Part shown: piece by piece, positions 1-64,000 of the stretch | Layout of the letters: each line of letters begins with the position of its first letter | Numbering within the stretch: position 1 is the stretch's first letter | From: Trypanosoma brucei | Taxonomy: Eukaryota | NCBI GenBank assembly: GCA_000002445.1 | Contig: CH464491.1 | Coordinates: 3,328,001 to 3,392,000 of the forward strand | Length of the DNA: 64,000 nucleotides | Direction of reading: 5' to 3' | Notes under the pieces: generated by a model | Told to the model about the DNA's origin: nothing | The model's input: the letters and a program-made list of their open reading frames with translations, nothing else | Databases searched by the model: none | Position numbers and translations under genes: made by a program

Positions 1-154
1 TATCCCGGTTCTCCTTCGTTTCATTCTGCGAGCTTCTGCACAAATATGTGAATGATGTGTTCTGTATGTCATTTTGTTATTTTTTGCCCTCCACTTCATC
101 ATTATGGTTACCCTTGGACAAGGTGATTTAGGGACTACCAAAGTGGTGTGAAAC

Positions 155-1225
155 ATGTTCGACTTGATGGCAGACGCGTGTGCCGCTTACATGGAGGACA
201 GCGAACCGACAAAAGCCAGGATTGAAAAAAACACGGAGGGCGAAGGGAGGGAGAGGAAGGGAAGAACCTCCCAATGTCCTAAAGAGCGGTGTGTGCGCCC
301 AAAAAATAACTTGGCGCAGGGTGACAAAGAATTCAAGGAACACAAACAGCGGGTGATGTCGAACCTTTCAAGCAACATGTGCGACCATAGTCCAAAAGGT
401 GGGGTTGATCGTAAGTGCCTAAAAGTGATGGAGTTACTAAACAATCACCAAGATTATGTCACAGTCAGCAGTTGTAGTGGTCGCATCGCCCTCTTCCATA
501 GCACCCCCATCCTGGAGACACTTCATGATTCTGTGAATGGCAGCTCCAGTACAAAAAGCGCAGCGGTTGTGGGGAAGCGGGGGAGCAAAGATGCCTTGGG
601 GTGGCTTGTGGTTAAACATGGTGAGCTAACGGAGGAAGAGATAAACCAAATTGTGAAAGGTCTCTGCGGAGACGAGGCCGAGGATAGTTCCAACACCCAC
701 AGCTCACCACAGGTGCGTGAGGTGGCGGAAAGAAAGTTCAACGGAGATGAGGATGAGTTGGACGGTGTTTGGATGCAAACTGGGGTCCTGGCACCAATTC
801 CACTTCCCTCGTTTGGCACTGTTACACTTAAGATGGAACCTTTCGTGATGCATGTGGCGTGCCGAACGATGGAGAGCGGGAAGCGGTTACTGACAGCTGC
901 AGCAACCGAAGCCGGTTTCCGAAACAGTGGGGTGACGCCACCGGGGAAGCGAGTCGTTTGCGCCATCCGAAATGCAACGGGGGTTGGGTTGGATATACCT
1001 CTGGTTGTTGACGGGGTGAACTATGCACGAGGTCAGCATTCCTATGTGCGTCGTTTGCTGTTGTTGGCAAACGAAAAGATGCGCAACAACGATTTGAGAC
1101 GGCACAGGTTGGAGGTGGGGGTTGCTGCGTTCCTCGAGAGAGGGCATGAAACACCGCAGTGTAGTCATGAGGAGCGTATGCGGCTGCCACCACCGTGTGT
1201 TCTCGGCAAACACCCCGATGCGTAG
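155..1225 (+). CDS. TYW3: tRNA wybutosine-synthesizing protein 3 (TYW3) homolog
   Basis: The translation aligns with human TYW3 as I remember it. Matching blocks are KGGVDRKCLKVMELLNNHQDYVTVSSCSGRIALF (human [34 protein letters not shown]), LKMEPFVMHVACR...AGFRNSGVTPPGKR (human LKFEPFVLHVQCR...SGFRNSGITVGKRG), and LLLLANEKMRNN. The ATG at 155 was checked in the sequence. The EFKEHKQR block also matches the human N-terminus, so the start is at or near 155 (alternatives are the in-frame Met residues 5 and 13). Confidence 0.75.
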   Translation: MFDLMADACAAYMEDSEPTKARIEKNTEGEGRERKGRTSQCPKERCVRPKNNLAQGDKEFKEHKQRVMSNLSSNMCDHSPKGGVDRKCLKVMELLNNHQDYVTVSSCSGRIALFHSTPILETLHDSVNGSSSTKSAAVVGKRGSKDALGWLVVKHGELTEEEINQIVKGLCGDEAEDSSNTHSSPQVREVAERKFNGDEDELDGVWMQTGVLAPIPLPSFGTVTLKMEPFVMHVACRTMESGKRLLTAAATEAGFRNSGVTPPGKRVVCAIRNATGVGLDIPLVVDGVNYARGQHSYVRRLLLLANEKMRNNDLRRHRLEVGVAAFLERGHETPQCSHEERMRLPPPCVLGKHPDA

Positions 1226-1486
1226 GATTGGAGGGAAGGGCTGCATTCGATGACTGTTGGGTGTCATACCCCTCTTTAAGGTGTCATCTGTTAATGTCTT
1301 CGTTCTGGCACGCACTTGTGCCTTCCACAAGGGTAGTGAACCATCATAGTTTCTCCCTCCCTATCTCTTTTTGGTCTTTCTACCCCATCGTCCTTTCGCC
1401 AAATGTGTTCTGCGGGCGTAGGGAACCCCAGCAGTAGAAACAGGGATCGACGACAAGAGTAGGTGCACAACAGAAGGGTGTCAAAT

Positions 1487-1924
1487 ATGGCCGCAACAAA
1501 CTCACCCACAGAAGAGGAAGTTGTTATGCGCTACCAGCAGCTCCGTCAAGAGTGCCTCGCCATGGACTCACGCATCTCCGAACTGGAGAACGAGCTGCAT
1601 GAGCACCAGTTGGTGGCGGATACTCTCAAGCCACTGAACGGTGATCGCCGGTGTCATCGCCTTGTGGGTGGGGCGCTCATTGAACGCACAGTTGCAGATA
1701 TATTACCCGAGCTTGTGGAAAATATTAAGGGTATCGAGGAGGCGTTAGCGCAGCTGAACAAGATGCTGACAGAAAAGCAAGCAGCGATGGACGAATACGC
1801 GAGGAAGCATGGTGTGACCGTAGCCCAGCGGCAGGGTCAGACCCCCGCTGGTGGAGGTGGCGCCAATAACGATGAAGGGGAAAAGAAGCCGATGGGCGCA
1901 GACAGCAGGGGTGTTCTGGTATGA
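1487..1924 (+). CDS. prefoldin beta-type subunit (prefoldin subunit 2-like)
   Basis: The protein is 145 aa from the ATG at 1487; the ORF-track start at 1463 is a GTG. The coiled-coil profile and the motif RRCHRLVGGALIERTVADILPEL are typical of prefoldin beta subunits. A short, acidic, Gly-rich C-terminal tail follows. Confidence 0.65.
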   Translation: MAATNSPTEEEVVMRYQQLRQECLAMDSRISELENELHEHQLVADTLKPLNGDRRCHRLVGGALIERTVADILPELVENIKGIEEALAQLNKMLTEKQAAMDEYARKHGVTVAQRQGQTPAGGGGANNDEGEKKPMGADSRGVLV

Positions 1925-2429
1925 GTGGTGTCCAGGGAAAGAGGTCGGCGGTGAGTCGTATAGAGTTGCGTCTGCATTTACGTGACAAATGCATATATCA
2001 TTCGAGAACCCACACATATACGCGTGCCGGCGAAGGGTTTGAGCGAAAAGAGAGGGATGGGCTGCCGACGGAGGCCGGCGAGAAGGTGCCTGTGTGGCGA
2101 CCCCCTGACGGGTTCCCATCGCCGGTGACTTGGTCGGGGAGGAGCTCTCTTTCCTGTGGTTTGAAAAAAAAAGTAATAATAATAGTAGGTAATGGGTCCA
2201 TACGCTAAGGGAGGTGCTCCCCTCCTCTTGTTCTTTTTTTCTTTAAACGGCCAATGGCAACTGTCGAGAGTGCAACCTTTGTTGTTGCTGTTGTTTCTTT
2301 GGCTGATGCGTGTTTCCACGATCAACTCTTCACATTAGCGCCTACGCACATTTGTACATGACGCGTTTTTTTTTTTCCCCCTTCTGCCTGCTCACATTTC
2401 CCCTCCCCTTTTATCTAGGCTTTGGAAAT

Positions 2430-3485
2430 ATGCAGGTTAGCGACGGCAATCCTGCCATGCCTCCACTGAGCGTCATCAAATGGTGGTATGAAAAAGATGA
2501 TGAGCAACGGCGGGCCTTTCTAGCGGCGGATAATATTTCTGAAAAGGTGCAACAAAACATTCGCGCAGTCGAGTGCTTTGCCGAACAGCACAGTTATTAC
2601 ATTATGTGCGAGACAAAGTTAGCGATACGACCCCTTCCCCCACTCTCACCGCAACCAAATCAACCGCGCTCTCGTGCATGGCTCGGTGATGTCGCTTCAG
2701 TGTGGTTACCATGTCCCGTACACGCCATCATGGATTACGGCGGGAGGTATCAGACGACAGAGCAGAGGGAGGCGCGCCGCAAAGAGGCGGAGCGGCTCAT
2801 TAGCATTATATACTCACGAACAGCTTCTGTACTGCATAGCTACTGCGGGGCCCAACAGGAAACGCAGAAGCATGCCAATGGTAAAGACAATTCATCGGAG
2901 GCGTGGAGGTCCCGCTCGGCTCGCATTCTCGTCGATGTGTTAGTTGAAGCGTCCGTTGCGGCACTGTGCCGGTTGGGTCTCACCGACGAGTTGGAGGCCA
3001 TAGAAAAACAAAAATCGAGTAGGAACGAAGCGGCGCTGGAGGTGCGTGAGGCGCCGCTATTCGCTGAAACCCCCAAACCAGTTGGGGCATGTCGTGCTGA
3101 GGCGTGGGGATGTTTAGGTTTGTGGGAGATTTTGCAGTCGAGAGTAGGAGACGTATCGGAGCTGGTGACACTTTTTTCCACCTCGGTTGCTGCAACGTCG
3201 GGTGCGAAGCGTCCGCGGGTAGACGAGTCGAACAGCAGCCCTTCCGAAGGCACTACAGAAGCGGCAAAGCCGAACCAATGGAAAGTTCTTCGTGAAGTGT
3301 TTTGCTCGCTGGTGCCCGGTACGGATTCGACACATGGCGAGCACGACTCCACTGATGATAATAACAGTAAGAGCCTATCGCTAATTCCTTGCCGTAAGGC
3401 TCCACGTATAACTATTACCGCAGCAGACGTGCGTTGTGGTATTGCGAAGGTGTTGAAGAAACACCGACCGGTGAAGCCTTTATAA
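2430..3485 (+). CDS. hypothetical protein (351 aa)
   Basis: The long ORF has ordinary protein-like composition. The ATG at 2430 sits directly after a ~50-nt polypyrimidine tract ending in AG (2370-2425), which is the classic kinetoplastid trans-splice acceptor context. The ORF track extends upstream to a GTG at 2310, and an alternative ATG lies at 2358. A KRPRVDE motif looks like an NLS. Confidence 0.5.
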   Translation: MQVSDGNPAMPPLSVIKWWYEKDDEQRRAFLAADNISEKVQQNIRAVECFAEQHSYYIMCETKLAIRPLPPLSPQPNQPRSRAWLGDVASVWLPCPVHAIMDYGGRYQTTEQREARRKEAERLISIIYSRTASVLHSYCGAQQETQKHANGKDNSSEAWRSRSARILVDVLVEASVAALCRLGLTDELEAIEKQKSSRNEAALEVREAPLFAETPKPVGACRAEAWGCLGLWEILQSRVGDVSELVTLFSTSVAATSGAKRPRVDESNSSPSEGTTEAAKPNQWKVLREVFCSLVPGTDSTHGEHDSTDDNNSKSLSLIPCRKAPRITITAADVRCGIAKVLKKHRPVKPL

Positions 3486-4203
3486 GAAGACAAAAAGAGA
3501 TTTATTTCAATAAGCGGATAGGGGAAGGCTACAGCGCCCATACCTTCATCCCCGTATGGGGAAATAAAGGATATACACGAGTTATGGAGCAAGGCATCTT
3601 TTCTTTATTAACCCTTTGTTATTTAAGGGGACCCCCTCCCCTTATCCTCCCATAGGCTTCGGAATAGTGGACACAAGCAAGGTTGCGATGCCTTGACGCA
3701 ATGGACTTTGATTTTTGTACACACCTTAAAGGGAAGGCATTGCTTCGGAGAGGAGCAGCCGAAGATTAAAGTAAAGTGAATAAGGCCACTAAGTGTTTGT
3801 GTGTTTATCTGTGGTTGGAGTGGAGTGGAGTGGATCAACTTACTAACGGTTATCATGAGTGAAACGTGTTGGTAACTGCCATACCCGGAGCACGTGTCAT
3901 TAATGATTGTATTGGGTGCAATATGCTGTGGGGTAAATTTGAGTGGGGAATTCGTTGCCGCCTCAACAGGAGATGTGGCTTTTGAGGAACAAGTGGCGCA
4001 AGGCCCAGGCCGCCGGGCGACTTCTTTCCCGCGGTTGTACAACAGAAAAGAAAAAAAAAAAGAGGCTCGATTTGTTCGATTGTTTTGTGTGTAATGGGTG
4101 TCGTTCACAGCTAAGTGATCACACAACGACCGCTCTCTGCGTCTCTACCTACACATACAAAAGGCAAAAGATACGATAGCAGGCGTGAAGAATCACTACC
4201 GGC

Positions 4204-4656
4204 ATGCACTTAACCTTAGGTGTGTTAACGGAGGATGAAGATGCCCGCACTGCCCTCAGTGAAGCTGTAGAAAACCAATGTCTGCCCCGATTTGAAAACA
4301 ACGATGGTCCCCTTTTGGATGTTTGGTTAGGTGAACGAAAACTATTTGGTCTCGTCGAGCGTGTCGCGCCGAATAACTTTCTGCAAGTTACCTCTGAGAA
4401 TGGAGGCACTGCAAAAGGCGAAAGCACTTGTGCGGATGATCCGCACGATATGCGCGTGACAGACAACGTTTCATTTATTATTCGCCTTTCATCGGTGCCA
4501 CATACGTCCCTTCAACCTGGCTTTACTGCGGAAGATGCCTTTGTGAACTGCACGCGCATTGTCATGGCTTATTCGGCACAACTGGAGCGCGGTGCGTCGG
4601 CGGAGCTCGTGGGCTCCGACGCAAGCGCTGAGTACATGCGCTTCACAGAAAAATGA
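4204..4656 (+). CDS. hypothetical small protein (150 aa)
   Basis: The ORF is in the same orientation as the surrounding cluster and the ATG was verified. The sequence is non-repetitive and of normal complexity. I recognise no family. Confidence 0.35.
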   Translation: MHLTLGVLTEDEDARTALSEAVENQCLPRFENNDGPLLDVWLGERKLFGLVERVAPNNFLQVTSENGGTAKGESTCADDPHDMRVTDNVSFIIRLSSVPHTSLQPGFTAEDAFVNCTRIVMAYSAQLERGASAELVGSDASAEYMRFTEK

Positions 4657-7600
4657 AGGGGAATGCCCCCGCTTGTGCGCATAAATGCGGGGCCAAATTA
4701 TTCAACTTTCTTATTCATGGTCGTAACAACCCCTTAATGATCGCACCTGTGAGGGCGCAGCGACCATATGCCACTGCCAACACTGCCCCAATCCCTTCTT
4801 CGTAACATTTTTTTTGTGGTTTTTCCAATGCCGCTTTATGCCTCCCGTAAACCAAGGCTGAAGGGAGATGCATAATTCCAATGGAGGGTTGCGCATCAGC
4901 GCATCCACCGCAGACCCTCAGTCACCCAAGCCTCAAGAACAGAAAGACTCCATACACCTCTGGTCGTGGGAACTGTTCGTGGATGCAAAAAGGAAGCGTT
5001 TCAAGCCTTCGGCGGTAACGGTACCCATCTCCTTTTATCTCCATTACGTAATTCAATCGTTGCATTTCCCTTTGCTGCCGCATGTTGAAAGCCGCTCTGT
5101 TGATGAACACCACTGGCGAGAAAGCTATGGAGTCGGCAGACACACTCACTTGTCATCCCCATAACATTTAGTGGTGCCAGTTAAACCCCGCGTATCACAA
5201 AAAACCCTCTTTCCGAGTGTCAATGTCCGACGGCAACCCAACACAGCATAGCAGGGTTTCGGCCGCCTTACTCTGATGCCAACATGACCGTGAGAAACTG
5301 TAGCAACGGCGCAGGCGTCACGCCCTGTGAGACTAGGAGCCCACAACCCGCGTTTTAAACTTCGGTATTAGAACCGAGGACTTCGGCCACGTCAACAAGA
5401 CAACAAACGCAAGCAACCCCCCGCATTCCACAACCTGATGGACCCTCATTGACCTTGTGAGCGAAGGGACACTCATCGGTGGCGGTTGGTACTCGGTAGT
5501 GAAAAGGAGGGGTTTAAAGGGAGGGATAATCGGCCCTCAAACTTCTAAGCTGTTTTTACTCATCTTGAACGAAGGCCACATAACACCCGGTGTTCATTTA
5601 ACACAGCGTGGAAAGCTATGGCGCCCGGACGGCTGCACCAGGGTTCTTTTGCTCGTCCCATACAAATTACTCCTTTACCAAATCTGCACCGTCCCAAGTT
5701 GGTTTCCTCCAGACCTTCCTGGTGATTCCGACCACCTCAACGTGGTGCCACTCTCGTCCGGTATCCCGTCTTATTGAGGGGAGCCAAGTGCCTGCAGCGT
5801 CTTGCTGGGACACCGTTTTTCACTTGTCCGTCCCTGGGCACGTGGCAGTGTGCCATCAGGAGTATCATCCGCATTGAGATGCTGCTGTCCAGTTATCGTG
5901 TTAGGAGGCTTATTGCCCCACCTGCCGCATGCCGTGCACTGGCAGATCTAAGACAAAAGAAAAATAATATATGGCGAGATGGTTTAAAGAAGAGACTCTC
6001 AGCCACATCTACTGGTAAGAACCAAATCGAGGCGCTTCACGGTGGTGGCCGGTAGTGGCACCAGTGGGGGAGAACTTCCGTGAAAGCACGATGAAAATTC
6101 TAAAAGAAAAAAGGGAATGAGAGATATTCAATAAGGATTTGGAATGCGTTTTGGTCTCGTGTATCTGTGAAGTTCGTTTGTTGTATGTGTTTTTTTTTAC
6201 CGACTTAAGAAGGACGGCCGACACGTTCATTGTGATTTAAGCACCTTTAATGAGACTGGCGTCGGTTCTCCGCATAACTGAAACGGAATGCAACTGGTTG
6301 AATAAGATGAACTATAGAGGGATGTGCAAAAGATGGAGGCACTGGTACGGCGCAATGTGTGAAGACGGCATAATGACCCTACACCCAAAAATATCGACAA
6401 AGTCAGAAACTGTGCTTGACGACGGTTGGGGTGAACGGGTTTGGAAGCCTCGAGGAAGTCACAAGATCGCTTGCAAGGGCAGGCAACTCTCAGGATGTAA
6501 AACCGTGTACGGCAGAGGCGTGCCAAAATATCATCTCCAGAAAACCAGAACACACATGCGGATGGAGTACCAAGGCCCGCTGGTGGTGACCGCGAGTCTG
6601 CCGAAAGCGGCAAACCGGTTAAACGAGATGTGACCGACTTGAGAACCAGCGCACCTCCGCCAAATCAAGGGAACAAGGAAGATGGCGAACAGGCTGATCA
6701 TGTCAACACGGACCAACTCCAGGAAGGACGAGAAAAGAGGACGGAAGATACGGCCACTGGAGGCGAGGGGTTCAAGGGGGGGAAAATAGCATAACAAACC
6801 GATATGAACTGGAAAGCGCTCCGTTTTTCGCTGTATTAAGGCTCACGAACAAATTAACAGTGTGAAAAAGAGTTGCGAGCTTCGCCCAAGACGTAACCCC
6901 GGGGGGGGTGGAGGTTGCACCGCAGGTAAGTCCAAGGACAGCGCGAATGCAGCGTGGGAAGCAGTGGGGAGCTCGTAACGGCCCCAAAGCACCAGAAAAC
7001 ACCAAGATCAAAGTTAATACTTGCCGCCCCACCCGAAAGTGCATGGACTAAAGATGCCCGGCAGTCCAAACCATGGTAATTCCAGAAGGTCGCTATGGCA
7101 AAGGTTTATGCATTAGACATAGGGCGGGCAAGTCACCAGGCTGTGTGGGAAAAGGCTTTCGTGCGCCGCGCAGATGATGTTCAGTTGGAGGGCGGAATAC
7201 AATTATTTGGGAAATCAGGCTGAGAAAGGTGGCGAAATAGTAATTACAAAAAAAAAACATCGACGGGAAGCACAACGGCGTGGGAGGATAACACCCAACA
7301 TTTGGGGCACCAGGCTGAAGAGGTCCATGCCGACGGTGCACTCGGCTTTTCGACCAAAAAAAGAACGAAACCTGGTGTGGACGTAAAAGGGTTGGGGTTA
7401 GGGGGGAGGGGATGCCGTGCAGCGAAAATTCCGCTCCCCAAAGGGGCTATTACCTCAAACAAGTTCCTAACAATAGGGACGGTGATATACTGTCTTTCGG
7501 CACAAAAGTGTTTATCAACATCCGAAAAAATGCGCACTAACGAAAAATAAATATCTCTTGTGCCATTTGAATTATTGATGCGTCGAAGTTGAGAGAGATG

Positions 7601-7694
7601 GCAGCCGTCTTGGGGATTGCTTTTGAGCGTAATCAAAATTGGAGGTGCACATTTCTTTGAACCTGTGTCTTTTCCTTTAACTGTTAATAGCAAG

Positions 7695-8957
7695 ATGGAG
7701 GGTTTGTGTGGGTGGTGGTGCATCCTATTTGTCGTAACAATCTCTCAAGCTGGTGAAGCACAAGAAAAACCAATTAACCGGGACGAGTTCGAAGCCCTGT
7801 GCAGGTTTATAAATCTCGCGGGAGACAGTGAGACACCAACGAAGGTTGAGAAAAATGTCAAGCGAACAGTGAAGAAAATTCTAACCGAAAGTGGGGTGGC
7901 CGATAGCAGGAAAAAGGAACTCGAAGATCTGCAAAAGCAAGCAGAGAAGTATCGAGAGGAAAACATGTCATTTTGGGAAACAGTAGGGATGGGGGAGATA
8001 AATAGGAGCTTGACGGACGCACTCTACGGGGAGAACCACAACGCCGTTGTTAAAGCACAAGGGAGTAGAGACCCCATCTGCGGCGCCAGAGAGGCGGACG
8101 CGGGTACGGAGGCAGGAAAGTCACTGGTGATCGACTTATTTTGCCTATGTTCCACATCGCCAGAACTTCACAACTTTCAGCAGATTTGCTGCGCCGACTG
8201 TCGAGGTGGAGCAAACGACCACCCCTGGATTCCTTCGGAAGATGGGAACCAGAGATGGAAGTTCCTTGCGCAAAAATGTGGAGAAACTAATCAAGGTGGA
8301 AAGCTCTCAACAGACTCCATTGAGAAGTCAGCCGAATTCTTTTTGAAAACATTGAAAAATCCCTTAGACTCAAGAGCGGAGGCACGCCGCACAGTGCTAG
8401 GAAGCACCAACGGCGATGTTAGCATTAATTGCAACGGTTGGAAAACTTCGGGAAACGGACGGTGCGTCAAATACGATCCAAACCACTTAAATGATGGGAT
8501 CCTGTCAATACCATGGTACGTAAAATTGGCGAAGGCAGCGACCCGAATGGATAAATTAATGGAAGCTGAAAAAACGTTGCGTGAGATTCTGGAAAATGTG
8601 GAGAAGTTGGAACGAAAGCAAGTCGCAATACCACCCAAACCTGCTGACGAGGGTAATGCCGTCCCGAGCGTCTCAAAAGACGTCGTAGAAAACAACAATG
8701 AAAATTCCGGCGTAAGTAATAATCGTGAGAAAAGAGAAAGCAAAGGTGAACTCAACGAAGAGAAATCACCAGGGAGTGAAAAGTCGCCGGAGGAAGTCGA
8801 CTGTGACGGCTGTAAACCCGAAGAAGGGTGTGAGGAGGGAAAATGTGAAAGCGAAAATGGGAGACACGACTCTGAAGGCACAAAAAGGCCACCTGTAAAG
8901 AGCCATTCTGCAACAATAATCGGTGGTTCGTTGAAGTTTTTCTTGCTTTTGGGATAA
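7695..8957 (+). CDS. GPI-anchored surface glycoprotein, VSG/ESAG2-like architecture
   Basis: An N-terminal signal peptide (MEGLCGWWCILFVVTISQAGEA) starts at the ATG at 7695; the track start at 7617 is a TTG. The ~330-aa ectodomain contains paired cysteines (LFCLCSTS, CCADCRGG). A Cys-rich C-terminal region (CDGCKPEEGCEEGKCE) is followed by a serine and a 15-17-aa hydrophobic tail (ATIIGGSLKFFLLLG), the form expected for a trypanosome GPI-addition signal. Confidence 0.55.
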   Translation: MEGLCGWWCILFVVTISQAGEAQEKPINRDEFEALCRFINLAGDSETPTKVEKNVKRTVKKILTESGVADSRKKELEDLQKQAEKYREENMSFWETVGMGEINRSLTDALYGENHNAVVKAQGSRDPICGAREADAGTEAGKSLVIDLFCLCSTSPELHNFQQICCADCRGGANDHPWIPSEDGNQRWKFLAQKCGETNQGGKLSTDSIEKSAEFFLKTLKNPLDSRAEARRTVLGSTNGDVSINCNGWKTSGNGRCVKYDPNHLNDGILSIPWYVKLAKAATRMDKLMEAEKTLREILENVEKLERKQVAIPPKPADEGNAVPSVSKDVVENNNENSGVSNNREKRESKGELNEEKSPGSEKSPEEVDCDGCKPEEGCEEGKCESENGRHDSEGTKRPPVKSHSATIIGGSLKFFLLLG

Positions 8958-10579
8958 AGAGTTCTCCGTAAGCTTCAAAAGAATAAAAAGGTGGTGAAGG
9001 ACACAACTCCAGTCACACAAGCGTAAAAATATTAACCACTGTACCATTCCTGAGTTGTGTGATGGGAAATGAGTTCGCCAACCCAAAGTTTGGAACAAAA
9101 ATGGCCAACTATCGGGGAGGAGGGAGGCAGCGGGTACCACTGAACCATCTCCCTAGTCGCGGTGGTTCCCAGAATATTTTTTTGACGCGTAATGCGTAAG
9201 CCCTATATTATCACCGGAACTGAAAATTTGCTCGAAATATATTGATATTTTTGTTTTAAAGTGCAACGGAAACGAAACACGACAAGTACGTATTTTTATG
9301 AACGTCTAAAAGTTTATCAACTTCTCACATGCAAATTTACTCCCGAAAACAACTATATATAAAATGAAAGTAGTTGCAAATGCGCGAAGAATTTTCTTCT
9401 CCTGTCATCAATCACCGCCCCAAAGCGCCCGTTTAGTCCGTGGGAAAAGGGAGGAAACGTCCTTGCAAAAATAAAAAAACGCCGTGTTGAGACGGTATGA
9501 AATACAAGGGTGGAGAAAGGCCGCGTCCGTCCGCTAAACATCACCCGTTATTGCGGATTGCGTGTGACACTCTCAGGAAATGTTTTCGTGTCGGGAATGG
9601 GAACGCAGAACAACAACAGCACAGTTTCACAACCCCTGTCTTCTTTAAACGCCCGTATTATGTCAAAAAAAAAAAAAGACAGTACAACTGGAGCGCCGAT
9701 ACGCGTGACGTCGGGGGTAACTCTGTCTCTCTGTTTCGCGTAATCTTATCTTATTAGTGCCATCCGATCCGTGCCAGCAAGCCGCAACACTCATGTTGAT
9801 GGAATAACTCCGCCGCCGGCACACCGCCTTCTAAGAACCCGAAAAGGCGGTTTGGAAAATGGATGGTGGGAGGTTCCGCTCGAAGGTTATTTTATCAACA
9901 GCTGCAGCCCGGCAAACTTAACATGGCGTTGAATTAACGATAGCTGAGAAACTGCGCGACACTCTTCTCGAAACCAACGGACCGCTTCTTTCAGTCCCCT
10001 TCGTGTCATTTCATGAAACCCGTCTTGTCCAAATCCCCTCTCGGAATCTCACTGCTCTCCGTCGAAACAGATGGCGCGAAGCGATCAGAAGCCGGTGGTG
10101 GGATTCGGCCACACATCCGCCAAACCTGCCGATGTGATTCGAGTCTCGTTGGGAGGGGGAAGTCACATTATGCAGGTGGATTTGACCTTATATATCACAT
10201 TTTTCCTTCCCTTTCCTCACTGATGCTAGCACAGGGGGAACGTGGAGAGAAATGGGGAAATAATGGTGTGTACAAAGCTTATTTCCTTGCTTCAGACGAA
10301 GGTAGCGGGGGCCCGCGCAGAAGCTTACATGAAAGACGTCCCTGTCAGAACTGCTGGTGTTTCCAAAGGGAAGGAAAAGACAGACTAGTGAGGCACCCTC
10401 CGCCTGTAACGGCACAGTTTGGGAAATCTTAAAAAAAAACTCCCCCAGAGGGGGGAGGGGGAAGAAATATAGAGGGCCACACCCCCTGCCTCTGATACAA
10501 CATCGTTTCGTCATGACTCCTCCACATGTATGTGTTACACCTTTCATCAGCCTCACGGTGTTTCCGGCAGGGCGCATAT
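8958..10579. terminator. convergent strand-switch region where the plus-strand and minus-strand polycistronic units meet
   Basis: The last plus-strand gene ends at 8957 and the first minus-strand gene ends at 10580 (3' end to 3' end). No credible ORF lies between them. The stretch is AT-rich at 9180-9380 and contains a perfect 7-bp hairpin at 9824-9850. Confidence 0.5.
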
Positions 10580-12058
10580 TTACATCCGTGGGGAGGAGCC
10601 CAGAAGAATACGATCCATATTTATTGGTTTAACGAACTTGGGAGTAGGCGAACCCGTTTGAGCAGACGTCCCATTTGGATGGGGTCTGGGCGACCGACCT
10701 CTCAACAACTCAAACCCGGGCTTGCAGTTCGGCGACCTCGTACCTTGAAACTCTGGGGGCGACGATCCCAGCGATAGTTCGGTTGCGCGCCGGCGCAGGT
10801 TTCCAACCCCGTCCCGCAGCCCGGTACCTGTTTTCCTCAAACCTCCCACGCTACGCCCCTTTGAACCACAGTTGGTCAGGCTACCGGAAAGCGCGCTTGA
10901 CGTGTGTCTGCGGTTTCCAGGGGATTTACCCACTCCCAACGTGTTGGTTGCCCTCATTGCGGAAGTCCACGCCGGCCCCGTGGCGAGGGAGTTGTACCGC
11001 TCTCTTTTTGTTGCTGGTCGAGCTGGAGCGCTCCACCCACGGTTCCGAGATGCCACACGCCCTAATGGAGGGGACACTTGTCGGTAGGAGCTCCCGACAC
11101 CACTGGCAGCAGAAACACCGCGATACCCCATGGGGGCAGCGCTCTTCATACGAAGCATGCCAAACCGCTGCTGGACAGACGTCTGGCTACGACCGCCACC
11201 TCTGCGCGCATTCATTTCCGTTTCCATCATCTTTCGCTTTGCCTGATGCGCGGACGCGAGAGCATACAGCCTTTCCCACGGTCCGCTTCCATCTTGGCGC
11301 CGTGAGGCAGCAACACTACGTCTAACAACATTCCCCCGAGAAACTTTGGGTGCAGGGGGGGCGGTCGTGCTTCGTGGCTTGGCTGCGCGGCTCCACAAGC
11401 TGCGCTCGCGGTTCGTTGGCCTCGTTGAAAAGGAGTTTTTTGGTTTGTACAGTGCTGTTGGCATTCTCGGTTGTGACAAGGCTTTGCGCCGTGGGTTCCA
11501 AACAGGCCTACGAGGGGCGCTCTCCTTGAATGGCCCCTTGTTGTTACGATATTCCTCCAACTCCCGCCGAACGCGTTTCCATAAGTCCTCAAGGGACACA
11601 TCCTCCCGATCGTCCACATCTCCCCTTGCATTCTTGTTCAACAATCCCCTCGAAGGGGTGGCTCTATTTCCCACATTTCCGCGCGCCAGCAGCCGGTTAC
11701 GACCAGCTGCACCGCTATTCTTCCCCACGGCTGGCTTGTTACGTTTGACATCATGGGTGCGACTGCGCCCCAACCCACTTGCCATTTCAAAGAGCTCCTG
11801 TAATTTTTCGTGAGACTGTTGCAAAACTGAACTTTGATCCATCCCTCCGGACATGGCGGGTTCGTAGAATGGAGTCGCCGTGGGTAACTTCGCAATACTG
11901 CCGCCGTGAAGGAGGTCATGCCCTTGTTCCAACAATTCCTCCAAGCGCGCCATGGGCCCACCGAGTTCATTGAGGTCCCTTCCCTCAACCCGACCCGCCA
12001 CTTCAAGCGGGCGGCTACTGCCCGTGGACGGAGAAGTATCAAAGGAATCACCACACAT
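10580..12058 (-). CDS. hypothetical basic, low-complexity (R/S/G-rich) protein; paralog A
   Basis: The protein is 492 aa from the verified ATG at 12056-12058; the track start at 12073 is a GTG. The N-terminal ~175 aa are structured and carry motifs shared with the downstream gene at 14074-14526. The C-terminal ~300 aa are Arg/Ser/Gly-rich and predicted disordered. Confidence 0.5.
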   Translation of the reverse strand: MCGDSFDTSPSTGSSRPLEVAGRVEGRDLNELGGPMARLEELLEQGHDLLHGGSIAKLPTATPFYEPAMSGGMDQSSVLQQSHEKLQELFEMASGLGRSRTHDVKRNKPAVGKNSGAAGRNRLLARGNVGNRATPSRGLLNKNARGDVDDREDVSLEDLWKRVRRELEEYRNNKGPFKESAPRRPVWNPRRKALSQPRMPTALYKPKNSFSTRPTNRERSLWSRAAKPRSTTAPPAPKVSRGNVVRRSVAASRRQDGSGPWERLYALASAHQAKRKMMETEMNARRGGGRSQTSVQQRFGMLRMKSAAPMGYRGVSAASGVGSSYRQVSPPLGRVASRNRGWSAPARPATKRERYNSLATGPAWTSAMRATNTLGVGKSPGNRRHTSSALSGSLTNCGSKGRSVGGLRKTGTGLRDGVGNLRRRATELSLGSSPPEFQGTRSPNCKPGFELLRGRSPRPHPNGTSAQTGSPTPKFVKPINMDRILLGSSPRM

Positions 12059-14073
12059 GATGCCCCCCCCCACGTATATGCAGTCAACTAATTATAGGTA
12101 AATATACACAAACGAGAGTACACAGATGCGTGTTGCAAGTGCAATACACTCTTGATGAAGTCCACCTCCCAGCGTTACGCTACACGATTTCCTTTCTGTT
12201 TTTCCTTATCTTCTTTTTTCTTTTACTGTCCAGTCCTCGATTTCTCACTTTCCGCCAAATGTGCTCACGGAGCAACAGTGAGTTCCAAGGATCACGGAGG
12301 TAGACCACGAAAGGAAATATATATTTATATATATATATATATACGGCACCACTTAGGTGTTAATCTCCCGTACGCTTACTGAGACCACAAAACCGTGAGT
12401 TTCAACAGGTCCGACACACAACAAACCGAACAAAATTTTCTTTTCTATACTTTGCCGATAATTCTCTCCCGCGCCCTCTCGCTGCAGGAAAAGAAACTGC
12501 TGAGTGCCCCCTCACTTTACCTTTACACGTACGCACACTCAAACTTCAAATTCCGCCGAGCGTTTATTTTTGATGCTGCTTTGTGGGTGTGACAGGTAGG
12601 GTAAAGGGTACAAAACCTACGGCAACAGTAATGATAATAATAACAATAAATAACTGTGAAAATGACGAAACGAACGCAACAAAGGGGTTGAAGCACAGCA
12701 AGCACCAAGTCGAGGGCCCACTTGCTTCCAACTAATGCGGTGGTAAAAACAAAATATACGCTCCCTCTTTCCTTTCTCCCCGTCCCCGGCCTGGCACTTC
12801 AACCAGTCAATTATCTCTCTCCAATTCAATGGAACTCTCTACGTGCCCACCCTCGTTCGTCCCCTTTACGGGCCTGCGTGCAGCTTTCGTATCCGGTTGA
12901 ATTTTCGTGGACTCCAAACAGCAGGTCAAGTGTTCGTACCAAATATTCCCCTTATAATATATTTATATATTCCCTTTTTTCTTTTGTACACCGCTGACGG
13001 CGTTACTGGTGGATGGCAGGAAGAGCGAGTGGCACCGCCCCCTCACTGATTCCCCGCCGTTGCCTCTATGTTCTATTGCTTTTCCTCCCTTTATTTATCT
13101 TCTCTTGTTTTCTTTTGAATATGAAAATACCAATTACTCGTGATGCTACAGCCACTGTTAGGTGAAAGAAAGGTTTGCCCTTGCCTCCTTCTTTCCTCCT
13201 TCCTGTTCCCTTTTTTTCTTCTTTTTTTCCCCCTTCCTATAGGTGACAAGTTAATTTTTTTTTAAAAAAATAAGTAAATATGTAAACAATGCCTTCAACT
13301 TTTTGATTTGTTTGGTTCTTCTTTTTTTTTAAAAAAAAAAAAGATTAATCTTTGGAGGGGGTTAACCCGCTGAGGTGGTTGGAAAGGCAGCAAGAATTTG
13401 CACTCAAGGCCACAAGCGTAATGGGATCATGCAAATTCATGTGAACACTTAAATCGTCATAAAGGCAGTTGGGGGCCAAACAAAAACACGCAGGCACTTC
13501 TAGGCATGAATATATTTTAAATACATAAACACAAACACGCCATTAAAAATGGAATGCACACGAAACACACAATGCGGTTAACATTTTACAAGAGGAAACT
13601 GACGGGAAAAAAAAACGCAAATTGCACGTCACAAACCTGCAGCAGGGGCCGCACATTCTTAACACGATGGTTGCAAAATGCTCACACCTACATCAGGTAG
13701 TCATAATATGACTGCGGTGGTGAGGTCGCAGTTGAGGCCATATTATTTTTTAACACGCAACGTGGCAACGCTGCCCTCACACTTGTGCCGCAACTTGTGA
13801 AATAAGAGGAACACAAGAGATGGTAACAAAAAAAAAAAAACACTCAGCACTATAATCAAAAAAACGCACCAAACAAGCAGAAAAAAGAAAAATTATAAAA
13901 ATAAAGTAAACAACACAGCACGAAACGAAGTAGGAAGGTACATCTGCGTACATTACGAATTTTATGCACATACGGATATCGACCTGACGGTAAACATTAG
14001 TTCAATCCAAAACACAACCCTTAGAATTCCGATGGCATGTACCTTTATTGTAACCTCAGAAGCGAGGCGTATA

Positions 14074-14526
14074 TTAACCCGGTTTGTGGCAACAAGCGGC
14101 GAGACCGAAGCGGCAGTAATCATTCAACTCCGCTCGGATGCGGTTGCGCAAGGCGGTGAGCGAAATATCCATGCGGTCGTCCACAATATCAAAAGCTGCA
14201 TTCGAAGGCCTCCCCGCTTTGGGTTTGGGACCCGAAACCGCCGATGAGGTCGAGCGGTGACGACTACTTTTCCCCGATGTCGCACTAAACCCCTTTAATG
14301 AAGTGGTACCCGTTGGAGAAGGCGAGTTCCCGCCATTAAATCCACTAACTGAATTTGTTTCACCCCACGCAAGCCGCACCGACCGGTAACCGCAAAGGAG
14401 AGTCATTGATTCATTCAACAAATTCTCCACACGCTCCATAGAAGTGCGAATCCGATCAAACTCCGCCATGCACGGGGAGGGAAATGCCACCCGCAACGGA
14501 GTCCCGCCACCATGAAGGCAGCTCAT
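14074..14526 (-). CDS. hypothetical protein; truncated paralog B of the 10580-12058 gene
   Basis: The protein is 150 aa from the verified ATG at 14524-14526; the track start is a TTG. It shares two collinear motifs with paralog A: MERVENLLNESMTLL versus MARLEELLEQGHDLL, and DIVDDRMDISLTALRNRIRAELNDY versus GDVDDREDVSLEDLWKRVRRELEEY. A Ser-rich linker separates the motifs in both proteins. Confidence 0.4.
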   Translation of the reverse strand: MSCLHGGGTPLRVAFPSPCMAEFDRIRTSMERVENLLNESMTLLCGYRSVRLAWGETNSVSGFNGGNSPSPTGTTSLKGFSATSGKSSRHRSTSSAVSGPKPKAGRPSNAAFDIVDDRMDISLTALRNRIRAELNDYCRFGLAACCHKPG

Positions 14527-14640
14527 TGTGGAATTGCACACACTAAAACCAGACACAGCAACCTCAAGCAAAGTAAACAAAATTGAAATTGAGGAAGGAA
14601 AAAAAAAAAGAAGCTTGCAACTCCTTGCTTAAATGAGCCA

Positions 14641-14667
14641 CCACCACCACCACCACCACCACCTTCC
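14641..14667. repeat. (CCA)9 trinucleotide repeat in intergenic DNA
   Basis: Visible in the sequence. Confidence 0.9.
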
Positions 14668-15372
14668 AAACCCTAGAAGCTCCAGTCACACGAAGCGATG
14701 CCTTCACACGAGCCAATAAATATTCTATAGCGTATGAACAGACGAAACGGAGGAACTAAAACTAATAATAAAAATAAAAACAGAAACGCTCTTCCACAAG
14801 GGGAAATATCCCAACCCGGGGGGAAAAAAACGCTTCGGAGTGCTACTTGAGCCACGTCCCCGCCCCCTTCTTTCCTTCCCTTTGCCTTTTTAATTGGTTA
14901 TTTCCCCTTTCTTTCCCCCCCCCTTTTTTTTTTGAAAGATTGAAATTACTATTTGTATTAACCCTTGAAATCTACAGACGCCTGTCCGACAGAAAGAAAA
15001 AAAAAGATGATGGTTGGGGGAATGAAAAACTTTACAACAAACTTATAGTGAGTTTCACTGCCTTCTTTTTTTTATTATTATTTCCGGCACGCGCACTTCT
15101 TTGGTTTCGTTTTTATTTCGTTTTCCTTCCTTTTGTTTATAATTACGCGTCTTTGACGAGGTGCGTTTCAGTGGCAGCAACTTCCCTCTGCCACTGAAAC
15201 GCAGTACAGGCGCTGCTGAACTAATGCAAAAAAAAGAAAAAGAGCAAGCCTTGTAAATGAAGGAATACGAAATAAAACAAAACCAAAGAAGTGAAGCAGT
15301 TAGGAATCAGAAGGTAGCAAGACGGGATCCTGCAGAAGTGCTGGAAAGGAGTGGAATCACAAATAATAACAG

Positions 15373-15407
15373 CACACACACACACACACACACGGAGAGA
15401 GAGAGTA
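15373..15407. repeat. (CA)n followed by (GA)n compound microsatellite
   Basis: Visible in the sequence. Confidence 0.9.
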
Positions 15408-15893
15408 ATTTGTGGAAGGTAGAGAAAACAAAAAGAAAGCACCGCATAGCACAACCCTGGGTTCAGTGACGTCCTTGTCATGCAAGCAAACAAGAATATA
15501 TAAATAAGTATATGGTCGGTTACGGCACCTCGTAATTCATTCCCCACATCTTCACTTCTTTTTTATTTCCTCCCCTTCCATTTGATTCGGCTTTATTTGA
15601 CCAGCAGGAAGCACGTCTCTCTCTCTCTCACTCAACAACAGTTGGACATTCATTTTTTCTCTATGTGTTTTGCGCTCAAAAAAAAAACTCTATGTGCGCG
15701 CATGGGTTTCACCCGCCGCAAAATCCATCGTCGCTCCAGCAACAAGCATATGGGTGGGTGAGCATTTAAGCTCCACAGTGGTGCAGCATGCCCAAAAAAT
15801 TAAAAAAAAAACGACGAGAATGTTTTTAACCTAATGGAGAAATGTGCAGTAGAAACTAGACTCATATCATCGAACCAACATTCTGATGAAGCT

Positions 15894-16943
15894 TCACACA
15901 CGACACAAACCCGTATTTTCTTTTACGGTGTCGGTCCGCATGTGGCACTCGTTGTTGTAGCGGTGATGCAGCTCCTCCGCCTTTTTATGAACCTCCTCCA
16001 GAGACTCGTCAGCAGTCGTGTTCAAATTCCCCAGCACATAATACAGCGCCGGATCAATCATAAAGGCTTCAGAAGAAATTTTACCGCTTCCGAAGCTGCG
16101 GCAGTAGCGGTGGAATGCAAGAGATGTATAAAACCCTTTGGTACTGGGACACAACACCGCACTCTCAGAGTTGTCCCTCCTTGAATGTTCTGGTTGGCAA
16201 CGTAAATCGACCCTAGTGGAATCCCCACGACCGGAAAACATAAATTCCCGCACCCGCTGCCACTCATGTTGGCGCTCACATCGCTCATTCCATGCCGTAA
16301 CCCCGCGAAGGGTACCGCTACGAGTTAGATTCGCCACAAGGTTCATTTTCCAACTTTTAGAAGCAGCCGCTGCAGAGACTGCGTCGGGTACATTACCGCT
16401 CGGAACTACGGCGTCATATCGCCTGGGCACGCTGTCAAACCCCACCAATGATCTATCATCTCCAATATCCTCCTCTTTTCCCGCAAGGCTGCGGGTGGCC
16501 CGGCTGCGACGACGCGAAACCGATTTTCCCGATGCGCTGGACTGCAACCGTCGCAGTGCCCCAAGTCTGGTAGGGGCACGCTCCAAAGCTATGCGACTCT
16601 CCCATTCATCATCTGTTGCCCTCAAAAGCGCCTCCGTCCCAACGTCTTCCACATTAGTTAACCGCGCCAGCCTCTGAATCACAGCAGTTTTGCCATAACC
16701 AGACAATGGACTCACAGCGGGCTCATGATTATATGAGTGTGTGGAATCGTGCGCACGCTCATGTTGTTGCTGCCGATGCCTGCGCAGCAATTGCATGGCA
16801 AGCGAGCTCGCCTCCCCACACATGCCGCCACTCAGTGAAACAGCGGATTGCATTGATGACAATTGTGAAGGGCCCTCGGTAACGGTGGTATTGGCCCAAT
16901 GGCGACGCAGTACCCGACGGTAAACACAGCAGGTGCGTCTCAT
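15894..16943 (-). CDS. hypothetical protein (~349 aa; start uncertain)
   Basis: The long minus-strand ORF's first ATG is at 16941-16943; the track start is a TTG. A poly(T) tract lies immediately upstream on the coding strand, so the true start may be a downstream Met (MQSAVS... or MCGEAS...). The protein contains a GYGKT P-loop-like motif. Confidence 0.4.
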   Translation of the reverse strand: MRRTCCVYRRVLRRHWANTTVTEGPSQLSSMQSAVSLSGGMCGEASSLAMQLLRRHRQQQHERAHDSTHSYNHEPAVSPLSGYGKTAVIQRLARLTNVEDVGTEALLRATDDEWESRIALERAPTRLGALRRLQSSASGKSVSRRRSRATRSLAGKEEDIGDDRSLVGFDSVPRRYDAVVPSGNVPDAVSAAAASKSWKMNLVANLTRSGTLRGVTAWNERCERQHEWQRVREFMFSGRGDSTRVDLRCQPEHSRRDNSESAVLCPSTKGFYTSLAFHRYCRSFGSGKISSEAFMIDPALYYVLGNLNTTADESLEEVHKKAEELHHRYNNECHMRTDTVKENTGLCRV

Positions 16944-17259
16944 CAAAAAAAAAAAATAGTGAGGGGAGTCTGTTGATGGAGAGAAGAGCAAAAACAAACA
17001 AGAAAAAAAGGTAACAGAAATAAAAGTAACAGGAAAATCGACTGACAGAGAGCATCAGAGTAACCTGCAGACGAAAACGCGGGAAGACCGCTGCACGTGG
17101 TAGCAGAGAAGGGGGCGCGATCTTTACTCCCGACATGAACTGAAAGAACCTTCGTATCTGTGCCTGCATGAACCCGTTGCAATAAAATGATGCATACAGA
17201 CACAGTTCGTGGATGCGACGTGTGCCTTCACGTACGGGGGAGAACCCATTTCCCAAAGC

Positions 17260-18093
17260 TTACTGCCTTCCCGTTGCATCACCACGACGGTGGCCTCCCC
17301 ATTGTTGGGGTTTCTGCTTCTTGGGGCAGTCACGGACCTCATGCCCCTCTTCTCCACAGAAAAAGCAGCACTTCCGCGCGGCACGTCCATCGCTCTGGAA
17401 GTACAACTGTTCTCCAGGTTCCTGGAGAGCCATCAGCAACCGCCGGAGCAAACCACTTTGCATACCCGGACAGTTAGGTGACAGATGCCCCGGATCAAAG
17501 CAACGGTAACATGTGGCATTTTTGTTGAAAGATGGATCGTCTGCCCGCTCGATCAGCATCCGCTGCCGCAGCCGCTCACTAACGTCATTACGGTTGTAAA
17601 GCTGCTGTACGGGGTGGCCCAAAGCACACTTCGGCCCCAACGGACAAAATCCTGTGAGGTAAAAGACACACGGTGGGCGGAAGACGTGCCGCAGCCGGCA
17701 CTTGGGACCTAATGGACAAAAACCTCGGCGGTAAGCGGCGCATTCCGGCTGCCGCTCCACCTGCACGACGTGCTGGAATGGACACTCCGGATTGGAACAT
17801 TCACCGAGACGCTGATAAAAGGCACATGCAGGGACATAACGATCGTCGTATTCATGCAAATATACACAATTTTCACCGTTCACGCAGGCGCCGCGAAGCC
17901 AATGCTTGCAGACCTCCAAACGCATGGACTTAAATTGGGAGAGAACATGCCGCTCAGGGCACGCCGCACCGTTTCGACACTTGCCATGTTGGAACGGCTG
18001 ACAAATTTCAGACCGCTTCGCCGTAGCGGGGGCCTCGACTGGAAGGGTATCCTCGAAGGCAAGTGACGTGTGGGCAGCGTTGTCAGTAAACAT
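17260..18093 (-). CDS. CPSF30: cleavage and polyadenylation specificity factor 30 kDa subunit (CPSF30)
   Basis: The protein is 277 aa from the verified ATG at 18091-18093. It has five tandem CCCH zinc fingers, and the core [23 protein letters not shown]...[11 protein letters not shown] matches human CPSF4 [23 protein letters not shown]...ECSNKECPFLH. Two C-terminal CCHC zinc knuckles follow ([28 protein letters not shown]). Confidence 0.85.
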   Translation of the reverse strand: [277 protein letters not shown]

Positions 18094-18562
18094 GACGAAC
18101 CACCGTAACTGAATAAGGGTGATGCAGGGGATAATCAAGTGGTACCCCCTCCTGCTGCTTCCACCCTTTACCCTCTGCTACAAACTACTACTTTCGCTCA
18201 GGTGGAAAAGAGGAAAGGGTTGAAGGAAGAAACAATGCACAGTCCACGCGCACTGTCCACTCAACAGCAACCACATGCGAAAGAGATGGAGAAATAAGCA
18301 ACAGCGAGTTTAGAGGTGGGAATGTGAGAAATTAACGGAGGTTGTTCGAGCCTCCGCTGCGCAACTCTTTGCAGTTCCAGAGAAGTGAGTTCACAAACAG
18401 CGGCCAGCCGTGGTAGCGGGCAAACAGGAAGCGAATTAAAAAAAGAGCGAAAAAGCCAGATAATAGCAGAAGCACCCTCTACAACCACTTAAACGATGCC
18501 GGAAGCACACAACCGAACTCCACAAGCCCTCTGTTCTTTTTAAGAATGCACGACGATAAAAA

Positions 18563-19345
18563 TCATTCCCTTACAGTCGGTTTAGTGGGTTGATCAAACG
18601 CTGCCGGAGCACTGCAAAGGAAATAGCGGCAGAAAAATTCCTCCAGCTCCAAATCCGCAAGAGCATCGGCACCGTCCTTAACCCCACCGGATGAATCCCC
18701 GCAAGGGACTTTCACCCCATCACATCCGCACATCACCTGAACTGCGCTGCGGAGAGTCTCCGCAGACAACACTTCAACATGCACCTCATCTGTCGTTTGG
18801 CAACCGCCCATGCCGGAAGCACCACTGCTGTTAACGCCGTTTATTGCACAATCAAATGCACCTCGATAACGAAGCAGCCCACACTGACCCTCAAGTGGGC
18901 GGTCTCGGACCTCGAGGTATCGTATGATGTTTGATCGGAGGTAACACTGCATGCGTCTCATTGTCGTGCTGGCGAAAGACCAGACGCCATCCTCGCAGTT
19001 TGCAACAAAATCTAACCGCTTCAACAACTCATCCAACACCCTATCCAGCAACCGCCAATTTGGCAAACATCGCGGCGACTCCGCAATCTGGATACAACAT
19101 ATGTTCCTCACGACAAACATCAGCGTCTCACTCCCCGCCTTTCCCGTCATTTCGACAGACCCCTCCTGCAGTAGCGCTGCACAGCCCAGCTTCGCCCAAT
19201 ACAACATACAGTGGTGGTACACCAATGCGGGCATAACTGATACCATCTCGAAGGACTTCTGACCACCTGGGAATGGCAAAAGGCCACTTTCAAACCATTT
19301 CTGGGCGTCGGCACCGTTGCGGCCGTGCAAAGACAAAATTGTCAT
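18563..19345 (-). CDS. hypothetical protein (261 aa from first ATG)
   Basis: The ORF runs from 19528 but its first 61 codons contain no ATG (the track start is a TTG). The first in-frame ATG is at 19343-19345. The upstream 61 codons look protein-like rather than UTR-like, so the start is unresolved. Confidence 0.35.
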   Translation of the reverse strand: MTILSLHGRNGADAQKWFESGLLPFPGGQKSFEMVSVMPALVYHHCMLYWAKLGCAALLQEGSVEMTGKAGSETLMFVVRNICCIQIAESPRCLPNWRLLDRVLDELLKRLDFVANCEDGVWSFASTTMRRMQCYLRSNIIRYLEVRDRPLEGQCGLLRYRGAFDCAINGVNSSGASGMGGCQTTDEVHVEVLSAETLRSAVQVMCGCDGVKVPCGDSSGGVKDGADALADLELEEFFCRYFLCSAPAAFDQPTKPTVRE

Positions 19346-20950
19346 GGAGGCCTCTTGCCAGTCACGCTGCACCGCAACCGACGAAGCCGCTAATGTGTGC
19401 CGCTCGATCAATTTGTATGCGCTGTCAACATTGCCGTGCAGAAACACTAGGCGCCTGGCGGTGGCCAGAACGTTTGCATGTGGATCGTGGTGCCGTGGCC
19501 GCAGCCGGTCGTCCTCTACACAAGGCAAGAACGCCAGCCTTCACTCCTTCTCTTACCTCCGCTAGGCCACACTAAATATGTTCGTCACTACGTCCTTAAT
19601 GCAGTAAGCTGTCAAAAACGGCGACCACTCACTTTCAGATTTTCCTTCACGGTGCTGCGATTACCTATGCTTGACGTAGACGAGTCCGAGTAAAAAGAAA
19701 CTGGTACCAGCACACCTGAGGTCACCCCCCTCCCCCCCACAACCGCAGGAGTTCGTCAAAAAAGCGTAAAGGTAGAGCAAGAGTCTATGGAAAGTGTCGA
19801 TAGGAAAGGCAAAGTGAATAAACTAATATATATATATATATGCCCGACTAAATCTGGCTTTGAAAAGAAAATTAAAAGAGAAACACGCAAGAGGAAGAGT
19901 GAGAAAGAAAGAGGAGGACGATTAAATGATTTGGGCGAAACCGGGATAAAAGATGGCATTCGGACATATAAATATCGAACGCTTTGGAGGCCATAGTGGC
20001 AAAAGTTAATTAGGTGTGACCAAGTTGCGAGAGGGGTGTTCTACCACTATGGACTTGCCCACTATCTGTTCAGACGTGTACCTTAAAGTCAGATGTAGGG
20101 AAGAGCGAACGCTGGTGGGGTAGCAATTGGCACCTTTCTTTTTTAGGGGAGGAGCATAATAAAAGCCCCCCTCTCTCGCTCCTTCCAAATCATATGTGTT
20201 CGGGAAGGTAAATATAAACACATGTGCAGACACGATAGGCACAATTGCAGTTAACGTCACTATCTCACCGACACATCTCTGCACTCTTTCTACAAACTAT
20301 TGAAAAAAGTGATGGAGAAAATAAGGTGGAATACGAGCCGAGTATGCTGCGGCAGCGTCTGCAACCACTGTTATCACATCCATCATTCGTATGACTAATC
20401 ACTTATTTGTTTGCACTCCTCCCCTTCATCAACTTCAAGTATTCAAAATTCGCTTTCAGAGGCGAAAGAAAATGCAGTAATGAACGAACACAAACTTTAT
20501 GGTGAGAGGCAAAACACCACCCGCCAACGACCCATACAGTTCCCCACGGTTACCCCTACACATCAAGGAGGCGGCACACAGCACATACGGTGTATAAAAT
20601 AGCGTATACATTTGCGCATGATTGCGCATTTATAACGTTGCTGTTGCGCTGCATTGTGATACCTCCATGCGGAATGGCTCAATGCAGCCTCATCCGTTTG
20701 TCATTTTGCCGACTCTTTTCTGGGGCGAGTCTCTCCGATCCACCACTAAATACCCTAATCGCGTCCCGCCACGGCAAATAATGATATGAACCATTCAACA
20801 GCCAATAGCACATTCGATACGACACGTAAATTAAGCATACACACATCAACAACAACAACGACGCACACACACATATACATACACGCGTATACATCTCCCT
20901 TCCTCATCGTTTATGTGCCCGTACCGGCACTGGCACATTCCAGCACGTTT

Positions 20951-23900
20951 TTAAAGGAGTCGAAGGTCCCGCCGCTTCATTTCACTGACCACAGTAAACT
21001 CCACATTCCACCTCGACCGAATCCACAAGGAAAGCAAAAAATGCGCCAAGTCGTCATTAAGGGTTAACTGGCGCGAGGTGTAGCCACGCACTGCAGGTCG
21101 ACCATACTCGTCGGCGTAAGGACCCGCTAGAACAACAACTTGAGACCTTCTAGTTTCGAGCACGTATATACGATTGTCTTCGGGACTCATGTAAACACCA
21201 AGGCCACTGCCACACGAGAGGGCATGAATGTAAAGCTCCGGTGGCCTTTGTGATGGTCTCAAGCAAAAGAGTTTGCCACAGAAGCAGCACAGGAGACGAT
21301 TCCCTTCTGTATCGCCACACATGCTACAAGGTTCATTGGGGTTGAGGCTGAGGAGTAATTGGGCGTGGGCATCAGGAAGGTGCAACACACGATTCATTAA
21401 GAACCGCTTCCACAATAAGGCCCCTTCATACACAACACCCAACGGTTTGAAACGAGGCGCGTCATCAAGAAGAGACACGTCGCGGCAACGGTGCAGTAAA
21501 CTAAGCGGGGTTCCTTTGATCATCTTCTCATTCCCTTCCGAGACCGCTTTGTGAATTAGCGAGACCAAGGCCTCCGAGGCTTTTGTATGTCCCCACTCGC
21601 AGTTTTGAAGCGGTTTCTGCAACAAATAGCACAACATGGTGAAAACAGCTTGGCTCTGACCCTCCAACGTTGCAAGCTCTTCCGACTGAAACGGAATGAA
21701 TACAACCTTATCGTCACCGATCTGTACCACCTCAGATGGTGTATTGTCGGTCAGCAACGCCTTGAGAAGCGTAAGGCACCCCAACTCACGCCATACAGAC
21801 ATAAGAAGTCCACTGTGAGCGCCTTGGCCATCATCGTCGACGGGCCCCGAGGTGAGGGCAGAGCAATCACTCGAATGCAGTAAGAGTGTCGTGTACTGAG
21901 CCACGTACTCTGCCGCGTCTGAGGGATGCAGTAGTGCATTTAGAATAAGTACGCAAAAATTATCATCAACATCGTGACAGGAAAGTTCCGCACAAGCATG
22001 GGAAATAGTCCCTTCAAGTAATATTGGCTCCAGTGATATCATGAGGGAGAGGAGGGTGAGCAGCTCATTGTACAGCACAGCACCTCCAACCTTCACCCAC
22101 TCGAGCGCTACGCACATTTGCGCACGAACACTTCGAGCAACCTCGACAACCTCTCGAATGTTCTTATTTTCGTCCCGCGGTTGCTTCCGCACACTCCGCG
22201 ATTCATTCCCGCTGCCATCACAGGAAGAATTGGTAACAGCTACGCTAGAAATGTCACACCACAAACTCTGCAGTGCACCTCGGGCGGCCTCGTCAGAGCT
22301 GACAGCACGTAACGAACTCTCCCGTACCATCTCAAACAGGGAAGATGCCTCTCCCGTCGCCACATTCGCAGGTGGCACGGGGCACGGGCAGAGCGTGGTG
22401 CAAACCATGAGGCACATTGGACAGCTGAAATCGTTGCGAGTAACCGCTGCAGGCAACCGGTCCATGTCTGGCGTGTTTTGCAAAGTGGAGGCCATTCGAC
22501 CAAATATCCTCTTCACACAACTCATGTGGGCGGCATGTCCACAGAGGTAAAAATGAGTGCTTAGCTTGCGCTTTTGAGGTTGTTGCTGGTGGGAGTCGAC
22601 CCCTGTGTCGTCAAATCGAAGGCGGTCAAGCACATCAGACACAGAAACGTTTCCGAAAAGAGCAAGCGATCCCCTCGCATGATCCCGGCATATGCAACAA
22701 TCCATGCTTCGGATACGCTGCAGTATTGGGTTGGCCACCGAAGAATGGCTGCCACCTTCACACACAGAAGGTTTCACACCCGGTGCAGGTGCGTCTTGTG
22801 TTGCATAAAAGCCAAACCTCGAAGGATCAGAGAGCATGGCAAAACTTTTCTTCGCGTTAATCGCTTTCATACGCTTCAAAAGCGCTGACTGCTTCCCCTT
22901 GACGTCCGGTCGGCAGCACTCACCCTCTCCACGCTGCGACTCCCCAACCGCTGGCTTGTCTGCCCCAACCGAAAGGGAAGGTTCACTCATGCCTTGAAGT
23001 ATAAACTCTACCATTCCAACAATACCAAATATATCCTTCGTTACCTCACGGAAACGGGTGCGTAGTTTGCGTAGCGCATCCACTGTTGTAGTCGCGGACG
23101 CTGTCGACACCGGTGAACGGCCCGCCCCAAAAACTAAATCCGCTTCCACAGGAACTTCAAGGGCTTCCTTAAGGTTCCTCGCGTTGAGAAGACCTTCCAC
23201 ACCGAGCAGCTGGTTGAGTTGTTGCGGAGCGTGTATCGGTGGGGATGAATTTTTTTTATGAAACTTACCAACCGCATCCCAATCCACCACAGTAGCAGCA
23301 GATCCACCTGACGCACCAGCACCAATGATTGTGCATGCCCTCATTGCAAGGTACAGCAAAGAGATGGCATGCGCCAACGTAATGATACTTACCGTCCCCT
23401 CAGACCCCGAACAGCCCTCCAGCCCGTCAAACATGTATCCGTGAACTGCACGTATGGCAACGCTAAGCACACAAGGATCCTGTAGCAGTAGAAACACCTT
23501 GTCACGGAATACGGCGGCACGACGAGCCTCCCACGACCCTTCCTCAGGCCGCTCAGTCACTTCAACCCATCGTATGTTAGGTGGAGGGAACACCGCCGGT
23601 GCATCGTTAGAGTCTCCCTCCCCCCCACTGTCGGTTCCCATCCGCTTCCTCCGCACTAAACGGTCGTAGAGATCGCACATATCAGGTAAATGGTGGTCCC
23701 GAAGTGATGGATGATAAAGGTTTATGTACGACCGCCACGTGCAAACATCCTTGAACTGAACCACCGCCCTCTTCCGGCTTTTCACTGTCGTGGTCACTTC
23801 TCTAAAAATTAATGGAAGCAATTCATCAAGGTTGATGCCGGGTAAAGCATGTTCCAACTCACTGGCTACCCTCTCCAGGTCGTCAAGGGAGTGACCGCGG

Positions 23901-26446
23901 TCCCCTGCAATGACGTGCAGTAACCGCCGTTTCAATGCGAAGACTAAATCAGCCTTATTATTAATTAGTAAACTGCAGTCCTGTACACAAAGTGTGAGGA
24001 CAAGCCTCAAAAAGCCGGTGTAACCCAACGCACGATTCTCCTTAGAGAACATGAACCGATTCAGCAACTGAGCTGCAAACGTCTCTGTGGGGACCAAAAG
24101 CATAAGCAGTTGCATCATGCACACGTCTGCTTCGATCATGAGTGTACTGCAAGCAACGTAACACTCGCAACGCCTTGACAACTCAAAGCGCTCACCATGC
24201 CAAAGACCTTGCTCATGTTGGCAGAGCAGGACCAATGGCATGAGAAGCTCATCAATCCAATAATCTGCCCTCGCTTCTGTTTCCGCAAACAACTCCGAAA
24301 GAAGAGAGACGAATGACCCCTGTTCAACTTCCGCCCCGCTTTCTTCAATTCGCTTTTGTACCTTCATCCACGACTTCACTATTTCTGCGAAGAATCGCAT
24401 GTGCGGAAGCACAAACGATGTTGGATTAGGTGATTTTTTATCTAGCAAGTCATATCGTTCCAGTAGTGGCTTCCCATCTGCGTCCACAGAAATTACTTCC
24501 TTTGGGGAAAACCCGCCCCGCTTTTCTTGGAGAAGGGCGTTAATGGCCACCATACACTCTCTCATTAGCTCACGCATGTACTCTCGACAAGTTACGTTAC
24601 ACCCAACCCCACCGCCTCCGACCAACAGTGCTGATCCACCCTGTACGGAAAACCCTTCAAGCATGTCACGACGCTTGCTGCTCTCAACAGCGGGGTCCAA
24701 TGCACCACACCACGAGGAAGACGAAAGACTTTCCAACAGGCGGGGCGGAATTAACAACTCGCCCGCGTGCAACGACACCGCTACGTCGCGGGCCATATTC
24801 GCTATACGGTGAAACATTTGCTGCAGCTCTAACTCTATATTCATAGCACAGTCCGTTTCCACACTGCCCCCGTCTGACTCGCCCACTGATGTCCTTCGAA
24901 ACACCATACTAGCACTCCCATTAATCGTGAGTAACCTGCACCAGCCGCGATAAAGTTGGCGCGACACAACGATTGCACAAGTGTTCTGTGTCACACACAA
25001 CACTTCTGTCATCCACCTACAACACCTGACTGCCCTCGAGACCTCTTGTGGGGAAGCGTTTCTCACATTCATGGTCTCACAACTGCAATACAACAGGCAA
25101 GAGATAAGCCGATGAAGAATTGTTTCTCCCTTGAGCACACTTTCCCACTTTGGATGTGGCTCCCGCAGTAAAAGGCTGTCCACAACATCACTGGATGTAA
25201 AGACCTGAACGCTGAGCGTTGCAACATGTAACTCCCTCCTCGTGGCGCCTCGTTCCCCGTACTTTAAAAGAAGCTCCGCAAAGGGGACGCGGATCAGCGG
25301 GTCACAGAGGGTGTTGTTGAATAACCAAAGAATAGAGCGTTCCCAAATGGAAAAACGGGATAACTTGGGGATTTCAAACCCATATAAAAATAATTCTTCC
25401 ATGCAAGAAAGGTGACGCATCTCCTCCAGCCTTTTTCCATCCGCTACGCACTCAACACGCCGGGATACGAGCGCCTTCTCCATAAGGCTATGGCACAGCA
25501 CACGTCGGGGTCCGTCACCACTGGCCGAAAGAAGCAGTGCAATGTCAGCTATCCGACGAAGTGCTCGATCAAACCACTGCATCCTTGCCAATTGATCATC
25601 ACTACTGTTACTATTGCATTGGTATTCCGCCTGTGCGCCAACAATCGTCGTAATGTATAGTACAAGACCACGCGACAACACCTCAAGCCACTGTCGCTTA
25701 GTACAGTCCATATCGGCAGCAGGATCCGCCGAACTCTGAAATCCCCTATGTCGTGTGCAAAAAGAAGCAGTTTTCCACGCAGACGGGTCACCACAGTCAC
25801 ACATACCCCCACCAATCAAGCACTGCCGCACGACATAATTATGATTAATGCATGGAGAACTCTTGAAACAGTCACTACACATCACACACGAACAATCTGA
25901 GGCGCAATCCTTGCAAAACACAAGTATTTCCCCAGGTTGAAAAGAACGACCGCAAACACGAAACCCCGTCTCCTCTCGTATCATTTTTTCTCCTTCTTCA
26001 TCAACAGTGAGACCCAGCCACCACTCCACCATTGGCAGAGCATTGCTGGTGCACTTCCATGCAGCAGGGGAACTATATTTGGTTCTCTCCTCCATCAACA
26101 TTTCAAGTCCCGCGTTGACAGTATCACCCAGCTTTTGGGGGTATTGCCTGAGCAACGTAGCAGCTCCTGGAGGAACGCGGCACCTCAGAAGAATTTTTGG
26201 ATCAGTTTCCAGAACATTTTCCAGAGGCACTAACCCCGACGCGTCACCACCCATATGATAGAAACGATCAAGATCATCCCTGACTGCACGCACCAACAGC
26301 AAACGTTCCTCCTTCCCAACGGTATGACTTTCCCACTCCATACCAGTGAAAATTTCATGAAGCTGCAGGTACTCCAAAAGGGTTCCAGAAGTCCACTTCC
26401 TCGGATCCATCGGATTCTGCACAGATGCAAAGCCTGACAACGCCAT
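20951..26446 (-). CDS. UBR-box E3 ubiquitin ligase (N-recognin, UBR1-like)
   Basis: The protein is 1831 aa from the verified ATG at 26444-26446. The UBR-type zinc finger at ~25748-25954, CGRSFQPGEILVFCKDCASDCSCVMCSDCF...HNY...GGGMCDCGDPSAWKTASFCTRH, matches human UBR1 [30 protein letters not shown]...HRY...[22 protein letters not shown]. A Cys/His-rich RING-like segment lies near the C-terminal third (CCICRD...CGHAAHMSC...CPMC). Confidence 0.75.
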   Translation of the reverse strand: MALSGFASVQNPMDPRKWTSGTLLEYLQLHEIFTGMEWESHTVGKEERLLLVRAVRDDLDRFYHMGGDASGLVPLENVLETDPKILLRCRVPPGAATLLRQYPQKLGDTVNAGLEMLMEERTKYSSPAAWKCTSNALPMVEWWLGLTVDEEGEKMIREETGFRVCGRSFQPGEILVFCKDCASDCSCVMCSDCFKSSPCINHNYVVRQCLIGGGMCDCGDPSAWKTASFCTRHRGFQSSADPAADMDCTKRQWLEVLSRGLVLYITTIVGAQAEYQCNSNSSDDQLARMQWFDRALRRIADIALLLSASGDGPRRVLCHSLMEKALVSRRVECVADGKRLEEMRHLSCMEELFLYGFEIPKLSRFSIWERSILWLFNNTLCDPLIRVPFAELLLKYGERGATRRELHVATLSVQVFTSSDVVDSLLLREPHPKWESVLKGETILHRLISCLLYCSCETMNVRNASPQEVSRAVRCCRWMTEVLCVTQNTCAIVVSRQLYRGWCRLLTINGSASMVFRRTSVGESDGGSVETDCAMNIELELQQMFHRIANMARDVAVSLHAGELLIPPRLLESLSSSSWCGALDPAVESSKRRDMLEGFSVQGGSALLVGGGGVGCNVTCREYMRELMRECMVAINALLQEKRGGFSPKEVISVDADGKPLLERYDLLDKKSPNPTSFVLPHMRFFAEIVKSWMKVQKRIEESGAEVEQGSFVSLLSELFAETEARADYWIDELLMPLVLLCQHEQGLWHGERFELSRRCECYVACSTLMIEADVCMMQLLMLLVPTETFAAQLLNRFMFSKENRALGYTGFLRLVLTLCVQDCSLLINNKADLVFALKRRLLHVIAGDRGHSLDDLERVASELEHALPGINLDELLPLIFREVTTTVKSRKRAVVQFKDVCTWRSYINLYHPSLRDHHLPDMCDLYDRLVRRKRMGTDSGGEGDSNDAPAVFPPPNIRWVEVTERPEEGSWEARRAAVFRDKVFLLLQDPCVLSVAIRAVHGYMFDGLEGCSGSEGTVSIITLAHAISLLYLAMRACTIIGAGASGGSAATVVDWDAVGKFHKKNSSPPIHAPQQLNQLLGVEGLLNARNLKEALEVPVEADLVFGAGRSPVSTASATTTVDALRKLRTRFREVTKDIFGIVGMVEFILQGMSEPSLSVGADKPAVGESQRGEGECCRPDVKGKQSALLKRMKAINAKKSFAMLSDPSRFGFYATQDAPAPGVKPSVCEGGSHSSVANPILQRIRSMDCCICRDHARGSLALFGNVSVSDVLDRLRFDDTGVDSHQQQPQKRKLSTHFYLCGHAAHMSCVKRIFGRMASTLQNTPDMDRLPAAVTRNDFSCPMCLMVCTTLCPCPVPPANVATGEASSLFEMVRESSLRAVSSDEAARGALQSLWCDISSVAVTNSSCDGSGNESRSVRKQPRDENKNIREVVEVARSVRAQMCVALEWVKVGGAVLYNELLTLLSLMISLEPILLEGTISHACAELSCHDVDDNFCVLILNALLHPSDAAEYVAQYTTLLLHSSDCSALTSGPVDDDGQGAHSGLLMSVWRELGCLTLLKALLTDNTPSEVVQIGDDKVVFIPFQSEELATLEGQSQAVFTMLCYLLQKPLQNCEWGHTKASEALVSLIHKAVSEGNEKMIKGTPLSLLHRCRDVSLLDDAPRFKPLGVVYEGALLWKRFLMNRVLHLPDAHAQLLLSLNPNEPCSMCGDTEGNRLLCCFCGKLFCLRPSQRPPELYIHALSCGSGLGVYMSPEDNRIYVLETRRSQVVVLAGPYADEYGRPAVRGYTSRQLTLNDDLAHFLLSLWIRSRWNVEFTVVSEMKRRDLRLL

Positions 26447-27346
26447 AGCTACACAAAACTTATTTTTAAAAAAAAACCTTTTTACAAAAGCAAAAAAAAA
26501 AGGATAAAGACGTGCAGAACACAAAACAAACAAAAAATTATAATATAAAAAGAAGCTTTCAAGAAAAAACAAAAATGAAAACAAAATAAAAAATGAAAAA
26601 GAAAAAATATGTGAACAGAACCCAATAGCCCCCTACAACTCATAACCACCTTAAAATAACGAAACGAAACAGTGGAAAGAAGTGGACATCCCAACCAACG
26701 CGCACAATACATTGCCATCGTGTAACTATCAGCACAAAAAGGGTAGTCGCAATAATTGCAACCGTCCCTCCACTATGGCATTACGAAATGGAAAAACTAA
26801 AACAAGTCAAAGGGAAAAACAATGGGAACCTGACAGGTGCAAAAGTGCAAAATGGTATGCCTCTTACACATTTCCCTTTCACCACCCTCACACATAGAAA
26901 CTGCCATCAAGCATAGCGTGTAAATATTTGTCAGGTGAGGGCACTCTAAGCACTAATATTGAAATCAATTGTCCACCAAAGGTAAAAAGACAAGAAAGGC
27001 ATTTACTAAAGCGGACACATTCTCTCCCATCTATATCTATTTACATAGGTGTATATCTATTTCCGGATTTACCCACGTTCGTACTTCCGTACGCACGCAG
27101 GTTCTCGTGTATGCCTATGTACGATTCTATGTGTTTGCATGCAGGCGTATGGAGGCATACGTGCTGCTGCCCACAAGCTCATTTCCTTGTTATGATATCT
27201 GTTAAAAACAACAGCCAGTACTCCAAGGAGGTGCAGTCGCTGACCTTACCAGAGTAACAGATATCTAACTCAATGAAAGTAAAGGGCATCAGCCCCATAC
27301 TTCACAGTTCCCCTTACATACGGGCACGCACCAACGATAACATCCC

Positions 27347-28150
27347 CTAGAAATCTGCGTCCAGAGAGAAAACCTTTGACGACCTTTCGGAACTCATCAC
27401 ACCAGCCTTCTGATACTCACCAACCTTCTTCTCGAAAAAGTTAGTTTTCCCCTGAAGAGAAATCATATCCATGAAGTCAAATGGGTTCTTCGAGTTGTAA
27501 TGACGGTCGTACCCCAAGGACACCAGGAGCCGATCGGCGACAAACTCAATGTACTGAGTCATCAGCTGAGAATTCATTCCAATTAAGCGGACAGGTAATG
27601 CATCGCAAATGAACTCTCGTTCAATTGATACTGCATTGCATATAATTTCAAGCACACGATCCCTCGGCAGCTTGTTTACGATATACTTCTCGTATAATAG
27701 GCAAGCAAAGTCAGTGTGCAGACCCTCATCACGTGAAATCAGCTCGTGCTGAAGGTGAGCCCGGGCATCAAGCCACGCTTCTTTAGCCAAAAAATGGNNN
27801 NNNNNNNNNNNNNNNNNNNNNNNNNNNNNNNNNNNNNNNNNNNNNNNNNNNNNNNNNNNNNNNNNNNNNNNNNNNNNNNNNNNNNNNNNNNNNNNNNCGC
27901 TTGCCGCGAAGAAAGCCAACACATGTTTGATGAAGTGTCGCTCGCCGTCGTCCAGCTTCTCCCAATCCGTCATGTCATTCCCAAGGTCGATTTCCTCCAC
28001 CGTCCAGATACTGCTCTCCGCCTCCTTGTACTTCTGCCATATGTCAGGGTACTTGATAGGGAAGATAACGTAGCGGTCGGGGTTTTCTGTCAGAAGTGGC
28101 TCCTCCACCTCCCCTTCCTTACGCGAGCGCTTGTGAGATTTGGGTGGCAT
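27347..28150 (-). CDS. RNR2: ribonucleoside-diphosphate reductase small chain (R2), copy 1 (interrupted by assembly gap)
   Basis: The sequence matches the other copies on both sides of the 100-N gap at 27798-27897. The missing segment is longer than 100 bp, so the locus was collapsed or scaffolded here. Intactness cannot be judged. Confidence 0.6.
27798..27897. other. assembly gap (100 N) inside the RNR2 array
   Basis: The run of N is visible in the sequence. Confidence 0.99.
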
Positions 28151-28952
28151 CGTTAGCACTGTCCTTGTTTTTCTTCTCTTGATGTGTTTTCAATATACGA
28201 CAGAGCAGCTAATGGAATGAATGAAGAGAAAGCTTGCACACAAGAGGCATATTGAGTAGTGAAGTAGCGAAACAGTGGAAAGAAGTGGACATCCCAACCA
28301 ACGCGCACAATACATTGCCATCGTGTAACTATCAGCACAAAAAGGGTAGTCGCAATAATTGCAACCGTCCCTCCACTATGGCATTACCAAATGGAAAAAC
28401 TAAAACAAGTCAAAGGGAAAAACAATGGGAACCTGACAGGTACAAAAGTGCAAAATGGTATGCCTCTTACACATTTCCCTTTCACCACCCTCACACATAG
28501 AAACTGTCATCAAGCATAGCGTGTAAATATTTGTCAGGTGAGGGCACTCTAAGCACTAATATTGAAACCAATTGTCCACCAAAGGTAAAAAGACAAGAAG
28601 AAAGGCATCTACTAAAGCGGACACATTCTCTCCCATCTATATCTATTTACATAGGTATATATCTATTTCCGGATTTACCCACGTTCGTACTTCCGTACGC
28701 ACGCAGGTTCTCGTGTATGCCTATGTACGATTCTATGTGTTTGCATGCAGGCGTATGGAGGCATACGTGCTGCTGCCCACAAGCTCATTTCCTTGTTATG
28801 ATATTTGTTAAAAACAACAGCCAGTACTCCAAGGAGGTGCAGTCGCTGACCTTACCAGAGTAACAGATATCTAACTCAATGAAAGTAAAGGGCATCAGCC
28901 CCATACTTTACAGTTCCCCTCACATACGGGCACGCACCAACGATAACATCCC

Positions 28953-29966
28953 CTAGAAATCTGCGTCCAGAGAGAAAACCTTTGACGACCTTTCGGAACT
29001 CATCACACCAGCCTTCTGATACTCACCAACCTTCTTCTCGAAAAAGTTAGTTTTCCCCTGAAGAGAAATCATATCCATGAAGTCAAATGGGTTCTTCGAG
29101 TTGCAATGACGGTCGTACCCCAAGGACACCAGGAGCCGATCGGCGACAAACTCAATGTACTGAGTCATCAGCTGAGAATTCATTCCAATTAAGCGGACAG
29201 GTAATGCATCGCAAATGAACTCTCGCTCAATTGATACTGCATTGCATATAATTTCAAGCACACGATCCCTCGGCAGCTTGTTTACGATATACTTCTCGTA
29301 TAATAGGCAAGCAAAGTCAGTGTGCAGACCCTCATCACGTGAAATCAGCTCGTTGCTGAAGGTGAGCCCGGGCATCAAGCCACGCTTCTTTAACCAAAAA
29401 ATGGCGCAGAACGAGCCAGAGAAAAATATGCCTTCGACAGCCGCAAACGCGACGAGCCGCGTAGGGAACGAAGTCTGACTGCCAATCCATTCAATCGCCC
29501 ATTTGGCCTTTTTCTCAATACACGGAATCGTCCTTATGGCATGTAGCAGTCGTTGCTTTTCGTCGGGATCCACAACATACGTATCGATCAACACGGAGTA
29601 TGTCTCACAATGGATATTTTCCATAGCAATCTGGAACCCATAGAAACATCGAACTTCAGGTACCTGCACTTCGCACATGAACCGTTCCGCAAGGTTCTCC
29701 AGCACAATGCCATCGCTTGCCGCGAAGAAAGCCAACACATGTTTGATGAAGTGTCGCTCGCCGTCGTCCAGCTTCTCCCAATCTGTCATGTCATTCCCAA
29801 GGTCGATTTCCTCCACCGTCCAGATGCTGCTCTCCGCCTCCTTGTACTTCTGCCATATGTCAGGGTACTTGATAGGGAAGATAACGTAGCGGTCGGGGTT
29901 TTCTGTCAGAAGTGGCTCCTCCACCTCCCCTTCCTTACGCGAGCGCTTGTGAGATTTGGGTGGCAT
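28953..29966 (-). CDS. RNR2: ribonucleoside-diphosphate reductase small chain (R2), copy 2
   Basis: The protein is 337 aa from the verified ATG at 29964-29966; the track start is a GTG. It is collinear with mammalian R2 as I remember it: [33 protein letters not shown] (the di-iron ligands Glu/His and the radical Tyr), [64 protein letters not shown], and the C-terminal LDADF. Copy-specific residues are HCETYS and DRHCNS. Confidence 0.9.
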
Positions 29967-30743
29967 CGTTAGCACTGTCCTTGTTTCTCTTCTCTTGATG
30001 TGTTTTCAATATACGACAGAGCAGCTAATGGAATGAATGAAGAGAAAGCTTGCACACAAGAGGCATATTGAGTAGTGAAGTAGCGAAACAGTGGAAAGAA
30101 GTGGACATCCCAACCAACGCGCACAATACATTGCCATCGTGTAACTATCAGCACAAAAAGGGTAGTCGCAATAATTGCAACCGTCCCTCCACTATGGCAT
30201 TACGAAATGGAAAAACTAAAACAAGTCAAAGGGAAAAACAATGGGAACCTGACAGGTGCAAAAGTGCAAAATGGTATGCCTCTTACACATTTCCCTTTCA
30301 CCACCCTCACACATAGAAACTGCCATCAAGCATAGCGTGTAAATATTTGTCAGGTGAGGGCACTCTAAGCACTAATATTGAAATCAATTGTCCACCAAAG
30401 GTAAAAAGAAAAAAATACACCCGATAAACAAGTGTCTTACTCCAGACATTAAAATCATCAAATGATATTAGCTATCTCACATGTAACAAGCGCACAGGTT
30501 CTCGTGTATGCCTATGTACGATTCTATGTGTTTGCATGCAGGCGTATGGAGGCATACGTGCTGCTGCCCACAAGCTCATTTCCTTGTTATGATATCTGTT
30601 AAAAACAACAGCCAGTACTCCAAGGAGGTGCAGTCGCTGACCTTACCAGAGTAACAGATATCTAACTCAATGAAAGTAAAGGGCATCAGCCCCATACTTC
30701 ACAGTTCCCCTTACATACGGGCACGCACCAACGATAACATCCC

Positions 30744-31757
30744 CTAGAAATCTGCGTCCAGAGAGAAAACCTTTGACGACCTTTCGGAACTCATCACACC
30801 AGCCTTCTGATACTCACCAACCTTCTTCTCGAAAAAGTTAGTTTTCCCCTGAAGAGAAATCATATCCATGAAGTCAAATGGGTTCTTCGAGTTGTAATGA
30901 CGGTCGTACCCCAAGGACACCAGGAGCCGATCGGCGACAAACTCAATGTACTGAGTCATCAGCTGAGAATTCATTCCAATTAAGCGGACAGGTAATGCAT
31001 CGCAAATGAACTCTCGCTCAATTGATACTGCATTGCATATAATTTCAAGCACACGATCCCTCGGCAGCTTGTTTACGATATACTTCTCGTATAATAGGCA
31101 AGCAAAGTCAGTGTGCAGACCCTCATCACGTGAAATCAGCTCGTTGCTGAAGGTGAGCCCGGGCATCAAGCCACGCTTCTTTAACCAAAAAATGGCGCAG
31201 AACGAGCCAGAGAAAAATATGCCTTCGACAGCCGCAAACGCGACGAGCCGCGTAGGGAACGAAGTCTGACTGCCAATCCATTCAATCGCCCATTTGGCCT
31301 TTTTCTCAATACACGGAATCGTCCTTATGGCATGTAGCAGTCGTTGCTTTTCGTCGGGATCCACAACATACGTATCGATCAACACGGAGTATGTCTCAGA
31401 ATGGATATTTTCCATAGCAATCTGGAACCCATAGAAACATCGAACTTCAGGTACCTGCACTTCGCACATGAACCGTTCCGCAAGGTTCTCCAGCACAATG
31501 CCATCGCTTGCCGCGAAGAAAGCCAACACATGTTTGATGAAGTGTCGCTCGCCGTCGTCCAGCTTCTCCCAATCTGTCATGTCATTCCCAAGGTCGATTT
31601 CCTCCACCGTCCAGATGCTGCTCTCCGCCTCCTTGTACTTCTGCCATATGTCAGGGTACTTGATAGGGAAGATAACGTAGCGGTCGGGGTTTTCTGTCAG
31701 AAGTGGCTCCTCCACCTCCCCTTCCTTACGCGAGCGCTTGTGAGATTTGGGTGGCAT
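30744..31757 (-). CDS. RNR2: ribonucleoside-diphosphate reductase small chain (R2), copy 3
   Basis: Same as copy 2, with the consensus residues HSETYS and DRHYNS. Confidence 0.9.
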
Positions 31758-32559
31758 CGTTAGCACTGTCCTTGTTTTTCTTCTCTTGATGTGTTTTCAA
31801 TATACGACAGAGCAGCTAATGGAATGAATGAAGAGAAAGCTTGCACACAAGAGGCATATTGAGTAGTGAAGTAGCGAAACAGTGGAAAGAAGTGGACATC
31901 CCAACCAACGCGCACAATACATTGCCATCGTGTAACTATCAGCACAAAAAGGGTAGTCGCAATAATTGCAACCGTCCCTCCACTATGGCATTACCAAATG
32001 GAAAAACTAAAACAAGTCAAAGGGAAAAACAATGGGAACCTGACAGGTACAAAAGTGCAAAATGGTATGCCTCTTACACATTTCCCTTTCACCACCCTCA
32101 CACATAGAAACTGTCATCAAGCATAGCGTGTAAATATTTGTCAGGTGAGGGCACTCTAAGCACTAATATTGAAACCAATTGTCCACCAAAGGTAGAAAGA
32201 CAAGAAGAAAGGCATCTACTAAAGCGGACACATTCTCTCCCATCTATATCTATTTACATAGGTGTATATCTATTTCCGGATTTACCCACGTTCGTACTTC
32301 CGTACGCACGCAGGTTCTCGTGTATGCCTATGTACGATTCTATGTGTTTGCATGCAGGCGTATGGAGGCATACGTGCTGCTGCCCACAAGCTCATTTCCT
32401 TGTTATGATATTTGTTAAAAACAACAGCCAGTACTCCAAGGAGGTGCAGTCGCTGACCTTACCAGAGTAACAGATATCTAACTCAATGAAAGTAAAGGGC
32501 ATCAGCCCCATACTTTACAGTTCCCCTCACATACGGGCACGCACCAACGATAACATCCC

Positions 32560-33573
32560 CTAGAAATCTGCGTCCAGAGAGAAAACCTTTGACGACCTTT
32601 CGGAACTCATCACACCAGCCTTCTGATACTCACCAACCTTCTTCTCGAAAAAGTTAGTTTTCCCCTGAAGAGAAATCATATCCATGAAGTCAAATGGGTT
32701 CTTCGAGTTGTAATGACGGTCGTACCCCAAGGACACCAGGAGCCGATCGGCGACAAACTCAATGTACTGAGTCATCAGCTGAGAATTCATTCCAATTAAG
32801 CGGACAGGTAATGCATCGCAAATGAACTCTCGCTCAATTAATACTGCATTGCATATAATTTCAAGCACACGATCCCTCGGCAGCTTGTTTACGATATACT
32901 TCTCGTATAATAGGCAAGCAAAGTCAGTGTGCAGACCCTCATCACGTGAAATCAGCTCGTTGCTGAAGGTGAGCCCGGGCATCAAGCCACGCTTCTTTAA
33001 CCAAAAAATGGCGCAGAACGAGCCAGAGAAAAATATGCCTTCGACAGCCGCAAACGCGACGAGCCGCGTAGGGAACGAAGTCTGACTGCCAATCCATTCA
33101 ATCGCCCATTTGGCCTTTTTCTCAATACACGGAATCGTCCTTATGGCATGTAGCAGTCGTTGCTTTTCGTCGGGATCCACAACATACGTATCGATCAACA
33201 CGGAGTATGTCTCAGAATGGATATTTTCCATAGCAATCTGGAACCCATAGAAACATCGAACTTCAGGTACCTGCACTTCGCACATGAACCGTTCCGCAAG
33301 GTTCTCCAGCACAATGCCATCGCTTGCCGCGAAGAAAGCCAACACATGTTTGATGAAGTGTCGCTCGCCGTCGTCCAGCTTCTCCCAATCTGTCATGTCA
33401 TTCCCAAGGTCGATTTCCTCCACCGTCCAGATGCTGCTCTCCGCCTCCTTGTACTTCTGCCATATGTCAGGGTACTTGATAGGGAAGATAACGTAGCGGT
33501 CGGGGTTTTCTGTCAGAAGTGGCTCCTCCACCTCCCCTTCCTTACGCGAGCGCTTGTGAGATTTGGGTGGCAT
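32560..33573 (-). CDS. RNR2: ribonucleoside-diphosphate reductase small chain (R2), copy 4
   Basis: Same as copy 3 except for NAVLIEREF (Ser to Leu). Confidence 0.9.
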
Positions 33574-34372
33574 CGTTAGCACTGTCCTTGTTTCTCTTCT
33601 CTTGATGTGTTTTCAATATACGACAGAGCAGCTAATGGAATGAATGAAGAGAAAGCTTGCACACAAGAGGCATATTGAGTAGTGAAGTAGCGAAACAGTG
33701 GAAAGAAGTGGACATCCCAACCAACGCGCACAATACATTGCCATCGTGTAACTATCAGCACAAAAAGGGTAGTCGCAATAATTGCAACCGTCCCTCCACT
33801 ATGGCATTACGAAATGGAAAAACTAAAACAAGTCAAAGGGAAAAACAATGGGAACCTGACAGGTGCAAAAGTGCAAAATGGTATGCCTCTTACACATTTC
33901 CCTTTCACCACCCTCACACATAGAAACTGCCATCAAGCATAGCGTGTAAATATTTGTCAGGTGAGGGCACTCTAAGCACTAATATTGAAATCAATTGTCC
34001 ACCAAAGGTAAAAAGACAAGAAAGGCATTTACTAAAGCGGACACATTCTCTCCCATCTATATCTATTTACATAGGTGTATATCTATTTCCGGATTTACCC
34101 ACGTTCGTACTTCCGTACGCACGCAGGTTCTCGTGTATGCCTATGTACGATTCTATGTGTTTGCATGCAGGCGTATGGAGGCATACGTGCTGCTGCCCAC
34201 AAGCTCATTTCCTTGTTATGATATCTGTTAAAAACAACAGCCAGTACTCCAAGGAGGTGCAGTCGCTGACCTTACCAGAGTAACAGATATCTAACTCAAT
34301 GAAAGTAAAGGGCATCAGCCCCATACTTCACAGTTCCCCTTACATACGGGCACGCACCAACGATAACATCCC

Positions 34373-35386
34373 CTAGAAATCTGCGTCCAGAGAGAAAACC
34401 TTTGACGACCTTTCGGAACTCATCACACCAGCCTTCTGATACTCACCAACCTTCTTCTCGAAAAAGTTAGTTTTCCCCTGAAGAGAAATCATATCCATGA
34501 AGTCAAATGGGTTCTTCGAGTTGTAATGACGGTCGTACCCCAAGGACACCAGGAGCCGATCGGCGACAAACTCAATGTACTGAGTCATCAGCTGAGAATT
34601 CATTCCAATTAAGCGGACAGGTAATGCATCGCAAATGAACTCTCGCTCAATTGATACTGCATTGCATATAATTTCAAGCACACGATCCCTCGGCAGCTTG
34701 TTTACGATATACTTCTCGTATAATAGGCAAGCAAAGTCAGTGTGCAGACCCTCATCACGTGAAATCAGCTCGTTGCTGAAGGTGAGCCCGGGCATCAAGC
34801 CACGCTTCTTTAACCAAAAAATGGCGCAGAACGAGCCAGAGAAAAATATGCCTTCGACAGCCGCAAACGCGACGAGCCGCGTAGGGAACGAAGTCTGACT
34901 GCCAATCCATTCAATCGCCCATTTGGCCTTTTTCTCAATACACGGAATCGTCCTTATGGCATGTAGCAGTCGTTGCTTTTCGTCGGGATCCACAACATAC
35001 GTATCGATCAACACGGAGTATGTCTCAGAATGGATATTTTCCATAGCAATCTGGAACCCATAGAAACATCGAACTTCAGGTACCTGCACTTCGCACATGA
35101 ACCGTTGCACAAAGTTCTCCAGCACAATGCCATCCCTTGCCGCGAAGAAAGCCAACACATGTTTGATGAAGTGTCGCTCGCCGTCGTCCAGCTTCTCCCA
35201 ATCTGTCATGTCATTCCCAAGATAAATGTTTTCCATCGCCCAGAAGTTGGAACGTGCCTTCTTGTACTTCTGCCATATGTCAGGGTACTTGATAGGGAAG
35301 ATAACGTAGCGGTCGGGGTTTTCTGTCAGAAGTGGCTCCTCCACCTCCCCTTCCTTACGCGAGCGCTTGTGAGATTTGGGTGGCAT
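34373..35386 (-). CDS. RNR2: ribonucleoside-diphosphate reductase small chain (R2), copy 5 (upstream edge copy, divergent N-terminal region)
   Basis: The ORF is full length. Within the first ~110 codons it carries clustered differences ([16 protein letters not shown] versus [16 protein letters not shown], and [16 protein letters not shown] versus [16 protein letters not shown]). The rest is identical to the other copies. Confidence 0.8.
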
Positions 35387-35978
35387 CGTTAGCACTGTCC
35401 TTGTTTCTCTTCTCTTGATGTGTTTTCAATATACGACAGAGCAGCTAATGGAATGAATGAAGAGAAAGCTTGCACACAAGAGGCATATTGCTTTCTAAGT
35501 GCTGTTATCACATTTGACAATCCTGTCTAAAAAACATTACTGTTTCTGTTTTTTGCTTCTTTAAAGTTAATTGTTCGTAGAGGTTCTAGGTAAGGTCGAT
35601 AGTTGCTCTTGGGGAAAGCGCGTTGGCAACAGCAACGAAAAAAAAAACTCATGTTGTCCACTTTACCGAGTGGAAAGGTCGCAACAGATCCATGCAACAA
35701 ACTGTAGCATTAACTCACATTAGTGGAGAGCCGCAGCGCTTCATGCACTGGGGAGAAGGCAAACTAGTGTAGCTGCCCCAACATCTACTGAATATGTATT
35801 ACTGTTTGCTTTACCACTGTGAAGTCTGACCATCTTCCAGCAGATATCAGTAGACCGTAATGCCATGAAGACATCGACTAGCACACGTTTCGTTGGAACC
35901 TCATCAGCGCGACACTCATGGAGGAGGAACAAGCCAACTCGCGCAAACTCAAAGAATAGGGACCTGTGAAGAGTTGGC

Positions 35979-36005
35979 ACCACACACACACACACACACA
36001 CACAC
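35979..36005. repeat. (CA)n microsatellite
   Basis: Visible in the sequence. Confidence 0.95.
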
Positions 36006-36323
36006 GCTGCTGAAATCGTAGAAGGATTATGTGGCTGACCCGCCCTTACAGCAGCCTAAGTAATAAAAAGTAGTGGCTAACGCTTCATGATGTAACTGGA
36101 AAGTGTGCGGGCAACAAACCCTGAAGGAGGAAAAAGTGGGACAAGCAATAACACCAATTGGACATGAGGAAGCAAGGTGAGCTGAAGCTCGCTACACAGC
36201 GACATAAGTGAATGTAGCCGCACGCAAGGATGTACCGGCGGCACTGCCCGCATGCCGCTGTTCCCTGCGCTGAAGGAACAATTGTGGGGAGGGCGCTGTT
36301 GTACAGCAGTTTATGTACGAATA

Positions 36324-38660
36324 TCACCCAATTGAACTCTTACGATGCTCTTGTAGTGCGGATACCAGTGAAACGTATTGTTGCTCTGCAACCTCCTTAC
36401 TCATCCCTTTAACCCTGCACCATGCATCCCACTTAGCGCGTCCAACCACATCGGTTAACCACGGTCTCGAAATATTGATATCGCCAACGGTAGCCTGCTT
36501 GTACAAGGCATAAATGTTCAGTTTCATGTCGTTGCTTACCATACCTACGATTCTGGCAAAGGCTTGTTGCGCCGCCGCAAATGCCGTTTCTGGGTTTTGC
36601 ACGGCAGCTCTATTACCCGTTGTGTTAAAATCGGAGGTGCTTTTCTCACCAACGTCGGTAGTGGTAAAAACTTCGTGGCGCTGACGATGAAGTATGGAGT
36701 GCAGTGTGGGACACGGTGAACAGCCACCCATTAGCCGATATACCATATCCCTCGAAAATCCCAGTGGCGTGCCATCCTCACAATCCTTTAAACCATCAAA
36801 GATATCACAGCACATAACAAGCCAATCCGCCAATGCTCGTTCAGCTTCATCACGAGCTCTGGCATCAACAGACACTTGTTGCGTGGCCCATAGCTTTTCT
36901 GCACCAAGCAGCACTGACTCAACTAACCCAAAGTACAACATCTCCGCTCTTGAGCTAAACTTCTTCAGCGGAGTAGACGGTGTGGCCATCAACCATAACA
37001 CACTGAAGCGCTCTGCTTCACTGGCTGGTGGTGAAGCTACGTACCGCCGGAGCGCCGCTTGCTCACCCGACGCGCTTGCTAGCAAAACCCTCAGCTTCTC
37101 ACACATCATTAGTAGCAGCGGGCCATTTTGGGGGAATGAAGCTGCCACAGCCCCCGCTACCAACGCCGCCACAAATGTCACAGGCATGTCACCCACAGTT
37201 TGAGTTTCATCAATGGCCTCCACAAGAGGTAAAAATTTTTGAACCGTACACTCAAGCGAGACTAACTGCAACAAGAGGAAAAGGTGCACGCTGTGGAGTG
37301 ACGCTGCGGTCGGAACGGTGGCAGGTACGTCACCGTGCCGTAACGCAGGGCTGTAGCCGCCCACGATATCGGGACCATGCTGCTCGAGCTTCAACAATGT
37401 TGAGCGGCGAAAATCTACCCAAAGAAGGATGAAAGCAAGCTTTTGGGGATCTTGCACTGGGCAGGAAAGGTAAAAATGCGGCTGTAACGGTAATTGGCAC
37501 TGGCGCATACGTTTTTCGCTAGCCTCGACGCAACCGCAACCACCGCCTCTGGTGTCATCTGGCTGCTCGCCTGTGCCAGCAGTAGTCAATCTGCCGTTGT
37601 CACCTACTGAAAGGGGGGTTTCACCACAAAAAACAGGTAGTAGCAACCCATCGAAAACCTCCAAAACGTCAAACAGTGTAGCTATATTGCCGTTGCATAC
37701 ATCATACATGACAGTTGAATCCACCAAAATGCTGGAGAGGGGTTGAGTATCGTTACGTCGTGCAGCATTGCTTAACCTAGCAATGCGCTCGGTGAAACAG
37801 CCCTCGGGTAGGGAGACCAGCTCAGCGTTATCGCTGCCTTTAGAGCCACCTCGCGCTCTACCTCTACGGCAGCCACAGTGGCGGTCACCACGATGACGAG
37901 TCCCCTCCCACACGAGACGCAGAAGTAGCGGGCGTAAGGCTTCCGACACACAGGACAGTCTGAACGGCCATTTCACTCCCTTGCATTCAGAACTCAAGCC
38001 CAACGCACCAACATTTTCTCCATTGCTTGTGTTGCAGCTGTCGTTATTCCCTCCGTCACGAAGTGGTGATCTCTCTGAGTTAGCTCCAAAAACAACAAAA
38101 GCACCAGCAAACTCGCGCCTGATCTGGCATCTTGCGTCGCGGTCACCCAAGTTTAGTTGGCCCTGCGACTTTTCGACGCCCCCAGCCATGGTAACTCCCA
38201 AAGCATCGCTGCCACACGAAGGAGCAACCGGCAGCGATGAAATACGGCCAGATTGCTCCTCAACGTCATGGTATTCACAAGGTGTGCCGATAGCGCTTCC
38301 ACACGAAACGCTGTCAAGTACAACCCCTCCATATGTTCGGTGAAATGTCACAATTGCTTCAACCACCTCTTGCCGCAGCAAAACAATGGCGAGGTGGAGT
38401 GGAAACCATTCGTCGATTCCGACCTCGTCTTGATTCTCCAAGTCCACAGGCTCGGTGTCAGGATCGTCCATAAGACTAACGTATACTAAAAGAGGGTTGT
38501 ACACACGGCATGCGGCTTCATAAATGCATCCCTTGAGACTCACCTCGCGCAAACGCTGAAGCAAATCATCAAGAAACTCCGCAGGATCAGCGGGCACGCC
38601 GTCAGTTACTTCAAGAAGAAATGTTACTGGTTCCCCCAAATGCTCCGCTTTGCTCCACAT
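36324..38660 (-). CDS. 778-aa protein with C-terminal acyl-CoA-binding (ACBP) domain
   Basis: The ATG at 38658-38660 was verified. The C-terminal ~85 aa (about 36324-36600) match ACBP: YKQATVGDIN is identical to bovine ACBP, along with AKWDAW and KG.SKE.A...Y. The upstream ~690 aa are unrecognised. Confidence 0.7.
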   Translation of the reverse strand: MWSKAEHLGEPVTFLLEVTDGVPADPAEFLDDLLQRLREVSLKGCIYEAACRVYNPLLVYVSLMDDPDTEPVDLENQDEVGIDEWFPLHLAIVLLRQEVVEAIVTFHRTYGGVVLDSVSCGSAIGTPCEYHDVEEQSGRISSLPVAPSCGSDALGVTMAGGVEKSQGQLNLGDRDARCQIRREFAGAFVVFGANSERSPLRDGGNNDSCNTSNGENVGALGLSSECKGVKWPFRLSCVSEALRPLLLRLVWEGTRHRGDRHCGCRRGRARGGSKGSDNAELVSLPEGCFTERIARLSNAARRNDTQPLSSILVDSTVMYDVCNGNIATLFDVLEVFDGLLLPVFCGETPLSVGDNGRLTTAGTGEQPDDTRGGGCGCVEASEKRMRQCQLPLQPHFYLSCPVQDPQKLAFILLWVDFRRSTLLKLEQHGPDIVGGYSPALRHGDVPATVPTAASLHSVHLFLLLQLVSLECTVQKFLPLVEAIDETQTVGDMPVTFVAALVAGAVAASFPQNGPLLLMMCEKLRVLLASASGEQAALRRYVASPPASEAERFSVLWLMATPSTPLKKFSSRAEMLYFGLVESVLLGAEKLWATQQVSVDARARDEAERALADWLVMCCDIFDGLKDCEDGTPLGFSRDMVYRLMGGCSPCPTLHSILHRQRHEVFTTTDVGEKSTSDFNTTGNRAAVQNPETAFAAAQQAFARIVGMVSNDMKLNIYALYKQATVGDINISRPWLTDVVGRAKWDAWCRVKGMSKEVAEQQYVSLVSALQEHRKSSIG

Positions 38661-39599
38661 CGCCCGCTAAAGCAACGGCCACTAAAGAGTCCCTTTCTAT
38701 TTTCTTCTCGCGTTATATGTTACCTCCGTCTTCGTGCACAGATGAAGATGAAAACGAAGGTGGACAAAAAGTTAAAAAAGGTGTATACAGGCAAAATAAA
38801 CGCATATGTATATAGCGCGGACTTAGCAACGAGGTTGCACCACTGCCACATACTGTCTCTGCGCTAAGGGGCGCCAGGGGCCGCTCACGGCATTATTGTA
38901 CCATGGGCGAAGCAACAACAAACTTTTTGGCGCACGCGGGAGCCCTCGGGAGCAAAGCCCAGAGTCCCCCCTCTATCTCTAGCTTCATATGCACATATCG
39001 GCTGCATTTCCCGAAGAAACCCAACAAGAGTTGCCATGGGTAGAAAATCAAAAGAAGCGAACGGGAAACAAGGGCCTTAGGTTTGGCAGTAGGGCAAGTA
39101 CCCTCCCTCACGGCCTACAACGGATTATTAGATCTGAAGGAATATACATCTATCCTCGTGAACAGGTTGATATGCACAAACATAATACAACGAGAGGGGA
39201 GAGGGGATTATGAAAATTAAAAAGGTGATCACTTCATCGGAAGTGAAAAAAAGCACCCTCTTCGCATGGCCACACCTTTCGTATGCAACTCTAAGGCGAC
39301 GACAATTCATGAAAACGCTGAAGGGGTAATATACATACTGCGTAAACATGACAATGCACATTCAGTCTCACCTCCTGGACACTGAGGTGTAATCCTCCAA
39401 CAGCCCCCAGCCATGAACAACAGGCAGGTCCCAATTTCTCTGTTTGCCCGTGGTGTTTGCCCTACGCCCCCCTGATGTGGCGCACTTCCCACAGACAGGC
39501 TTCAACAACATTGACCCCGCATCCCACCAACCTATGGTTGGTTTTATCCCCATCCAACTGGTAGCGCGATCATCATTCCTTTGAAGTTTCACACAACAT

Positions 39600-42500
39600 C
39601 TATCTGACGACTTGCCCAGATCCGAACGCAGCTATGCGAGAAAACCAATCATGTAGACCCGGATTAAACGATGACATCCCATGTCCGTCATTGCTGGTCA
39701 CTGCCATCAAAAACCGTACGACATCCACGGTAACCGCGCAACGCGGCATCAGCATTTGAACATTCCGCTCCATCAACGCATCGTCAACGACGGCACGTGG
39801 TATTATCGATGCAACAATCATCTGAATAAAATCAGCAACAAGTTTTGATTTAGCCTCGTCTACAGGCGATACCTCATCGGATTCGTCACACCCATCGTCC
39901 GCACCCTTCTCTTTGTAACCCGGAGCGGTGCCGGACGCAACCTTGTCAGTCGCACCGGCACCAACAATGGCGGCTCGTCCACCCCAAGGGTTTCCGTGGT
40001 TCCCACTGGCACCAACAGCTCCACTGTTGTTGCCGAACGGAGTAGCGTTAAGATTCGAAGCTCCGCTGAGGAGCCCTTCAACAGTCATCGGCGCGCGCAT
40101 TGCTTTCCTTCCCGTGGTAGGTGGTGCTAGCTTCGTGAATAGCACTGACAAAACTTCATTTAGCTGCTGTGTAAGGGCGGCACCGGCGGCAATGTCCTCT
40201 TCATCCACGGCACCTTCCACGCCCGGGGGCGCTTTGGCCAAGGGCAGCGACGGTGCCGGACTTTGCATAAGGAGCAACGTGTGAGCTGCTTGGGCTTGCA
40301 GTTGCCTCATCTCCGCAACGGGGCAGTCAAACACCACACACTGCGTACTATTCCACATGTTGAAAATGGAACCGGCGTCCACCCAACGTGGCCCTTCACC
40401 GGTTGAAGCAGCAAGCGAGTGCGTCATACCTTTATTCGTCGCACGTGCAGTCTTCTTAGTTGGGTGGTAGGGTTTCTCGGCAACCGAAGGGGGCTGCGTT
40501 GCGGCTGGATCGTTGGCAGGGGAGACGACGAGCACAAACTTGAGAGTTGACACCGGTTCAGCCTGTTTGCAAGCTGCACCGCCACCATTGGCACCTTGCC
40601 CACAGCGGGGCGAGGCGGCGCGAATACTCATGTTTTCGTTGTAAGCAACAGGATCAGCGCTCGCCGACTCGTACTGGAAAGTATTGCAAATGACAGTGTT
40701 GGCGCGTGGCACGTGGAGCTGCTGGAGCGTTTGGGGAGACAATAACGAGGGAAGCGCATCTATTATGACAGGTGGCAAAAACCCAGCAGGCGACGCGTTG
40801 TCATCCCCTATTACTGTAGCCGTAGATGCACCAGTACGTTGCGTCCTGAAAGCACCACCGGGACGGGTGGCAGAAGAAGCCTGCTGCTTCAGAATTGACT
40901 CCAACGCCCCTTCGCTGTGCCACAGGTAACTGCAGCTCAGAGGGGCGGTTCTGGTCTGGAGAAACGAGCGGACATGTTGCAGGGCGAGCTCAAGATCTAG
41001 TGACTCCTGTGGTGGGAGCAAGCAGTCTAGTGAACGCTCTCGATGAAGAGCGGCAAACGCAGAAACGACCGCAGGGAGTGACACATTGTTTCTCTGAGCT
41101 GCTCGCTCTCGGTCATCACGCGTCCGCGGATGACTGGGCCCACTCGGAGGTAAAGAACCTCCCCCTCCAGCAGCGTTATCCCACCCTGGACCTTCTTTCT
41201 CCATAACATTCCCCACATTGCGCTGTTGATAATGAATGTAGGCAGTGACACTCTCAGCAAATACAACGTCAGTCCCCAGCGAAATAGCGTCATCTCCGTA
41301 CAGCGAAAACACACTTGTACCGCTGAAGACATGAAATTTCATGTCGGCGACAAGTTTGGCAAGCACTGCACAGTTGGCAGCAACAATGCAAAACGCTCGG
41401 CCCGCATGTGAAAACAAGGCTGAGAGCAATAGCAGCGCAACACGTAGTATATTATAGTCGTGGATACCAACCGATACCACCTGCTTTACGACAGACATGA
41501 GCAATCGAACGGGATTCTGTCGATACGGTTCGAGTGAAGCAATCATCTCCTCTTCGCTCGACATTTCGTGAGCCATCACAGTGACCGGCGCCCCACCCAT
41601 TGTTTCCCCTCCCTTTCGCTGCTGCTGCAAGGGGTTCTCTTCTTGCCTTGCTGTGATAAGCGAGGGGTTCCGCAGGCAGAGAAGGCGGGCCAACATAAAG
41701 TGACTTTCAATGAGTGCAGTGGGATGTGCTGCTGTGTCGTAACGCGATGCGACGGATAAAATGACGTCCTGCAGCAGATGTTCCGCTTGGTCAAGTAAAC
41801 CCACTCGAATGTGCTCCTCAGCCAGGGTATTCACTGCCCTATGGACATAAACAGCATCCGTACTCCACGGCAAGGGGGCAAGCTGTTTCCATAAAACTTC
41901 GCGCCGGTTTTCTCTCTTCGTTACTTCCCTACTATCATCTTGCTTCCTCTCGTTGAAGCAAAAGGTAAGAGGAAGCAAACTATGTACCTGGCTGTACTCC
42001 TGCAGATTCAGTACAGCACCCTCCAGAAGGTCGATGGACGAGGTGGAACCCTTCTGGCTCTCTTTACATTGCTTTTCTCGCCTCAGGGCTTCAAGAGCCA
42101 GTATGGTCCAAGGGTGAAACAAATCCATGCGGCTGTCGCACACCAATGATCGAGAAACATCCAGCAATCCATTGAGAGTTTCCTCGGCATCACTTGCTGT
42201 CCCTGTGCGCATTGATATTGTGGCGCGGTACAAGGAAAAGACGCGTGCGCTGTATGAATCGCCGCACTGCTCGCATAGAGCGAGTGCGTGATCAACTACT
42301 TTCTGCGCTACCGAGTACTCCAGAAGGCGCACATGGTTCTGAGTCATGAGCTCATACACCTCGCACCAGAAATTGTGTGTACCCACTGTCCACAGGAAGG
42401 ATGGCACATGAGGTATATTGCAGACAAACGACCCGCCATTCTCAAAAGATCTCACGAGACCCTTCAACAACCCAAGTGCTTTCATAGACTCCCCACGTAC

Positions 42501-45500
42501 GGTATATATCCTCGATAGTAAACGCTCAGATGTGCATCGAGTGTAAGTGTCTTCTACTTCACGCCAACGTTTTGCGTTTCCACCGTCCGGTAAACGCGAA
42601 GAAGGCGGGGCGGAGTCACGCGGCACACTCTTCCTACCACGCAAGACAAATGCATTGCCGTCCCCGACAGTACTCGTTGAGTTGCCCGATTGCCGCGGGT
42701 GCTGCTGTCGCTCGCCCTGCCGCTGCTGCTGCACCTTCTGTAGTCGGGCTAGGATGACCTGAAGAATCTGCTCCGCAGCATTTAGAGCCTCACGACAAGC
42801 GCTGTTATTGTACGTGAGATTCATCGGGCGCTGACTCCCACGGGAACGCATCGCACGGCGGTCAGCCCCTGTTGTCGTGCCGGACGCTGGGGGCTGCGAT
42901 TGACCACCGAGGCTTCCCCAAACGTAAGCAGCTTCCTTTCCCCCAAGGACAACAAGGCACTCCGCCAGAGTGAGCTCTACACGTTGTGACAGCCGTTTTC
43001 CGTAGTACGCCGCAACCGGTTCTGGAAGACCAGAGGCCCCCGACATCAGTGAAGAAACGGTTTGCCCCACGGACGCTCCTGCTGCATCCGCTGCTGGGCG
43101 ATCATCAGACCCTGGGGAAGTAAAGCACTGCGTAATGAAAACCTGAATGCACGCCACGTTTCCAGGGCTCGTGGGGAGTTCGGTATCGTTGTATAAACCA
43201 GATTGAGATGACTCCTCCTGATGCTGCTGCTGCTGGAGTGCTTGATTATTCGGTGCTTCAGCAGCCGGCTCCGCCTGCCGGCGAGACTGCGCGCCGGTAT
43301 CTGCGCCCTTTAAACCTTTAGTAGTTTTTAACGCCTCACTCCCAGAAGCGCACAGATCAAAACTCTCCAGTGCCACACACGGCACGCGCTTACCCTGACA
43401 CACATCGCGCAGTATGCCCATAGAGGCCCGGAAGTTACCACTGTATGCAGCTGCCTTTGCCTGCAGTAGTCGAATTTCCACCGTTAGCGGCACATGACGC
43501 GTGTAGGTTCGTGCTAGGTATTCCGCCAAGCAGGCAACCATAGCAGAATACACTGGAAATTTAAATTGTAATAGCTCCCACCCCAAAAATAGCAGATGAT
43601 GTATGATTTGCGGCATCAGTGTAGTTAATGGTTCACGAAGATGTGGCAAAACTATGATGTCCTCCAGTGCGAACCCACAAAAGTCACGCAAACATTGCGG
43701 CAGACCACTGCCTGAGGACTGCTCGAAGAGGCGCTCAAGAACACGGGCAGAAAGCAAGCACGCATCCACGGCACGTTTCTGTTGCTCCCGGTAAGTGTAC
43801 ATGGCGAGAGAAGTTAGTGAGAGAATGGCCAAAAGAATGCGAGGACACCCCACAGAGGCTGCTTGGAATTCGGACCACGTATCAACCGCAGTTGAGTTAC
43901 GTAAGCTCTCGGGCACACCAAGTGCCGCATCCACTGAATCTAACCAACACCTTTCCGCCTCATCGCGCTGACGATGCAGTATGTAAATACGACCCAGTTC
44001 ATAAAGCTCCTCTGCAAGGGGTCCAAACAGGCGGCGTTGACGGAGGTACGATATAAGATTATCGTACGACCCGGTGACGTCGTGCAGTGATGTGGGTCGT
44101 GACGCGCCGTTGGTGTCGTCAGCATTAGGAGGATTCGTACCACATACCACACTGTCATCCGCTCGTACCGTGGCGCGGGGGCGCGAAGTCTCCACAAGAA
44201 CATCTGACACAAGCGAACATTCATCAGCAGAGAAGTTGAAAGATGCGTTCGGCATGGACAAAACGGACATTTTGCTGTCACCCTGGGTACCCCATGAGGG
44301 CAGCAGCGTCCGACCCAGACGCTGCATAGCACGTGAATAGGCTTCTGTTTTGGTATACCTCCTCCATGTCCAACGCGCATTTCTGGATAGCGACTTTTGC
44401 CTCGACTCGTCCCGGTACACCTCTAAGAGTTTGTCCACAGTTTCCTTTGCAATAGGTTCCCCAATCATACACTGCACGTTCAGTACAAAAGGTAACAAAT
44501 GCCTCGAAAAGGAACCGCTTGTTAACTTCTGAACTTCCTCCGCAATTTGCAGGGACGCCAGTTGACAACTGAACTGTGCACATTTCAACAGAAACACCAG
44601 TTTGTCAATGGCTGTGCCCATAGGTATTGTGTAACCAAGACGCTTCGCGGCAAGCTCCATACCATTGGGGTCTTCGAAAGAAATTGGCTTCGTGATACAC
44701 CTCACGGTGCCAGCTTCCTCAGTCTTCTTCCTCCGCTTCTTCGACACTCTCGCCTCCCATTGCTGCCGCTGGACCACGGCCGTATCGTACGCGCACTTCC
44801 TTTCCTCAGCTTCTTGCTCAAGTAGGCTGCAGTCAACTTCCAACTCACGAAGGAAGTAACCCACATCCGGTATTACATCCACCCACATCTCCATCAACGA
44901 ACTCAACTGCAATGAGGACTGCCATTGAATCCTCGTACGCTCAAAACTCTCCCTCGCACATACCTCGTGTGTCTGATAAAGCAGCGAATGGCCCCTCTTC
45001 CGCTGTTCCACGTCACGAGCATGCTCAAGGTAAGCCTCTTCATATTGACCTGCGGGAGAGAAAAGGGAAAAAAGGGAGGGAACGCGTCCCTGAAATGGTA
45101 GCTGCTCATCCAGCAGCACATCGCGTCTGACTTTAACGGCATTCGGTTGTACGATCCCCAGGTCACGGCGATAGTCTACATACCCTTCCCATAGCAGAAG
45201 CAACGTTCTCTGCATCGTTTGTGCAAGGGGGCATATGTACGGTCCAAGGGCAACCAGCTTTTCGCGGGAACGAGGACCCGTGCGCATAACGGAAGCTCGT
45301 TGCTCCGTAGCTGAAAGTGTCCCCACAAATCGGTACAGGCGCGGATCAATGAAGCCGTCCGCGGCATCGCTAGAGTATGTCCCACCGCACGAAGGTGAAC
45401 CCCGGCCACCGGCGTCCTCAGCGAGTGTCTGCTGCGCGTCGTTCAGTGGCTGCACGTCTGCGGGATCGTCGCATACAAACGTGCGAATCCCGTCGACCGC

Positions 45501-48500
45501 AAGTAGAACCACCTGGAACGCTTGAGCTGGTAAACCGCAACGGTTGAACAACCTAGCAGACCGCATAGCGTGCGACAAAAACCTCTCTTCCTCATCTCCT
45601 TCATCCAATGCTGTCCCTTGCACGGCACGCTTACCCTTTGGCATGTCCTCAGTCAAAGCTGACACGGACTCGTCAACACCTCCCTTCACTTTGCTCGCGC
45701 GGCGGGAAACCTTCCCAGACGTATCTAATGTGGCTTTCTCTTGGAGCACCTGGCATTGCTCCAACTGCAGTAGTGACATCTTCTCCAGGAAAAAATACAG
45801 CTTCGCTGTGAAAGGAACGCAAAACTGCATGATACGGGCCCTCAGCCACCGTGCAATCTGTCGTCTCCACACCCAGGCAAACCCACGGGTGAGTTGTCGC
45901 AATGTTTCCTTCTCAACAGGTGACCATTCTCCCTCCGCTGTATTACTAACAATATGTTGTCCCAGTTCATTTATAGGCGCAACCTGAGCCCTCGCATCCT
46001 CGGCCGCCAACTCTTTTGCACTCTCCAGTGCGGTCGGGTTATCAGTCGTCGATGCATCGACTGAGGAAGTACCCTTCAACTGTATGTGCAAGTACCCTTC
46101 TCGGCGGAGCCAGCTCCTCATGCTTTCAATCAATCCATTCTGGTGCTCGTTAATAAGGGTGCGGATATCCTTAAGGCGCTTTAATGTATCCAGTGCCAGC
46201 CGTCGCGCATTCACGACATCACCTTGCTCCATCAGGCTCTCTACGACATATGCAGCTGTCCGCGCGTACATGGGATGATCGCACACCTGATGGAGCCGTT
46301 CGATGGCTAGCTGCGCTGATCGACTGTGCACTGCTCGGACCACCTCCAACAACCATGGCGGAATACCTTCTAATACCACGCAGTTGGGCGTCGCAGCCAA
46401 CACCGAGTCGAGTGCTTTGTCGCATGAAGAGAAGACTTTTCTCAAGGAGCCGGCAACCTGAGCAGGCACTTTGAAAAGAATCTCCCCCAGGAGCTCCACA
46501 TATTCGATGGGTACGCAGTCGTCGACGATGTCGTCTAACATTACGTACGAGCTTCCGGGAAATGTCGAAACACCGGCAGCGCACTCAGCAGGGGCGCCGG
46601 TTGTCTGGGATGGTGCCGCAGAGCCCACCCTGGAGCCGCGGCGAAGGCGAGATGAAGTCCCGCGCGAGGCGTTTTCGCCTCGGTTGCCTGGAGCTGGTGT
46701 CCCCTGCGTACCTTCGGGAGCGCTTCCCTTTGAATTCACGACGCGCTGCACTCTGCGCGCACTGCAGCGAATTCGGTGTCTGTGACGGCGCTGCCGCAAG
46801 TTAGGAGCGTTGTATACATCGTTCCATACACGCTCAAATGCCTGAAGAAGAAGCTCATACCACCCAGCGATGGTCGAAGGAAGGTCAGATAAATCCTCAG
46901 AACAGCGCTCGGGCGACACTACCGGGGCCCCTGCAGGGGTTGTTGCTCCCGCCTGTTGCCCCACAATTTGGTCCTTGCTGTTAGTATCAGCATGCAAATT
47001 GGCGCAAGGGGCAGAACAGGGCATAGAAGCCATCCTTCGTATCGTAAGGAGTAATGCACCAAGAACGCGAACCGCCAACAACTGCACGTCCGGATCATCA
47101 GACGTGGAGGTGGGATGTAACAACAGGATCTTACACAATGTGCCGAGCGGCCGCAGCACAACAGGACAGTAATTGTCGTCCACAAGTGTTGGAAGGAGGG
47201 CGTTGAACAACTCGAAGGCACAGCGCATCATACGTCCATAATCTTTAACGCGGAACGCAAGCTCCATGACAAACCGAATTCGGTATGCGCAGCGCATATA
47301 TACAACTTGAGTCTCCTGCAACTTATAACGTTTTGGGAAAGGCACCTCGACCAACATGCTGTGCTCAGTAAAAGGCATGAGCCCTGTGGTACAAAAGTTT
47401 TTGTAAGCGTGGCCTTTCATATCGCCCACAGACATCCAAAGAATAGCCGAAACAAGCGCTCGCAGTTGCAATGGTGATGACGCAGACAAGATTTCCTCGC
47501 TCGGTTGGAACTCTAGGGGGCTTATGATGGTGTTACCATCCCCAGTTGGTGAGGGAGAGCGACGCGAACCCTCCGCGGTGACGGTAGCTGCTTCCCTAGT
47601 AATTGTACCGACGCTCCGTGACGCCGCTGAGTCTCGGAGACATGGCGCATTGCTCTTATCACACAAAAAAGCTGCGTGCAGTACATCCCTTGACTTCTCC
47701 ATCCACTCCGTAAATCCTAGCTTCCCACATATGGTCACGGCGTAGCACCAAATCATGAGAGGAGAGTACGCACTCCCCTCGCGCGGGGCCAGTTTGTCAA
47801 CCCCAAAACTCCCATTTGATCCACTCCACTCGGGACGACACAGCAGATGAAAAGCCTCTTCTAGCATTTCCCGCTGTACCTTCCGCCGGGGTTGATGGGA
47901 TGCCAAACACAACAAGACAAGCGCTAGTAGTAATGCGTCCGAACTCTCCCGCGCCCACGCAACAAGCCGTTTCCTCTCTCGCTCATTGGTATCCAAAAAC
48001 TGTGGTTCCTCCTGGATAAGTGACTTTAGAATATTCTTCTCCTTCAGCGTAACGGCGCCATAAATATTAGCCTTCGCCTGGCGCTCCTTAATTCGTGTGA
48101 CGTCCTCTCTGTGCCTTTCAATAGCTGCAAAAGATTGTTGATACAAACTAGCACACCAACACAGTTCGATTCGACAACGCATTAAATCAGTCCTTATATC
48201 ACGCACCTCCTGCTCACCACTAGCCACCAACGCAGACACATGCGACCCTAAACCTAATCTAGCACCAGTATCAACCCCTGCAACCTGTGCGGAGTTATGC
48301 ATATCCAACAGATGCGTCGCACTGGAAAGCCACCTCAACGCAATATTAATGGCAGAAATCCCTAGCATGGCGTGGTGATGCTTTTTGCGAAATACGCAGG
48401 CGGAGTCCACACCCTTTGGGAGCCCATCTACCGATCCACCAACCTCCCCTCCTTGATGCGATGTCGGTGATGCCGATCCCGCAGCTGCCTCCCCTGAAAC

Positions 48501-51491
48501 CGCATTTCCATCATTGTCGTCACCGGCCCCTTGGGCACCAACAACTTTCTCTTTAACTACTTCTACCTCCGCCACAACCTCTTTTGCATATCTCAGAACA
48601 AGTTCGCTAAAGTCGACAGCGCTTGTCAGCCCACTACTCGCCTTCACATCCAAGTATGTGCATATGATCTCGTGATACAACTCCACCGGGTCCTTATCCA
48701 GTTGGTGCCCCGATGCGACACTCACCCCATTGCCATCACGCAAGAGGGGCGCTGACCTTGTCACAACTGGAAGCTTGCTGGGGGAGTAGCGGGCCATACG
48801 GTGGAGTAAAAACTCCGCGCCACGCTCCAGCAGTTGCTGACAGACTACCCGCACGGACTCCGACACCGCTGTGGTTGAACTCAGCAGAGGTGGGTACAAA
48901 ACAGAGGATGACGTCATGGAGGGAGAGGCAGAGGACAAGCCGTCAACGGGGGCACCGAAGGCCACAGCGATAGCACTGTCGTTATTATTACTGTTGGATA
49001 CACTAATCAACAGAGGCCCTTTACACTGCTCCAACAGCCTCCTGAGATGCTCAGCGACGGGAAAGATACTGTAAATATCTTCCAAAGAATGTCGATCAGC
49101 ACCACTTTCAGCTGCTCCACACCCGCGCACCCTTCGCATGTGCCGAAGGATGTGTAAAGAAGCGGTGAATACATTTGCTAAAGCCCACACGGGTGATCGC
49201 GAGTGCCGTCCACCCACCTTTCCGCTTTCAGGCGATGGTGAAACTGGGCGCGAAGCCAACCCCTCATCACTTTCACCGAGTTTCCGCCACAATAGACTAG
49301 TGGAGCAGATGCAAAGCCGCCCATACAAATCGACATCCGGGGCATCATACAACACGCAATGAAGCAACAATGCTGTAGCGATGCTCTCTTCCTCCGTTTC
49401 CGTTAAGCGGGAGATCGATCGTCCATCACGCTGCTCCTCGTTTCCATGAAAGAGGAAAGGACCTGGTGGCTTTGGGTACCCAATTTCACAGAGCAGGGCC
49501 TCCAGGGTAATACTCCCAAGCAGTACATCGTCTTCGACAACACTGAACTCTTGGGGCACAACATTCCCTTCACGGCCCTTCCGACGGGGCGCAGCACTCT
49601 TCTTCCCCGTAGACTTTGTGGCGGGCGCATCCACAGCGAACGCATTATTTGCGGCTTTAGTCGTTTCAGAGCTATCAAAACCCTCTAGCCGGCATCGTTC
49701 CGCGATTGTAGGGTTTTCCTTCAGATAATTGCGCACCGCGTGACGCGCCAAAAATTCGAGTGCCGAAGTCGCCCACAAGTGCAACTTACCCATGAATGTG
49801 CTCGGATCAAATGCAGCATCACCAAGTTGATCGGTTCTACTTCTTGGTCGTGTCGTAGGGGGTATTGAAGTGATGGCCACAGCGAGCAAGAAACGCATTA
49901 GAGGGCCCCGAGCTCTCTCAACCAACCTTGTCTTTTTCAACGCATCCATGTTGCGGCGATCCCTTGATTTTTGCTGTTGCTTGGCCTTATTAAGGCGATA
50001 CCCTGCTCCTCCAACGAGTGCGGCAGACACCTCCGAGGCAGTTGGCAACTCCACTCTCATCAGTGTCTGCCATGCCTTGTCAAGCACATCAAGTCCACTG
50101 CAGGGAAGGTCACCGTTATACGCTTCAGAACCATCACGAACAGTAGAATCTCCAACACTTGGCACCTGTTTGGTGCCATGCGCCCCATCTCCAGCTCCAC
50201 CGACACTCGGTTGTGGAGGTGAATACCTTTCCGCGCCTGATCCATTCACGTACCAAGTGTACCTCAACACAGTGAGGTGGACATTGTACAAAGCCACGAG
50301 CAGAATCTCCCTGGTTTCCTCTGAAGGCCCAACCCCGTCTACAAACTCAAGTTCCACAAGTTCCCGTACCTTCACCAGCGTGCGCTGCGCTTGGTGCAAC
50401 GCTTCCTCATACATCCCTTGCCGTTCATAACAATTGCATAAAAGCTCATATAGTCGCACGCGCCAAAGCAAGTAGCGCGAAGTTGAGAGCTTGAGTGTCC
50501 CCGACTCACATACCTCGATGCAGTACGCAGTAGAACGTGCAATAACCGGCATTACCACCGCAGTGCTCCCACTTGCGAAACGCATCAAATGCAGGCACAT
50601 TTCATATATCATGACGGTGGCGTTGAACAGGACAAAGTAGTTCAAATCCGCCTCCACGTCACAAGCGGAAACAAGCCTATGGACTACATTCTCTAAACAC
50701 GACGTCGCTTGCTGTAAAACACCGGGGCGGCACCGGAACGAAGAGGCGCCGGTGAAAAGCCGAAAAAACTGGCATGCTTGAGTAAGCAACTCGTACTGCA
50801 CAACGACGCGCCAAGCGTCAGTAAACTTCGCCCGCCTCTCTTGATCAACCTCCTTTGAGACAAACCGCAGACTGCGCCTGCCGGCCGTGGGTGTCTCTCC
50901 CTCAGTTTGCAAAAGGCGACCAAACGCTGTGGTTTTCCTGGCGCTTTTTGATATTGCTGAGACTGTGCCCGCTACGGCGCAAGCATCGCGCAGCGTTGTA
51001 TTCACATCCTTCTCGATAGACTTGAGACAAATATTCATCGCATCATCGTATAAACCACGCGACACAAGGAAGTACGCAGCGAAGATGCACTCCTCCGCGT
51101 ACTGGACAGTAACGTCGAACGCTGGGTGACGGTCACGTCGGTCGGCATGCAGACCTGCCACAATAAAAGACTTTCTGCCTTCCCCCTTTGCAGCCGGAGA
51201 CGTCTGGCTTGCTGCTTGCGGCGACAGGCTGGGTGGCCCACCTCCATACCTTCTGCTGGCGTTACTCCTGTTAAAAGAAGCAATGCTACAAGCCGCTCGA
51301 CTACGTATACTCCCCGTGGGGCTGCAAAAGGCACCGCCCATGGCGATATTGCGCTTTCTACTGTCAAGAAGTTGCTCAAGAAAAACACGATTCCGCCGTA
51401 TATCGGACGATTGCGTCGCAGCGTCCTGTTGAAGCGCAAAGTACCGCAGTTTCTGGTGGAAACTAATGTGGTATTCATCGTTCGCTGTCAT
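39600..51491 (-). CDS. giant hypothetical protein (3963 aa)
   Basis: The ORF is 11.9 kb and uninterrupted, starting at the verified ATG at 51489-51491; the track start is a GTG. Composition is normal and non-repetitive, with scattered helical-repeat-like segments. I recognise no domain. Confidence 0.6.
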   Translation of the reverse strand: MTANDEYHISFHQKLRYFALQQDAATQSSDIRRNRVFLEQLLDSRKRNIAMGGAFCSPTGSIRSRAACSIASFNRSNASRRYGGGPPSLSPQAASQTSPAAKGEGRKSFIVAGLHADRRDRHPAFDVTVQYAEECIFAAYFLVSRGLYDDAMNICLKSIEKDVNTTLRDACAVAGTVSAISKSARKTTAFGRLLQTEGETPTAGRRSLRFVSKEVDQERRAKFTDAWRVVVQYELLTQACQFFRLFTGASSFRCRPGVLQQATSCLENVVHRLVSACDVEADLNYFVLFNATVMIYEMCLHLMRFASGSTAVVMPVIARSTAYCIEVCESGTLKLSTSRYLLWRVRLYELLCNCYERQGMYEEALHQAQRTLVKVRELVELEFVDGVGPSEETREILLVALYNVHLTVLRYTWYVNGSGAERYSPPQPSVGGAGDGAHGTKQVPSVGDSTVRDGSEAYNGDLPCSGLDVLDKAWQTLMRVELPTASEVSAALVGGAGYRLNKAKQQQKSRDRRNMDALKKTRLVERARGPLMRFLLAVAITSIPPTTRPRSRTDQLGDAAFDPSTFMGKLHLWATSALEFLARHAVRNYLKENPTIAERCRLEGFDSSETTKAANNAFAVDAPATKSTGKKSAAPRRKGREGNVVPQEFSVVEDDVLLGSITLEALLCEIGYPKPPGPFLFHGNEEQRDGRSISRLTETEEESIATALLLHCVLYDAPDVDLYGRLCICSTSLLWRKLGESDEGLASRPVSPSPESGKVGGRHSRSPVWALANVFTASLHILRHMRRVRGCGAAESGADRHSLEDIYSIFPVAEHLRRLLEQCKGPLLISVSNSNNNDSAIAVAFGAPVDGLSSASPSMTSSSVLYPPLLSSTTAVSESVRVVCQQLLERGAEFLLHRMARYSPSKLPVVTRSAPLLRDGNGVSVASGHQLDKDPVELYHEIICTYLDVKASSGLTSAVDFSELVLRYAKEVVAEVEVVKEKVVGAQGAGDDNDGNAVSGEAAAGSASPTSHQGGEVGGSVDGLPKGVDSACVFRKKHHHAMLGISAINIALRWLSSATHLLDMHNSAQVAGVDTGARLGLGSHVSALVASGEQEVRDIRTDLMRCRIELCWCASLYQQSFAAIERHREDVTRIKERQAKANIYGAVTLKEKNILKSLIQEEPQFLDTNERERKRLVAWARESSDALLLALVLLCLASHQPRRKVQREMLEEAFHLLCRPEWSGSNGSFGVDKLAPREGSAYSPLMIWCYAVTICGKLGFTEWMEKSRDVLHAAFLCDKSNAPCLRDSAASRSVGTITREAATVTAEGSRRSPSPTGDGNTIISPLEFQPSEEILSASSPLQLRALVSAILWMSVGDMKGHAYKNFCTTGLMPFTEHSMLVEVPFPKRYKLQETQVVYMRCAYRIRFVMELAFRVKDYGRMMRCAFELFNALLPTLVDDNYCPVVLRPLGTLCKILLLHPTSTSDDPDVQLLAVRVLGALLLTIRRMASMPCSAPCANLHADTNSKDQIVGQQAGATTPAGAPVVSPERCSEDLSDLPSTIAGWYELLLQAFERVWNDVYNAPNLRQRRHRHRIRCSARRVQRVVNSKGSAPEGTQGTPAPGNRGENASRGTSSRLRRGSRVGSAAPSQTTGAPAECAAGVSTFPGSSYVMLDDIVDDCVPIEYVELLGEILFKVPAQVAGSLRKVFSSCDKALDSVLAATPNCVVLEGIPPWLLEVVRAVHSRSAQLAIERLHQVCDHPMYARTAAYVVESLMEQGDVVNARRLALDTLKRLKDIRTLINEHQNGLIESMRSWLRREGYLHIQLKGTSSVDASTTDNPTALESAKELAAEDARAQVAPINELGQHIVSNTAEGEWSPVEKETLRQLTRGFAWVWRRQIARWLRARIMQFCVPFTAKLYFFLEKMSLLQLEQCQVLQEKATLDTSGKVSRRASKVKGGVDESVSALTEDMPKGKRAVQGTALDEGDEEERFLSHAMRSARLFNRCGLPAQAFQVVLLAVDGIRTFVCDDPADVQPLNDAQQTLAEDAGGRGSPSCGGTYSSDAADGFIDPRLYRFVGTLSATEQRASVMRTGPRSREKLVALGPYICPLAQTMQRTLLLLWEGYVDYRRDLGIVQPNAVKVRRDVLLDEQLPFQGRVPSLFSLFSPAGQYEEAYLEHARDVEQRKRGHSLLYQTHEVCARESFERTRIQWQSSLQLSSLMEMWVDVIPDVGYFLRELEVDCSLLEQEAEERKCAYDTAVVQRQQWEARVSKKRRKKTEEAGTVRCITKPISFEDPNGMELAAKRLGYTIPMGTAIDKLVFLLKCAQFSCQLASLQIAEEVQKLTSGSFSRHLLPFVLNVQCMIGEPIAKETVDKLLEVYRDESRQKSLSRNARWTWRRYTKTEAYSRAMQRLGRTLLPSWGTQGDSKMSVLSMPNASFNFSADECSLVSDVLVETSRPRATVRADDSVVCGTNPPNADDTNGASRPTSLHDVTGSYDNLISYLRQRRLFGPLAEELYELGRIYILHRQRDEAERCWLDSVDAALGVPESLRNSTAVDTWSEFQAASVGCPRILLAILSLTSLAMYTYREQQKRAVDACLLSARVLERLFEQSSGSGLPQCLRDFCGFALEDIIVLPHLREPLTTLMPQIIHHLLFLGWELLQFKFPVYSAMVACLAEYLARTYTRHVPLTVEIRLLQAKAAAYSGNFRASMGILRDVCQGKRVPCVALESFDLCASGSEALKTTKGLKGADTGAQSRRQAEPAAEAPNNQALQQQQHQEESSQSGLYNDTELPTSPGNVACIQVFITQCFTSPGSDDRPAADAAGASVGQTVSSLMSGASGLPEPVAAYYGKRLSQRVELTLAECLVVLGGKEAAYVWGSLGGQSQPPASGTTTGADRRAMRSRGSQRPMNLTYNNSACREALNAAEQILQVILARLQKVQQQRQGERQQHPRQSGNSTSTVGDGNAFVLRGRKSVPRDSAPPSSRLPDGGNAKRWREVEDTYTRCTSERLLSRIYTVRGESMKALGLLKGLVRSFENGGSFVCNIPHVPSFLWTVGTHNFWCEVYELMTQNHVRLLEYSVAQKVVDHALALCEQCGDSYSARVFSLYRATISMRTGTASDAEETLNGLLDVSRSLVCDSRMDLFHPWTILALEALRREKQCKESQKGSTSSIDLLEGAVLNLQEYSQVHSLLPLTFCFNERKQDDSREVTKRENRREVLWKQLAPLPWSTDAVYVHRAVNTLAEEHIRVGLLDQAEHLLQDVILSVASRYDTAAHPTALIESHFMLARLLCLRNPSLITARQEENPLQQQRKGGETMGGAPVTVMAHEMSSEEEMIASLEPYRQNPVRLLMSVVKQVVSVGIHDYNILRVALLLLSALFSHAGRAFCIVAANCAVLAKLVADMKFHVFSGTSVFSLYGDDAISLGTDVVFAESVTAYIHYQQRNVGNVMEKEGPGWDNAAGGGGSLPPSGPSHPRTRDDRERAAQRNNVSLPAVVSAFAALHRERSLDCLLPPQESLDLELALQHVRSFLQTRTAPLSCSYLWHSEGALESILKQQASSATRPGGAFRTQRTGASTATVIGDDNASPAGFLPPVIIDALPSLLSPQTLQQLHVPRANTVICNTFQYESASADPVAYNENMSIRAASPRCGQGANGGGAACKQAEPVSTLKFVLVVSPANDPAATQPPSVAEKPYHPTKKTARATNKGMTHSLAASTGEGPRWVDAGSIFNMWNSTQCVVFDCPVAEMRQLQAQAAHTLLLMQSPAPSLPLAKAPPGVEGAVDEEDIAAGAALTQQLNEVLSVLFTKLAPPTTGRKAMRAPMTVEGLLSGASNLNATPFGNNSGAVGASGNHGNPWGGRAAIVGAGATDKVASGTAPGYKEKGADDGCDESDEVSPVDEAKSKLVADFIQMIVASIIPRAVVDDALMERNVQMLMPRCAVTVDVVRFLMAVTSNDGHGMSSFNPGLHDWFSRIAAFGSGQVVR

Positions 51492-52617
51492 TGTATAACT
51501 CCTTCGCACTACTTCTGCCTGTTGTTGCCGTGCCCGCCGGCCGTTGTTGCTCTCTGATTTTCTCCTTCAGTGTCTTTCTTTTACACCACTTCCTTTGAAA
51601 CAGAGGGATATATGAGAGTGATTCGAAGGAAAAAAACAGAGGTAAGACAAATGTCATTGAAAGTTAGTGAAGGTTAAAGGAGTGAAAACAAAAAAACTAT
51701 TGATTCTAACCGCCTGGCGTCGAGGAACCAGCACGTAATGGCTAGCAGTCGTTACAAAAAAAAAAAGAAAGACAAAAAACACCTGTGGGAGTTAGTTTGT
51801 GTTGGGTCCTCCACATGTCCAACCGGTCATCAATCGGCTTTATTTTAACGGCGGGTTCAAGGGTAACAAAAAGGGAGGCAAGTGGGAGGTTTACCTCAAC
51901 TAGCCAAGTTTCTGCGGTTTACTGCTGCTGCCATGTAAAGTTGTGTCGTTCCGGAGGTCCGTTACCTTTGTTGACCGCTGACGCTCTAATATTACATTAC
52001 TGTTACGGCAACTAACGGTCACTCACATGCAACACGCGGCAATAAGGCACGACGCCAACCGAGGAAAACAGAGACACACACATATTCATTTGTCATCTTA
52101 CCCATTTATAATACCCGCCTCGGTGCCTGCTGTCCCAAGTATAAACACACGAGAGGGGCACACAGGAAGATGCTCCGTGGGCGGGCGGTGATGGTAATTT
52201 AAAAAAAAAAAGTAACAACAACAATAATAATATGGACTGAAGGTGAATAACAACAACTGTAGAAAGTTAAAATATATACACATATGTGCATATAATGGTG
52301 CAGACAGATAAAATAATGACGATAAATGCGGTATGGGGAAACGATAAGAAGACCAAAAAGGAAGAACACCCATGCCAATTAACCATATAAAAATTTTTCC
52401 CCAAACACCCTCCCCTTATGTCCCTTTACCACCCCTCCTCGTCGCTTTTTGTTTTTTTTGCCATGCGTCTTGTCGCTGTTAGCCCCCACACAAACACACA
52501 CGCCAGCTCCTTCACCCTCTTTCGCGTTTCGCCTCCCTTGACTATTACCCTTCTACCTCATTTTCTGTGAAACACATCCTACCTTAGCTCCACAAGTTTC
52601 AGCTATTCCTTACCTAC

Positions 52618-54765
52618 CTACTTCCGCAGCAGCTGCCGTACATTGAGATGCTTCAGCACAAAAGCCTGTTGTATTGCGTTTTCTCGCAAGTACTTGTAGC
52701 GGTCACTTGCAGAAAAGTGTCCACTCTCCAGATCCATTTTCAGCAACACCTCATTGCTGTCTGTCTTGAGTTCACGGAGCTTTGACGCCCATTTCGCCGG
52801 TTCCCAATACGCGACGCGTGGGTCGTGCAATCCGGCCTGAATCATCAAATGAGGGTAATCCTGTGCACGCACGTTGTCAATTGGACTGTAGCTGTTCATG
52901 TAGTCAAAAAACTTGTACTCATTCGGATTCCCCCACTCCTCCCACTCGCCTGTCGTAAGAGGAATGCTTGGATCACACATGGTTGTCATTACGTCCACAA
53001 AAGGGACACCCGCGAGGGCGACGTGGAATAAATCTGGCCGCATATTCAACACGGCACCCACCAGCAATCCACCAGCACTTCTTCCCTCGCAAGAAAGCTG
53101 CGCGGGTGTTGTGAGACCAGAGGAAATAAGGTGCTCCGCGCATGCAATAAAGTCCATGAAGGTATTCCGTTTGGTCAAGTACTTTCCCCCAACTTCATAC
53201 CACGTACGACCCATCTCACCGCCGCCTCGCACGTGCGCAATAGCATATATCATACCCCGATCAACATACGGCAGGAACCGTGAGTTAAACTCAGGCTCAA
53301 TGCAAATGCCGTAGGAACCGTATCCATAGAGCATGGTGGGGTTGGGCTTCTTCAAATCGATACTGGTATCGTATACGAGCGAGATGGGAACTTTTGTTCC
53401 GTCAGGAGCTGTAGCCAACTCCCTCCGACAAACGTAATTCTTCGATTGAAAGCCGCCCCCCACCTTACGCGCCTTCACAACCTTGCGTTCTCCGCTCAGT
53501 ACGTCCTCGTCGTACCATACAGTGGGGGTTGTCATGGATGAATACCTCAGGCGCAGCAGTGACGCATCGTATGTCTTCATTTGAGAACAAACCACATGGG
53601 CAGTGAAAACAGGCTCATCGAAGTGCAGCTCCTTCAGCGTTGCAGAGCTGAAAAGGCTGTCAGGCCCGAGCCTGACCGTCCATACGCGCGTCAAACCATC
53701 GCGGCGGCCGGATAGAACTGCAAATTTGGCGAATACGGCGACATCATCAATAGTTACCTTGTCGTCATGGGGTATTAGTACGGTCCCCCAATCTGTGGGT
53801 GCACTCCGCTTGGTCAATACAACCTTACCATTTACGCACTTGTCTTTATTTGTCAGCACTATCAGTGTGTCCGTGCCGTGCATCTCCACAGTGTAGCGAA
53901 CCCCCTTCTCACGGGGTCGTACCATCTCGAGTGTGTTGTGCTTAACACCCTTGCGCAGATCCAACAGAAGTGACTCCGAAGTTTCTGATGACATAGAGCA
54001 AATGATCAGCGTCTTGCCGTCACCCGACTTCCCCACACCCACCGAGAAGAGTGGATCGTCGTCGGTGTAGAGGCATACATCTTCACTTTGCGGTTGGCCA
54101 ATAATGTGACGCCATACCTTGTTGTCACGCTTGGAAGCATCTTTCGTAATGTAAAAGAAGCATTCGGCATTGGGCCCCCACACAACACTTCCGTTTGTGC
54201 CTTCAACCTTGTCCGCCACCACGTCCCGTACGAAACGGATGCTGTACACCTCATCCCCGCAGTAATCAACGGAGTATGCTACAAGCGCATGTTCTGGTGG
54301 GGCGGGCGCCACGCAACCCACGACACAAAAAGATTTGCCCTCGGCGAGCTTATTTTCGTCCAGTACAATCTCCTCATCCTCACCCTCACCCGGCGTCTTC
54401 CCGGCCGGTACGCGACAATGAAGCTTGTACGACAACCCCTTTACATCACGCGTGTAGTACAAGAAGCGGTCGTAGACGTAGGGGGCCGACATGTCCGTTT
54501 CCTCAATGTGTGAAATGTGCTCTTGGTAAATGGTTTCCGCCAGGTCTTTAATATCGACCGCGCGCTTCTCGTAATAATCCTTCTCCAAGTGGAGGTGGGC
54601 GAGGACTTCGGGATCGGCACGGTTATCATCGCGAAGCCAAAAGAGTGGGTCGACCTTGCGGCGGGGCGGGTCCATTGGGTTGGCGCCGCGGTCCTCGCCC
54701 TCAACTTTGCCAAAAACCACCTCGTGGGGCCGATGTGCGGCGATTGGACCACGTTCAGTTTGCAT
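52618..54765 (-). CDS. OPB: oligopeptidase B (serine peptidase family S9A)
   Basis: The protein is 715 aa from the verified ATG at 54763-54765. It has the N-terminal beta-propeller region and the C-terminal alpha/beta-hydrolase domain, with the catalytic serine in GRSAGGLL and Asp/His further downstream. The N-terminus MQTERGPIA... matches trypanosome OPB as I remember it. Confidence 0.9.
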   Translation of the reverse strand: MQTERGPIAAHRPHEVVFGKVEGEDRGANPMDPPRRKVDPLFWLRDDNRADPEVLAHLHLEKDYYEKRAVDIKDLAETIYQEHISHIEETDMSAPYVYDRFLYYTRDVKGLSYKLHCRVPAGKTPGEGEDEEIVLDENKLAEGKSFCVVGCVAPAPPEHALVAYSVDYCGDEVYSIRFVRDVVADKVEGTNGSVVWGPNAECFFYITKDASKRDNKVWRHIIGQPQSEDVCLYTDDDPLFSVGVGKSGDGKTLIICSMSSETSESLLLDLRKGVKHNTLEMVRPREKGVRYTVEMHGTDTLIVLTNKDKCVNGKVVLTKRSAPTDWGTVLIPHDDKVTIDDVAVFAKFAVLSGRRDGLTRVWTVRLGPDSLFSSATLKELHFDEPVFTAHVVCSQMKTYDASLLRLRYSSMTTPTVWYDEDVLSGERKVVKARKVGGGFQSKNYVCRRELATAPDGTKVPISLVYDTSIDLKKPNPTMLYGYGSYGICIEPEFNSRFLPYVDRGMIYAIAHVRGGGEMGRTWYEVGGKYLTKRNTFMDFIACAEHLISSGLTTPAQLSCEGRSAGGLLVGAVLNMRPDLFHVALAGVPFVDVMTTMCDPSIPLTTGEWEEWGNPNEYKFFDYMNSYSPIDNVRAQDYPHLMIQAGLHDPRVAYWEPAKWASKLRELKTDSNEVLLKMDLESGHFSASDRYKYLRENAIQQAFVLKHLNVRQLLRK

Positions 54766-55613
54766 GATTGCGATGGAAAGTGCCTCCGAGTGTGCAAGTG
54801 TATACAATTGTGTTGAGGGAGCCCAGCAATCGGATGATAATAGTTATTTCCTTTCCTTTTAATTATGTCGTTATTTTGCTTCCTCACGCACAGTGATATT
54901 CCTTCCTTGTTCCTTCGTTCCTCCGTTTTACAGGGTGTAGGGTGAAAGGGAAAGAAACTTGATAAATTTTGCTGTAGGTTTACAGCGATCATAACCTCCA
55001 CCACTGCCCTTTTAAAAAAGAAATATTTAGACTCTTCAGCCGTCCTTCCCCTGTGATAAGCTTCTCTTCCACCAAAAAGCACACACAAACATATGTGAGC
55101 ATACCTCCTCGTAAATACATGGGTAAATAACACCACAAACGTCAACAAAAAGCTTTGAGGTAAGGGATGCTCCTGAGATAACACGGTCTCATTATCAATG
55201 GGTGATAAGGCACTGAGATATAAGAAGTGATGGAGCCATGAAGCCATAATCCATCGGAAAGACCAAATCAGCGCCCAATGGTGGCACACACCTCGTCCTG
55301 TGAATTCTTCACACACCTTCCCTACCCCCCCCTTTTTTCTCACTCTTTTTAACATTGCATCCACTTCCCACACCTCGCGTTGCAAGCGTTTAGTGCGGCT
55401 TGTGTAGTATACGTCTCCCAACCCACCAACAGACCGTAAGCTACCCTAAAATCCCCATGTAACCGTCCGAGCGAACGGATGTACACGTTGACAGCTCGCC
55501 AGAAGCAAGTGAGACTCCTCTACAAACATGTAATGTACACACCCAATCTAACCCATTTAGAGCTACACCAAGGTAAAAGCTAGGGGCAAATAAACAGAAA
55601 AATGGGCATTCTT

Positions 55614-56321
55614 CTAGTTCTTACGGCGCGTAACATGGTCGTATATTGTCACCTGCACGTATTCGGGGCTGTGAATGACCAGTCGGTTGCTGTTGTCTCC
55701 GGGCGTGGGGGCGCGTGGGTCAACGTTGATGGTCTTCCTATCGCGCTTGTGCTTCATTAAGAGCCCAATCTCGTTATCGGCGAGAACCTGAAACGTCACA
55801 CTATTATTGAAAAACAGCGTGTGGGTCTTCCAGTTGTAATAGCTCAAATCTGTACGGCGGGGGGTGAGGCGCTTGCGGCGGTGGAAGTAGTCGGAGAAGT
55901 CCTCCGTTTTGAGCCGGTGGCCATAATCGATGTAGGCGGACACCTCCTGCCCCCGCACAACGTCACGAAGGAATATAATAGTTGATAACTTCCCTGCCCG
56001 CACCAACTCCTCCCGTCGGGCCAGTGCACTCAATAGCGGCGAGTCGTCAAACTGCAGACCAGCGCTGCAAACCACATCCACTTCCTCTTCCCACTTCGAC
56101 GGACCCTCGAGAACAATGAGGCGAGCTGCCTCAAACTCCTCGCGGCTGAGGAAGTTCTTCCCCTTGTAGCCCAACTCCACGATCTGCCGTGCCGCTTCCT
56201 GGTCGCCAAGATAAAAAAGGTCCTCCTGCGTCACCTGTTGGTCCAAGTACTCCTCGTACGTCGCGAAGTCTAGTACATTGCGATCAAAGAAGTCGTTTTC
56301 AGCTGGAGCTGCGTTGCTCAT
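55614..56321 (-). CDS. hypothetical protein (235 aa)
   Basis: The ATG at 56319-56321 was verified. The track ORF extends upstream through translated poly(A) (KKKKK), which is not credible coding sequence. I recognise no family. Confidence 0.45.
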   Translation of the reverse strand: MSNAAPAENDFFDRNVLDFATYEEYLDQQVTQEDLFYLGDQEAARQIVELGYKGKNFLSREEFEAARLIVLEGPSKWEEEVDVVCSAGLQFDDSPLLSALARREELVRAGKLSTIIFLRDVVRGQEVSAYIDYGHRLKTEDFSDYFHRRKRLTPRRTDLSYYNWKTHTLFFNNSVTFQVLADNEIGLLMKHKRDRKTINVDPRAPTPGDNSNRLVIHSPEYVQVTIYDHVTRRKN

Positions 56322-57349
56322 TGCTAAACTATTTAAGCAAGACTTCAAAGAGTAATTTGGGGGGAAAAGTGAATCGTTTTTCTTTTTTTTTTTTAGCATT
56401 CTAAGGACGTATGTGCCGTAACCCCCCCCCCTCTTTCTTAACCTCCCAAACTCGTCTACCACTCCCCTCATGTGCGTATCTGTGTGCGCGCGCCTGATCA
56501 AAAAGTCTGCAAGTACTCGCATTGAGCGAGTAAATACAAGCACTAGCTGATGGAAAATAATAGTGGGAAGAATAAGTGAAATGAACCGGGGATACGGCAC
56601 CACCGGGTGGTAGACAATGCAAAAGGGAAATTAGAATCGAACCAACGATACCACAAAATGGCGTGTACGCTAAGATATATTTCTTTCCTTGTCATGCCAT
56701 GCCATGTACAAAATACAAGTCGTATCTATAAACTCTATCCTTCATAGTCTCCTCTCCTAACAACGCCCCTAGGCAGAGATTATGACTTCACCCCTTCACC
56801 AACACACACACACTAATCCTGTTCTCTGATTCTCTGACGACCGCCCACACTTAAGGAAACGTACGATATATTATTGGATGTATCGGGGTATGTATTTATC
56901 CACCTGTGACTACGCGCGTGCGCCCCCTCCTACGCCTAACGCAGGGCAACTACCACACGTGTGTTATTGTTATATAGTGCCACATACACACACACATCTC
57001 CCATGCAACTTTAAAAAAAAAAAAAAACAATGCCCAAGCACTCAAGTTTTGGAGAGCATGTAACAATAGCGGCCCTAAAAAGAGGGAGACACCAAAAACG
57101 CCATCACTTCCCCTTTCAGAAGCCGTTTTGTAAACCTCAGGCGCGCTAGGCCTCCTCCAGCGGAGGCGGCATTTCATTTACTTCATGGCGCGGAGCCAAC
57201 AACAACAATATTATTACACGCGGCACTGTGGAATAGACACGCACTCAAAAGGAAGAAAAGAGGTAGCGAAGGGAGGGAAACGTCTCCCTGCAACTGCGGT
57301 CCCCTGTTATCCCTCCAGAAACTACCGTATCCCTTTCCCGCTCCACCCT

Positions 57350-57395
57350 TCCCCCCCCCCCCACACACACACACAACAAAACAAAACAAAACAAA
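57350..57395. repeat. poly(C) run, then (CA)n, then (ACAAA)n compound low-complexity tract
   Basis: Visible in the sequence. Confidence 0.9.
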
Positions 57396-58058
57396 AAGGG
57401 AAAGCAGACCCGAAAAGAGAAAGAAGAGGGCTTCGACCAGTCCAACCTGACAGGTAGTGAAGTACAAATCACAAGAAAGTGATGAGTACGCCACCTCAGC
57501 ACGTGTACAATCCGTTTCCCTCTTCTTTCTACTTATCTGTAGCATGCGGTAACAACTCACTGCACGCGTGCAAATTTGCCTACAGCTAAACAACCCGAAG
57601 CAGTGGCCGCATCCTTCAACGACCACACGCATAACGTCACCACTGGAACGCGCTGAAATAATAAATAAATCAAAGCGAAGGACGGCCCCGATCCACCCAC
57701 CTTATGGAGCGCGGAACCGCGCAACCGGGCGGAAGCGGAACTTGAAGAAAGAGGGAAGGTAAAGAAGGAAACGATATATCGTGCGATGTCGCGTGGTGTA
57801 AAAACGACGGGAAGAGGTTAGGCAAAAGATAGGGAGATAACGCGAAATTTTATTCTCACAAAGTAAGTTAATAAATAACAACGGCAACTACATATATATA
57901 TATTAAACCAGTTAATTAACCAAACTCCCCATCAGGTGCATAAAACTGGCTAATAAATAAACACAAATTTTTCGATTCCTCCTCAACCATCATCAAACAC
58001 CACATACACAAACACGCACCCGATCCCCCATCGGCCGCAAGGTTGGTGTGGGTAATTC

Positions 58059-58082
58059 CACACACACACACACACACACACA
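58059..58082. repeat. (CA)n microsatellite
   Basis: Visible in the sequence. Confidence 0.95.
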
Positions 58083-58309
58083 TCCTCTAATGATGGCACC
58101 AGTGACATAACTTCCACTAAAGGAAAGCAGTCCACGGAGGAAAACCCCCTGTTACTCTCATAGATCGCAACCCTCCACAACAAAATACATTATTCTCCTC
58201 CCTCAACAGTGAACAAACCTTCTTCGTCAATTCACCCTTGGCACCTGGACGTTTCTATAAAAAAAAAAAAATACACACACCCGATCTGATGCCTTGGTGT
58301 CAAGCCCCA

Positions 58310-60517
58310 CTAAACAATGCCTGCAATGCGCTTGTAGAGCCGGGGAAGCCACCACCACATTCCAACTAGAAGCTGCAATGCCAAAGCCACAGAGCTAAAA
58401 ACTAACACAACAAACATCACTGCCCACCCGCGTCTGTCCGCGGTACCGTCACCAGAGTCATTGCCGTTACCACGGACAGCTGCTAGCCACGCGGTGAGCC
58501 CCAGTATTAGTGCTACGCAACTCGAACAAACGGCAGTCACTAGAAGCACAGGAAGCACAGTTGTGAACAGAGCAGCGGTGGGTCTGACAGTGGCCTTCCC
58601 AAAGTTGTCCCGAACCACAGTGCGGCTCAGAAAGACAGCTCCCAATGACCGTAGCAAACCCCCCACCGCGATGGCGAATGAAAACGCACAGACAGCGGCA
58701 AGGGTGGCTGTGAGTTGTTTACCGTCAAAAAAAAATGCGACTATTAGTACCATAGCAGCAGTGGCAGGCCCGAGTTCCACAAAACGTACAAATGGGCCCA
58801 TACTTGGCACAAGACACAGCAACAACAGTGCTAACGTTGACAGGAGCAACACCACAACAGGACTGATCGCAATACCGTTAGGCCAATTTCCGCTGCCATC
58901 GACAACTGGGATGTCAGTCGCTTTGAAGTGGAGACTATCTAACACCGGCAGCGTCACTAACTCAGAGTCCACAGTAAGAAGAGATACCACTGCGACAAGG
59001 CACCCACAAGCCACACTGCGGATAAAGAACGACGGATCAAGACGCCCCAAACACGAAAGGAAGTTTGTGACATAATGAGATTTACCGCACGAACATGGTC
59101 CAGGCTGCAACATGGATGGAGGTAGTAGTAAGCAAATGCCGATAGCAAGGGAAAATGACACCAATGCGAGAACGGTATGTATGATAGCAGTATAACCCGC
59201 AGCAGCAGTAGTGGCAAATGCCGGAAGAACCCCAAAAGCCACCAGACGAGACATCAACCATGCTAGGCATACCGAGAGCGCTAGAAACGGAGGTCCAGCA
59301 ACATATCCCACATCAGCACAGGTAAACAGCAACAAAGATGCAAATGAACCAACGAAACTGGCTGCCTGAACAAGTTCTCGTACAACAAAAGAGGTAGTGA
59401 CATTCAAAAGGACACCATAAAGCAGACGGAAGTCGTCCACTACCAACATGGCTGTTGAAACGAGTAACACGACGTGAGGAACTTCCCACACACCACGAAA
59501 ACAAAACACAACTAACAGCGAAGAAACTGCGATTGCATGAAACGACATGAGCTTCAGCATCATGCACTTCCCACCTAAAAGATTATCCACAAACGGATTC
59601 GTCTTAAAAACATTGTATGATTCATGGTGTAACATTAGCATGCTGATAATAAAAACGGCAAACACATGCACCACTGCACGCCTCAATCCAAATGAAGAAT
59701 TCGATTCAGAAACCAAAGCTTCGGGGACAAAAACATCGCTTGGACTACCCTGAATCAAATGAACCTCACTGCCACAAAACAAGCACCTAAACACATCACC
59801 ATCAACGAAGACGGGAAATTCCTCACTACAGTAAGAATCCCATCTGCCAGCAGCGACAAGTGGTTCGTCAACAAAACGTTCTGCAGTAACGCTATGCAAT
59901 CCATCGAGAGTACCGTAGGTCCTTTCCAATATCGAACTATCACCGTTCCCACCGAAAGGCCCTCTTCCTGCACCCAACAGCGGTTCTTGATCACCACAGT
60001 CAGCAACACAGCGGTCTCCTGTCGCCACTAATTTAGAAGAACGTAGACCACTAACAGACCTACGCACATCAGTTACCGCACTGACAACTCCAACACACCC
60101 ACAATGAAAACTATCAACCTTTTCCTTAAGCGGCACATCTCGATCCACCCCAACACAAACAGATGGCTGCATCGACAAAACTCCGTATTCAATCTCTTTA
60201 CTACCGCTTGAAAATGTACCCGCAGTAGTGAAGCGGGACATACTATGCGATGAAGAGCGTGCTGAAAATATTGTTGCGCCCCTTCGGAAATCCCTTCCAG
60301 TAGAGTGCCGTGCTAAATACTCCTCATTTTCAATCACCGCTCTACTGGTAGTTTCAGTCTTCACAAATAAATTCACACAAGAAACAGACACAACGTCATC
60401 ATCGCTATCCATCAAAATATCTCGAACGTGCTCCACAAGACTCGCACCGTCACTTGCAGCAAGGCCGTGGTCCGACCCATCTACCTCTTGGCTGCCGAAC
60501 CACGTTTTACTCTCCAT
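58310..60517 (-). CDS. polytopic membrane protein (735 aa)
   Basis: The ATG at 60515-60517 was verified; the track start at 60520 is a GTG. The N-terminal ~280 aa are hydrophilic. They are followed by at least 10 hydrophobic helix-length segments, for example AVVHVFAVFIISMLML, LMSFHAIAVSSLLVVFCF and VLVFSSVALALQLLVGMWWW. Confidence 0.55.
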   Translation of the reverse strand: MESKTWFGSQEVDGSDHGLAASDGASLVEHVRDILMDSDDDVVSVSCVNLFVKTETTSRAVIENEEYLARHSTGRDFRRGATIFSARSSSHSMSRFTTAGTFSSGSKEIEYGVLSMQPSVCVGVDRDVPLKEKVDSFHCGCVGVVSAVTDVRRSVSGLRSSKLVATGDRCVADCGDQEPLLGAGRGPFGGNGDSSILERTYGTLDGLHSVTAERFVDEPLVAAGRWDSYCSEEFPVFVDGDVFRCLFCGSEVHLIQGSPSDVFVPEALVSESNSSFGLRRAVVHVFAVFIISMLMLHHESYNVFKTNPFVDNLLGGKCMMLKLMSFHAIAVSSLLVVFCFRGVWEVPHVVLLVSTAMLVVDDFRLLYGVLLNVTTSFVVRELVQAASFVGSFASLLLFTCADVGYVAGPPFLALSVCLAWLMSRLVAFGVLPAFATTAAAGYTAIIHTVLALVSFSLAIGICLLLPPSMLQPGPCSCGKSHYVTNFLSCLGRLDPSFFIRSVACGCLVAVVSLLTVDSELVTLPVLDSLHFKATDIPVVDGSGNWPNGIAISPVVVLLLSTLALLLLCLVPSMGPFVRFVELGPATAAMVLIVAFFFDGKQLTATLAAVCAFSFAIAVGGLLRSLGAVFLSRTVVRDNFGKATVRPTAALFTTVLPVLLVTAVCSSCVALILGLTAWLAAVRGNGNDSGDGTADRRGWAVMFVVLVFSSVALALQLLVGMWWWLPRLYKRIAGIV

Positions 60518-61193
60518 CACCTCACCGGAAATTCAACCACTGATGTTGATATTGACTCGGAGAGGTCAGCACACAGCTATTACCGGTGCCTTCTTATCCT
60601 TTCCTATCCAGAACCCAAAACGCCCCCACCTCTTTTTCACTAATCCTTGCTCGTTACTATGACTACGCTGCACAAAGAAATACCGTTTGCAAGCCTGACA
60701 AATGGGGAAAAGGGCTACAGAGTGGAGCACTACAGTGGAAAATACGTGTGCGGTATAAGCACACAGCGACAGGAAGACACAACAGCCTCGGTCAGTTCGT
60801 TACAAACCCCAGAAGCTCAGAGATGCGGTACCTTCATACCCAACAGGTATGCACAAGGCAGCAACATACAGAAACGAGTTGAAGAAAGGAAAAAAGGAAA
60901 AAAGGAAAAAAGTAAGCAAACAATTACATACTTGGGAAGTGCTATGCCTCTTCAAAATACAGAAACGTGCTCGGCGCACCACCAATATCATATTAGACAA
61001 GAATGCCGTGCAGCGCCGGCCGCAACGCTCCAAATCACTTTAACGTCCACACAACGAAATACCGGAATGACGCTGAAAATGGTAGTAGCGCTTGGAGCGA
61101 AGCGCCCACCTACGCTATTTCCCGAAAACAAGCACAAATACAGGCAGTAATCTGCAATAGCTCAATGAAGGCGGTAAAGCACATGAGATACAG

Positions 61194-64000
61194 CTAACGG
61201 AGTTCGTAACGGCCAAACATAATCGATCCAACAGCAAGGACGAGCATCCCCACCGCAGAGGCTGAGAACGCAGCAGCCTCCTTCCACTCGGATATACCTC
61301 CCTCCTGCACGTACGCTGCAGCAACAGCGGGAGAGCAGCGCTGCAGCGCAGCAAGCATTGCCTCATGCCGATTCTGGCGCTGCTTGTGCATGTCGTCCAA
61401 AAGTTTCCGCACGTTGAATAACATTAAACGCACCCTGTCTTGCATCTGTTGAAGAAGGTCATTCGGGGCGGAAACTCCACTCGACAGGACCCGTGACTCA
61501 CCCGAACCTTCGCAGTGCTCGTGGCGCGGTGACACCATCAAACAATCCAGCTCCTCCCCGACCGCGTCGATTCGGGCTTGCAGTAAACGAAGATTCTCAT
61601 CTTGCCGTTTCCATGTCCCCTCAGCCCTCATTACACGGCGCTTATAATCACTTGCAGCAGCCTGCAGCTCTGTGCGCGCCCCATAGTTATCCCCTGAGTC
61701 GCTGTGCCTCTCAGCTAGTTGCATCACACGCTTGAAATGCCGAGCCTCCTTTATGCACGGAGCGATCTGTGAAACAACCTTGCCACAGCGCTGAATATCC
61801 CTTTCGATTGCCTTAATCTTCCTCAGTAGCAGCACGATTGGAGCACCCAGCGATTGCAGAGCAGAGATGTTATAGCTTTCCGCATTCTCCCCGGCACCCT
61901 CATCCGAGTTCGTTGTATGACAAAATTCACCATCCACCGCACGTTTGCTCCGTCTCCTCCGCTGGGAGGGTCGGTCATGAAGAACAGTGCCAAGTTCAGA
62001 ATGTCCGTGAACAGCACAGTCAAACTCAAAATAATCTTCCGCCAGTCCGCTCTCAGCACCCACGACAGATGTATCATAGGAACTATCAAGGGCATCCTCC
62101 AAACTACATGACCCCTCACCTTCTGAAAAATTAGCAAGCTTTGCCTGCGCAAAATCAACGTCAACAGAACAAGATTTTTCGTTCGGGGAACATGTGAGCT
62201 TTACCACATTTTTCGAAATGTCCCTCCCTGCATTTATTTCATTCAACTGCTTCATTAGTACAGCGTTTTCTTCCTTGAGTTTTCCAAGTTCAGTATGAAA
62301 AGGGTCACTAAACTTGGCACCACCCTCCATTTCATTAAGGTTTTCAGGCGCCTCTTTCGAATAATGCTCCTCAGCAAGTTGCTTTTTCAGTTCCTTCTCC
62401 AGTGCTGCCTTAGAACCAGCCACATCACTCAGTTGCTTCCTCAGTTCCCTCAGTTCCTTCTCGAGTGATGATTTGGAACCAGCCACATCACTCAGTTGCT
62501 TCCTCAGTTCCTTCAGTTCCTTCTCGAGTGATGATTTGGAATCAGCCACATCACTCAGTTGCTTCCTCAGTTCCCTCAGTTCCTTCTCGAGTGATGATTT
62601 GGAATCAGCCACATCACTCGGTTGCTTCCTCAGTTCCTTCAGTTCCTTCTCGAGTGATGATTTGGAACCAGCCACATCACTCAGTTGCTTCCTCAGTTCC
62701 TTCAGTTCCTTCTCGAGTGATGATTTGGAATCAGCCACATCACTCGGTTGCTTCCTCAGTTCCTTCAGTTCCTTCTCGAGTGATGATTTGGAACCAGTCA
62801 CATCACTCAGTTGCTTCCTCAGTTCCTTCAGTTCCTTCTCGAGTGATGATTTGGAACCAGTCACATCACTCAGTTGCTTCCTCAGTTCCTTCAGTTCCTT
62901 CTCGAGTGATGATTTGGAACCAGTCACATCACTCAGTTGCTTCTTCAGTTCCTTCAGTTCCTTCTCGAGTGATGATTTGGAACCAGCCACATCACTCAGT
63001 TGCTTCCTCAGTTCCTTCAGTTCCTTCTCGAGTGATGATTTGGAATCAGCCACATCACTCAGTTGCTTCCCCAGTTCCTTCTCGAGTGATGATTTGGAAT
63101 CAGCCACATCACTCAGTTGCTTCCTCAGTTCCTTCAGTTCCTTCTCGAGTGATGATTTGGAACCAGTCACATCACTCAGTTGCTTCCTCAGTTCCTTCAG
63201 TTCCTTCTCGAGTGATGATTTGGAACCAGCCACATCACTCGGTTGCTTCCCCAGTTCCTTCTCGAGTGATGATTTGGAACCAGTCACATCACTCAGTTGC
63301 TTCCTCAGTTCCTTCAGTTCCTTCTCGAGTGATGATTTGGAACCAGTCACATCACTCAGTTGCTTCCCCAGTTCCTTCAGTTCCTTCTCGAGTGATGATT
63401 TGGAACCAGCCACATCACTCAGTTGCTTCCTCAGTTCCTTCAGTTCCTTCTCGAGTGATGATTTGGAATCAGCCACATCACTCAGTTGCTTCCCCAGCTC
63501 CTTCTCGAGTGATGATTTGGAACCAGCCACATCACATAGTTGCTTCCTCAGCTCCTTCAGCTCCTTCTCGAGTGATGATTTGGAACCAGTCACATCACTC
63601 AGTTGCTTCCTCAGTTCCTTCTCCAGTGCTGCCTTAGAACCAGCCACATCACTCAGTTGCTTCCTCAGCTCCTTCAGCTCCTTCTCGAGTGATGATTTGG
63701 AACCAGTCACATCACTCAGTTGCTTCCTCAGTTCCTTCAGTTCCTTCTCCAGTGCTGCCTTAGAACCAGCCACATCACTCAGTTGCTTCCTCAGCTCCTT
63801 CAGCTCCTTCTCGAGTGATGATTTGGAATCAGCCACATCACTCAGTTGCTTCCTCAGCTCCTTCAGCTCCTTCTCGAGTGATGATTTGGAATCAGCCACA
63901 TCACTCGGTTGCTTCTTCAGCTCTCTCTCTATCAATGTATTAGAATCATTCACAGCACCTAGCTGCTTTTTTGTTTCCTTCAGTTCGTTTTCTATTAGAA
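61194..64000 (-). CDS. repetitive coiled-coil protein with 21-aa (63-bp) tandem repeats and a C-terminal hydrophobic tail; 5' end beyond the window
   Basis: The reading frame is open to the window edge, and the track's M at 63953 is a GTG. There are about 25 units of SSLEKELKELRKQLSDV(A/T)(G/D)SK(S/A), some shortened to 17 aa. A unique ~380-aa C-terminal region ends in AVGMLVLAVGSIMFG, which looks like a tail-anchor. Confidence 0.7.
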   Translation of the reverse strand, partial: LIENELKETKKQLGAVNDSNTLIERELKKQPSDVADSKSSLEKELKELRKQLSDVADSKSSLEKELKELRKQLSDVAGSKAALEKELKELRKQLSDVTGSKSSLEKELKELRKQLSDVAGSKAALEKELRKQLSDVTGSKSSLEKELKELRKQLCDVAGSKSSLEKELGKQLSDVADSKSSLEKELKELRKQLSDVAGSKSSLEKELKELGKQLSDVTGSKSSLEKELKELRKQLSDVTGSKSSLEKELGKQPSDVAGSKSSLEKELKELRKQLSDVTGSKSSLEKELKELRKQLSDVADSKSSLEKELGKQLSDVADSKSSLEKELKELRKQLSDVAGSKSSLEKELKELKKQLSDVTGSKSSLEKELKELRKQLSDVTGSKSSLEKELKELRKQLSDVTGSKSSLEKELKELRKQPSDVADSKSSLEKELKELRKQLSDVAGSKSSLEKELKELRKQPSDVADSKSSLEKELRELRKQLSDVADSKSSLEKELKELRKQLSDVAGSKSSLEKELRELRKQLSDVAGSKAALEKELKKQLAEEHYSKEAPENLNEMEGGAKFSDPFHTELGKLKEENAVLMKQLNEINAGRDISKNVVKLTCSPNEKSCSVDVDFAQAKLANFSEGEGSCSLEDALDSSYDTSVVGAESGLAEDYFEFDCAVHGHSELGTVLHDRPSQRRRRSKRAVDGEFCHTTNSDEGAGENAESYNISALQSLGAPIVLLLRKIKAIERDIQRCGKVVSQIAPCIKEARHFKRVMQLAERHSDSGDNYGARTELQAAASDYKRRVMRAEGTWKRQDENLRLLQARIDAVGEELDCLMVSPRHEHCEGSGESRVLSSGVSAPNDLLQQMQDRVRLMLFNVRKLLDDMHKQRQNRHEAMLAALQRCSPAVAAAYVQEGGISEWKEAAAFSASAVGMLVLAVGSIMFGRYELR
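62375..64000 (-). repeat. 63-bp tandem repeat array (coding), with 51-bp unit variants
   Basis: The plus-strand unit is cttcctcagttccttcagttccttctcgagtgatgatttggaaccagccacatcactcagttg, repeated head to tail. Confidence 0.9.

What the first reader, a model, noticed from the sequence alone, without database searches (positions are those of the whole stretch)
7695..8957. Lone VSG/ESAG-like GPI-anchored surface protein gene at the very end of a core polycistron, abutting a convergent strand-switch region
The last gene before the convergent strand-switch region encodes a signal-peptide, Cys-patterned, GPI-signal protein with the overall architecture of trypanosome variant-surface-glycoprotein-like families.

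It is separated from the preceding housekeeping genes by ~3 kb of ORF-free DNA.

In these genomes, ends of transcription units and strand-switch regions are chromatin-marked (base J, H3.V) and genes placed there are often developmentally silenced, so the position itself is informative.
Basis: partly seen in the sequence, partly recalled or inferred. Interest (0 to 1): 0.55.

Follow-up and report, generated by a model that had tools for sequence, protein, structure and literature searches.

The report
Known VSG-related gene VR2.1 (Tb927.11.12710)
The flagged gene is real, but it is the already annotated Trypanosoma brucei chromosome 11 gene Tb927.11.12710 (VR2.1), a member of the known "VSG-related" family whose placement at strand-switch regions has been described since 2007, so the finding is correct but ordinary.

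Summary
Window 7695..8957 (+) is an intact 420-aa ORF. It has a hydrophobic N-terminus, 16 Cys and a hydrophobic C-terminal tail, and it is the last plus-strand gene before a convergent strand switch (8958..10579). A 3,038-bp gap with no recognisable gene precedes it.

It matches Pfam VSG_B (E 6e-46). A model built from a 42-sequence alignment resembles class B VSG crystal structures.

The protein is 100% identical to T. b. brucei TREU927 EAN80221.1. That gene is Tb927.11.12710, old ID Tb11.01.4560, published name VR2.1.

The VSG-related (VR) family is already described as chromosome-internal, sited at strand-switch regions and lacking 70-bp repeats. I confirmed:
- no 70-bp repeats upstream;
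- no VSG 3'UTR 16-mer;
- no canonical VSG C-terminal domain;
- 98.3-100% identity across six strains or subspecies.

The two nearest paralogues (chromosomes 2 and 3) have the same "gap, VR gene, convergent switch" layout.

The "silenced by position" idea is only partly right. Published data show antisense read-through over this gene in a base J/H3.V double null, so the switch region is a J/H3.V-dependent terminator. The sense mRNA is not derepressed. A microarray shows the gene clearly expressed and 2.5-fold higher in stumpy forms.

Function is unknown. Novelty: already known. Interest: low.

The parts
7695..8957 (+). Complete coding sequence of Tb927.11.12710 (VR2.1), 420 aa plus stop
   Evidence: ORF list and translation. 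100% identical to TREU927 EAN80221.1. Pfam VSG_B, E 6e-46.
7695..7760 (+). Predicted signal peptide (about residues 1-22, MEGLCGWWCILFVVTISQAGEA)
   Evidence: Hydropathy above 1.8 for windows 3-20. The mature-end motif N-x-x-E-F-x-A-L-C, shared with B-type VSGs, starts at residue 28. The cleavage site is inferred; no predictor was run.
7761..8624 (+). B-type VSG N-terminal domain (about residues 23-310), with a ~60-residue deletion between the first and second long helices relative to most B-type VSGs
   Evidence: Pfam match covers residues 56-303 against profile positions 104-351 of 352. Invariant C129, C150, C152, C195, C246 and W274 in a 42-sequence alignment; C257 is nearly invariant, in 90% or more of sequences. 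Deletion seen in the alignment and shared with the Tb927.3.2500 orthologue. AlphaFold2 pLDDT is mostly 80-97 over residues 21-320. Foldseek top hits are class B VSGs 8b3w, 8ok8, 8onh and 6elc.
8625..8801 (+). Acidic, Ser/Asn/Glu/Lys-rich linker (residues 311-369), predicted disordered
   Evidence: pLDDT below 50 from residue 336; sequence composition.
8802..8846 (+). Small four-Cys module (C370, C373, C379, C384), a reduced counterpart of a VSG C-terminal subdomain
   Evidence: Cys positions. Aligns with the C-x-C-x-C-x-C module of VR paralogues and of a canonical VSG, but the fourth conserved Cys is replaced. No Pfam VSG C-terminal domain hit at E up to 0.1.
8904..8954 (+). Putative GPI-addition signal (HSATIIGGSLKFFLLLG after Ser403)
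   Evidence: Hydrophobic tail. VR paralogues share the C-terminal pattern [KR]RPP..S....PL.LFLLL, distinct from the canonical VSG tails SSILVNKQFALSVVSAAFVALLF and NSFVINKAPLLLAFLLF. The omega site is inferred; PredGPI was not run.
4657..7694 (+). 3,038-bp gene-free spacer upstream of the VR gene. A pyrimidine-rich tract (about 7662-7685) and AG dinucleotides (7689-7690, 7693-7694) lie just before the ATG and are a candidate trans-splice acceptor.
   Evidence: No ORF above 159 aa and no Pfam hits. No repeats. No gene called in T. equiperdum. No remnant of the gene found at this position in other trypanosomes. Splice-site reading is inference from the sequence.
8958..10579 (.). Convergent strand-switch region between Tb927.11.12710 (+) and Tb927.11.12720 (-): the 3' UTRs of both genes and the Pol II termination zone
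   Evidence: Strand layout. No tRNA or Rfam hit. Antisense read-through over both flanking genes in the J-null H3.V-null mutant (Schulz 2016 S6 Table).
10580..12073 (-). Facing gene Tb927.11.12720 (hypothetical protein, about 492-497 aa), first gene met on the opposite strand
   Evidence: ORF list. T. equiperdum gene call of 492 aa. ID from Schulz 2016 S6 Table. No Pfam domain. Only near-identical database relatives.

Best explanation
This is Tb927.11.12710 (old ID Tb11.01.4560, VR2.1), a chromosome-internal 'VSG-related' gene of T. brucei.

Shown:
- It encodes a protein derived from a B-type variant surface glycoprotein. The parts are a signal peptide, a B-type VSG N-terminal domain about 60 residues shorter than usual, a disordered acidic linker, a reduced four-Cys module and a GPI-type hydrophobic tail.
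- It lacks everything that lets a VSG take part in antigenic variation: a telomeric or subtelomeric position, upstream 70-bp repeats, the 3'UTR 16-mer, and DNA similarity to other VSGs.
- It sits at the same core-chromosome locus, nearly unchanged, in all Trypanozoon strains examined.
- The adjoining convergent switch region is a base J/H3.V-dependent termination zone, but this does not silence the gene. mRNA is detected, about 2.5-fold higher in stumpy forms.

Inferred:
- It is most likely read as the last gene of a Pol II polycistron.
- It is made at a modest level as an invariant GPI-anchored protein of the cell surface or flagellar pocket. By analogy with other VSG-derived proteins, a ligand-binding or receptor-like role is the best guess.
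- The position at the end of the unit most likely reflects where lineage-specific genes can be inserted without disrupting a polycistron (a synteny break), rather than a dedicated silencing device.
For: Identity:
- Exact match to TREU927 EAN80221.1.
- ID Tb927.11.12710 with the annotation 'VSG-related' in Schulz 2016 S6 Table.
- Neighbours anchor the numbering: Tb927.11.12840 (434 kDa, DUF4486) is the 3969-aa ORF; RNR2 is Tb927.11.12780; CPSF30 is Tb11.01.4600, four genes on from the VR gene. This makes the VR gene Tb11.01.4560, VR2.1.

Fold and family:
- Pfam VSG_B, 157.7 bits.
- PDB sequence hit mVSG1954 8b3w, E 4e-9.
- Model pLDDT 75.9; Foldseek top 28 hits are all class B VSGs.
- 104 representative relatives. 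The 19 whose source names were looked up are T. brucei-group VSG or VR proteins, plus one T. congolense VSG.

Not a variable VSG:
- No tandem or 70-bp repeats upstream.
- 16-mer TGATATATTTTAACAC absent within 3 mismatches near the gene.
- No Pfam VSG C-terminal domain.
- No DNA similarity to paralogue loci.

Conservation:
- 98.3-100% protein identity in TREU927, Lister 427, EATRO1125, T. b. gambiense and two T. equiperdum assemblies.
- 2/1263 differences and no indels in the CDS, against 31/4766 differences plus 27 gap columns in the non-coding flanks, versus T. equiperdum. Fisher p = 0.03. This matches TYW3 at 2/1071.

Layout is a family trait:
- The chromosome 3 and chromosome 2 paralogues are also the last genes before a convergent switch. 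The chromosome 2 gene has a 4.5-kb gap upstream.
- Literature statement of the same.

Expression:
- Jensen 2009 Table 5.
- VR proteins as a family are enriched in a bloodstream-form surface proteome.

Synteny break:
- TYW3, prefoldin and the next gene are conserved in five other trypanosomes; the order then diverges.
- T. theileri has its own signal-peptide plus hydrophobic-tail genes at this position.
Against: - No direct data here on the protein itself. Tb927.11.12710 was not found in the held supplementary files of the surface proteome paper.
- Which polymerase transcribes VR genes is stated to be unknown (Black 2020). 'Last gene of a Pol II unit' is inferred from strand and position only.
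- The signal peptide and GPI signal were judged by hydropathy and alignment, not by dedicated predictors.
- Strain conservation is weak evidence for selection because Trypanozoon genomes differ by under 1% overall; the flank-versus-CDS contrast rests on 2 versus 31 differences.
- The expression data come from one microarray study.
- The receptor-like role is analogy only.
Confidence: 0.77

Rival explanations
1. The gene is positionally silenced. Pol II terminates early at base J/H3.V chromatin before or within the gene, so it is off in most stages and switched on developmentally.
For: The flanking switch region is J/H3.V dependent, shown by antisense read-through in the double null. Reynolds 2016 shows that other VSG-like genes at the ends of internal units are repressed this way. 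VR2.1 mRNA changes 2.5-fold between slender and stumpy forms.
Against: The sense RNA of Tb927.11.12710 is not in the more-than-4-fold-up lists for the J-null, H3.V-null or double-null mutants. Its IDs do not occur in the held supplements of the H3.V-knockout study, although I did not confirm that these hold the full gene list. The microarray signal of 18,586 is in the range of well-expressed genes in the same tables.
Confidence: 0.08
2. The gene is its own transcription unit, driven by a promoter (Pol I or Pol II) in the 3-kb upstream gap, in the manner of a monocistronic metacyclic VSG expression site.
For: There is a long gene-free gap upstream here, and also upstream of the chromosome 2 VR and of one chromosome 3 VSG_B gene. 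The literature says the polymerase for VR genes is unknown.
Against: There is no shared sequence or k-mer among the upstream gaps of five VR-type genes above shuffled expectation. The gene lies on the same strand, directly downstream of a Pol II unit. No promoter model for trypanosome Pol I was tested.
Confidence: 0.07
3. It is an archival VSG, a silent donor that can be copied into an expression site during antigenic variation.
For: It is listed in strain 'VSGnomes' as VSG 1373 (Lister 427) and VSG 1125.1293 (EATRO1125). The overall architecture is VSG-like.
Against: There are no 70-bp repeats, no 16-mer, no canonical C-terminal domain and no DNA homology to other VSG loci. The position is core and non-subtelomeric. 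It is the same gene at the same locus in all strains.
Confidence: 0.02
4. It is a functionless relic of a VSG that landed in the core genome and has not yet decayed.
For: No function is known for VR proteins. The C-terminal module is reduced and the N-terminal domain carries a large deletion. Overall divergence within Trypanozoon is too low for a strong selection test.
Against: The ORF is intact in the six near-identical strain or subspecies sequences compared. All the Cys invariant in the 42-sequence alignment are present. The CDS is less diverged than its flanks and free of indels. The nearest paralogues are only 35-36% identical and still intact, which implies long survival. mRNA is present.
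Confidence: 0.06

Closest known systems
VSG-related (VR) genes of T. brucei (Marcello & Barry 2007; annotated in Berriman 2005 genome), specifically VR2.1 = Tb11.01.4560 = Tb927.11.12710
   Same: It is this gene. It is chromosome-internal, at a strand-switch region, has no 70-bp repeats, has a B-type VSG N-terminal domain, and is expressed outside monoallelic control.
   Different: Nothing differs. Added here: a ~60-residue deletion shared with the Tb927.3.2500 orthologue, a VR-type C-terminal tail motif, and the same locus layout in the two nearest paralogues.
Canonical class B VSGs (e.g. mVSG1954 8b3w, VSG11 8ok4/8onh, VSG615 8ok8, VSG3 6elc)
   Same: N-terminal domain fold and conserved Cys framework. 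Signal peptide and GPI-type tail.
   Different: 17-20% identity to the closest solved VSG chains (11-12% to VSG3) and 35-36% to the nearest paralogues. Shorter N-terminal domain. No canonical C-terminal domain. No 70-bp repeats or 16-mer. Core Pol II context. Invariant between strains.
Other VSG-derived invariant proteins: Fam1 (Tb927.6.1310, flagellar pocket), ESAG2, transferrin receptor ESAG6/7, SRA, TgsGP
   Same: VSG fold co-opted for a non-variant role. Fam1 is also B-type, GPI-anchored and sits at a strand-switch region (Jackson 2013).
   Different: These are separate lineages. Fam1 lacks any C-terminal domain and forms a tandem array. ESAG2, ESAG6/7 and SRA are expression-site genes. 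No direct sequence comparison with ESAG2, SRA or TgsGP was made here.
T. congolense B-type VSGs
   Same: Detectable homology (P0053, E 1.4e-8; named). Jackson 2013 notes that VR proteins resemble T. congolense VSG in structure.
   Different: Those are variant antigens in subtelomeric arrays of another species; VR2.1 is a single-copy core gene.

Membership tests
B-type VSG N-terminal domain (Pfam PF13206) | Significant match to the family profile | tested here: met
   157.7 bits against a gathering cut-off of 25, E 6e-46; residues 56-303 match profile positions 104-351.
B-type VSG N-terminal domain (Pfam PF13206) | Conserved cysteine framework | tested here: met
   C129, C150, C152, C195 and C246 are invariant in a 42-sequence alignment of relatives. 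C36 and C257 are nearly invariant, in 90% or more of sequences.
B-type VSG N-terminal domain (Pfam PF13206) | Class B VSG three-dimensional fold | tested here: met
   AlphaFold2 with MSA, pLDDT 75.9 overall and high over residues 21-320. Foldseek PDB hits 1-28 are all class B VSGs, best E 4e-10, target-normalised TM 0.39-0.61. This is a prediction, not a solved structure.
B-type VSG N-terminal domain (Pfam PF13206) | Full-length domain | tested here: not met
   The first ~100 profile positions are not matched. About 60 residues between the first two helices are absent relative to most relatives. The domain is recognisable but shortened.
Functional variant surface glycoprotein (antigenic variation repertoire) | Telomeric or subtelomeric location (expression site, array or minichromosome) | tested here: not met
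   The gene is flanked by TYW3, prefoldin, CPSF30, a UBR-box protein, the RNR2 array and an S9-family prolyl oligopeptidase in the chromosome 11 core.
Functional variant surface glycoprotein (antigenic variation repertoire) | Upstream 70-bp repeats | tested here: not met
   No tandem repeats above trivial score in 3500-14000 and no repeat families.
Functional variant surface glycoprotein (antigenic variation repertoire) | Conserved 3'UTR 16-mer TGATATATTTTAACAC (motif recalled from the literature) | tested here: not met
   The only match within 3 mismatches in the whole window is at 13741, at chance level.
Functional variant surface glycoprotein (antigenic variation repertoire) | Canonical VSG C-terminal domain | tested here: not met
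   No second Pfam family at E up to 0.1. The four-Cys module has shifted spacing and lacks the fourth conserved Cys.
Functional variant surface glycoprotein (antigenic variation repertoire) | Signal peptide and GPI-addition signal | tested here: inconclusive
   Hydropathy and alignment support both. SignalP and PredGPI were not available.
VSG-related (VR) family | VSG homology at a chromosome-internal strand-switch region, without 70-bp repeats | tested here: met
   The family definition is quoted in Jensen 2009.
VSG-related (VR) family | Named member in the reference annotation | tested here: met
   EAN80221.1 is annotated 'VSG-related, putative'. Tb927.11.12710 appears in Schulz 2016 S6. Tb11.01.4560 is VR2.1; the ID mapping was checked through CPSF30 = Tb11.01.4600.
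VSG-related (VR) family | Expression not confined to one active expression site or to the bloodstream stage | not testable with these tools
   Literature only: Jensen 2009 and Black 2020.
ESAG2 | Closest similarity to ESAG2 and residence in a bloodstream expression site | not tested
   No ESAG2 sequence or profile was compared. None of the 19 relatives whose source names were looked up is named ESAG2, and the locus is not an expression site.

The most novel reading that the evidence does not exclude
VR2.1, together with the Tb927.3.2500 lineage, may be a distinct 'short' B-type VSG derivative that acts as an invariant, stumpy-form-enriched GPI-anchored receptor or sensor needed around transmission. 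Its placement as the terminal gene next to a J/H3.V termination zone would then tune its dose through the amount of Pol II that reaches the end of the unit. If so, it would be a conserved surface target and a handle on the unresolved question of what VR proteins do and which polymerase reads them.
Probability: 0.1. Interest if true: 0.45.

Novelty: already known. Interest (0 to 1): 0.1.

Why it matters
It matters little as a discovery. The gene is annotated, named and placed in a described family, and the link between VR genes and strand-switch regions is textbook-level for the field.

The residual value is twofold:
- The scan recognised a VSG-type surface protein and a convergent switch from raw sequence.
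- VR proteins remain functionally uncharacterised. The literature calls them poorly understood and says their polymerase is unknown. A conserved, single-copy, expressed member such as VR2.1 would be a reasonable entry point for experiments.

Tried and rejected
- Word-index homology search with the protein returned only its own cluster. The exhaustive HMMER search was needed to find relatives.
- The single-sequence AlphaFold2 model was useless, pLDDT 40.5. It was replaced by an MSA-based model.
- Marcello & Barry 2007, the primary VR paper, is not held, so the family definition is cited through Jensen 2009, Jackson 2013 and Black 2020.
- Neither Tb927.11.12710 nor its older IDs appear in the supplements of Reynolds 2016, Kieft 2020 or Gadelha 2015. 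For Kieft and Gadelha this may reflect ID schemes or truncated files, so it was not used as evidence.
- I searched the 3-kb gap for a decayed gene. tblastn with the gene that occupies this position in T. cruzi, T. rangeli, T. grayi and T. theileri gave nothing better than E 0.4. The small ORFs have no Pfam hits.
- I searched for shared promoter or UTR motifs among the flanks of five VR-type genes and found none above shuffles.
- The bacterial-type promoter and terminator scan of the switch region is not meaningful for a trypanosome and was ignored.
- Homologue search with the facing gene Tb927.11.12720 gave only near-identical sequences.
- T. congolense synteny could not be examined because its TYW3 orthologue has no contig on record.
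Full report
**1. The observation**

The ORF at 7695..8957 (+) is real and intact, 420 aa. The longer TTG-initiated ORF from 7617 is an artefact of the bacterial start-codon rule.

The protein has these features:
- a strongly hydrophobic N-terminus (residues 3-20);
- 16 cysteines;
- two N-glycosylation sequons;
- a short hydrophobic C-terminal tail.

It is the only VSG-like sequence in the 64-kb window (tblastn).

Genes at 155-4656 and this gene are on the plus strand. Every domain-bearing or annotated gene from 10580 to the end of the window is on the minus strand. The few long plus-strand ORFs in that span lie inside longer minus-strand ORFs. So 8958..10579 is a convergent strand-switch region.

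The 3,038 bp upstream (4657..7694) contain:
- no ORF above 159 aa and no Pfam-recognisable ORF;
- no repeats;
- no tRNA or Rfam family;
- no gene call in the annotated T. equiperdum copy of the locus.

**2. What it is**

Pfam gives a single strong hit, VSG_B (PF13206), at 157.7 bits and E 6e-46.

[quoted passage not shown] It is 98.3-99.8% identical to the copies in T. equiperdum, T. b. gambiense, Lister 427 ('VSG 1373') and EATRO1125 ('VSG 1125.1293'). The window is therefore TREU927 chromosome 11.

The systematic ID was fixed from neighbours:
- The 3969-aa ORF is Tb927.11.12840 (434 kDa, DUF4486).
- RNR2 is Tb927.11.12780.
- Schulz et al. 2016, S6 Table, lists 'Tb927.11.12710, VSG-related' at 1264 bp from a cSSR edge, next to Tb927.11.12720.
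- CPSF30 is Tb11.01.4600. It lies four genes beyond the VR gene, so the VR gene is Tb11.01.4560. Jensen et al. 2009 call that gene VR2.1.

**3. Anatomy**

An exhaustive HMMER search finds 104 representative relatives. The 19 whose source names I looked up are T. brucei-group VSG or VR proteins, plus one T. congolense VSG.

The nearest relatives are only 35-36% identical: the Tb927.3.2500 lineage and a chromosome 2 VR.

Five cysteines are invariant in a 42-sequence alignment, and C36 and C257 are nearly invariant.

Relative to most B-type VSGs, VR2.1 lacks about 60 residues between the first and second long helices. The Tb927.3.2500 orthologue shares this deletion.

An AlphaFold2 model built with the alignment is confident over residues 21-320 (mean pLDDT 75.9) and disordered beyond residue 336. 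Its 28 best Foldseek matches in the PDB are all class B VSGs: mVSG1954, VSG615, VSG11 and VSG3. The only PDB sequence hit is mVSG1954.

After the domain come:
- an acidic low-complexity linker;
- a reduced four-Cys module that aligns with, but does not fully match, the C-terminal subdomain of the relatives;
- a tail (RPPVKS-HSATIIGGSLKFFLLLG) of a type shared by VR paralogues and distinct from canonical VSG GPI signals.

**4. Why it is not a working variant antigen**

- There are no 70-bp repeats.
- The VSG 3'UTR 16-mer is absent.
- There is no canonical C-terminal domain.
- There is no DNA similarity to other VSG or VR loci that could support recombination.
- The locus is in the housekeeping core of the chromosome.

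The gene is syntenic and nearly invariant across strains. Against T. equiperdum the CDS has 2 differences in 1263 bp and no indels. The non-coding flanks have 31 in 4766 bp plus 27 gap columns (Fisher p = 0.03). The CDS is about as conserved as TYW3 next door.

**5. The position**

[quoted passage not shown] Jackson 2013 describes VR and the related Fam1 in the same terms.

I checked the two nearest paralogues:
- In T. b. gambiense chromosome 3, three tandem VSG_B genes end a plus-strand run, and opposite-strand genes follow directly.
- On chromosome 2, a 4.5-kb gene-free gap precedes the VR gene, and opposite-strand ORFs follow it.

So the 'gap, VR, convergent switch' layout recurs. The flanks share no sequence or motif.

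Cross-species comparison shows the end of this unit is a synteny break:
- TYW3, prefoldin and the next gene are collinear in T. vivax, T. cruzi, T. theileri, T. rangeli and T. grayi.
- What follows differs from T. brucei.
- Four of the five assemblies break there.
- T. theileri carries its own pair of signal-peptide plus hydrophobic-tail genes at the equivalent place.

**6. Regulation**

Published data support the first half. In the base-J-null H3.V-null double mutant, antisense RNA over Tb927.11.12710 and over the facing Tb927.11.12720 rises more than 4-fold, which shows read-through from each converging unit (Schulz 2016 S6).

They do not support the second half:
- The sense RNA is not in any up-regulated list of that study.
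- The gene's IDs do not occur in the held supplements of the H3.V-knockout study. I did not verify that those files hold the complete gene list.
- VR2.1 gives a microarray signal of 18,586 in stumpy forms, 2.48-fold above slender forms. That is comparable to well-expressed genes in the same tables.

At family level, VR proteins are enriched in a bloodstream-form surface proteome. Black et al. 2020 describe VR proteins as poorly understood, not monoallelic, not bloodstream-restricted, and of unknown polymerase.

**7. Most likely mechanism**

Shown:
- It is a VSG-derived protein with a B-type fold.
- It has invariant, single-copy, core-genome status.
- It lacks the recombination and expression-site hallmarks.
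- mRNA is present, with a modest rise in stumpy forms.
- The adjoining region is a J/H3.V-dependent terminator.

Inferred:
- It is transcribed by Pol II as the terminal gene of the unit.
- It is GPI-anchored and located on the surface or in the flagellar pocket.
- It has a binding or receptor-like role, by analogy with other co-opted VSG folds.
- Its terminal position is explained by tolerance of insertions at the ends of transcription units.

My weight on this reading is 0.77. Rivals and their weights:
- positional silencing: 0.08;
- an independent promoter in the gap: 0.07;
- a functionless relic: 0.06;
- an archival VSG donor: 0.02.

**8. Verdict**

The finding is accurate but already known in every respect that can be checked: the gene, the family, the positional rule and the termination chromatin at the switch region. 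Only the function of VR proteins is open, and nothing in this sequence makes that newly testable. Interest is 0.1.

Noticed in passing
window 27347-35395 (-): A tandem array of ribonucleotide reductase small-subunit genes. There are four full 340-aa copies at about 1.8-kb spacing and one shorter 270-aa copy at the downstream end that matches only part of the Pfam profile. RNR2 is cited as Tb927.11.12780 in the literature.
   Followed up: partly
window 39600-51509 (-): A giant 3969-aa ORF, Tb927.11.12840 (DUF4486, 434 kDa). It appears in a mass-spectrometry table in the supplement of the paper on the base-J-binding PJW/PP1 termination complex (Kieft 2020, file 4). Whether it is a specific interactor or background was not examined.
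   Followed up: no
L002-L006 versus window 1-10700: Synteny breaks after the Tb927.11.12690 orthologue. T. cruzi, T. rangeli, T. grayi and T. theileri have a 333-383-aa gene there (motif CTMGTPECDDEL) with no trace in T. brucei. The 150-aa Tb927.11.12700 has no match in those loci. The T. vivax, T. cruzi, T. rangeli and T. grayi contigs all end within a few kb.
   Followed up: partly
L004:15175-16515 and L004:19856-20719 (T. theileri): Two paralogous genes (447 and 288 aa) occupy the position equivalent to the VR gene. Both start MSMLP.RVL.LLA..FCCVGV.HA. The 288-aa protein ends in a hydrophobic tail (VPLLLLLLSVLGCMA); the 447-aa protein's printed C-terminus (LREMAANALLKSDAL) is not obviously hydrophobic. 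They look like lineage-specific surface proteins and have no Pfam hit.
   Followed up: partly
L009:3603-11290 (T. b. gambiense chromosome 3): Three VSG_B-domain genes in tandem (375, 453 and 429 aa) end a transcription unit. The last is annotated only as 'hypothetical' or 'T. brucei spp.-specific protein' (Tb927.3.2500), although it is the closest relative of VR2.1 and shares its ~60-residue deletion.
   Followed up: partly
window about 6172-6262: This ~90-bp stretch of the upstream gap aligns twice to the T. equiperdum contig (L001 about 8368-8458 and 8470-8560). This suggests a small tandem duplication or indel difference between the strains.
   Followed up: no
window 10580-12073 (-): The facing gene Tb927.11.12720 encodes a basic Ser/Arg/Pro/Gly-rich protein of about 495 aa. 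It has no Pfam domain, and only near-identical relatives turned up in the word-index search.
   Followed up: partly
window 8291-8881 (-): A 196-aa ORF lies antisense inside the VR coding sequence. It is Ser/Leu/Phe-rich and is most simply a shadow ORF of the purine-rich sense strand.
   Followed up: no

What the first reader, a model, noticed from the sequence alone, without database searches (positions are those of the whole stretch)
10580..14526. Adjacent paralogous genes sharing two collinear motifs, suggesting local duplication with one copy truncated
The 492-aa gene and the 150-aa gene 2 kb upstream in the same unit share two collinear motifs. Motif 1 is R(L/V)E(E/N)LL(E/N)(Q/E)..(D/T)LL, at about 11909-11953 and about 14400-14440. 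Motif 2 is D(V/I)VDDR.D(V/I)SL..L...(V/I)R.EL(E/N)(E/D)Y, at about 11549-11623 and about 14116-14193.

A Ser-rich linker separates the motifs in both proteins.

I do not recognise the family. The larger copy has a long Arg/Ser/Gly-rich disordered tail reminiscent of RNA-binding regulators.

The ~2 kb between the two genes is ORF-free.
Basis: seen in the sequence. Interest (0 to 1): 0.5.

Follow-up and report, generated by a model that had tools for sequence, protein, structure and literature searches.

The report
Ancient long/short paralog pair in trypanosomes
Two neighbouring Trypanosoma brucei genes of unknown function are true relatives from an old tandem duplication: they share a two-helix module, the 150-residue gene is a conserved, expressed short version of the 492-residue one, and its database label "T. 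brucei-specific" is wrong.

Summary
The window is T. brucei TREU927 chromosome 11. The genes are Tb927.11.12720 (A, 492 aa, 10580-12058, minus strand) and Tb927.11.12730 (B, 150 aa, 14074-14526, minus strand).

- **Similarity:** both motifs lie at the stated coordinates. Motif 2 is significant pairwise (BLASTP E=2e-6; 0 of 2000 shuffles). Motif 1 is weak pairwise but clear between profiles (hhalign E=6e-16).
- **Cross-check:** HMMs built only from other species find each gene reciprocally (E~1e-12).
- **Age:** a short and a long gene sit in the same order and synteny in T. vivax, T. theileri and T. melophagium. T. congolense shows the short gene in that synteny, with its long gene on another contig. 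The duplication is therefore old, and B is neither brucei-specific nor decaying (module dN/dS 0.20).
- **Structure:** the family matches no Pfam or PDB entry. AlphaFold predicts short helices in otherwise disordered chains. A adds a very basic tail (pI 11.5).
- **Published screens:** N-terminally tagged B localises to the posterior cell tip in a cell-cycle-dependent way. A carries Ser-Pro phosphosites that rise through the cell cycle.

My inferred reading: the shared module docks or dimerises, A's tail is the phospho-regulated effector, and B is a module-only partner or competitor. Moderate interest.

The parts
10580..12058 (-). Gene A, the long paralog (492 aa plus stop). It is Tb927.11.12720 / Tb11.01.4570 (old-style ID inferred from gene order) / UniProt Q382Q9, annotated 'hypothetical protein, conserved'.
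   Evidence: Exact match to XP_829334.1. The Tb927.11.12720 to Q382Q9 link comes. The translation was checked.
11900..11980 (-). A motif 1 (residues 27-53), helix 1 of the shared module.
   Evidence: AF2 helix 33-51, 10-residue block mean pLDDT 70-81. Conserved in all 11 family members. hhalign E=5.9e-16.
11777..11824 (-). A helix 79-94 (EKLQELFEMAS), shared only with the T. congolense and T. vivax long forms.
   Evidence: AF2 and the alignment.
11540..11620 (-). A motif 2 (residues 147-173): an acidic patch followed by helix 2 of the shared module.
   Evidence: BLASTP E=2e-6 against B. AF2 helix 156-172, pLDDT 82-91.
11198..11287 (-). A motif 3 (PWERLYALA... helix, residues 258-287), present in long forms only.
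   Evidence: AF2 helix 260-287, 10-residue block mean pLDDT 61-95, peaking at 90-95 over residues 261-280. W261, L264 and A268 are invariant in 5 long forms.
10691..10924 (-). The part of A's basic disordered tail that carries the Ser-Pro phosphosites S379, S432, S442 and S456.
   Evidence: Benz & Urbaniak 2019 supplementary tables. The tail has net charge +49 and pI 12.
10601..10636 (-). A C-terminal motif FVKPINMDRILL, of the form [VI]x[RKT]P[IL][DN][LM]xx[IL], present in long forms only.
   Evidence: Conserved at the C-terminus of the T. vivax, T. theileri, T. melophagium and unidentified-species long forms.
12059..14073 (-). A 2.0-kb non-coding spacer, presumably B's 3'UTR, the intergenic region and A's 5'UTR.
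   Evidence: No ATG ORF longer than 75 aa; GC 42%. No Rfam match. Spacers of 2.1-2.5 kb lie between the pair in T. vivax, T. theileri and T. melophagium.
14074..14526 (-). Gene B, the short paralog (150 aa plus stop). It is Tb927.11.12730 / Tb11.01.4580 / UniProt Q382Q8, annotated 'T. brucei spp.-specific protein'.
   Evidence: Exact match to XP_829335.1. The ID mapping and the TrypTag tagging primers match this ORF.
14386..14466 (-). B motif 1 (residues 21-47), helix 1.
   Evidence: AF2 helix 20-45, pLDDT 82-89. Domain i-E 4e-7 against the non-brucei family HMM.
14107..14190 (-). B motif 2 (residues 113-140), helix 2. It is followed by a short Cys-rich tail.
   Evidence: AF2 helix 123-140, pLDDT about 90. 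Domain i-E 2e-10.

Best explanation
**Shown.**

- A and B are true paralogs made by a tandem duplication. It predates the split between the salivarian trypanosomes (T. brucei, T. congolense, T. vivax) and the T. theileri/T. melophagium lineage.
- They define a small, uncharacterised family that has so far been found only in trypanosomatids, and among named species only in Trypanosoma.
- The family signature is a bipartite N-terminal module. Amphipathic helix 1 reads [ST][MIL]xR[MILV][EQ]xx[LF]xxxxx[LI][LI]. A disordered linker of about 65-140 residues follows. Then comes an acidic patch and amphipathic helix 2, [DE][VIT][SP][LIV]xxLxxR[IV][RH]xELxx[YF].
- Long forms add a WERLY helix, a strongly basic disordered tail and a C-terminal P[IL][DN][LM] motif.
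- Short forms end 8-20 residues after helix 2 in every species.
- B is a maintained, expressed gene.

**Inferred.**

- The two-helix module is a protein-protein docking or dimerisation device. It targets the proteins to a cell-cycle-controlled structure at the posterior cell tip, where the plus ends of the subpellicular microtubules lie.
- A's basic tail is the effector. It would bind an acidic polymer, most likely microtubules or alternatively RNA. Multi-site Ser-Pro phosphorylation, which rises from G1 to G2/M, would weaken that binding.
- B carries only the module. It would act as a partner or competitor of A at the same docking site, by heterodimerising with A or occupying the site.
For: **Paralogy**
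- BLASTP E=2e-6 and 0 of 2000 shuffles reaching the observed score.
- An exhaustive HMMER search of 1.84 billion proteins found only 7 representatives, all carrying both motifs.
- hhalign of the long against the short profile gave E=5.9e-16.
- HMMs built without brucei sequences hit B at 9.9e-13 (long profile) and A at 9.5e-13 (short profile). The next best window ORF scored E>0.1.

**Age and synteny**
- T. congolense: UBR, CPSF30, the 339-aa gene, then a 153-aa short form.
- T. vivax: CPSF30, the 323-aa gene, a 136-aa short form, then a 542-aa long form.
- T. theileri: CPSF30, the 355-aa gene, a 224-aa short form, then a 529-aa long form.
- T. melophagium shows the same order.
- The window itself has the same order.

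**Selection**
- T. theileri against T. melophagium gives dN/dS of 0.44 for the short gene, split into 0.20 for the module and 0.66 for the linker. The long gene gives 0.33.

**Structure and charge**
- AlphaFold predicts confident helices exactly at the motifs, with the rest disordered.
- A has pI 11.5 and its tail carries net +49.

**Expression and function hints**
- Ribosome profiling lists Tb927.11.12730 with higher translational efficiency in bloodstream forms.
- Tb927.11.12720 is detected by mass spectrometry in procyclic forms and classed as a cell-cycle-regulated protein.
- Its sites pS379, pS432, pS442 and pS456 all precede Pro and all rise across the cell cycle. pS442 falls in cluster Phos-02, which also holds CYC6 and CRK3 sites.
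- The TrypTag paper places EB1, XMAP215 and many kinesins at the posterior tip.
Against: - Nothing here tests the function.
- A's own localisation was not retrievable, because the stored TrypTag table is cut.
- No interaction between A and B, or between helix 1 and helix 2, was tested. The pTM values are low (0.22-0.26), so the models say nothing about how the helices pack.
- C-terminal tagging of B gave only a faint, background-like signal.
- No conserved SxIP, KEN, D-box or RVxF motif is present.
- The posterior tip also hosts RNA-decay, membrane-trafficking and APC/C proteins, so a microtubule link is only one option.
- Within the module, the T. theileri short form is closer to its own long form (54%) than to the salivarian short forms (37-48%). 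That leaves room for gene conversion or repeated duplication.
Confidence: 0.6

Rival explanations
1. The polarity is reversed. The ancestor was a short, module-only protein, and the long form arose after duplication by gaining the C-terminal WERLY helix, basic tail and C-terminal motif. In that case B was never truncated.
For: Short forms keep the canonical motif 2 (DDREDIS...) at least as well as long forms do, and better than the long form in T. theileri. No outgroup with a single copy was recovered.
Against: The one member from an unidentified GC-rich trypanosomatid is a long form. Losing a tail through a premature stop is a simpler event than gaining three conserved elements.
Confidence: 0.25
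2. A and B belong to the RNA-decay or RNA-granule machinery that also concentrates at the posterior pole alongside XRNA and ALPH1. On this view A's Arg/Ser/Gly-rich tail binds RNA.
For: The tail is very basic and disordered. RNA-catabolism proteins have a posterior-tip focus. Cell-cycle-regulated phosphosites are enriched on RNA-binding proteins in the same dataset.
Against: No RNA-binding domain was found in any member. A has only one RGG. The gene IDs do not appear in the main text of any tethering or mRNP paper in the searchable library. B's annotation names only the cell tip, with no cytoplasmic granules.
Confidence: 0.15
3. B is a recent, T. brucei-specific truncated duplicate or a decaying pseudogene, as its database label 'T. 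brucei spp.-specific protein' suggests.
For: The annotation in NCBI and UniProt. B is short, and the word-index search found only Trypanozoon copies.
Against: Syntenic short orthologs exist in T. congolense, T. vivax, T. theileri and T. melophagium. The module is under purifying selection. A and B share no DNA-level similarity. There is evidence of protein localisation and translation.
Confidence: 0.02
4. The shared motifs are chance or compositional similarity between two low-complexity, helix-prone sequences.
For: Motif 1 alone is not significant pairwise, with 73 of 2000 shuffles reaching its score. Both proteins are Ser/Arg/Gly-rich.
Against: Both motifs are collinear, conserved in 11 sequences from at least 6 species, and found reciprocally by independent profiles.
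Confidence: 0.01

Closest known systems
MicroProteins / small interfering peptides (for example Id proteins versus bHLH factors, and LITTLE ZIPPER versus HD-ZIPIII)
   Same: A small paralog derives from the same gene family as a larger protein. It keeps only a helical, probably protein-protein interaction module and lacks the effector region.
   Different: No A-B interaction or inhibitory effect has been shown. The module is not a known dimerisation domain. The pair is an old tandem duplicate kept in synteny, and the small copy has a localisation of its own.
Basic, Ser/Pro-rich disordered microtubule-associated and plus-end-tracking proteins regulated by CDK/MAPK phosphorylation (SxIP +TIPs; tau/MAP-like and PRC1/NuSAP-like tails)
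   Same: A has a strongly basic disordered tail with several Ser-Pro sites whose phosphorylation rises towards mitosis. Its paralog localises where microtubule plus ends, EB1 and XMAP215 sit.
   Different: There is no conserved SxIP or other EB1-binding motif. There is no homology to any MAP family. Microtubule binding is untested.
Pfam CENP-Q (PF13094) and SNARE-motif helices (PDB 9zbe Nyv1)
   Same: These are the only weak sequence matches: amphipathic helical segments.
   Different: The matches are far below threshold. CENP-Q scores E=0.16 and 12.5 bits against a cut-off of 28.5, in only 1 of 5 members. Nyv1 scores E=0.3. I treat both as chance.

Membership tests
The A/B family itself (an unnamed Trypanosoma two-helix-module family) | Motif 1 helix and motif 2 acidic patch plus helix, collinear and separated by a disordered linker | tested here: met
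   Both A and B meet it, as do 9 further sequences from T. congolense, T. vivax, T. theileri, T. melophagium and an unidentified species.
The A/B family itself | Syntenic position downstream of CPSF30 and the Tb927.11.12740 ortholog, with the short gene upstream of the long gene | tested here: met
   See, plus window gene order. The T. congolense contig ends before the position of the long gene.
'T. brucei spp.-specific protein' (the database label of B) | No ortholog outside the T. brucei group | tested here: not met
   Short syntenic orthologs exist in T. congolense (153 aa), T. vivax (136 aa), T. theileri (224 aa) and T. melophagium (224 aa).
MicroProtein-type regulator | Small protein related to a larger protein and retaining only one interaction module | tested here: met
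   B aligns to the first ~175 residues of A. Every short form ends 8-20 residues after helix 2.
MicroProtein-type regulator | Physically binds the larger relative, or its partner, and modulates its activity | not testable with these tools
   No multimer prediction or interaction data were available.
SxIP-type plus-end-tracking proteins | Conserved [ST]x[IL]P motif in a basic Ser/Pro-rich region | tested here: not met
   A and B have none. Isolated, non-homologous matches occur in two orthologs only.
RNA-binding proteins (RRM, CCCH, PUF, RGG-box) | A recognisable RNA-binding domain or repeated RGG | tested here: not met
   No Pfam domain in any long member or in B. A has a single RGG, read directly from the sequence.
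CENP-Q (PF13094) | Score above the Pfam gathering threshold | tested here: not met
   12.5 bits against a cut-off of 28.5, in 1 of 5 members.

The most novel reading that the evidence does not exclude
B is a microProtein-like regulator. Through the shared two-helix module it heterodimerises with A, or competes for A's docking site at the posterior microtubule plus-end region. In this way it tunes a CDK/MAPK-controlled function of A in posterior-end remodelling or cytokinesis. B's roughly 8-fold higher translational efficiency in bloodstream forms would give stage-specific control. That would make this a trypanosome-specific, duplication-born regulator/effector pair kept together across the genus.
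Probability: 0.2. Interest if true: 0.6.

Novelty: new member of a known kind. Interest (0 to 1): 0.4.

Why it matters
- **Annotation.** It corrects a database label: Tb927.11.12730 is not T. brucei-specific. It also links two "hypothetical" genes into one defined family with clear sequence signatures.
- **A testable idea.** A 150-residue protein with an unexplained, cell-cycle-dependent posterior-tip localisation now has a reading that can be tested. It is the module-only paralog of a cell-cycle-phosphorylated basic protein encoded next door.
- **Relevance to trypanosome biology.** The TrypTag authors describe the posterior cell tip as unexpectedly complex and poorly understood. A conserved effector plus short-paralog pair offers a tractable entry point.
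- **Limits.** The result interests trypanosome cell biologists and is not a general surprise. Tandem duplicates with a shortened copy are common.

Tried and rejected
**Searches that found no homology**
- Pfam on A, B and all long members gave only a sub-threshold CENP-Q hit.
- A PDB sequence-profile search gave only chance helical hits with E>=0.3.
- Foldseek of the B model against PDB gave no match.
- The AlphaFold database library was not available. It might have revealed T. cruzi or Leishmania orthologs.

**Searches limited by the tools**
- The word-index protein searches found almost nothing: only Trypanozoon, T. theileri and T. melophagium copies. The exhaustive HMMER search was what opened up the family.
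- A metagenome scan could not be run, because the alignment has no stretch conserved enough.
- The T. theileri long form could not be included in the structure-prediction alignment.

**DNA-level and RNA checks**
- A direct-repeat search between the two genes and their flanks found nothing beyond low-complexity matches, so the duplication is not recent.
- Rfam on 8900-15900 found nothing.
- tRNA and bacterial promoter/terminator scans are irrelevant here.

**Linear motifs**
- SxIP, KEN, D-box, RVxF and full CDK consensus motifs are not conserved.

**Literature**
- The supplements of Jensen 2014 and Briggs 2023 did not contain either ID in the stored text.
- The stored TrypTag table is cut before Tb927.11.12720.

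**Artefacts and dead ends**
- The 56-aa 'cluster mates' P0019 and P0021, and their metagenome scaffold L010, are unrelated clustering artefacts.
- A spliced-leader search in the Logan contigs was negative, so I could not tell whether they are RNA or DNA, nor identify the species of P0014.
Full report
**Identity of the locus.** The window is Trypanosoma brucei brucei TREU927 chromosome 11.
- The 492-aa ORF (10580-12058, minus strand) is identical to XP_829334.1 / UniProt Q382Q9, 'hypothetical protein, conserved'.
- The 150-aa ORF (14074-14526, minus strand) is identical to XP_829335.1 / Q382Q8, Tb11.01.4580, 'T. brucei spp.-specific protein'.
- The TrypTag supplementary table equates Tb11.01.4580 with Tb927.11.12730, and its tagging primers match this ORF.
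- A phosphoproteomics table equates Tb927.11.12720 with Q382Q9.
- Upstream on the same strand lie Tb927.11.12740 / Tb11.01.4590, a mitochondrial tRNA-import component, CPSF30 / Tb11.01.4600, a UBR-type E3 ligase and a tandem array of ribonucleotide reductase R2 genes.
- A is the last gene before a convergent strand-switch region.

**Checking the observation.** All four motif positions are correct to within a few bases.
- Motif 2 is significant on its own: BLASTP E=2e-6 with 16/29 identities. The local alignment score is 75 against 37.4 +/- 5.7 for shuffled B, with 0 of 2000 shuffles reaching it.
- Motif 1 alone is not significant pairwise: 73 of 2000 shuffles reach its score.
- The two genes and their flanks share no DNA-level repeat, so any duplication is old.

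**The family.** Word-index searches returned almost nothing. An exhaustive HMMER search of 1.84 billion representative proteins, using an A+B profile, returned exactly seven proteins. Every one carries both motifs in the same order. Names came from exact look-ups:
- T. congolense: 529 aa (long) and 153 aa (short);
- T. vivax: 542 aa, or 943 aa in strain Y486 (long);
- T. theileri and T. melophagium: 224 aa (short);
- a 424/427-aa long form from an unidentified GC-rich trypanosomatid, seen only in Logan assemblies.

Profile comparison of five long forms against four short forms aligns motif 1 with probability 98.6% and E=5.9e-16. As an independent cross-check, I built HMMs from non-brucei sequences only and searched all 664 stop-to-stop ORFs of the window.
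- The long-form profile finds B at E=9.9e-13, with both motifs as separate domains.
- The short-form profile finds A at E=9.5e-13.
- Nothing else scores better than E=0.1.

Paralogy is therefore established, and the window holds no third member.

**Age of the duplication.** Genomic context settles this.
- T. congolense: UBR, CPSF30, a 339-aa gene, then the 153-aa short form, after which the contig ends.
- T. vivax: CPSF30, a 323-aa gene, a 136-aa ORF, then the 542-aa long form. The 136-aa ORF carries both motifs...VSMERMEGLLRRSFAILYG... and ...DDCQQISLEELRRRIRAELDAYC....
- T. theileri and T. melophagium: CPSF30, a 355/361-aa gene, the 224-aa short form, then a 529/540-aa long form with motif 1, a degenerate motif 2, the WERLY helix and the C-terminal motif.

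The short-upstream, long-downstream pair was therefore already present in the common ancestor of the Salivaria and the T. theileri group. The label 'T. brucei spp.-specific' is wrong.

One caveat remains. Over the 54 module columns, the T. theileri short form is 54% identical to its own long form but only 37-48% identical to the salivarian short forms. Gene conversion or repeated duplication cannot be excluded from so few columns. Synteny favours a single event.

**Is the short gene functional?**
- It is an intact ORF ending 8-20 residues after helix 2 in all five species.
- Between T. theileri and T. melophagium its dN/dS is 0.44 overall: 0.20 in the module and 0.66 in the linker. The long gene gives 0.33, at a dS of about 0.57.
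[quoted passage not shown] C-terminal tagging gave only a faint, background-like signal.
- Ribosome profiling lists Tb927.11.12730 among genes with significantly higher translational efficiency in bloodstream forms, with log2 values of 3.0 and 2.7.

None of them is met.

**Anatomy.** AlphaFold2 with the family alignment predicts the following.
- B has two confident helices (20-45 and 123-140, pLDDT 82-90) joined by a disordered linker of about 75 residues.
- A has helices at 33-51 (motif 1), 79-94, 156-172 (motif 2) and 260-287 (motif 3, PWERLYALA..., block mean pLDDT 61-95, peaking at 90-95). Everything else is disordered.

Both module helices are amphipathic, with heptad-like spacing of the conserved hydrophobic residues; this is read directly from the alignments. 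Five columns are invariant across the nine aligned members: one Arg and one Leu in helix 1, and Leu, Arg, Glu-Leu in helix 2.

Long forms share two further islands: the WERLY helix and a C-terminal [VI]x[RKT]P[IL][DN][LM]xx[IL] motif. A has pI 11.5, and its tail (residues 175-492) has net charge +49.

No Pfam family, PDB sequence or PDB fold matches.

**Functional hints for A.** In the cell-cycle proteome and phosphoproteome of procyclic forms (Benz & Urbaniak 2019, PMC6907760):
- Tb927.11.12720 is detected with 4 peptides.
- It is listed among the 443 cell-cycle-regulated proteins (maximum change 1.56-fold, cluster Prot-10).
- It carries at least six quantified phosphosites in the tail. I recovered four of them: pS379, pS432, pS442 and pS456.
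- Those four precede Pro and rise from early G1 towards G2/M, with log2 ranges up to about 2.3.
- pS442 is in cluster Phos-02, which contains CYC6 and CRK3 sites and is enriched for CDK motifs.

**Most likely mechanism.** The steps shown are paralogy, ancient tandem origin, the module architecture, purifying selection, expression, B's posterior-tip localisation, and A's cell-cycle phosphorylation.

The rest is inferred.
- The two-helix module is a docking or dimerisation device.
- A's basic tail binds an acidic polymer. Microtubules are the most likely candidate, given that EB1, XMAP215 and kinesins define the posterior tip. RNA is the alternative.
- Ser-Pro phosphorylation would tune that binding.
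- B, having only the module, would act as a partner or competitor.

The closest concept is the microProtein or Id-type short paralog. The closest mechanistic analogues for A are basic, phospho-regulated MAPs. Membership of any such family is not supported: there is no SxIP motif and no homology.

**Polarity.** Whether B is a truncated copy or A an extended one cannot be decided without single-copy outgroups. I could not reach T. cruzi or Leishmania with the tools available.

**Verdict.** The finding adds a defined but uncharacterised Trypanosoma family, corrects an annotation and offers a testable hypothesis. It is of moderate, specialist interest.

Noticed in passing
window 12059-14073; L014 7513-10000; L009 10676-12817; L015 10676-12885: The non-coding spacer between the short and long genes is long in four species checked: about 2.0 kb in T. 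brucei, 2.5 kb in T. vivax and 2.1-2.2 kb in T. theileri and T. melophagium. Neighbouring genes of the same unit are only about 0.3-0.9 kb apart. This suggests a long regulatory 3'UTR for the short gene, or a long 5'UTR for the long one. No Rfam match was found.
   Followed up: partly
window 14074-14115 (B C-terminus); L008 6270-6311; L014 7450-7512: Salivarian short forms end in Cys-containing tails: Tb ...YCRFGLAACCHKPG, Tco ...GLARC, Tv ...YCHACHADG.... Salivarian long forms start with Met-Cys. These could be acylation or metal-binding sites, and might explain why C-terminal tagging of B abolished the specific signal.
   Followed up: no
window 27347-35395: A tandem array of five ribonucleotide reductase small-subunit (R2) genes on the minus strand, about 1.8 kb apart. 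The copy at 27347-28159 is interrupted by a run of N (an assembly gap). The copy at 34373-35395 has a diverged N-terminal stretch.
   Followed up: no
window 7617-8957 (+) and 8958-10579: A VSG_B-domain gene (Pfam E=8e-46) with a signal peptide and a GPI-like C-terminus is the last plus-strand gene. It faces gene A across a roughly 1.6-kb convergent strand-switch region that contains no tRNA gene.
   Followed up: partly
window 12330-12350, about 12960-12975, 13322-13345, 14640-14670: Several simple repeats occur here. The (TA)n tracts differ in length between the window and the Logan contigs (compare). A T12/A9 homopolymer junction is where all Logan contigs for A start and where the contig for B ends. 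A (GGT)8 microsatellite lies just upstream of B.
   Followed up: partly
P0017 (T. vivax Y486 long form, 943 aa) and P0011 (T. congolense long form): The T. vivax Y486 protein has about seven tandem copies of TPSTAPSKVAPEPERLRR, plus further KTPLSARG-type repeats, inserted in the basic tail. The T. congolense IL3000 protein ends abruptly at ...KFVV, where the others continue with the C-terminal motif. That is probably an assembly or annotation truncation.
   Followed up: no
window 15894-16997 (-): The upstream neighbour, Tb927.11.12740 (mitochondrial tRNA-import component), is reported to undergo DRBD3-controlled alternative trans-splicing at an internal site, producing a truncated protein (PMC12592628).
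   Followed up: no
window 39600-51509 (-): A very large ORF (3969 aa), together with further large ORFs downstream. I did not examine them.
   Followed up: no
L010 (ENA metagenome scaffold), P0019/P0021: Two 56-aa proteins are grouped in the same 90% cluster as the unidentified-species long form, yet share no visible similarity with it. This looks like a clustering artefact in the protein collection.
   Followed up: yes

Follow-up and report, generated by a model that had tools for sequence, protein, structure and literature searches.

The tandem array of ribonucleotide reductase small-subunit (R2, RNR2) genes in the window, by which we mean the whole 64-kb stretch of DNA that was analysed, is probably the known T. 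brucei-specific R2 array, a locus in which the spacer variants are real, the order and number of units are unreliable, and the alternation of spacers is no proof of a 3.6-kb unit. The ORF list and alignments place five copies of the R2 CDS head to tail on the minus strand, flanked on both sides by genes of that strand. Homology among the repeats spans 26665-35490, in agreement to within 10 bp with the limits of 26655-35480 drawn by the first-pass annotation. The unit periods are 1813, 1816 and 1791 bp, with 1606 bp across an assembly gap, and the repeat as such is far beyond chance. Tandem Repeats Finder, which reaches periods of no more than 500, was silent on the array, and ORFs and alignments were used instead. 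The array and the genes on either side of it are as follows.

26665..35490, minus strand: whole R2 (RNR2) array, with five copies, the four spacers between them and a terminal spacer that is cut short (alignments)
20951..26446, minus strand: UBR-box ubiquitin ligase, Tb927.11.12770, the downstream flank (ORF, domain match)
36324..38660, minus strand: acyl-CoA-binding-domain protein, Tb927.11.12830, the upstream flank (ORF, domain match)

The R2 copies are exact matches to the TREU927 proteins EAN80228-EAN80231, and we infer that the locus is that of genes Tb927.11.12780-12820 on chromosome 11 of T. brucei brucei TREU927. The five CDS lie head to tail on one strand within a polycistron and are near-identical, as in a trypanosomatid tandem dosage array of three or more copies. 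Plus-strand ORFs of 109-139 aa, which lie within spacers or run antisense to the CDS, were set aside as spurious; no gene is called there at related loci.

The array genes are, on the strength of domain and full-length sequence matches, class Ia ribonucleotide reductase small subunits. Copy c3 matched Pfam PF00268 (Ribonuc_red_sm) with an E value of 5.5e-112 and 374 bits (c5 scored 366 bits; the curated cut-off is 33.6), and the match to mouse R2 (1h0n_A; E 8.5e-145) was aligned over residues 15-337. The PF00268 domain is common to the eukaryotic class Ia small subunits (mouse R2, human RRM2/p53R2, yeast Rnr2), with mouse R2 aligning over the full length. Blocks starting FFAA(S/R), together with SRDEGLH, are conserved with mouse R2, from which we take the di-iron and tyrosyl-radical ligand roles of these blocks to carry over. 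The T. brucei R2 genes form a tandem multi-copy locus, whereas those other class Ia subunits come from a single regulated gene. These matches bear out the five-gene R2 array that had been read from the sequence, with four copies intact at 337 aa and one broken by the gap.

27347-28150, minus strand: c1, last in transcription order, interrupted by the gap, with CDS positions 1-253 and 563-1014 present
28953-29966, minus strand: c2, intact 337-aa R2, equal to EAN80228.1, with the private changes S120C and Y288C
30744-31757, minus strand: c3, intact 337-aa R2, with the consensus sequence common to DAL972 and T. equiperdum OVI
32560-33573, minus strand: c4, intact R2, with S245L as in all three T. 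equiperdum IVM-t1 copies
34373-35386, minus strand: c5, first in transcription order, with an intact ORF and a divergent 5' patch (ORF and alignment)
35107..35260, minus strand: divergent patch of c5, with ~25 substitutions giving 12 amino-acid changes

Relative to c3, the intact copies c2-c4 display 0-2 amino-acid differences and c5 displays 12. Three changes in the c5 patch match mouse R2, while eight alter residues that c3 and mouse have in common, and an arginine replaces the serine of FFAASDGIV. This substitution, S84R, adjoins the residue aligned with what we take to be an iron-ligand Asp of mouse R2. The first copy in DAL972 carries a shorter version of the same divergent patch. At the other end of the array, private differences of c1 are concentrated near the gap edges, and a 1-bp deletion lies in its 3' part, at ~50 bp from the edge of the gap.

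The spacers between these copies fall into two haplotypes and one variant, in the order B-A-C-A-B that the first-pass annotation had given. All eight of its diagnostic strings were found solely where claimed, those of type A in S1 and S3 and those of type B in S0 and S4.

26665..27346, minus strand: S0, the terminal type B spacer, cut short at the border with unique sequence; 682 bp, 100% identical to S4 over 682 bp
28151..28952, minus strand: S1, internal spacer, type A, 802 bp (diagnostic strings, alignment)
29967..30743, minus strand: S2, internal spacer, type C, 777 bp, a B background with a replaced segment
31758..32559, minus strand: S3, internal spacer, type A, 802 bp (diagnostic strings, alignment)
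33574..34372, minus strand: S4, internal spacer, type B, 799 bp (diagnostic strings, alignment)
30412..30494, minus strand: C patch, 83 bp of unrelated sequence replacing ~110 bp of the A/B spacer (alignment)

Type A and type B differ by 9-10 substitutions and a 3-bp indel in ~800 bp (~1.3%), the first of these sites at +32 from the stop codon and the last at -21 from the following ATG. Outside the C patch the three B-type spacers show 100% identity, S2 retaining three of the four B strings and having lost the fourth to the 83-bp patch, and the two A-type spacers differ from each other at two sites. The duplication junction is the same in all internal spacers. No second copy of the C patch occurs within the 64-kb window; the patch is also present in T. 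b. gambiense DAL972 (spacer at 7999-8775 of contig L001) and in T. equiperdum OVI (L003). Because each spacer type occurs in independent strains, the types are genuine sequence variants.

Related assemblies hold different numbers of R2 copies: five in TREU927, four in DAL972 and three in T. equiperdum IVM-t1. The DAL972 spacers read C', A', A', A', with a gap inside the array (L001 9059-9158), and those of IVM-t1 read A, A, A with no gap. The IVM-t1 assembly, which is of a different strain, is a hybrid of only ~7,500 PacBio reads plus MiSeq (PMC6395869), and on account of those reads it was downgraded from use as a long-read truth set. T. equiperdum OVI contains the A, B and C types, including a variant otherwise private to S3, and its terminal spacer is of type B. 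The short Logan/OVI contigs (L002-L005, L008) were rejected as evidence of array order, being collapsed or arbitrarily joined across identical CDS, and were used solely to establish which spacer types exist.

The sole run of N in the window falls inside the array.

27798..27897, no strand: 100-N gap, within c1

If just one copy is interrupted, this gap stands in for 309 bp of CDS (positions 254-562), in keeping with the initial reading that several hundred bp of CDS had been replaced and that scaffolding leaves the copy number uncertain. Between adjacent spacers, the diagnostic sites closest to each other lie 21 + 1014 + 32 = 1067 bp apart, and because this distance exceeds one capillary read, the spacer order presumably rested on mate pairs. 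For chromosomes 1 and 9-11 of TREU927, the shotgun reads came from both homologues, with a heterozygosity of 0.0022, and the assembled number of repeats can be arbitrary and mistaken for allelic variation (PMC2854126). We conclude that unit order and unit number in this Sanger-era, two-homologue, gapped assembly are not reliable. The first-pass annotation had proposed that the copy number was probably under-called; it could be over-called as easily as under-called, and the true count could exceed or fall below five. Neither DAL972 (four copies, gapped) nor IVM-t1 (three, gapless) has more copies than TREU927, and our literature search on T. brucei R2 copy number found nothing beyond Jackson 2007.

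Since the chromosome 11 reads came from both homologues, the assembler may have interleaved two alleles, A and B. In heterozygous TREU927, A-type units would then make up the array of one homologue and B/C-type units that of its partner, perhaps three copies in each; the assembler would have taken allelic spacers for additional units and chained them, so that neither the alternation nor the count of five would be genuine and the haploid copy number would be over-called. We regard this account as possible but doubtful. Copy number and allelic variation are hard to separate where both homologues are mixed, as on chromosomes 1 and 9-11 (PMC2854126), but A and B diverge by ~1.3%, roughly sixfold the heterozygosity of the genome as a whole. 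IVM-t1 provides a natural example of a three-copy, all-A array; all of its copies carry S245L, however, which within TREU927 is found in c4 only. Switches between spacer types are confined to identical CDS, in which the two haplotypes give reads that look alike, and the assembly failed to close at this array, yet no difference in the CDS is linked to A or B. Two arrays of three copies with merged terminal spacers would give exactly two internal A spacers together with an internal B and an internal C, although OVI would then need both haplotypes.

The proposal that the true repeating unit is a ~3.6-kb dimer was not supported. It would hold that a pair of units (gene plus A spacer, gene plus B spacer) was block-duplicated, perhaps with further dimers in the gap, and we judge it unlikely. 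The order B-A-C-A-B, where C is B plus a patch, fits such a pair, and ~10 sites are fully linked in two clean haplotypes, but strict alternation arises by chance with P = 1/10 (two A spacers in five slots), or 1/3 for the four spacers contiguous in the assembly, leaving out the one beyond the gap. Likewise, every A/B switch falls within CDS and none within a spacer, although the chance of all four switches lying in the CDS region is ~0.12. The 100% identity of the B copies and the two differences between the A copies would fit a recent block duplication, whereas the CDS have no period-2 pattern: variants are private to single copies, with none common to c4 and c2 or to c3 and c1. The presence of A, B and C in OVI, including the S3-private variant, is easier to explain if the types lie in cis, but neither DAL972 nor IVM-t1 alternates, both assemblies having weaknesses of their own, and the TREU927 order presumably rests on mate pairs only. 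In the T. brucei alpha/beta-tubulin array, as here, successive units seem to alternate between two types; the tubulin units, however, are two different genes in many repeats, whereas each R2 unit holds the same CDS and only ~10 spacer sites alternate, through at most two and a half periods and without support from other strains. The A/B alternation is therefore not evidence for a 3.6-kb unit.

In the reading that we prefer, the known T. brucei-specific array with genuine spacer variants and an unreliable order and count, each ~1.8-kb unit consists of one R2 CDS and a spacer of ~800 bp. This spacer would supply the 3'UTR of one copy and then, for the copy after it, the 5'UTR together with the polypyrimidine/AG trans-splice signal.

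31816..31839, minus strand: polypyrimidine tract CTTTCTCTTCATTCATTCC then AG, a candidate trans-splice acceptor whose AG ends 58 nt upstream of the ATG

The same element precedes the other copies (28209-28232, 30025-30048, 33632-33655 and 35445-35468) and is identical in 5/5; its role as a splice signal is suggested by analogy with established trypanosome mRNA processing. Each copy would be processed to its own mRNA and copy number would therefore set mRNA dosage, as the array sequence and established trypanosome gene expression suggest. The dosage rationale offered in the first-pass annotation, for a role that is itself predicted, accords with the view of trypanosome arrays in Jackson 2007 (PMC1855330). 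All units share one duplication junction, and the array probably evolves by unequal crossing-over and gene conversion, which would keep the CDS near-identical and leave the edge copies divergent, while A, B and the patched B (type C) could survive side by side as spacer haplotypes.

The array is already catalogued as entry x1 in Table 1 of Jackson 2007 (PMC1855330): the same locus and strain, head to tail, in an array confined to T. brucei and T. b. gambiense. The Ds of 0.0101 and Dn of 0.0126 given there for x1 fit the few, mostly non-synonymous CDS differences that we observed. Neither the two spacer haplotypes and the order they take nor the C patch and the gap are described in the available part of the paper. 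With other trypanosome dosage arrays (among them histones, PFR and glycerol kinase), which evolve through unequal crossing-over and gene conversion, the R2 array has in common near-identical CDS, a divergent edge copy and a copy number that varies between strains, and its terminal spacer is identical to an internal one but curtailed, as Jackson describes for such arrays (PMC1855330). It differs from them in being short (3-5 assembled copies) and lineage-specific. The R2 spacers vary more than the CDS, a pattern that the same paper reports only for histone arrays, where the CDS is invariant (PMC1855330).

Spacer types might also differ in the regulatory content of their predicted 3'UTRs, at one site in particular.

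32045..32052, minus strand, and again at 28438-28445: UUGUACCU, a motif of PUF9 type that only A-type spacers have, 508 nt past the stop codon

At the corresponding site, B and C spacers read UUGCACC (33862-33868, 30255-30261 and 26836-26842), which breaks the UGUA core, and the motif at the UUGUACCU site is intact in the DAL972 and IVM-t1 spacers. UUGUACC(W) is the PUF9 motif, in which a point mutation ended the S-phase regulation of a reporter (PMC2727004). At +216 all spacers also hold CAUAGAAU, which agrees with the cycling element CAUAGAAG at 7/8 positions (PMC3069104), and three strains share the conserved C patch. On these observations one could propose a regulatory mosaic, in which selection keeps the spacer classes, A-type 3'UTRs bear the PUF9-type motif, those of B and C no longer have it and the C patch contributes a U-rich element; A-unit R2 mRNAs would then be stabilised in S phase, and the timing and dosage of R2 would be tuned per strain by the mix of 3'UTR classes. 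We consider this very improbable, for the window shows no enrichment of the motif (five found against 3.4 expected), the motif is described as necessary but not sufficient (PMC3069104), R2 is absent from the reported PUF9 targets (PMC2727004), nine other A/B differences involve no motif, and the 3'UTR ends are themselves predicted.

As the known T. brucei-specific array, the locus adds no new kind of biology, and the A/B SNP that makes or breaks the PUF9-type motif is the only part that could lead further. The five gene models of the reference, their order and the gap call for caution and should not be read as the true structure. Knock-down of TbRNR2 slows growth, and R2 is essential and the hydroxyurea target in T. 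brucei (PMC5605941). Because R2 is both, its true copy number matters for knock-out design, RNA-seq normalisation and studies of drug resistance.

ORF calling in the window identified five head-to-tail copies of the gene for the ribonucleotide reductase small subunit (R2, TbRNR2), each 337 aa from its ATG start and transcribed in the direction c5 to c1, together with spacers (S0-S4) of types A, B and C:

26665-27346: spacer S0, type B
27347-28150, minus strand: R2 copy c1, interrupted by the N gap
28151-28952: spacer S1, type A
28953-29966, minus strand: R2 copy c2, intact
29967-30743: spacer S2, type C
30744-31757, minus strand: R2 copy c3, intact
31758-32559: spacer S3, type A
32560-33573, minus strand: R2 copy c4, intact
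33574-34372: spacer S4, type B
34373-35386, minus strand: R2 copy c5, intact

Copy periods are 1813, 1816 and 1791 bp, with 1606 bp spanning the gap. Repeat homology by alignment covers 26665-35490, in agreement with the array coordinates of the first-pass annotation; its upstream edge is 104 bp ahead of the ATG of c5, and the terminal spacer tracks the internal ones for 682 bp before giving way to unique sequence. The four intact copies exactly match T. brucei brucei TREU927 proteins EAN80228-EAN80231, and the protein matches PF00268 (Pfam) and aligns over its full length with mouse R2 (1h0n_A; E 8.5e-145). From the flanking genes, a UBR-box ubiquitin ligase (Tb927.11.12770) and an acyl-CoA-binding protein (ACBP; Tb927.11.12830), we infer that the five models are Tb927.11.12780-12820, Tb927.11.12780 being the literature identifier for TbRNR2. 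PMC1855330 already catalogues the array, which it records in T. brucei and T. b. gambiense alone (Ds 0.0101, Dn 0.0126). Tb927.11.12770 (20951-26446) has approximately two copies per haploid genome by read depth in TREU927 and most other strains, according to the supplement of PMC4696300; no second copy was found within the window. A (CA)12 microsatellite (35981-36005) lies in the unique sequence that separates the first R2 copy from the ACBP gene. Opposite-strand ORFs of 109-139 aa, one per unit, occur in the spacers (plus strand, 26928-27257, 28531-28863, 32138-32470, 33954-34283) and antisense to the CDS (29553-29972 and equivalents); they recur only because the array unit itself repeats, and were treated as spurious, no gene being called there in related loci.

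The sole N run in the window, exactly 100 N at 27798-27897, replaces 309 bp of the c1 CDS and leaves CDS 1-253 and 563-1014, bearing out the tandem array with a 100-N gap described previously. Private differences crowd both gap edges in c1, among them, ~50 bp from the edge (~27747), a 1-bp deletion (CAGCAACGAGC to CAGCACGAGC) that would frameshift the 3' part of the copy; these suggest poor-quality contig ends more than a pseudogene. Because the gap lies within c1, its two halves could come from different copies, and it is therefore possible that extra units are hidden there and the copy number under-called, as first suggested; over-calling is just as possible. Elsewhere in the window, a 919-aa ORF (61194-63953, minus strand), by its sequence a predicted coiled-coil-like repeat protein, carries ~25 tandem 63-bp (21-aa) units (KSSLEKELKELRKQLSDVAGS; 90% identity; 62386-63920) and may be another site where the assembled repeat number is unreliable.

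All eight strings by which the first-pass annotation had distinguished two spacer types occur where claimed and nowhere else in the window. Types A and B differ by nine shared substitutions and a 3-bp indel, spread between +32 past the stop codon and -21 relative to the following ATG. Spacers S4, S0 and, minus its patch, S2 are 100% identical, and S1 and S3 differ at two sites. Type C has a type B background in which 83 bp of unrelated sequence (30412-30494) replace ~110 bp, and no second copy of this patch was found within the window. The patch sits in the likely 3'UTR of one unit, where it creates a UAUUUUUU run. Within the coding sequences no position tracks the A/B types; each difference there is private to one copy. 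Other assemblies of the locus are organised as follows (A' and C', DAL972 versions):

T. b. gambiense DAL972 (L001): four copies; C', A', A', A'; own 100-N gap in the second copy
T. equiperdum IVM-t1: three copies; A, A, A; no gap
T. equiperdum OVI: collapsed, order not resolvable; short contigs only

In DAL972, whose contigs were ordered against TREU927 (PMC2854126), the gap (L001 9059-9158) is followed by ~80 bp of poor read-end sequence (9159-9240), and A' mostly carries the A variant, with the B variant at three sites. The IVM-t1 assembly is a hybrid of only 7,508 PacBio reads plus MiSeq (PMC6395869), and all three of its copies carry S245L, the c4 variant. In OVI, contig L008 holds a B-type terminal spacer; the C patch, set in B-type sequence, and an A-type fragment bearing the S3-private variant are also present (contig L003). 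The C patch is common to TREU927, DAL972 (L001 ~8250-8330) and OVI (L003 ~1590-1679), lying after the third copy in TREU927 and after the first in DAL972. Since A, B and C recur in other assemblies, they are real variants and not sequencing errors; the DAL972 and IVM-t1 orders mean that the alternation is not conserved at this locus. Neither capillary-era assembly coped with the array, and the literature already covers both the locus and the assembly caveat.

Between one spacer and the next, the closest diagnostic sites are 21 + 1014 + 32 = 1067 bp apart, so no capillary read could span two spacers and we infer that their order rests on mate pairs. Strict alternation arises by chance in 1/10 orders for two A among five positions, or 2/6 when S0, on the far side of the gap, is left out, and all four A/B switches fall within the CDS region, for which random breakpoints give (1067/1813)^4 = ~0.12; neither value is significant. 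That the order is real but a historical accident takes whatever probability two other explanations leave. One of these, that spacer haplotypes of two homologues were chained in assembly, draws on the shotgun sequencing of TREU927 chromosomes 1 and 9-11 with reads from both homologues (heterozygosity 0.0022) and on the limited ability of assemblies to tell copy number from allelic variation (PMC2854126). IVM-t1 shows that an all-A three-copy array exists, and three-copy A and three-copy B/C arrays with merged terminal spacers would yield exactly internal A, A, B and C, with switches expected only in identical CDS; however, A/B divergence (~1.3%) is ~6x genome-wide heterozygosity, S245L occurs in c4 only among TREU927 copies, and OVI contains all three spacer types, leaving such chaining a rather doubtful prospect. 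A real ~3.6-kb dimer, proposed by the first-pass annotation from the B-A-C-A-B order, is unlikely, as alternation is within chance, a period-2 signal sought in the CDS of the copies was absent and neither DAL972 nor IVM-t1 alternates; the array, spacer types, gap and dosage logic of that account hold.

Copy c5 contains a dense patch (35107-35260, minus strand) of ~25 substitutions causing 12 amino-acid changes, which fall at residues 43-55 and 84-94. Three of them (K43, F48, V93) agree with mouse R2, and eight alter residues that c3 and mouse have in common; one of the eight, S84R, we take to adjoin the iron-ligand Asp. A shorter c5-type patch (E43K, E53N, D55Y) occurs in the first DAL972 copy, and E43K also in CAA71741. 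Copy c5 has the look of an older edge copy, divergent and in part overwritten by gene conversion. Jackson describes the marks that unequal crossing-over and gene conversion leave on such arrays: the CDS stay nearly identical, the terminal spacer matches the internal ones but is cut short, and the copies at the edges diverge. The R2 array shows these signs and was probably shaped by both processes.

One A/B SNP falls within UUGUACCU, 508 nt past the stop codon and confined in TREU927 to A-type spacers (28438-28445, 32045-32052); B and C spacers read UUGCACC there (26836-26842, 30255-30261, 33862-33868), breaking the UGUA core. The motif is kept in all DAL972 and IVM-t1 spacers. UUGUACC(W) is over-represented in PUF9 targets, among which R2 is not reported, and a point mutation in it left a reporter without S-phase regulation (PMC2727004); the motif has been termed necessary, not sufficient (PMC3069104). 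PUF9-type motifs are not enriched in the window (5 found vs 3.4 expected), and CAUAGAAU, which matches the cycling element at 7 of 8 positions, stands at +216 in all spacers. We hypothesize from sequence that the SNP may make or break a PUF9-type cell-cycle motif.

An identical polypyrimidine tract and AG, the AG ending 58 nt upstream of the ATG, precede each copy and have the appearance of a trypanosome trans-splice acceptor. The unit starts just upstream of this signal, and one junction is common to all internal spacers. Having its own candidate splice signal, each unit would allow a separate mature mRNA to be processed from the polycistron, and established trypanosome biology suggests that copy number would thereby set R2 dosage, the logic of the first-pass annotation, which holds and accords with the view of trypanosome arrays published in PMC1855330.

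Follow-up and report, generated by a model that had tools for sequence, protein, structure and literature searches.

How does one copy of an otherwise homogeneous tandem gene array come to carry short, dense blocks of substitutions at residues that its protein family conserves, and what kind of protein would such a copy make? The question is raised by the RNR2 array in the 64-kb stretch of DNA analysed here (the window), which exact protein look-ups place on chromosome 11 of Trypanosoma brucei brucei TREU927. The window contains five tandem RNR2 copies, all on the minus strand (c0 to c4; Table 1), and the four full-length products are exact protein matches to EAN80228-EAN80231. In each copy the true ATG lies 9 nt inside the ORF (at 35386 in c4). 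Since every large ORF from approximately 10.5 kb to the upper end of the window (64 kb) is on the minus strand, c4, which has the highest coordinates, is transcribed first. The homology shared by the array units stops 95 nt upstream of the in-frame GTG of c4, at approximately 35490, and an ACBP-domain gene comes next upstream; c4 is therefore the edge copy, as originally predicted.

Downstream of c0 lies a UBR-type gene, and the order ACBP gene, RNR2, UBR-type gene is also kept in other trypanosomes. The extent of RNR2 amplification at this site differs between species: a 5.8-kb unit comprising ACBP and RNR2 is repeated in T. vivax, and RNR2 is present twice in T. melophagium and once in T. 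grayi. The arrays thus arose independently at a syntenic site. At the downstream end of the TREU927 array, the assembly gap and the 1-nt deletion in c0 make the true copy number and sequence uncertain. The 741A of c0 is also present in all DAL972 copies.

Table 1. Features of the RNR2 array and its surroundings (positions are those of the window unless another locus is named)
Feature	Position	Strand	Description
c4, upstream-most (promoter-proximal) RNR2	34373-35386 (34373-35395 from in-frame GTG)	minus	337-aa variant R2; EAN80231.1 / XP_829343.1 / UniProt Q382Q0
Patch 1 of c4	35222-35260	minus	17 substitutions in 39 nt; CDS 127-165 counted from ATG
Patch 2 of c4	35107-35135	minus	4 substitutions: 35135, 35113, 35109, 35107 (CDS 252, 274, 278, 280)
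5' segment common to all copies (as placed at c4)	35396-35490	minus	polypyrimidine tract then AG; likely trans-splice acceptor
c3 RNR2	32560-33573 (32560-33582 from GTG)	minus	canonical in patch region; carries S245L
c2 RNR2	30744-31757 (30744-31766 from GTG)	minus	canonical; same protein in DAL972 and T. equiperdum OVI
Spacer island (second sharply bounded island, non-coding)	30415-30494	minus	in spacer downstream of c2; ~85 nt replaces ~105 nt
Spacer-island counterparts in other assemblies	L001:11263-11350; L005:1594-1821		
c1 RNR2	28953-29966 (28953-29975 from GTG)	minus	S120C and Y288C at conserved positions; probably Tb927.11.12790
c0 RNR2, downstream-most	27347-28150 (27347-28159 from GTG)	minus	100-N assembly gap at 27798-27897; 1-nt deletion near 27748
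(CA)12.5 microsatellite	35981-36005		unique region between ACBP gene and first RNR2 copy
ACBP-domain gene	36324-38660		next upstream of c4
3969-aa ORF	39600-51509	minus	DAL972 counterpart annotated with a CFAP54 N-terminal domain

Compared with c2, c4 has 21 substitutions and no indels (993 of 1014 positions identical), in keeping with the original prediction that the upstream-most copy matches the others over some 900 bp. Seventeen of these changes make up patch 1, where divergence from the canonical sequence reaches 44% (17/39 nt; an example of a k-mer from this patch is GCACGTTCCAACTTCTGGGCGATGGAAAAC); they fall inside the interval 35215-35265 for which more than 15 substitutions had been predicted. 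The remaining four form patch 2. A second cluster had indeed been proposed, at 35095-35125, and its four substitutions are real, but 35135 falls outside that range. Among the remaining full copies, c3 departs from c2 at only one position and c1 at two, so that 17 changes in 39 nt are not attributable to chance. Half of the c4 changes are G>A or C>T. The patches lie 230-390 nt from the unique flank, patch 1 being approximately 230 nt from the array homology boundary, and both the 95 nt upstream of c4 and its 3' spacer are of the ordinary array type.

At the protein level, patch 1 introduces E43K, E45R, S47N, I48F, T50A, V51M, E53N and D55Y; codons A44, S46 (AGC>TCC), E52 and I54 are changed synonymously, and W49 is unchanged. 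Patch 2 introduces S84R, L92F, A93V and E94Q. The c4 protein thus differs by 12 amino acids in total, and the affected motifs now read AARDG, and ENFVQRF in place of ENLAERF. The original prediction placed these changes (ENIYL and NFVQRF) at R2-conserved positions, and six of the replaced residues are indeed near-invariant among R2s (E45R, T50A, E53N, D55Y, S84R and L92F). The reading frame of 337 codons is intact, with neither a stop nor an indel, and so lacks the disruption expected of a pseudogene.

Comparison with related strains, which the original prediction had recommended, shows that the patch is a polymorphic mosaic, present in full in TREU927, discontinuously in DAL972 and not at all in T. 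b. equiperdum IVM-t1. The DAL972 sequence is an independent capillary whole-genome shotgun (PMC2854126), the contigs of which were only ordered against strain 927, and the partial presence of the patch there argues that it is not an assembly artefact. The upstream-most RNR2 copy of DAL972 is collinear with c4 through the unique flank. It has exactly the c4 state at seven of the 17 patch 1 sites (CDS 127, 156, 157, 159, 162, 163 and 165), giving E43K, E53N, D55Y and two synonymous changes; it is canonical at CDS 132-151 and across patch 2, and at 534 and 741 it bears SNPs specific to gambiense. Of the patch states, the second DAL972 copy shows only 165T, and E43K occurs alone in CAA71741.1, an independently cloned T. 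b. brucei R2. None of the patch states was found in the upstream-most copy of IVM-t1, an assembly with indel errors in which such an absence could be due to consensus polishing of a collapsed array. Ten of the 17 patch 1 changes and all of patch 2, or 14 of the 21 changes, were seen only in TREU927. Judged by inspection, the variant sites occur in incompatible combinations between copies and subspecies, a pattern of exchange that draws on seven full-length copies from two assemblies together with the indel-affected copies of IVM-t1.

The S245L substitution of c3 (window position 32840) recurs in two IVM-t1 copies (L002:8015-9028 and 9825-10837), so that single-copy variants of this array are common to several Trypanozoon lineages.

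The spacers between the copies contain a second sharply bounded island, downstream of c2 (Table 1), for which no donor was found within the window. The patch-bearing copy is immediately followed by this island in DAL972, but in TREU927 the pair lies two units apart. Both types of spacer occur in T. equiperdum OVI, on a scaffold that joins them by 10 Ns. The five inter-copy spacers of the window (26555-34372) alternate between two SNP haplotypes that differ by approximately nine SNPs per 790 nt, one following c4, c2 and c0 and the other following c3 and c1, which suggests a two-unit higher-order repeat. Since the spacer island is linked to the patch in DAL972 and unlinked from it in TREU927, and the patch in DAL972 is discontinuous, we take the islands to be old polymorphisms of the array that are being reshuffled and erased by short-tract conversion or unequal exchange.

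What kind of sequence was the source of the patches? On the evidence of its codons, the tract looks like R2-homologous coding sequence rather than noise. In patch 1, four of the 12 changed codons are synonymous, including the Ser codon switched from AGC to TCC (p ~0.02-0.03 against random substitutions): when 17 substitutions with the observed transition/transversion mix were placed at random 50,000 times, at least four synonymous codons arose in 2.9% of trials and a multi-base synonymous codon change in 1.4%. We also determined residue frequencies at the 12 changed positions in 239 other R2 sequences. Five of the variant residues are common elsewhere (K43 in 147 of the 239, F48 in 184, M51 in 19, V93 in 49 and Q94 in 43), N47 was found once, and R45, A50, N53, Y55, R84 and F92 were never found. 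Accordingly, five of the six variation-tolerant positions received a residue that is common in other R2s, where 2.1 would be expected (p ~0.013). One of these, Q94, is present in every other Trypanosoma species examined, so that the canonical E94 is the derived state. Estimates of dN and dS, which cover just 13-24 codons, were 0.54 and 1.7 for patch 1, and 0.36 and 0.41 (a ratio of ~0.9) for the two patches together. We rejected derivation of the tract from an outgroup, because over its 39 nt patch 1 has 16-17 mismatches to T. vivax, T. grayi and T. melophagium, compared with only 3-7 for the canonical sequence.

Overall, we favour a model, to which we would give an even chance of being right, in which the patches are the remnant of a diverged R2 unit, broken up by short-tract gene conversion and tolerated through the redundancy of the array. 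Most simply, the diverged R2-homologous tract would be what is left of an old unit of this array that has been overwritten almost completely by its canonical neighbours, through gene conversion or unequal exchange. Short, sharply bordered islands would be all that survived: in TREU927 the two coding patches of c4 and the spacer island after c2, in gambiense part of patch 1, linked to the spacer island, and in IVM-t1 none. Survival in c4 may reflect its position, approximately 230 nt from the homology boundary, where exchange would be least efficient. Additionally, the dense mismatches would resist heteroduplex formation, which may explain the sharp borders. Finally, c4 would be co-transcribed and trans-spliced like its neighbours, and a variant subunit could be tolerated given at least three to four canonical copies.

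This model fits better than a copy that is drifting away. The original prediction had offered, as one option, an edge copy escaping homogenisation and decaying, and that idea agrees poorly with a sequence that is 100% homogenised outside the patches, has an intact frame and shows non-random types of substitution. A point against the diverged-unit model is that no diverged second unit occurs at the syntenic positions in T. vivax, T. grayi and T. melophagium. Its main weakness is one of timing, since survival for long enough to diverge by 44% is hard to square with such ready erasure by conversion within the very recent Trypanozoon radiation. This leaves room for a recent ectopic introduction, a one-off mutational event or a selected variant subunit; the coding-likeness tests disfavour the second of these, and polymorphism and absence in other species disfavour the third.

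The best of the alternatives, although in our view an unlikely one, is ectopic gene conversion, that is, recent copying from a diverged R2 paralogue or pseudogene at another site in the T. brucei genome, such as a subtelomere. Conversion from a diverged paralogue was the other option of the original prediction, and its premise stands insofar as the mosaic pattern is typical of conversion; the donor, however, did not appear in scans of the window or of prokaryotic, viral and metagenome collections. A recent arrival would explain why so easily erased a tract is so strongly diverged, the signatures of homologous coding sequence in the patch would be accounted for, and ectopic conversion into T. 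brucei arrays is on record (PMC1855330). Against this, searches of both strands of the 64-kb window (k-mers of 9-12 nt and BLAST) found no donor outside the array beyond chance, the best match to the patch being a 13-mer at 8602 (E = 0.06) that does not extend. Nor did the only T. brucei-group R2 cluster that we recovered from the protein collection contain a diverged paralogue; its eight members are near-identical. A donor of approximately 56% identity would, moreover, offer little homology for tracts of 39 and 29 nt with perfectly identical flanks. When the variant N-terminus (130 aa) was used as a protein query, the only returns were unrelated R2 fragments with identities no higher than 71%, none of them patch-bearing, which is weak evidence as the search seems to favour targets of similar length. 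Two other sources were rejected: a micro-inversion of a canonical segment was excluded by the search of both strands of the window, and a foreign origin was set aside because a degenerate coding pattern for ten residues had zero matches in the metagenome, prokaryotic genome and viral collections.

We consider it unlikely, and slightly more so than ectopic copying, that the patches record a mutational burst, in which the product of a single repair event, untemplated or mis-templated, was later trimmed by conversion in other lineages; the event might be error-prone synthesis, template switching or the joining of ends with filler DNA. The very sharp borders of the patches would be expected from such an event, the island after c2 alters the length of the spacer and so resembles a complex indel, and the proportion of G>A or C>T changes (half of the total) also fits. 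A burst would not, however, readily preserve length and frame exactly and avoid stop codons, retain a Ser through a two-base codon switch or enrich for residues that are legal in the family. Furthermore, no template of at least 14 nt, direct or inverted, was found in the window, the 13-mer at 8602 being the sole match of its length.

To what extent could the c4 product function as an R2? It is clearly a member of the family, scoring 366.0 bits against PF00268 (class Ia RNR small subunit; cut-off 33.6) compared with 374.2 bits for the canonical protein, which itself matches the mouse, human and yeast R2 structures at E<1e-130. Alignment to E. coli NrdB equates W49, E53 and D85 of the T. brucei protein with W48, E52 and the Fe ligand D84, and its ENIHSETY motif with E115, H118 and Y122. 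On this mapping c4 keeps the ligands of the N-terminal half, the radical Tyr and the radical-exit Trp (D85, E116, H119, Y123 and W49). Conservation at the radical-transfer interface is nevertheless broken, as W49 is kept and E53, the equivalent of E. coli E52, is lost: position 53 is Asn in c4, Glu in 237 of the 239 other R2s and Asn in none of them. At the α/β interface of the E. coli enzyme, E52 takes part in the water network of the proton-coupled electron-transfer pathway, and when E52Q and F3Y122 are combined in β2 the radical cannot be fired into the second active site (PMC11482829). In patch 2, S84R adjoins the Fe-ligand Asp85. From Asn53, the Arg beside the ligand Asp and three further never-seen residues at near-invariant sites, we infer impaired radical transfer, and the c4 product is probably a poor or inactive radical-transfer subunit, although its PF00268 score is lower by just 8 bits.

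Two known systems invite comparison. The engineered E52Q of E. coli β2, which traps the α2β2 complex, is likewise a change from carboxylate to amide, which in c4 occurs in a natural copy; it is, however, a single Gln substitution in a bacterial protein, whereas c4 has Asn and 11 other changes in a eukaryotic R2. The inactive R2 paralogues (yeast Rnr4/Y4 and the apicomplexan R2_e2 clade; PMC3824934) are similar in being a second R2-type polypeptide beside an active R2, with invariant residues substituted. Unlike c4, in which just 12 residues differ, the rest being canonical, and which is polymorphic within one species, Rnr4/Y4 and R2_e2 are separate, long-diverged and conserved genes that lack the metal ligands. 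An Rnr4-like inactive paralogue is therefore a poor match for c4, which keeps the mapped ligands D85, E116 and H119 and has no counterpart of its variant sequence in IVM-t1 or in other trypanosomatids.

Expression of c4 as a variant isoform is plausible from its sequence. Its splice-acceptor region (Table 1) and 3' spacer match those of the other copies, and c4 should thus be processed like them. Might the variant then be a selected isoform, an altered or inactive β' that pairs with canonical β and modulates RNR? The intact ORF and shared processing signals would allow this, the changes cluster at the radical-exit Trp and the α/β interface residue, the residues acquired at variable sites are non-random, and the E53N/D55Y part of the patch is kept in two subspecies. 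Nevertheless, we would be surprised if it were so: the patch is polymorphic, partly erased in DAL972, absent from IVM-t1 and from all other trypanosomatids examined, and the dN/dS over both patches is near 0.9. Other copies, too, carry odd substitutions at conserved sites. Indeed, the two changes in c1 lower the PF00268 score by 10 bits, more than the 8 bits lost through the 12 changes of c4, and their location at conserved sites suggests that purifying selection on single copies of this redundant array is weak. The S120C of c1 lies inside the ENIHSETY iron-ligand/radical motif, at a position occupied by Ser in 235 of 239 R2s, and at the position of Y288C 108 of 119 sequences have Tyr. The c1-specific TGC codon is included in a qPCR primer published for Tb927.11.12790. 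We regard as still harder to credit the more specific proposal that a β' with Asn at the Glu52 equivalent and a remodelled radical-exit loop would pair with canonical β or bind R1 tightly, tuning the activity of an RNR that in this parasite lacks dATP feedback inhibition, and that selection would keep the patch against homogenisation.

An artefact in the TREU927 consensus, for instance from a low-quality read in a collapsed repeat, would suit an array in which c0 is broken by 100 Ns and probably carries a 1-nt error, on a chromosome shotgun-assembled from two haplotypes, and with 14 of the 21 changes in TREU927 only, but it is the least probable account of all. It is very unlikely for the part shared with DAL972, where seven identical derived states sit in the same copy. 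It is also unlikely for the changes seen in TREU927 only, which are flanked by validated sites, include no indels and keep the frame. The changes are codon-aware, and their distance of 230-390 nt from unique flank means that single capillary reads could have anchored the patch.

Returning to the model of a diverged unit eroded by conversion, sequence mosaics are documented in other T. brucei tandem arrays, in which near-identical polycistronic copies carry motifs in different combinations in T. b. brucei and T. b. gambiense, with recombinant copies specific to a subspecies (PMC1855330; PMC2854126). We regard the RNR2 mosaic as a fresh example of this mosaicism between tandem copies. It differs from the documented cases in that the RNR2 tract is far more diverged (44% over 39 nt) than any copy in the array. 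The RNR2 array appears in Jackson 2007 only as a table row ('x1', Dn 0.0126 > Ds 0.0101; PMC1855330), values in line with relaxed constraint on single copies, and is absent from the recombination table of Jackson et al. 2010 (PMC2854126); a literature search by accession number gave no match.

For users of TREU927 RNR2 gene models, primers and proteomic databases, these results mean that Q382Q0 is not a typical R2. The locus also provides a small, clean illustration that conversion tracts in trypanosome tandem arrays can be very short and discontinuous, and it shows that, where an essential enzyme is encoded by a dosage array, single copies can bear changes at near-invariant residues of the catalytic pathway. 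The finding would be of greater importance only if the variant were expressed and influenced RNR, for instance by serving as a dominant-negative or regulatory subunit.

What the first reader, a model, noticed from the sequence alone, without database searches (positions are those of the whole stretch)
61194..64000. Coiled-coil 21-aa repeat protein with sub-variant units and a C-terminal hydrophobic anchor; the gene continues past the window
A 63-bp unit encoding SSLEKELKELRKQLSDV(A/T)(G/D)SK(S/A) is repeated at least 25 times.

The units show a patterned alternation of AGSK, ADSK and TGSK variants, and occasional 51-bp units lacking KELR. That pattern suggests ongoing unequal exchange.

The heptad-like spacing with a unique C-terminus ending in a hydrophobic helix suggests a membrane-tethered fibrous protein.

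Tandem-repeat proteins of this kind are immunodominant antigens in trypanosomatids. Repeat number is probably collapsed in the assembly.
Basis: partly seen in the sequence, partly recalled or inferred. Interest (0 to 1): 0.5.

Follow-up and report, generated by a model that had tools for sequence, protein, structure and literature searches.

The report
Tail-anchored coiled-coil repeat protein gene
This is the last 2.8 kb of a Trypanosoma brucei-group gene for a long rod-shaped repeat protein held in a membrane by its tail; it is a lineage-specific duplicate of a protein that elsewhere carries a dynein-type microtubule-binding head, so the family probably ties an organelle (most likely the mitochondrion) to the microtubule skeleton.

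Summary
An ORF is open from 64000 down to a stop at 61194-61196 and encodes at least 934 aa.

- **Layout:** 24 tandem units (20 of 63 bp and 4 of 54 bp, not 51 bp), in heptad phase; a disordered linker; a conserved helical domain of about 190 aa; one C-terminal TM helix; then GRYELR.
- **Source:** T. brucei-group chromosome 11, beside oligopeptidase B and CARP2.
- **Relatives:** found only in Trypanosoma. All keep the C-terminal domain, the TM helix and the (K/G)RYEL end. Repeats are species-specific, with periods of 14, 21, 28 or 42 aa.
- **N-terminus in the family:** orthologues and the T. brucei sister copy start with a dynein stalk/MTBD hairpin (Pfam PF12777 above threshold; PDB profile E 1e-16; AF2 plus Foldseek).
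- **This copy:** in T. brucei a tandem duplication made a second, chimeric copy that starts with the 5' end of the neighbouring membrane-protein gene. The window gene is that copy (99.1% versus 96.8% identity).
- **Localisation:** published hyperLOPIT data place the family in 'microtubule structures 2' and 'mitochondrion - OM'.

Best reading: an MTBD-less paralogue in a family of tail-anchored coiled-coil tethers between an organelle and microtubules. Antigenicity and repeat collapse remain untested.

The parts
61194..64000 (-). 3' part of the protein-coding gene (at least 934 codons). The stop codon is at 61194-61196. The 5' end lies beyond the window, about 1 kb further by comparison with GCA_003543875.1.
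   Evidence: Translation without internal stops. All neighbouring genes from 10.5 kb to 64 kb are on the same strand. Orthologous proteins P0001, P0003, P0002 and P0004.
63885..63998 (-). Two degenerate repeat units: LIENELKETKKQLGAVNDSNT / LIERELKKQPSDVADSK.
   Evidence: The same unit types occur in the chimeric copy B of L004 (aa 341-379 and 464-502). They do not occur in the N-terminal part of T. b. gambiense copy A.
62409..63884 (-). 24 regular tandem units (20 of 63 bp and 4 of 54 bp) encoding SSLEKELKELRKQLSDV[A/T][G/D]SK. This is a heptad-phased coiled-coil stalk of about 490 aa, roughly 73 nm if it forms a continuous coiled coil.
   Evidence: TRF, unit parsing, heptad analysis, and an AF2 helix over the last units.
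62334..62408 (-). Closing degenerate unit AALEKELKKQLAEEHYSKEAPENLN.
61869..62333 (-). Poorly conserved linker. It has a short helix (ELGKLKEENAVLMKQLNEIN) followed by an acidic, Ser-rich segment predicted to be disordered.
   Evidence: AF2 pLDDT is below 40 for residues 88-202 of the model. Conservation against T. congolense is low. Translation.
61302..61868 (-). Conserved juxtamembrane helical domain of about 190 aa, with motifs RCxKVVSQIAPCIKE, QLAERHS and ALQRCSPxVAxAY.
   Evidence: 54% identity to T. congolense over 220 aa. The profile search finds it only in Trypanosoma. AF2 pLDDT is 77-91, with helices H210-241, H244-259, H263-313 and H334-379. No specific PDB fold match.
61215..61277 (-). 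Single C-terminal transmembrane helix AAAFSASAVGMLVLAVGSIMF (the tail anchor).
   Evidence: Kyte-Doolittle 19-residue maximum of 2.0; the next best stretch anywhere in the protein is 1.24. The A/G/S-rich hydrophobic character is conserved in T. congolense, T. vivax, T. theileri and T. conorhini. Translation.
61194..61214 (-). Six-residue tail GRYELR plus the stop codon. This is the copy-B version of the family's (K/G)RYEL end.
   Evidence: Copy A of L004 ends ...STVYKRYELR, whereas copy B, T. b. gambiense P0003 and the window end ...SIMFGRYELR.

Best explanation
**Shown.** The feature is the 3' two-thirds or so of a real gene on the minus strand of T. brucei-group chromosome 11. The encoded protein has three parts:
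- A long stalk of 21-aa units, each three heptads. One core position is always L/L/V, the second is L/L/K, and the flanking positions are E/K-rich. Four 18-aa units each shift the heptad register by three residues.
- A flexible linker followed by a conserved helical domain of about 190 aa.
- A tail anchor: one moderately hydrophobic TM helix six residues from the C-terminus.

The protein belongs to a Trypanosoma-only family sitting between a prefoldin gene and a multipass membrane-protein gene, upstream of CARP2 and OPB. The ancestral, single-copy form has four parts in order: an N-terminal dynein stalk/MTBD hairpin, a species-specific tandem-repeat coiled coil whose period is always a multiple of 7 aa, the conserved C-terminal domain, and the TM helix with a KRYEL end.

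In the T. brucei group a tandem segmental duplication created a second copy, B. In the one gap-free assembly, B's reading frame starts with the first ~105 codons of the neighbouring membrane-protein gene. It then runs into degenerate and regular repeats, the C-terminal domain and the anchor. The window gene is copy B.

**Inferred.**
- The tail inserts post-translationally into an organelle membrane, most likely the mitochondrial outer membrane, with the rod in the cytosol.
- The family acts as a passive tether or spacer between that membrane and the subpellicular microtubules, and the repeat number sets the reach.
- Copy B lacks the microtubule-binding head. It probably pairs through the near-identical repeats and C-terminal domain with copy A or with itself, changing how many heads each tether carries.
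For: **Gene reality and anatomy:**

**Organism and locus:**
- P0001 (T. equiperdum) is 99% identical; P0003 (T. b. gambiense) is in the same cluster.
- Neighbours are OPB, DUF4464/CARP2, an RNR-R2 array and a CFAP54-like gene. OPB is Tb927.11.12850 and CARP2 is Tb927.11.12860 in the papers found.

**Family restricted to Trypanosoma:** an exhaustive profile search of 1.84 billion representatives gave significant full-domain hits only in T. congolense, T. brucei-group, T. vivax, T. theileri and T. conorhini.

**Conserved TM helix and (K/G)RYEL end:**

**N-terminal dynein stalk/MTBD in orthologues and in T. b. gambiense copy A:**
- Pfam PF12777 scores 27-36.5 bits against a gathering score of 24 in five species.
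- The profile search against PDB sequences hits dynein stalk/MTBD constructs: 5AYH at 1.4e-16, then 3WUQ, 3ERR and 3J1T.
- The AF2 model has pLDDT 87.9. The top 46 Foldseek PDB hits are all dynein, with MTBD-only TM-scores of 0.73-0.78.

**Ancestral single copy and synteny:** the order prefoldin, MTBD part, gap, C-terminal part, membrane protein, DUF4464, OPB is seen in T. theileri and T. conorhini. In T. b. gambiense, prefoldin is followed by the copy A N-terminal part.

**Duplication and chimera:**
- L004 1-2160 is a second copy of the C-terminal region, the intergenic region and the 5' end of the membrane gene.
- The 1098-aa copy B starts MESKTWFG..., identical to the membrane protein's start.
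- Window 62347-60183 is 99.08% identical to the B region and 96.77% to the A region.

**Repeat periods of 14, 21, 28 and 42 aa:**

**Localisation, from published hyperLOPIT supplements (PMC10361982):**
- Orthogroup OG0000278 contains Tb927.11.12870, Tb927.11.12880, Tb11.v5.0365 and Tb11.v5.0366.
- Tb927.11.12880 is assigned to 'microtubule structures 2' at 0.999 and 0.995.
- Tb11.v5.0366 and Tb11.v5.0365 are assigned to 'mitochondrion - OM' at 0.97 and 0.70.
- Tb927.11.12880 is listed as 'POMP17, Mito' in PMC6686227.
- TM-helix GRAVY of 1.4-2.0 with a net-positive short tail fits what PMC12316301 describes for trypanosome outer-membrane tail-anchored proteins.
Against: - **N-terminus unseen.** The N-terminus of the window gene lies outside the window. 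'Copy B, no MTBD' rests on comparison with one gap-free assembly and one T. b. gambiense contig.
- **Membrane identity not settled.** Peikert 2017 does not flag Tb927.11.12880 as part of its mitochondrial reference set and gives it no POMP name. The POMP17 label appears in only one table, which carries other doubtful ID/name pairs. The hyperLOPIT TAGM-MAP calls for the Tb11.v5 copies are 'unknown'. The predictor used there gave 0 TM domains for both Tb11.v5 copies. FACT 2010 saw no C-terminal TM in Tb11.52.0008.
- **Gene ID unresolved.** Which TREU927 ID corresponds to copy B could not be settled.
- **Possible helix breaks.** Three units carry Pro at a core position, and each unit contains G-S-K-S-S. 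The stalk may be segmented rather than one continuous coiled coil.
- **No direct tests.** Oligomeric state, topology, microtubule binding and the tether function were not tested here.
Confidence: 0.6

Rival explanations
1. It is a tail-anchored coiled-coil tether of another endomembrane (ER, Golgi or nuclear envelope), working like a golgin rather than as a mitochondrial outer-membrane protein.
For: - Tb11.52.0008 (= Tb927.11.12880) was the best BLAST hit of human golgin-84/GolgA5 in T. brucei.
- A single-iteration TAGM-MAP run gave 'endoplasmic reticulum' at 0.77 for Tb11.v5.0366.
- Tb927.11.12880 is absent from the mitochondrial reference set of Peikert 2017.
- The window copy's TM helix is the most hydrophobic in the family (GRAVY 1.99) and its tail carries only +1.
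Against: - No golgin, GRIP or GRAB domain was found, only generic coiled-coil hits.
- The GolgA5 hit is explained by coiled-coil composition alone.
- TAGM-MCMC gives 'mitochondrion - OM' at 0.97 and 0.70.
- The family's TM helices are A/G/S-rich with a basic KRYEL tail.
- No hyperLOPIT call places it in the Golgi.
Confidence: 0.15
2. It is a purely cytoskeletal coiled-coil protein. The C-terminal hydrophobic helix would be buried in a protein assembly rather than inserted in a membrane.
For: - hyperLOPIT assigns 'microtubule structures 2' at 0.999 and 0.995 for Tb927.11.12880.
- The predictor used in that study gave 0 TM domains.
- AF2 confidence for the TM helix is low, about 45.
Against: - A 21-residue stretch with no charged or strongly polar residue, always 6 residues from the C-terminus and always followed by a basic motif, is conserved across species that share only 25-54% identity elsewhere.
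- This is the signature of a tail anchor.
- Bridging proteins such as TAC components also split between cytoskeletal and mitochondrial classes in the same dataset.
Confidence: 0.12
3. Copy B is a non-functional by-product of a segmental duplication, or of misassembly, and is drifting without a role of its own.
For: - It arose by fusing the 5' end of another gene to the interior of copy A.
- Its tail has lost the conserved Lys and Tyr (KRYEL has become GRYEL).
- Repeat numbers differ widely between assemblies.
- Four assemblies are broken at this locus.
Against: - The frame is intact over 934 codons here and 1098 codons in L004.
- The same copy-B-specific sequences are present in T. b. gambiense, in the genome of GCA_003543875.1 and in the window.
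- TREU927 has two annotated paralogues, each detected with its own unique peptides in proteomics.
Confidence: 0.08
4. Its main significance is as an immunodominant tandem-repeat B-cell antigen.
For: It is a long, near-perfect, hydrophilic tandem repeat. From general knowledge, such repeats are frequent among kinetoplastid serodiagnostic antigens.
Against: - Nothing was tested here. No paper in the searched library links Tb927.11.12870/12880 or Tb11.52.0008 to serology.
- The protein is intracellular and faces the cytosol.
- The repeat period being a multiple of 7 in every species points to a structural constraint rather than an immunological one.
Confidence: 0.05

Closest known systems
Dynein heavy-chain stalk / microtubule-binding domain (Pfam PF12777; PDB 5AYH, 3ERR, 6RZB)
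   Same: The family's ancestral N-terminus is an antiparallel coiled-coil hairpin with a small globular MTBD at its tip. This is seen in T. congolense, T. cruzi, T. theileri, T. conorhini and T. b. gambiense copy A. It is recognised by sequence (E 1e-16) and by predicted fold.
   Different: There are no AAA+ modules, linker or tail. The hairpin is fused to a repeat coiled coil and a tail anchor, so it can only bind microtubules, not move along them. In the window copy (B) this head is probably replaced by ~105 residues from the neighbouring membrane protein.
Tail-anchored coiled-coil tethers such as golgin-84 (GOLGA5), giantin and CASP
   Same: A long cytosolic coiled-coil rod ending in a single C-terminal TM helix with a very short lumenal tail. 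Tb11.52.0008 was the best BLAST hit of human GolgA5 in T. brucei.
   Different: There is no homology beyond coiled-coil composition. The juxtamembrane domain is different and conserved within the family. No Golgi assignment was made in spatial proteomics; the assignments were microtubule structures and mitochondrial OM.
Organelle-to-cytoskeleton tethers: Toxoplasma LMF1-Fis1 (PMC7018656, listed) and fission-yeast Mmb1 (own knowledge)
   Same: The proposed job is the same: holding a single mitochondrion against a cortical microtubule or pellicle scaffold, without a motor.
   Different: The sequences are unrelated. LMF1 has no membrane anchor of its own and needs Fis1. Here the anchor and, in copy A, the microtubule binder would sit in one polypeptide. 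The function is inferred, not shown.
T. brucei TAC protein p197 (own knowledge)
   Same: A trypanosome-specific filament protein whose central part is a long array of near-identical tandem repeats. It links a microtubule-based structure to the mitochondrial outer membrane. The repeats collapse in assemblies.
   Different: p197 has ~175-aa repeats, no tail anchor and no dynein-type MTBD, and sits only at the basal body-kinetoplast axis. No sequence similarity was detected.
Public gene models in orthogroup OG0000278: Tb927.11.12870 / Tb927.11.12880 (= Tb11.52.0008, Q382P4), TCIL3000_11_13290, T. b. gambiense CBH18741.1, TEOVI_000455800
   Same: These are the same gene family at the same locus. 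The window C-terminus is 98-99% identical to the T. b. gambiense and T. equiperdum models.
   Different: All are annotated 'hypothetical/conserved protein'. Most are truncated or split by assembly gaps. None is annotated with the MTBD-plus-tail-anchor architecture or the A/B duplication. The exact TREU927 ID of copy B is unresolved.

Membership tests
Tail-anchored (TA) membrane proteins | A single TM helix within ~30 residues of the C-terminus, with no other TM segment. | tested here: met
   The only hydrophobic stretch (Kyte-Doolittle 19-residue mean 2.0) is aa 908-928 of 934, followed by 6 residues. The next best stretch scores 1.24. It is conserved in 5 species.
Tail-anchored (TA) membrane proteins | No N-terminal signal peptide; post-translational insertion with the N-terminus in the cytosol. 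| not testable with these tools
   The N-terminus is outside the window. The L004 copy B N-terminus (MESKTWFGSQEVDGSDHG...) is hydrophilic, and hyperLOPIT annotation gives 'No signal peptide' for both Tb11.v5 copies. Insertion and topology need experiments.
Two-stranded alpha-helical coiled coil | Heptad repeat with hydrophobic a/d positions and charged flanking positions over a long stretch. | tested here: met
   Over ten consecutive 21-aa units, one heptad position is 100% L/L/V and the position +4 is L/L/K. The other positions are S/E/K/D/Q. Pfam gives only coiled-coil families such as Filament and Myosin_tail. AF2 predicts helices at pLDDT 74-80.
Two-stranded alpha-helical coiled coil | Oligomeric state and continuity of the rod. 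| not testable with these tools
   Three units have Pro at a core position. Four 18-aa units shift the register by 3. Every unit has a G/D-S-K-S-S segment. Whether the rod is continuous or segmented is open.
Trypanosoma MTBD / coiled-coil / TA family (OG0000278) | Conserved ~190-aa juxtamembrane helical domain, TM helix and (K/G)RYEL C-terminal end. | tested here: met
   Profile hits score 1e-122 to 2e-7 and occur only in Trypanosoma. Alignment.
Trypanosoma MTBD / coiled-coil / TA family (OG0000278) | Position between prefoldin and the multipass membrane-protein gene, upstream of CARP2 (DUF4464) and OPB. | tested here: met
   The window order is target, membrane ORF, DUF4464, OPB. The same order holds in T. 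conorhini, T. theileri and T. b. gambiense. The prefoldin side lies outside the window.
Trypanosoma MTBD / coiled-coil / TA family (OG0000278) | Central tandem repeats with a period that is a multiple of 7 aa. | tested here: met
   Periods are 21 aa here, 28 in T. congolense, 42 in T. cruzi and T. conorhini, and 14 in T. theileri.
Trypanosoma MTBD / coiled-coil / TA family (OG0000278) | N-terminal dynein stalk/MTBD hairpin (PF12777). | tested here: inconclusive
   The N-terminus is outside the window. The hairpin is present in T. b. gambiense copy A and four other species. It is absent from the orthologous copy B of L004, to which the window gene is 99.1% identical in its unique 3' part. It is therefore probably absent here.
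Dynein heavy chain | Six AAA+ modules, linker and tail. | tested here: not met
   The full-length T. congolense orthologue is 1076 aa and matches only PF12777. The 'dynein heavy chain, cytosolic, partial' name on the T. conorhini model is an annotation artefact.
Golgins (golgin-84 / giantin type) | Sequence homology to a golgin family, or Golgi localisation. | tested here: not met
   There is no golgin domain in Pfam. hyperLOPIT classes are microtubule structures 2 and mitochondrion - OM, not Golgi.
KASH-domain (LINC complex) proteins | TM helix followed by a ~30-aa lumenal KASH peptide ending in PPPX. | tested here: not met
   Only six residues (GRYELR) follow the TM helix.
POMP set (mitochondrial outer-membrane proteome of T. 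brucei) | Listed in the purified outer-membrane proteome, or experimentally localised to the outer membrane. | tested here: inconclusive
   For: the 'POMP17, Mito' label for Tb927.11.12880 in one table, and TAGM-MCMC 'mitochondrion - OM' at 0.97 and 0.70 for Tb11.v5.0366/0365. Against: no POMP name and no mitochondrial flag in Peikert 2017 or the Msp1 dataset. The original proteome paper is not held.
Kinetoplastid immunodominant tandem-repeat antigens | Seroreactivity of the repeat with infected-host sera. | not tested
   No data were found. It needs peptide ELISA.

The most novel reading that the evidence does not exclude
The family is a motor-less, one-polypeptide tether. A dynein-derived microtubule-binding hairpin sits at one end and a mitochondrial outer-membrane tail anchor at the other. 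Between them lies a repeat coiled coil whose length, free to change in steps of whole heptads by unequal crossing-over, sets the distance between the single mitochondrion and the subpellicular microtubule corset. In T. brucei, a recent chimeric, head-less paralogue (the window gene) co-assembles with the headed copy and tunes how strongly the organelle is pinned.
Probability: 0.3. Interest if true: 0.75.

Novelty: new variant of a known kind. Interest (0 to 1): 0.5.

Why it matters
How the single, cell-long mitochondrion of trypanosomes is held against the microtubule corset and remodelled through the life cycle is not understood at the molecular level. This locus offers a concrete candidate that can be tested by genetics.

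The candidate is a Trypanosoma-specific protein family combining a dynein-type microtubule-binding head, an evolvable repeat spacer and a tail anchor. Published spatial proteomics already place it both with microtubule structures and with the outer mitochondrial membrane.

The dynein stalk/MTBD hairpin occurring outside a motor protein is also an unusual case of domain reuse.

At the genome level the locus shows how a tandem duplication created an in-frame chimeric gene inside a polycistronic unit. It also explains why this gene is split, truncated or misplaced in at least four public trypanosome assemblies.

For the window itself the finding is more modest: a real, intact, already-annotated 'hypothetical' gene whose repeat part was correctly spotted.

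Tried and rejected
- **Repeat segment as protein query.** Nothing scored below 1e-10, probably because of low-complexity filtering. It gave no information.
- **Exact look-up of the 735-aa membrane protein.** No record, so the window's own assembly could not be walked upstream. The CARP2 look-up gave the useful loci instead.
- **Fold search of the C-terminal domain against PDB.** Only generic helical bundles, no hit with E <= 1e-3. A SNARE/syntaxin-like reading was considered and dropped: no Pfam SNARE hit, and syntaxin matches had E > 0.2.
- **AlphaFold DB library.** Not available.
The T. congolense orthologue was used instead.
- **Papers that might settle localisation.** Niemann 2013 and Pyrih 2023 are not held. 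The TrypTag supplements held have no entry for these IDs.
- **My first assumption that Tb927.11.12870 is the multipass membrane protein and Tb927.11.12880 is the window gene.** Not supported. 12870 and 12880 are in one orthogroup, and the 82.855-kDa model has 0 predicted TM domains. The CDS length of ~426 bp implied for Tb927.11.12880 in PMC4022737 conflicts with 123.3 kDa elsewhere and stays unexplained.
- **KASH/LINC and dynein-motor readings.** Rejected; see the membership tests.
- **The antisense 390-aa ORF at 62465-63637 (+).** Rejected as a by-product of the repeat.
- **tRNA scan of the window.** None found.

Full report
**1. The observation**

Tandem Repeats Finder reports an array at 62386-63920 with period 63, 24.9 copies, 90% matches and score 2468. 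The coding strand is the minus strand. The frame window:61194-63998:- gives 934 sense codons with no internal stop and a stop at 61194-61196, and it is still open at the window end.

Parsing gives 24 regular units at 62409-63884.
- Twenty units are 21 aa and read SSLEKELKELRKQLSDV[A/T][G/D]SK.
- Four units are 18 aa (54 bp) and lack one KEL.
- Two degenerate units lie upstream (63885-63998) and one closes the array (62334-62408).
- AGSK, ADSK and TGSK occur 9, 7 and 8 times.
- There are 16 distinct DNA unit types differing at 15 columns. Identical types recur at non-adjacent positions, and small variant haplotypes are shared between separated units. This is the mosaic expected from unequal exchange or gene conversion.
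- Three units carry Leu-to-Pro at a core position. The same variant is present in other strains, so it is real.

**2. The rest of the protein**

After the array comes a poorly conserved linker that AF2 leaves disordered (61869-62333; pLDDT below 40).

Next is a helical domain of about 190 aa that AF2 predicts with pLDDT 77-91 (61302-61868).

The only strongly hydrophobic stretch of the protein follows: AAAFSASAVGMLVLAVGSIMF at 61215-61277. Its Kyte-Doolittle 19-residue mean is 2.0, against 1.24 for the next best stretch. It is followed by just GRYELR and the stop.

In a run of ten 21-aa units, one heptad position is 100% L/L/V and the position four residues on is L/L/K. The other positions are S, E, K, D and Q. 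Pfam gives only coiled-coil-type matches. The array is therefore a heptad-phased coiled-coil stalk of about 490 residues. That is roughly 73 nm if continuous (0.1485 nm rise per residue, a textbook value). The 18-aa units each shift the register by three residues.

**3. Where it comes from**

The unique C-terminus is 99% identical to T. equiperdum TEOVI_000455800. It shares a 90% cluster with T. b. gambiense CBH18741.1, and is 39% identical to a T. congolense protein overall (54% over the conserved 220 aa).

Downstream neighbours on the same strand are:
- a 736-aa multipass membrane ORF with no Pfam hit;
- DUF4464 (CARP2, Tb927.11.12860);
- oligopeptidase B (Tb927.11.12850);
- a CFAP54-like giant protein;
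- an ACBP-domain protein;
- a tandem array of ribonucleotide reductase small-chain genes.

This is T. brucei-group chromosome 11.

**4. The family**

I built a profile of the conserved C-terminal 220 aa and scored it against 1.84 billion representative proteins. Full-domain matches occurred only in Trypanosoma: T. congolense, the T. brucei group, T. vivax, T. theileri and T. conorhini. All end in an A/G/S-rich TM helix followed by (K/G)RYEL or a close variant.

The one full-length model, T. congolense TCIL3000_11_13290 (1076 aa), begins with a domain matching Pfam PF12777, the microtubule-binding stalk of dynein, above the gathering score. The same holds for the N-terminal gene pieces of T. 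theileri, T. conorhini and T. cruzi, and for the T. b. gambiense gene at the syntenic site (27-36.5 bits against 24).

Two further tests agree.
- A profile of these N-termini hits solved dynein stalk/MTBD constructs at E 1e-16 (5AYH, 3WUQ, 3ERR, 3J1T).
- An AF2 model (pLDDT 87.9, pTM 0.70) is an antiparallel hairpin with a small helical knob. Its top 46 Foldseek PDB matches are all dynein stalks or MTBDs. Against MTBD-only structures the TM-score is 0.73-0.78 and the rmsd 2.3-3.5 Å.

There are no AAA+ modules, so this is not a dynein.

The central repeats are species-specific in sequence and period, but the period is always a multiple of seven: 21 aa in T. brucei, 28 in T. congolense, 42 in T. 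cruzi and T. conorhini, and 14 in T. theileri. This argues that rod length and heptad phase are under constraint, not the sequence.

**5. Synteny and duplication**

In T. theileri and T. conorhini the gene order is prefoldin, MTBD part, N gap inside the repeats, C-terminal part, membrane-protein orthologue, DUF4464, OPB. That is one gene, broken by assembly gaps.

At the syntenic site, T. b. gambiense has prefoldin followed by a 1209-aa partial gene. It comprises an MTBD head, ~650 unique residues and at least 25 SSLEKELKELRKQLSDV units, and it runs into a 100-N gap.

The gap-free assembly GCA_003543875.1 (L004) shows two copies.
- Bases 1-2160 hold a first copy of the C-terminal region (ending ...STVYKRYELR), the intergenic region and the first ~334 bp of the membrane-protein gene.
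- That duplicated start codon (MESKTWFG...) then opens a 1098-aa ORF. It runs through a short unique segment, degenerate units, regular units and a second C-terminal region ending ...SIMFGRYELR.
- The intact membrane-protein gene follows.

So a tandem segmental duplication, with one breakpoint inside the ancestral gene (copy A) and the other inside the membrane-protein gene, created an in-frame chimeric copy B.

Three observations identify the window gene as copy B.
- Its unique 3' part plus flank (62347-60183) is 99.08% identical to the B region of L004 and 96.77% to the A region.
- It ends ...SIMFGRYELR.
- Its first residues (LIENELKETKKQLGAVNDSNT...) are a unit type seen in copy B and not in the N-terminal part of T. 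b. gambiense copy A.

By alignment with L004, about 340 codons lie beyond the window. Those codons probably do not include the MTBD. This step is an inference from other genomes.

**6. What is published**

Tb927.11.12880 (= Tb11.52.0008, UniProt Q382P4, 123.3 kDa) and Tb927.11.12870 (82.9 kDa) are 'hypothetical/conserved' proteins. OrthoFinder groups them together with Tb11.v5.0365 and Tb11.v5.0366, three T. congolense genes, two T. vivax genes and one T. cruzi gene.

hyperLOPIT spatial proteomics (PMC10361982 supplements) gives these assignments:
- Tb927.11.12880: 'microtubule structures 2' at 0.999 (single iteration) and 0.995 (33-plex);
- Tb11.v5.0366 and Tb11.v5.0365: TAGM-MCMC 'mitochondrion - OM' at 0.97 and 0.70 in bloodstream forms.

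One table calls Tb927.11.12880 'POMP17, Mito'. Peikert 2017 and the Msp1 dataset give it no POMP name and no mitochondrial flag, and the original outer-membrane proteome paper is not held. I therefore treat that label as weak.

A split between cytoskeletal and outer-membrane classes is what a bridge between the two would give. The same paper notes this behaviour for TAC proteins.

I found no functional study. I could not decide which TREU927 ID is copy B, because masses and pI values fit more than one assignment.

**7. Mechanism**

Shown:
- it is an intact gene;
- it has a heptad-phased repeat stalk;
- it has a conserved juxtamembrane helical domain;
- it has a conserved C-terminal TM helix with a short basic tail;
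- it belongs to a Trypanosoma-only family whose ancestral form carries a dynein-type MTBD hairpin;
- in the window genome it is the duplicated chimeric paralogue.

Inferred:
- The tail anchor inserts into the mitochondrial outer membrane. The TM helix has moderate hydrophobicity (GRAVY 1.4-2.0) and a net-positive tail, as described for trypanosome outer-membrane tail-anchored proteins in PMC12316301. The TAGM-MCMC calls agree.
- The rod projects into the cytosol.
- Copy A binds subpellicular microtubules through its head, making a passive tether whose reach is set by repeat number.
- Copy B, without a head, homo- or hetero-dimerises through the near-identical repeats and C-terminal domain and so modulates the tether.

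Rivals are another target membrane, no membrane insertion at all, a decaying duplicate, and a mainly antigenic role. Each is listed with its evidence.

**8. Verdict**

The antigen and collapse claims remain untested.

The gene itself is already present in public annotations as a hypothetical protein. As far as the searchable literature shows, three things are new: the family architecture (dynein MTBD hairpin, heptad-multiple repeat spacer, tail anchor), the A/B duplication with an in-frame chimera, and the explanation for the fragmented public gene models.

Interest is moderate for the window feature itself. It is higher for the family-level hypothesis, which can be tested directly.

Noticed in passing
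window 27347-35395 (gap at 27798-27897): Tandem array of ribonucleotide reductase small-chain genes on the minus strand: four intact 340-aa copies plus one truncated copy interrupted by a 100-N gap. The window comes from a scaffolded assembly in which tandem arrays are not fully resolved.
   Followed up: partly
window 7617-8957 (+): 446-aa ORF with a Pfam VSG_B domain (E 7.7e-46) at a chromosome-internal site. It lies just before the point (~9-10.5 kb) where plus-strand genes (e.g. TYW3 at 155-1225) meet the long minus-strand gene cluster, i.e. a convergent strand switch.
   Followed up: no
window 58310-60520 (-): 736-aa multipass membrane ORF with no Pfam family. It has an orthologue in T. 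conorhini (26% identity, E 3e-16). In GCA_003543875.1 its first ~105 codons and upstream region are duplicated and provide the start of the chimeric copy B.
   Followed up: partly
window 62465-63637 (+): 390-aa ORF that is only the antisense reading of the repeat array, not a gene.
   Followed up: yes
L002 9676-14157 and L003 6182-6281 (T. b. gambiense FN554974.1): The contig carrying copy B's repeats, its C-terminus and the 5' half of the membrane gene lies between two 100-N gaps at 4.35 Mb. The matching hole is at 3.40 Mb in the syntenic locus. This is a probable scaffolding misplacement in the DAL972 chromosome 11.
   Followed up: partly
L001 2711-3079 (T. equiperdum OVI CZPT02001952.1): Repeat-like DNA next to an N gap is inserted inside the membrane-protein gene, inflating its model to 986 aa. 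The target's model is truncated to 391 aa with a false C-terminus read across another N gap. Both are probable misassemblies.
   Followed up: partly
window 39600-51509 (-): 3969-aa ORF with a CFAP54 N-terminal domain hit (E 2.3e-10), a giant flagellar-type protein between OPB and the ACBP-domain gene.
   Followed up: no
Literature, Tb927.11.12880: PMC4022737 gives read densities that imply a CDS of ~426 bp for Tb927.11.12880, whereas proteomics tables list 123.3 kDa. PMC6686227 labels it POMP17 while other datasets do not. The published identifiers for this locus are inconsistent.
   Followed up: partly
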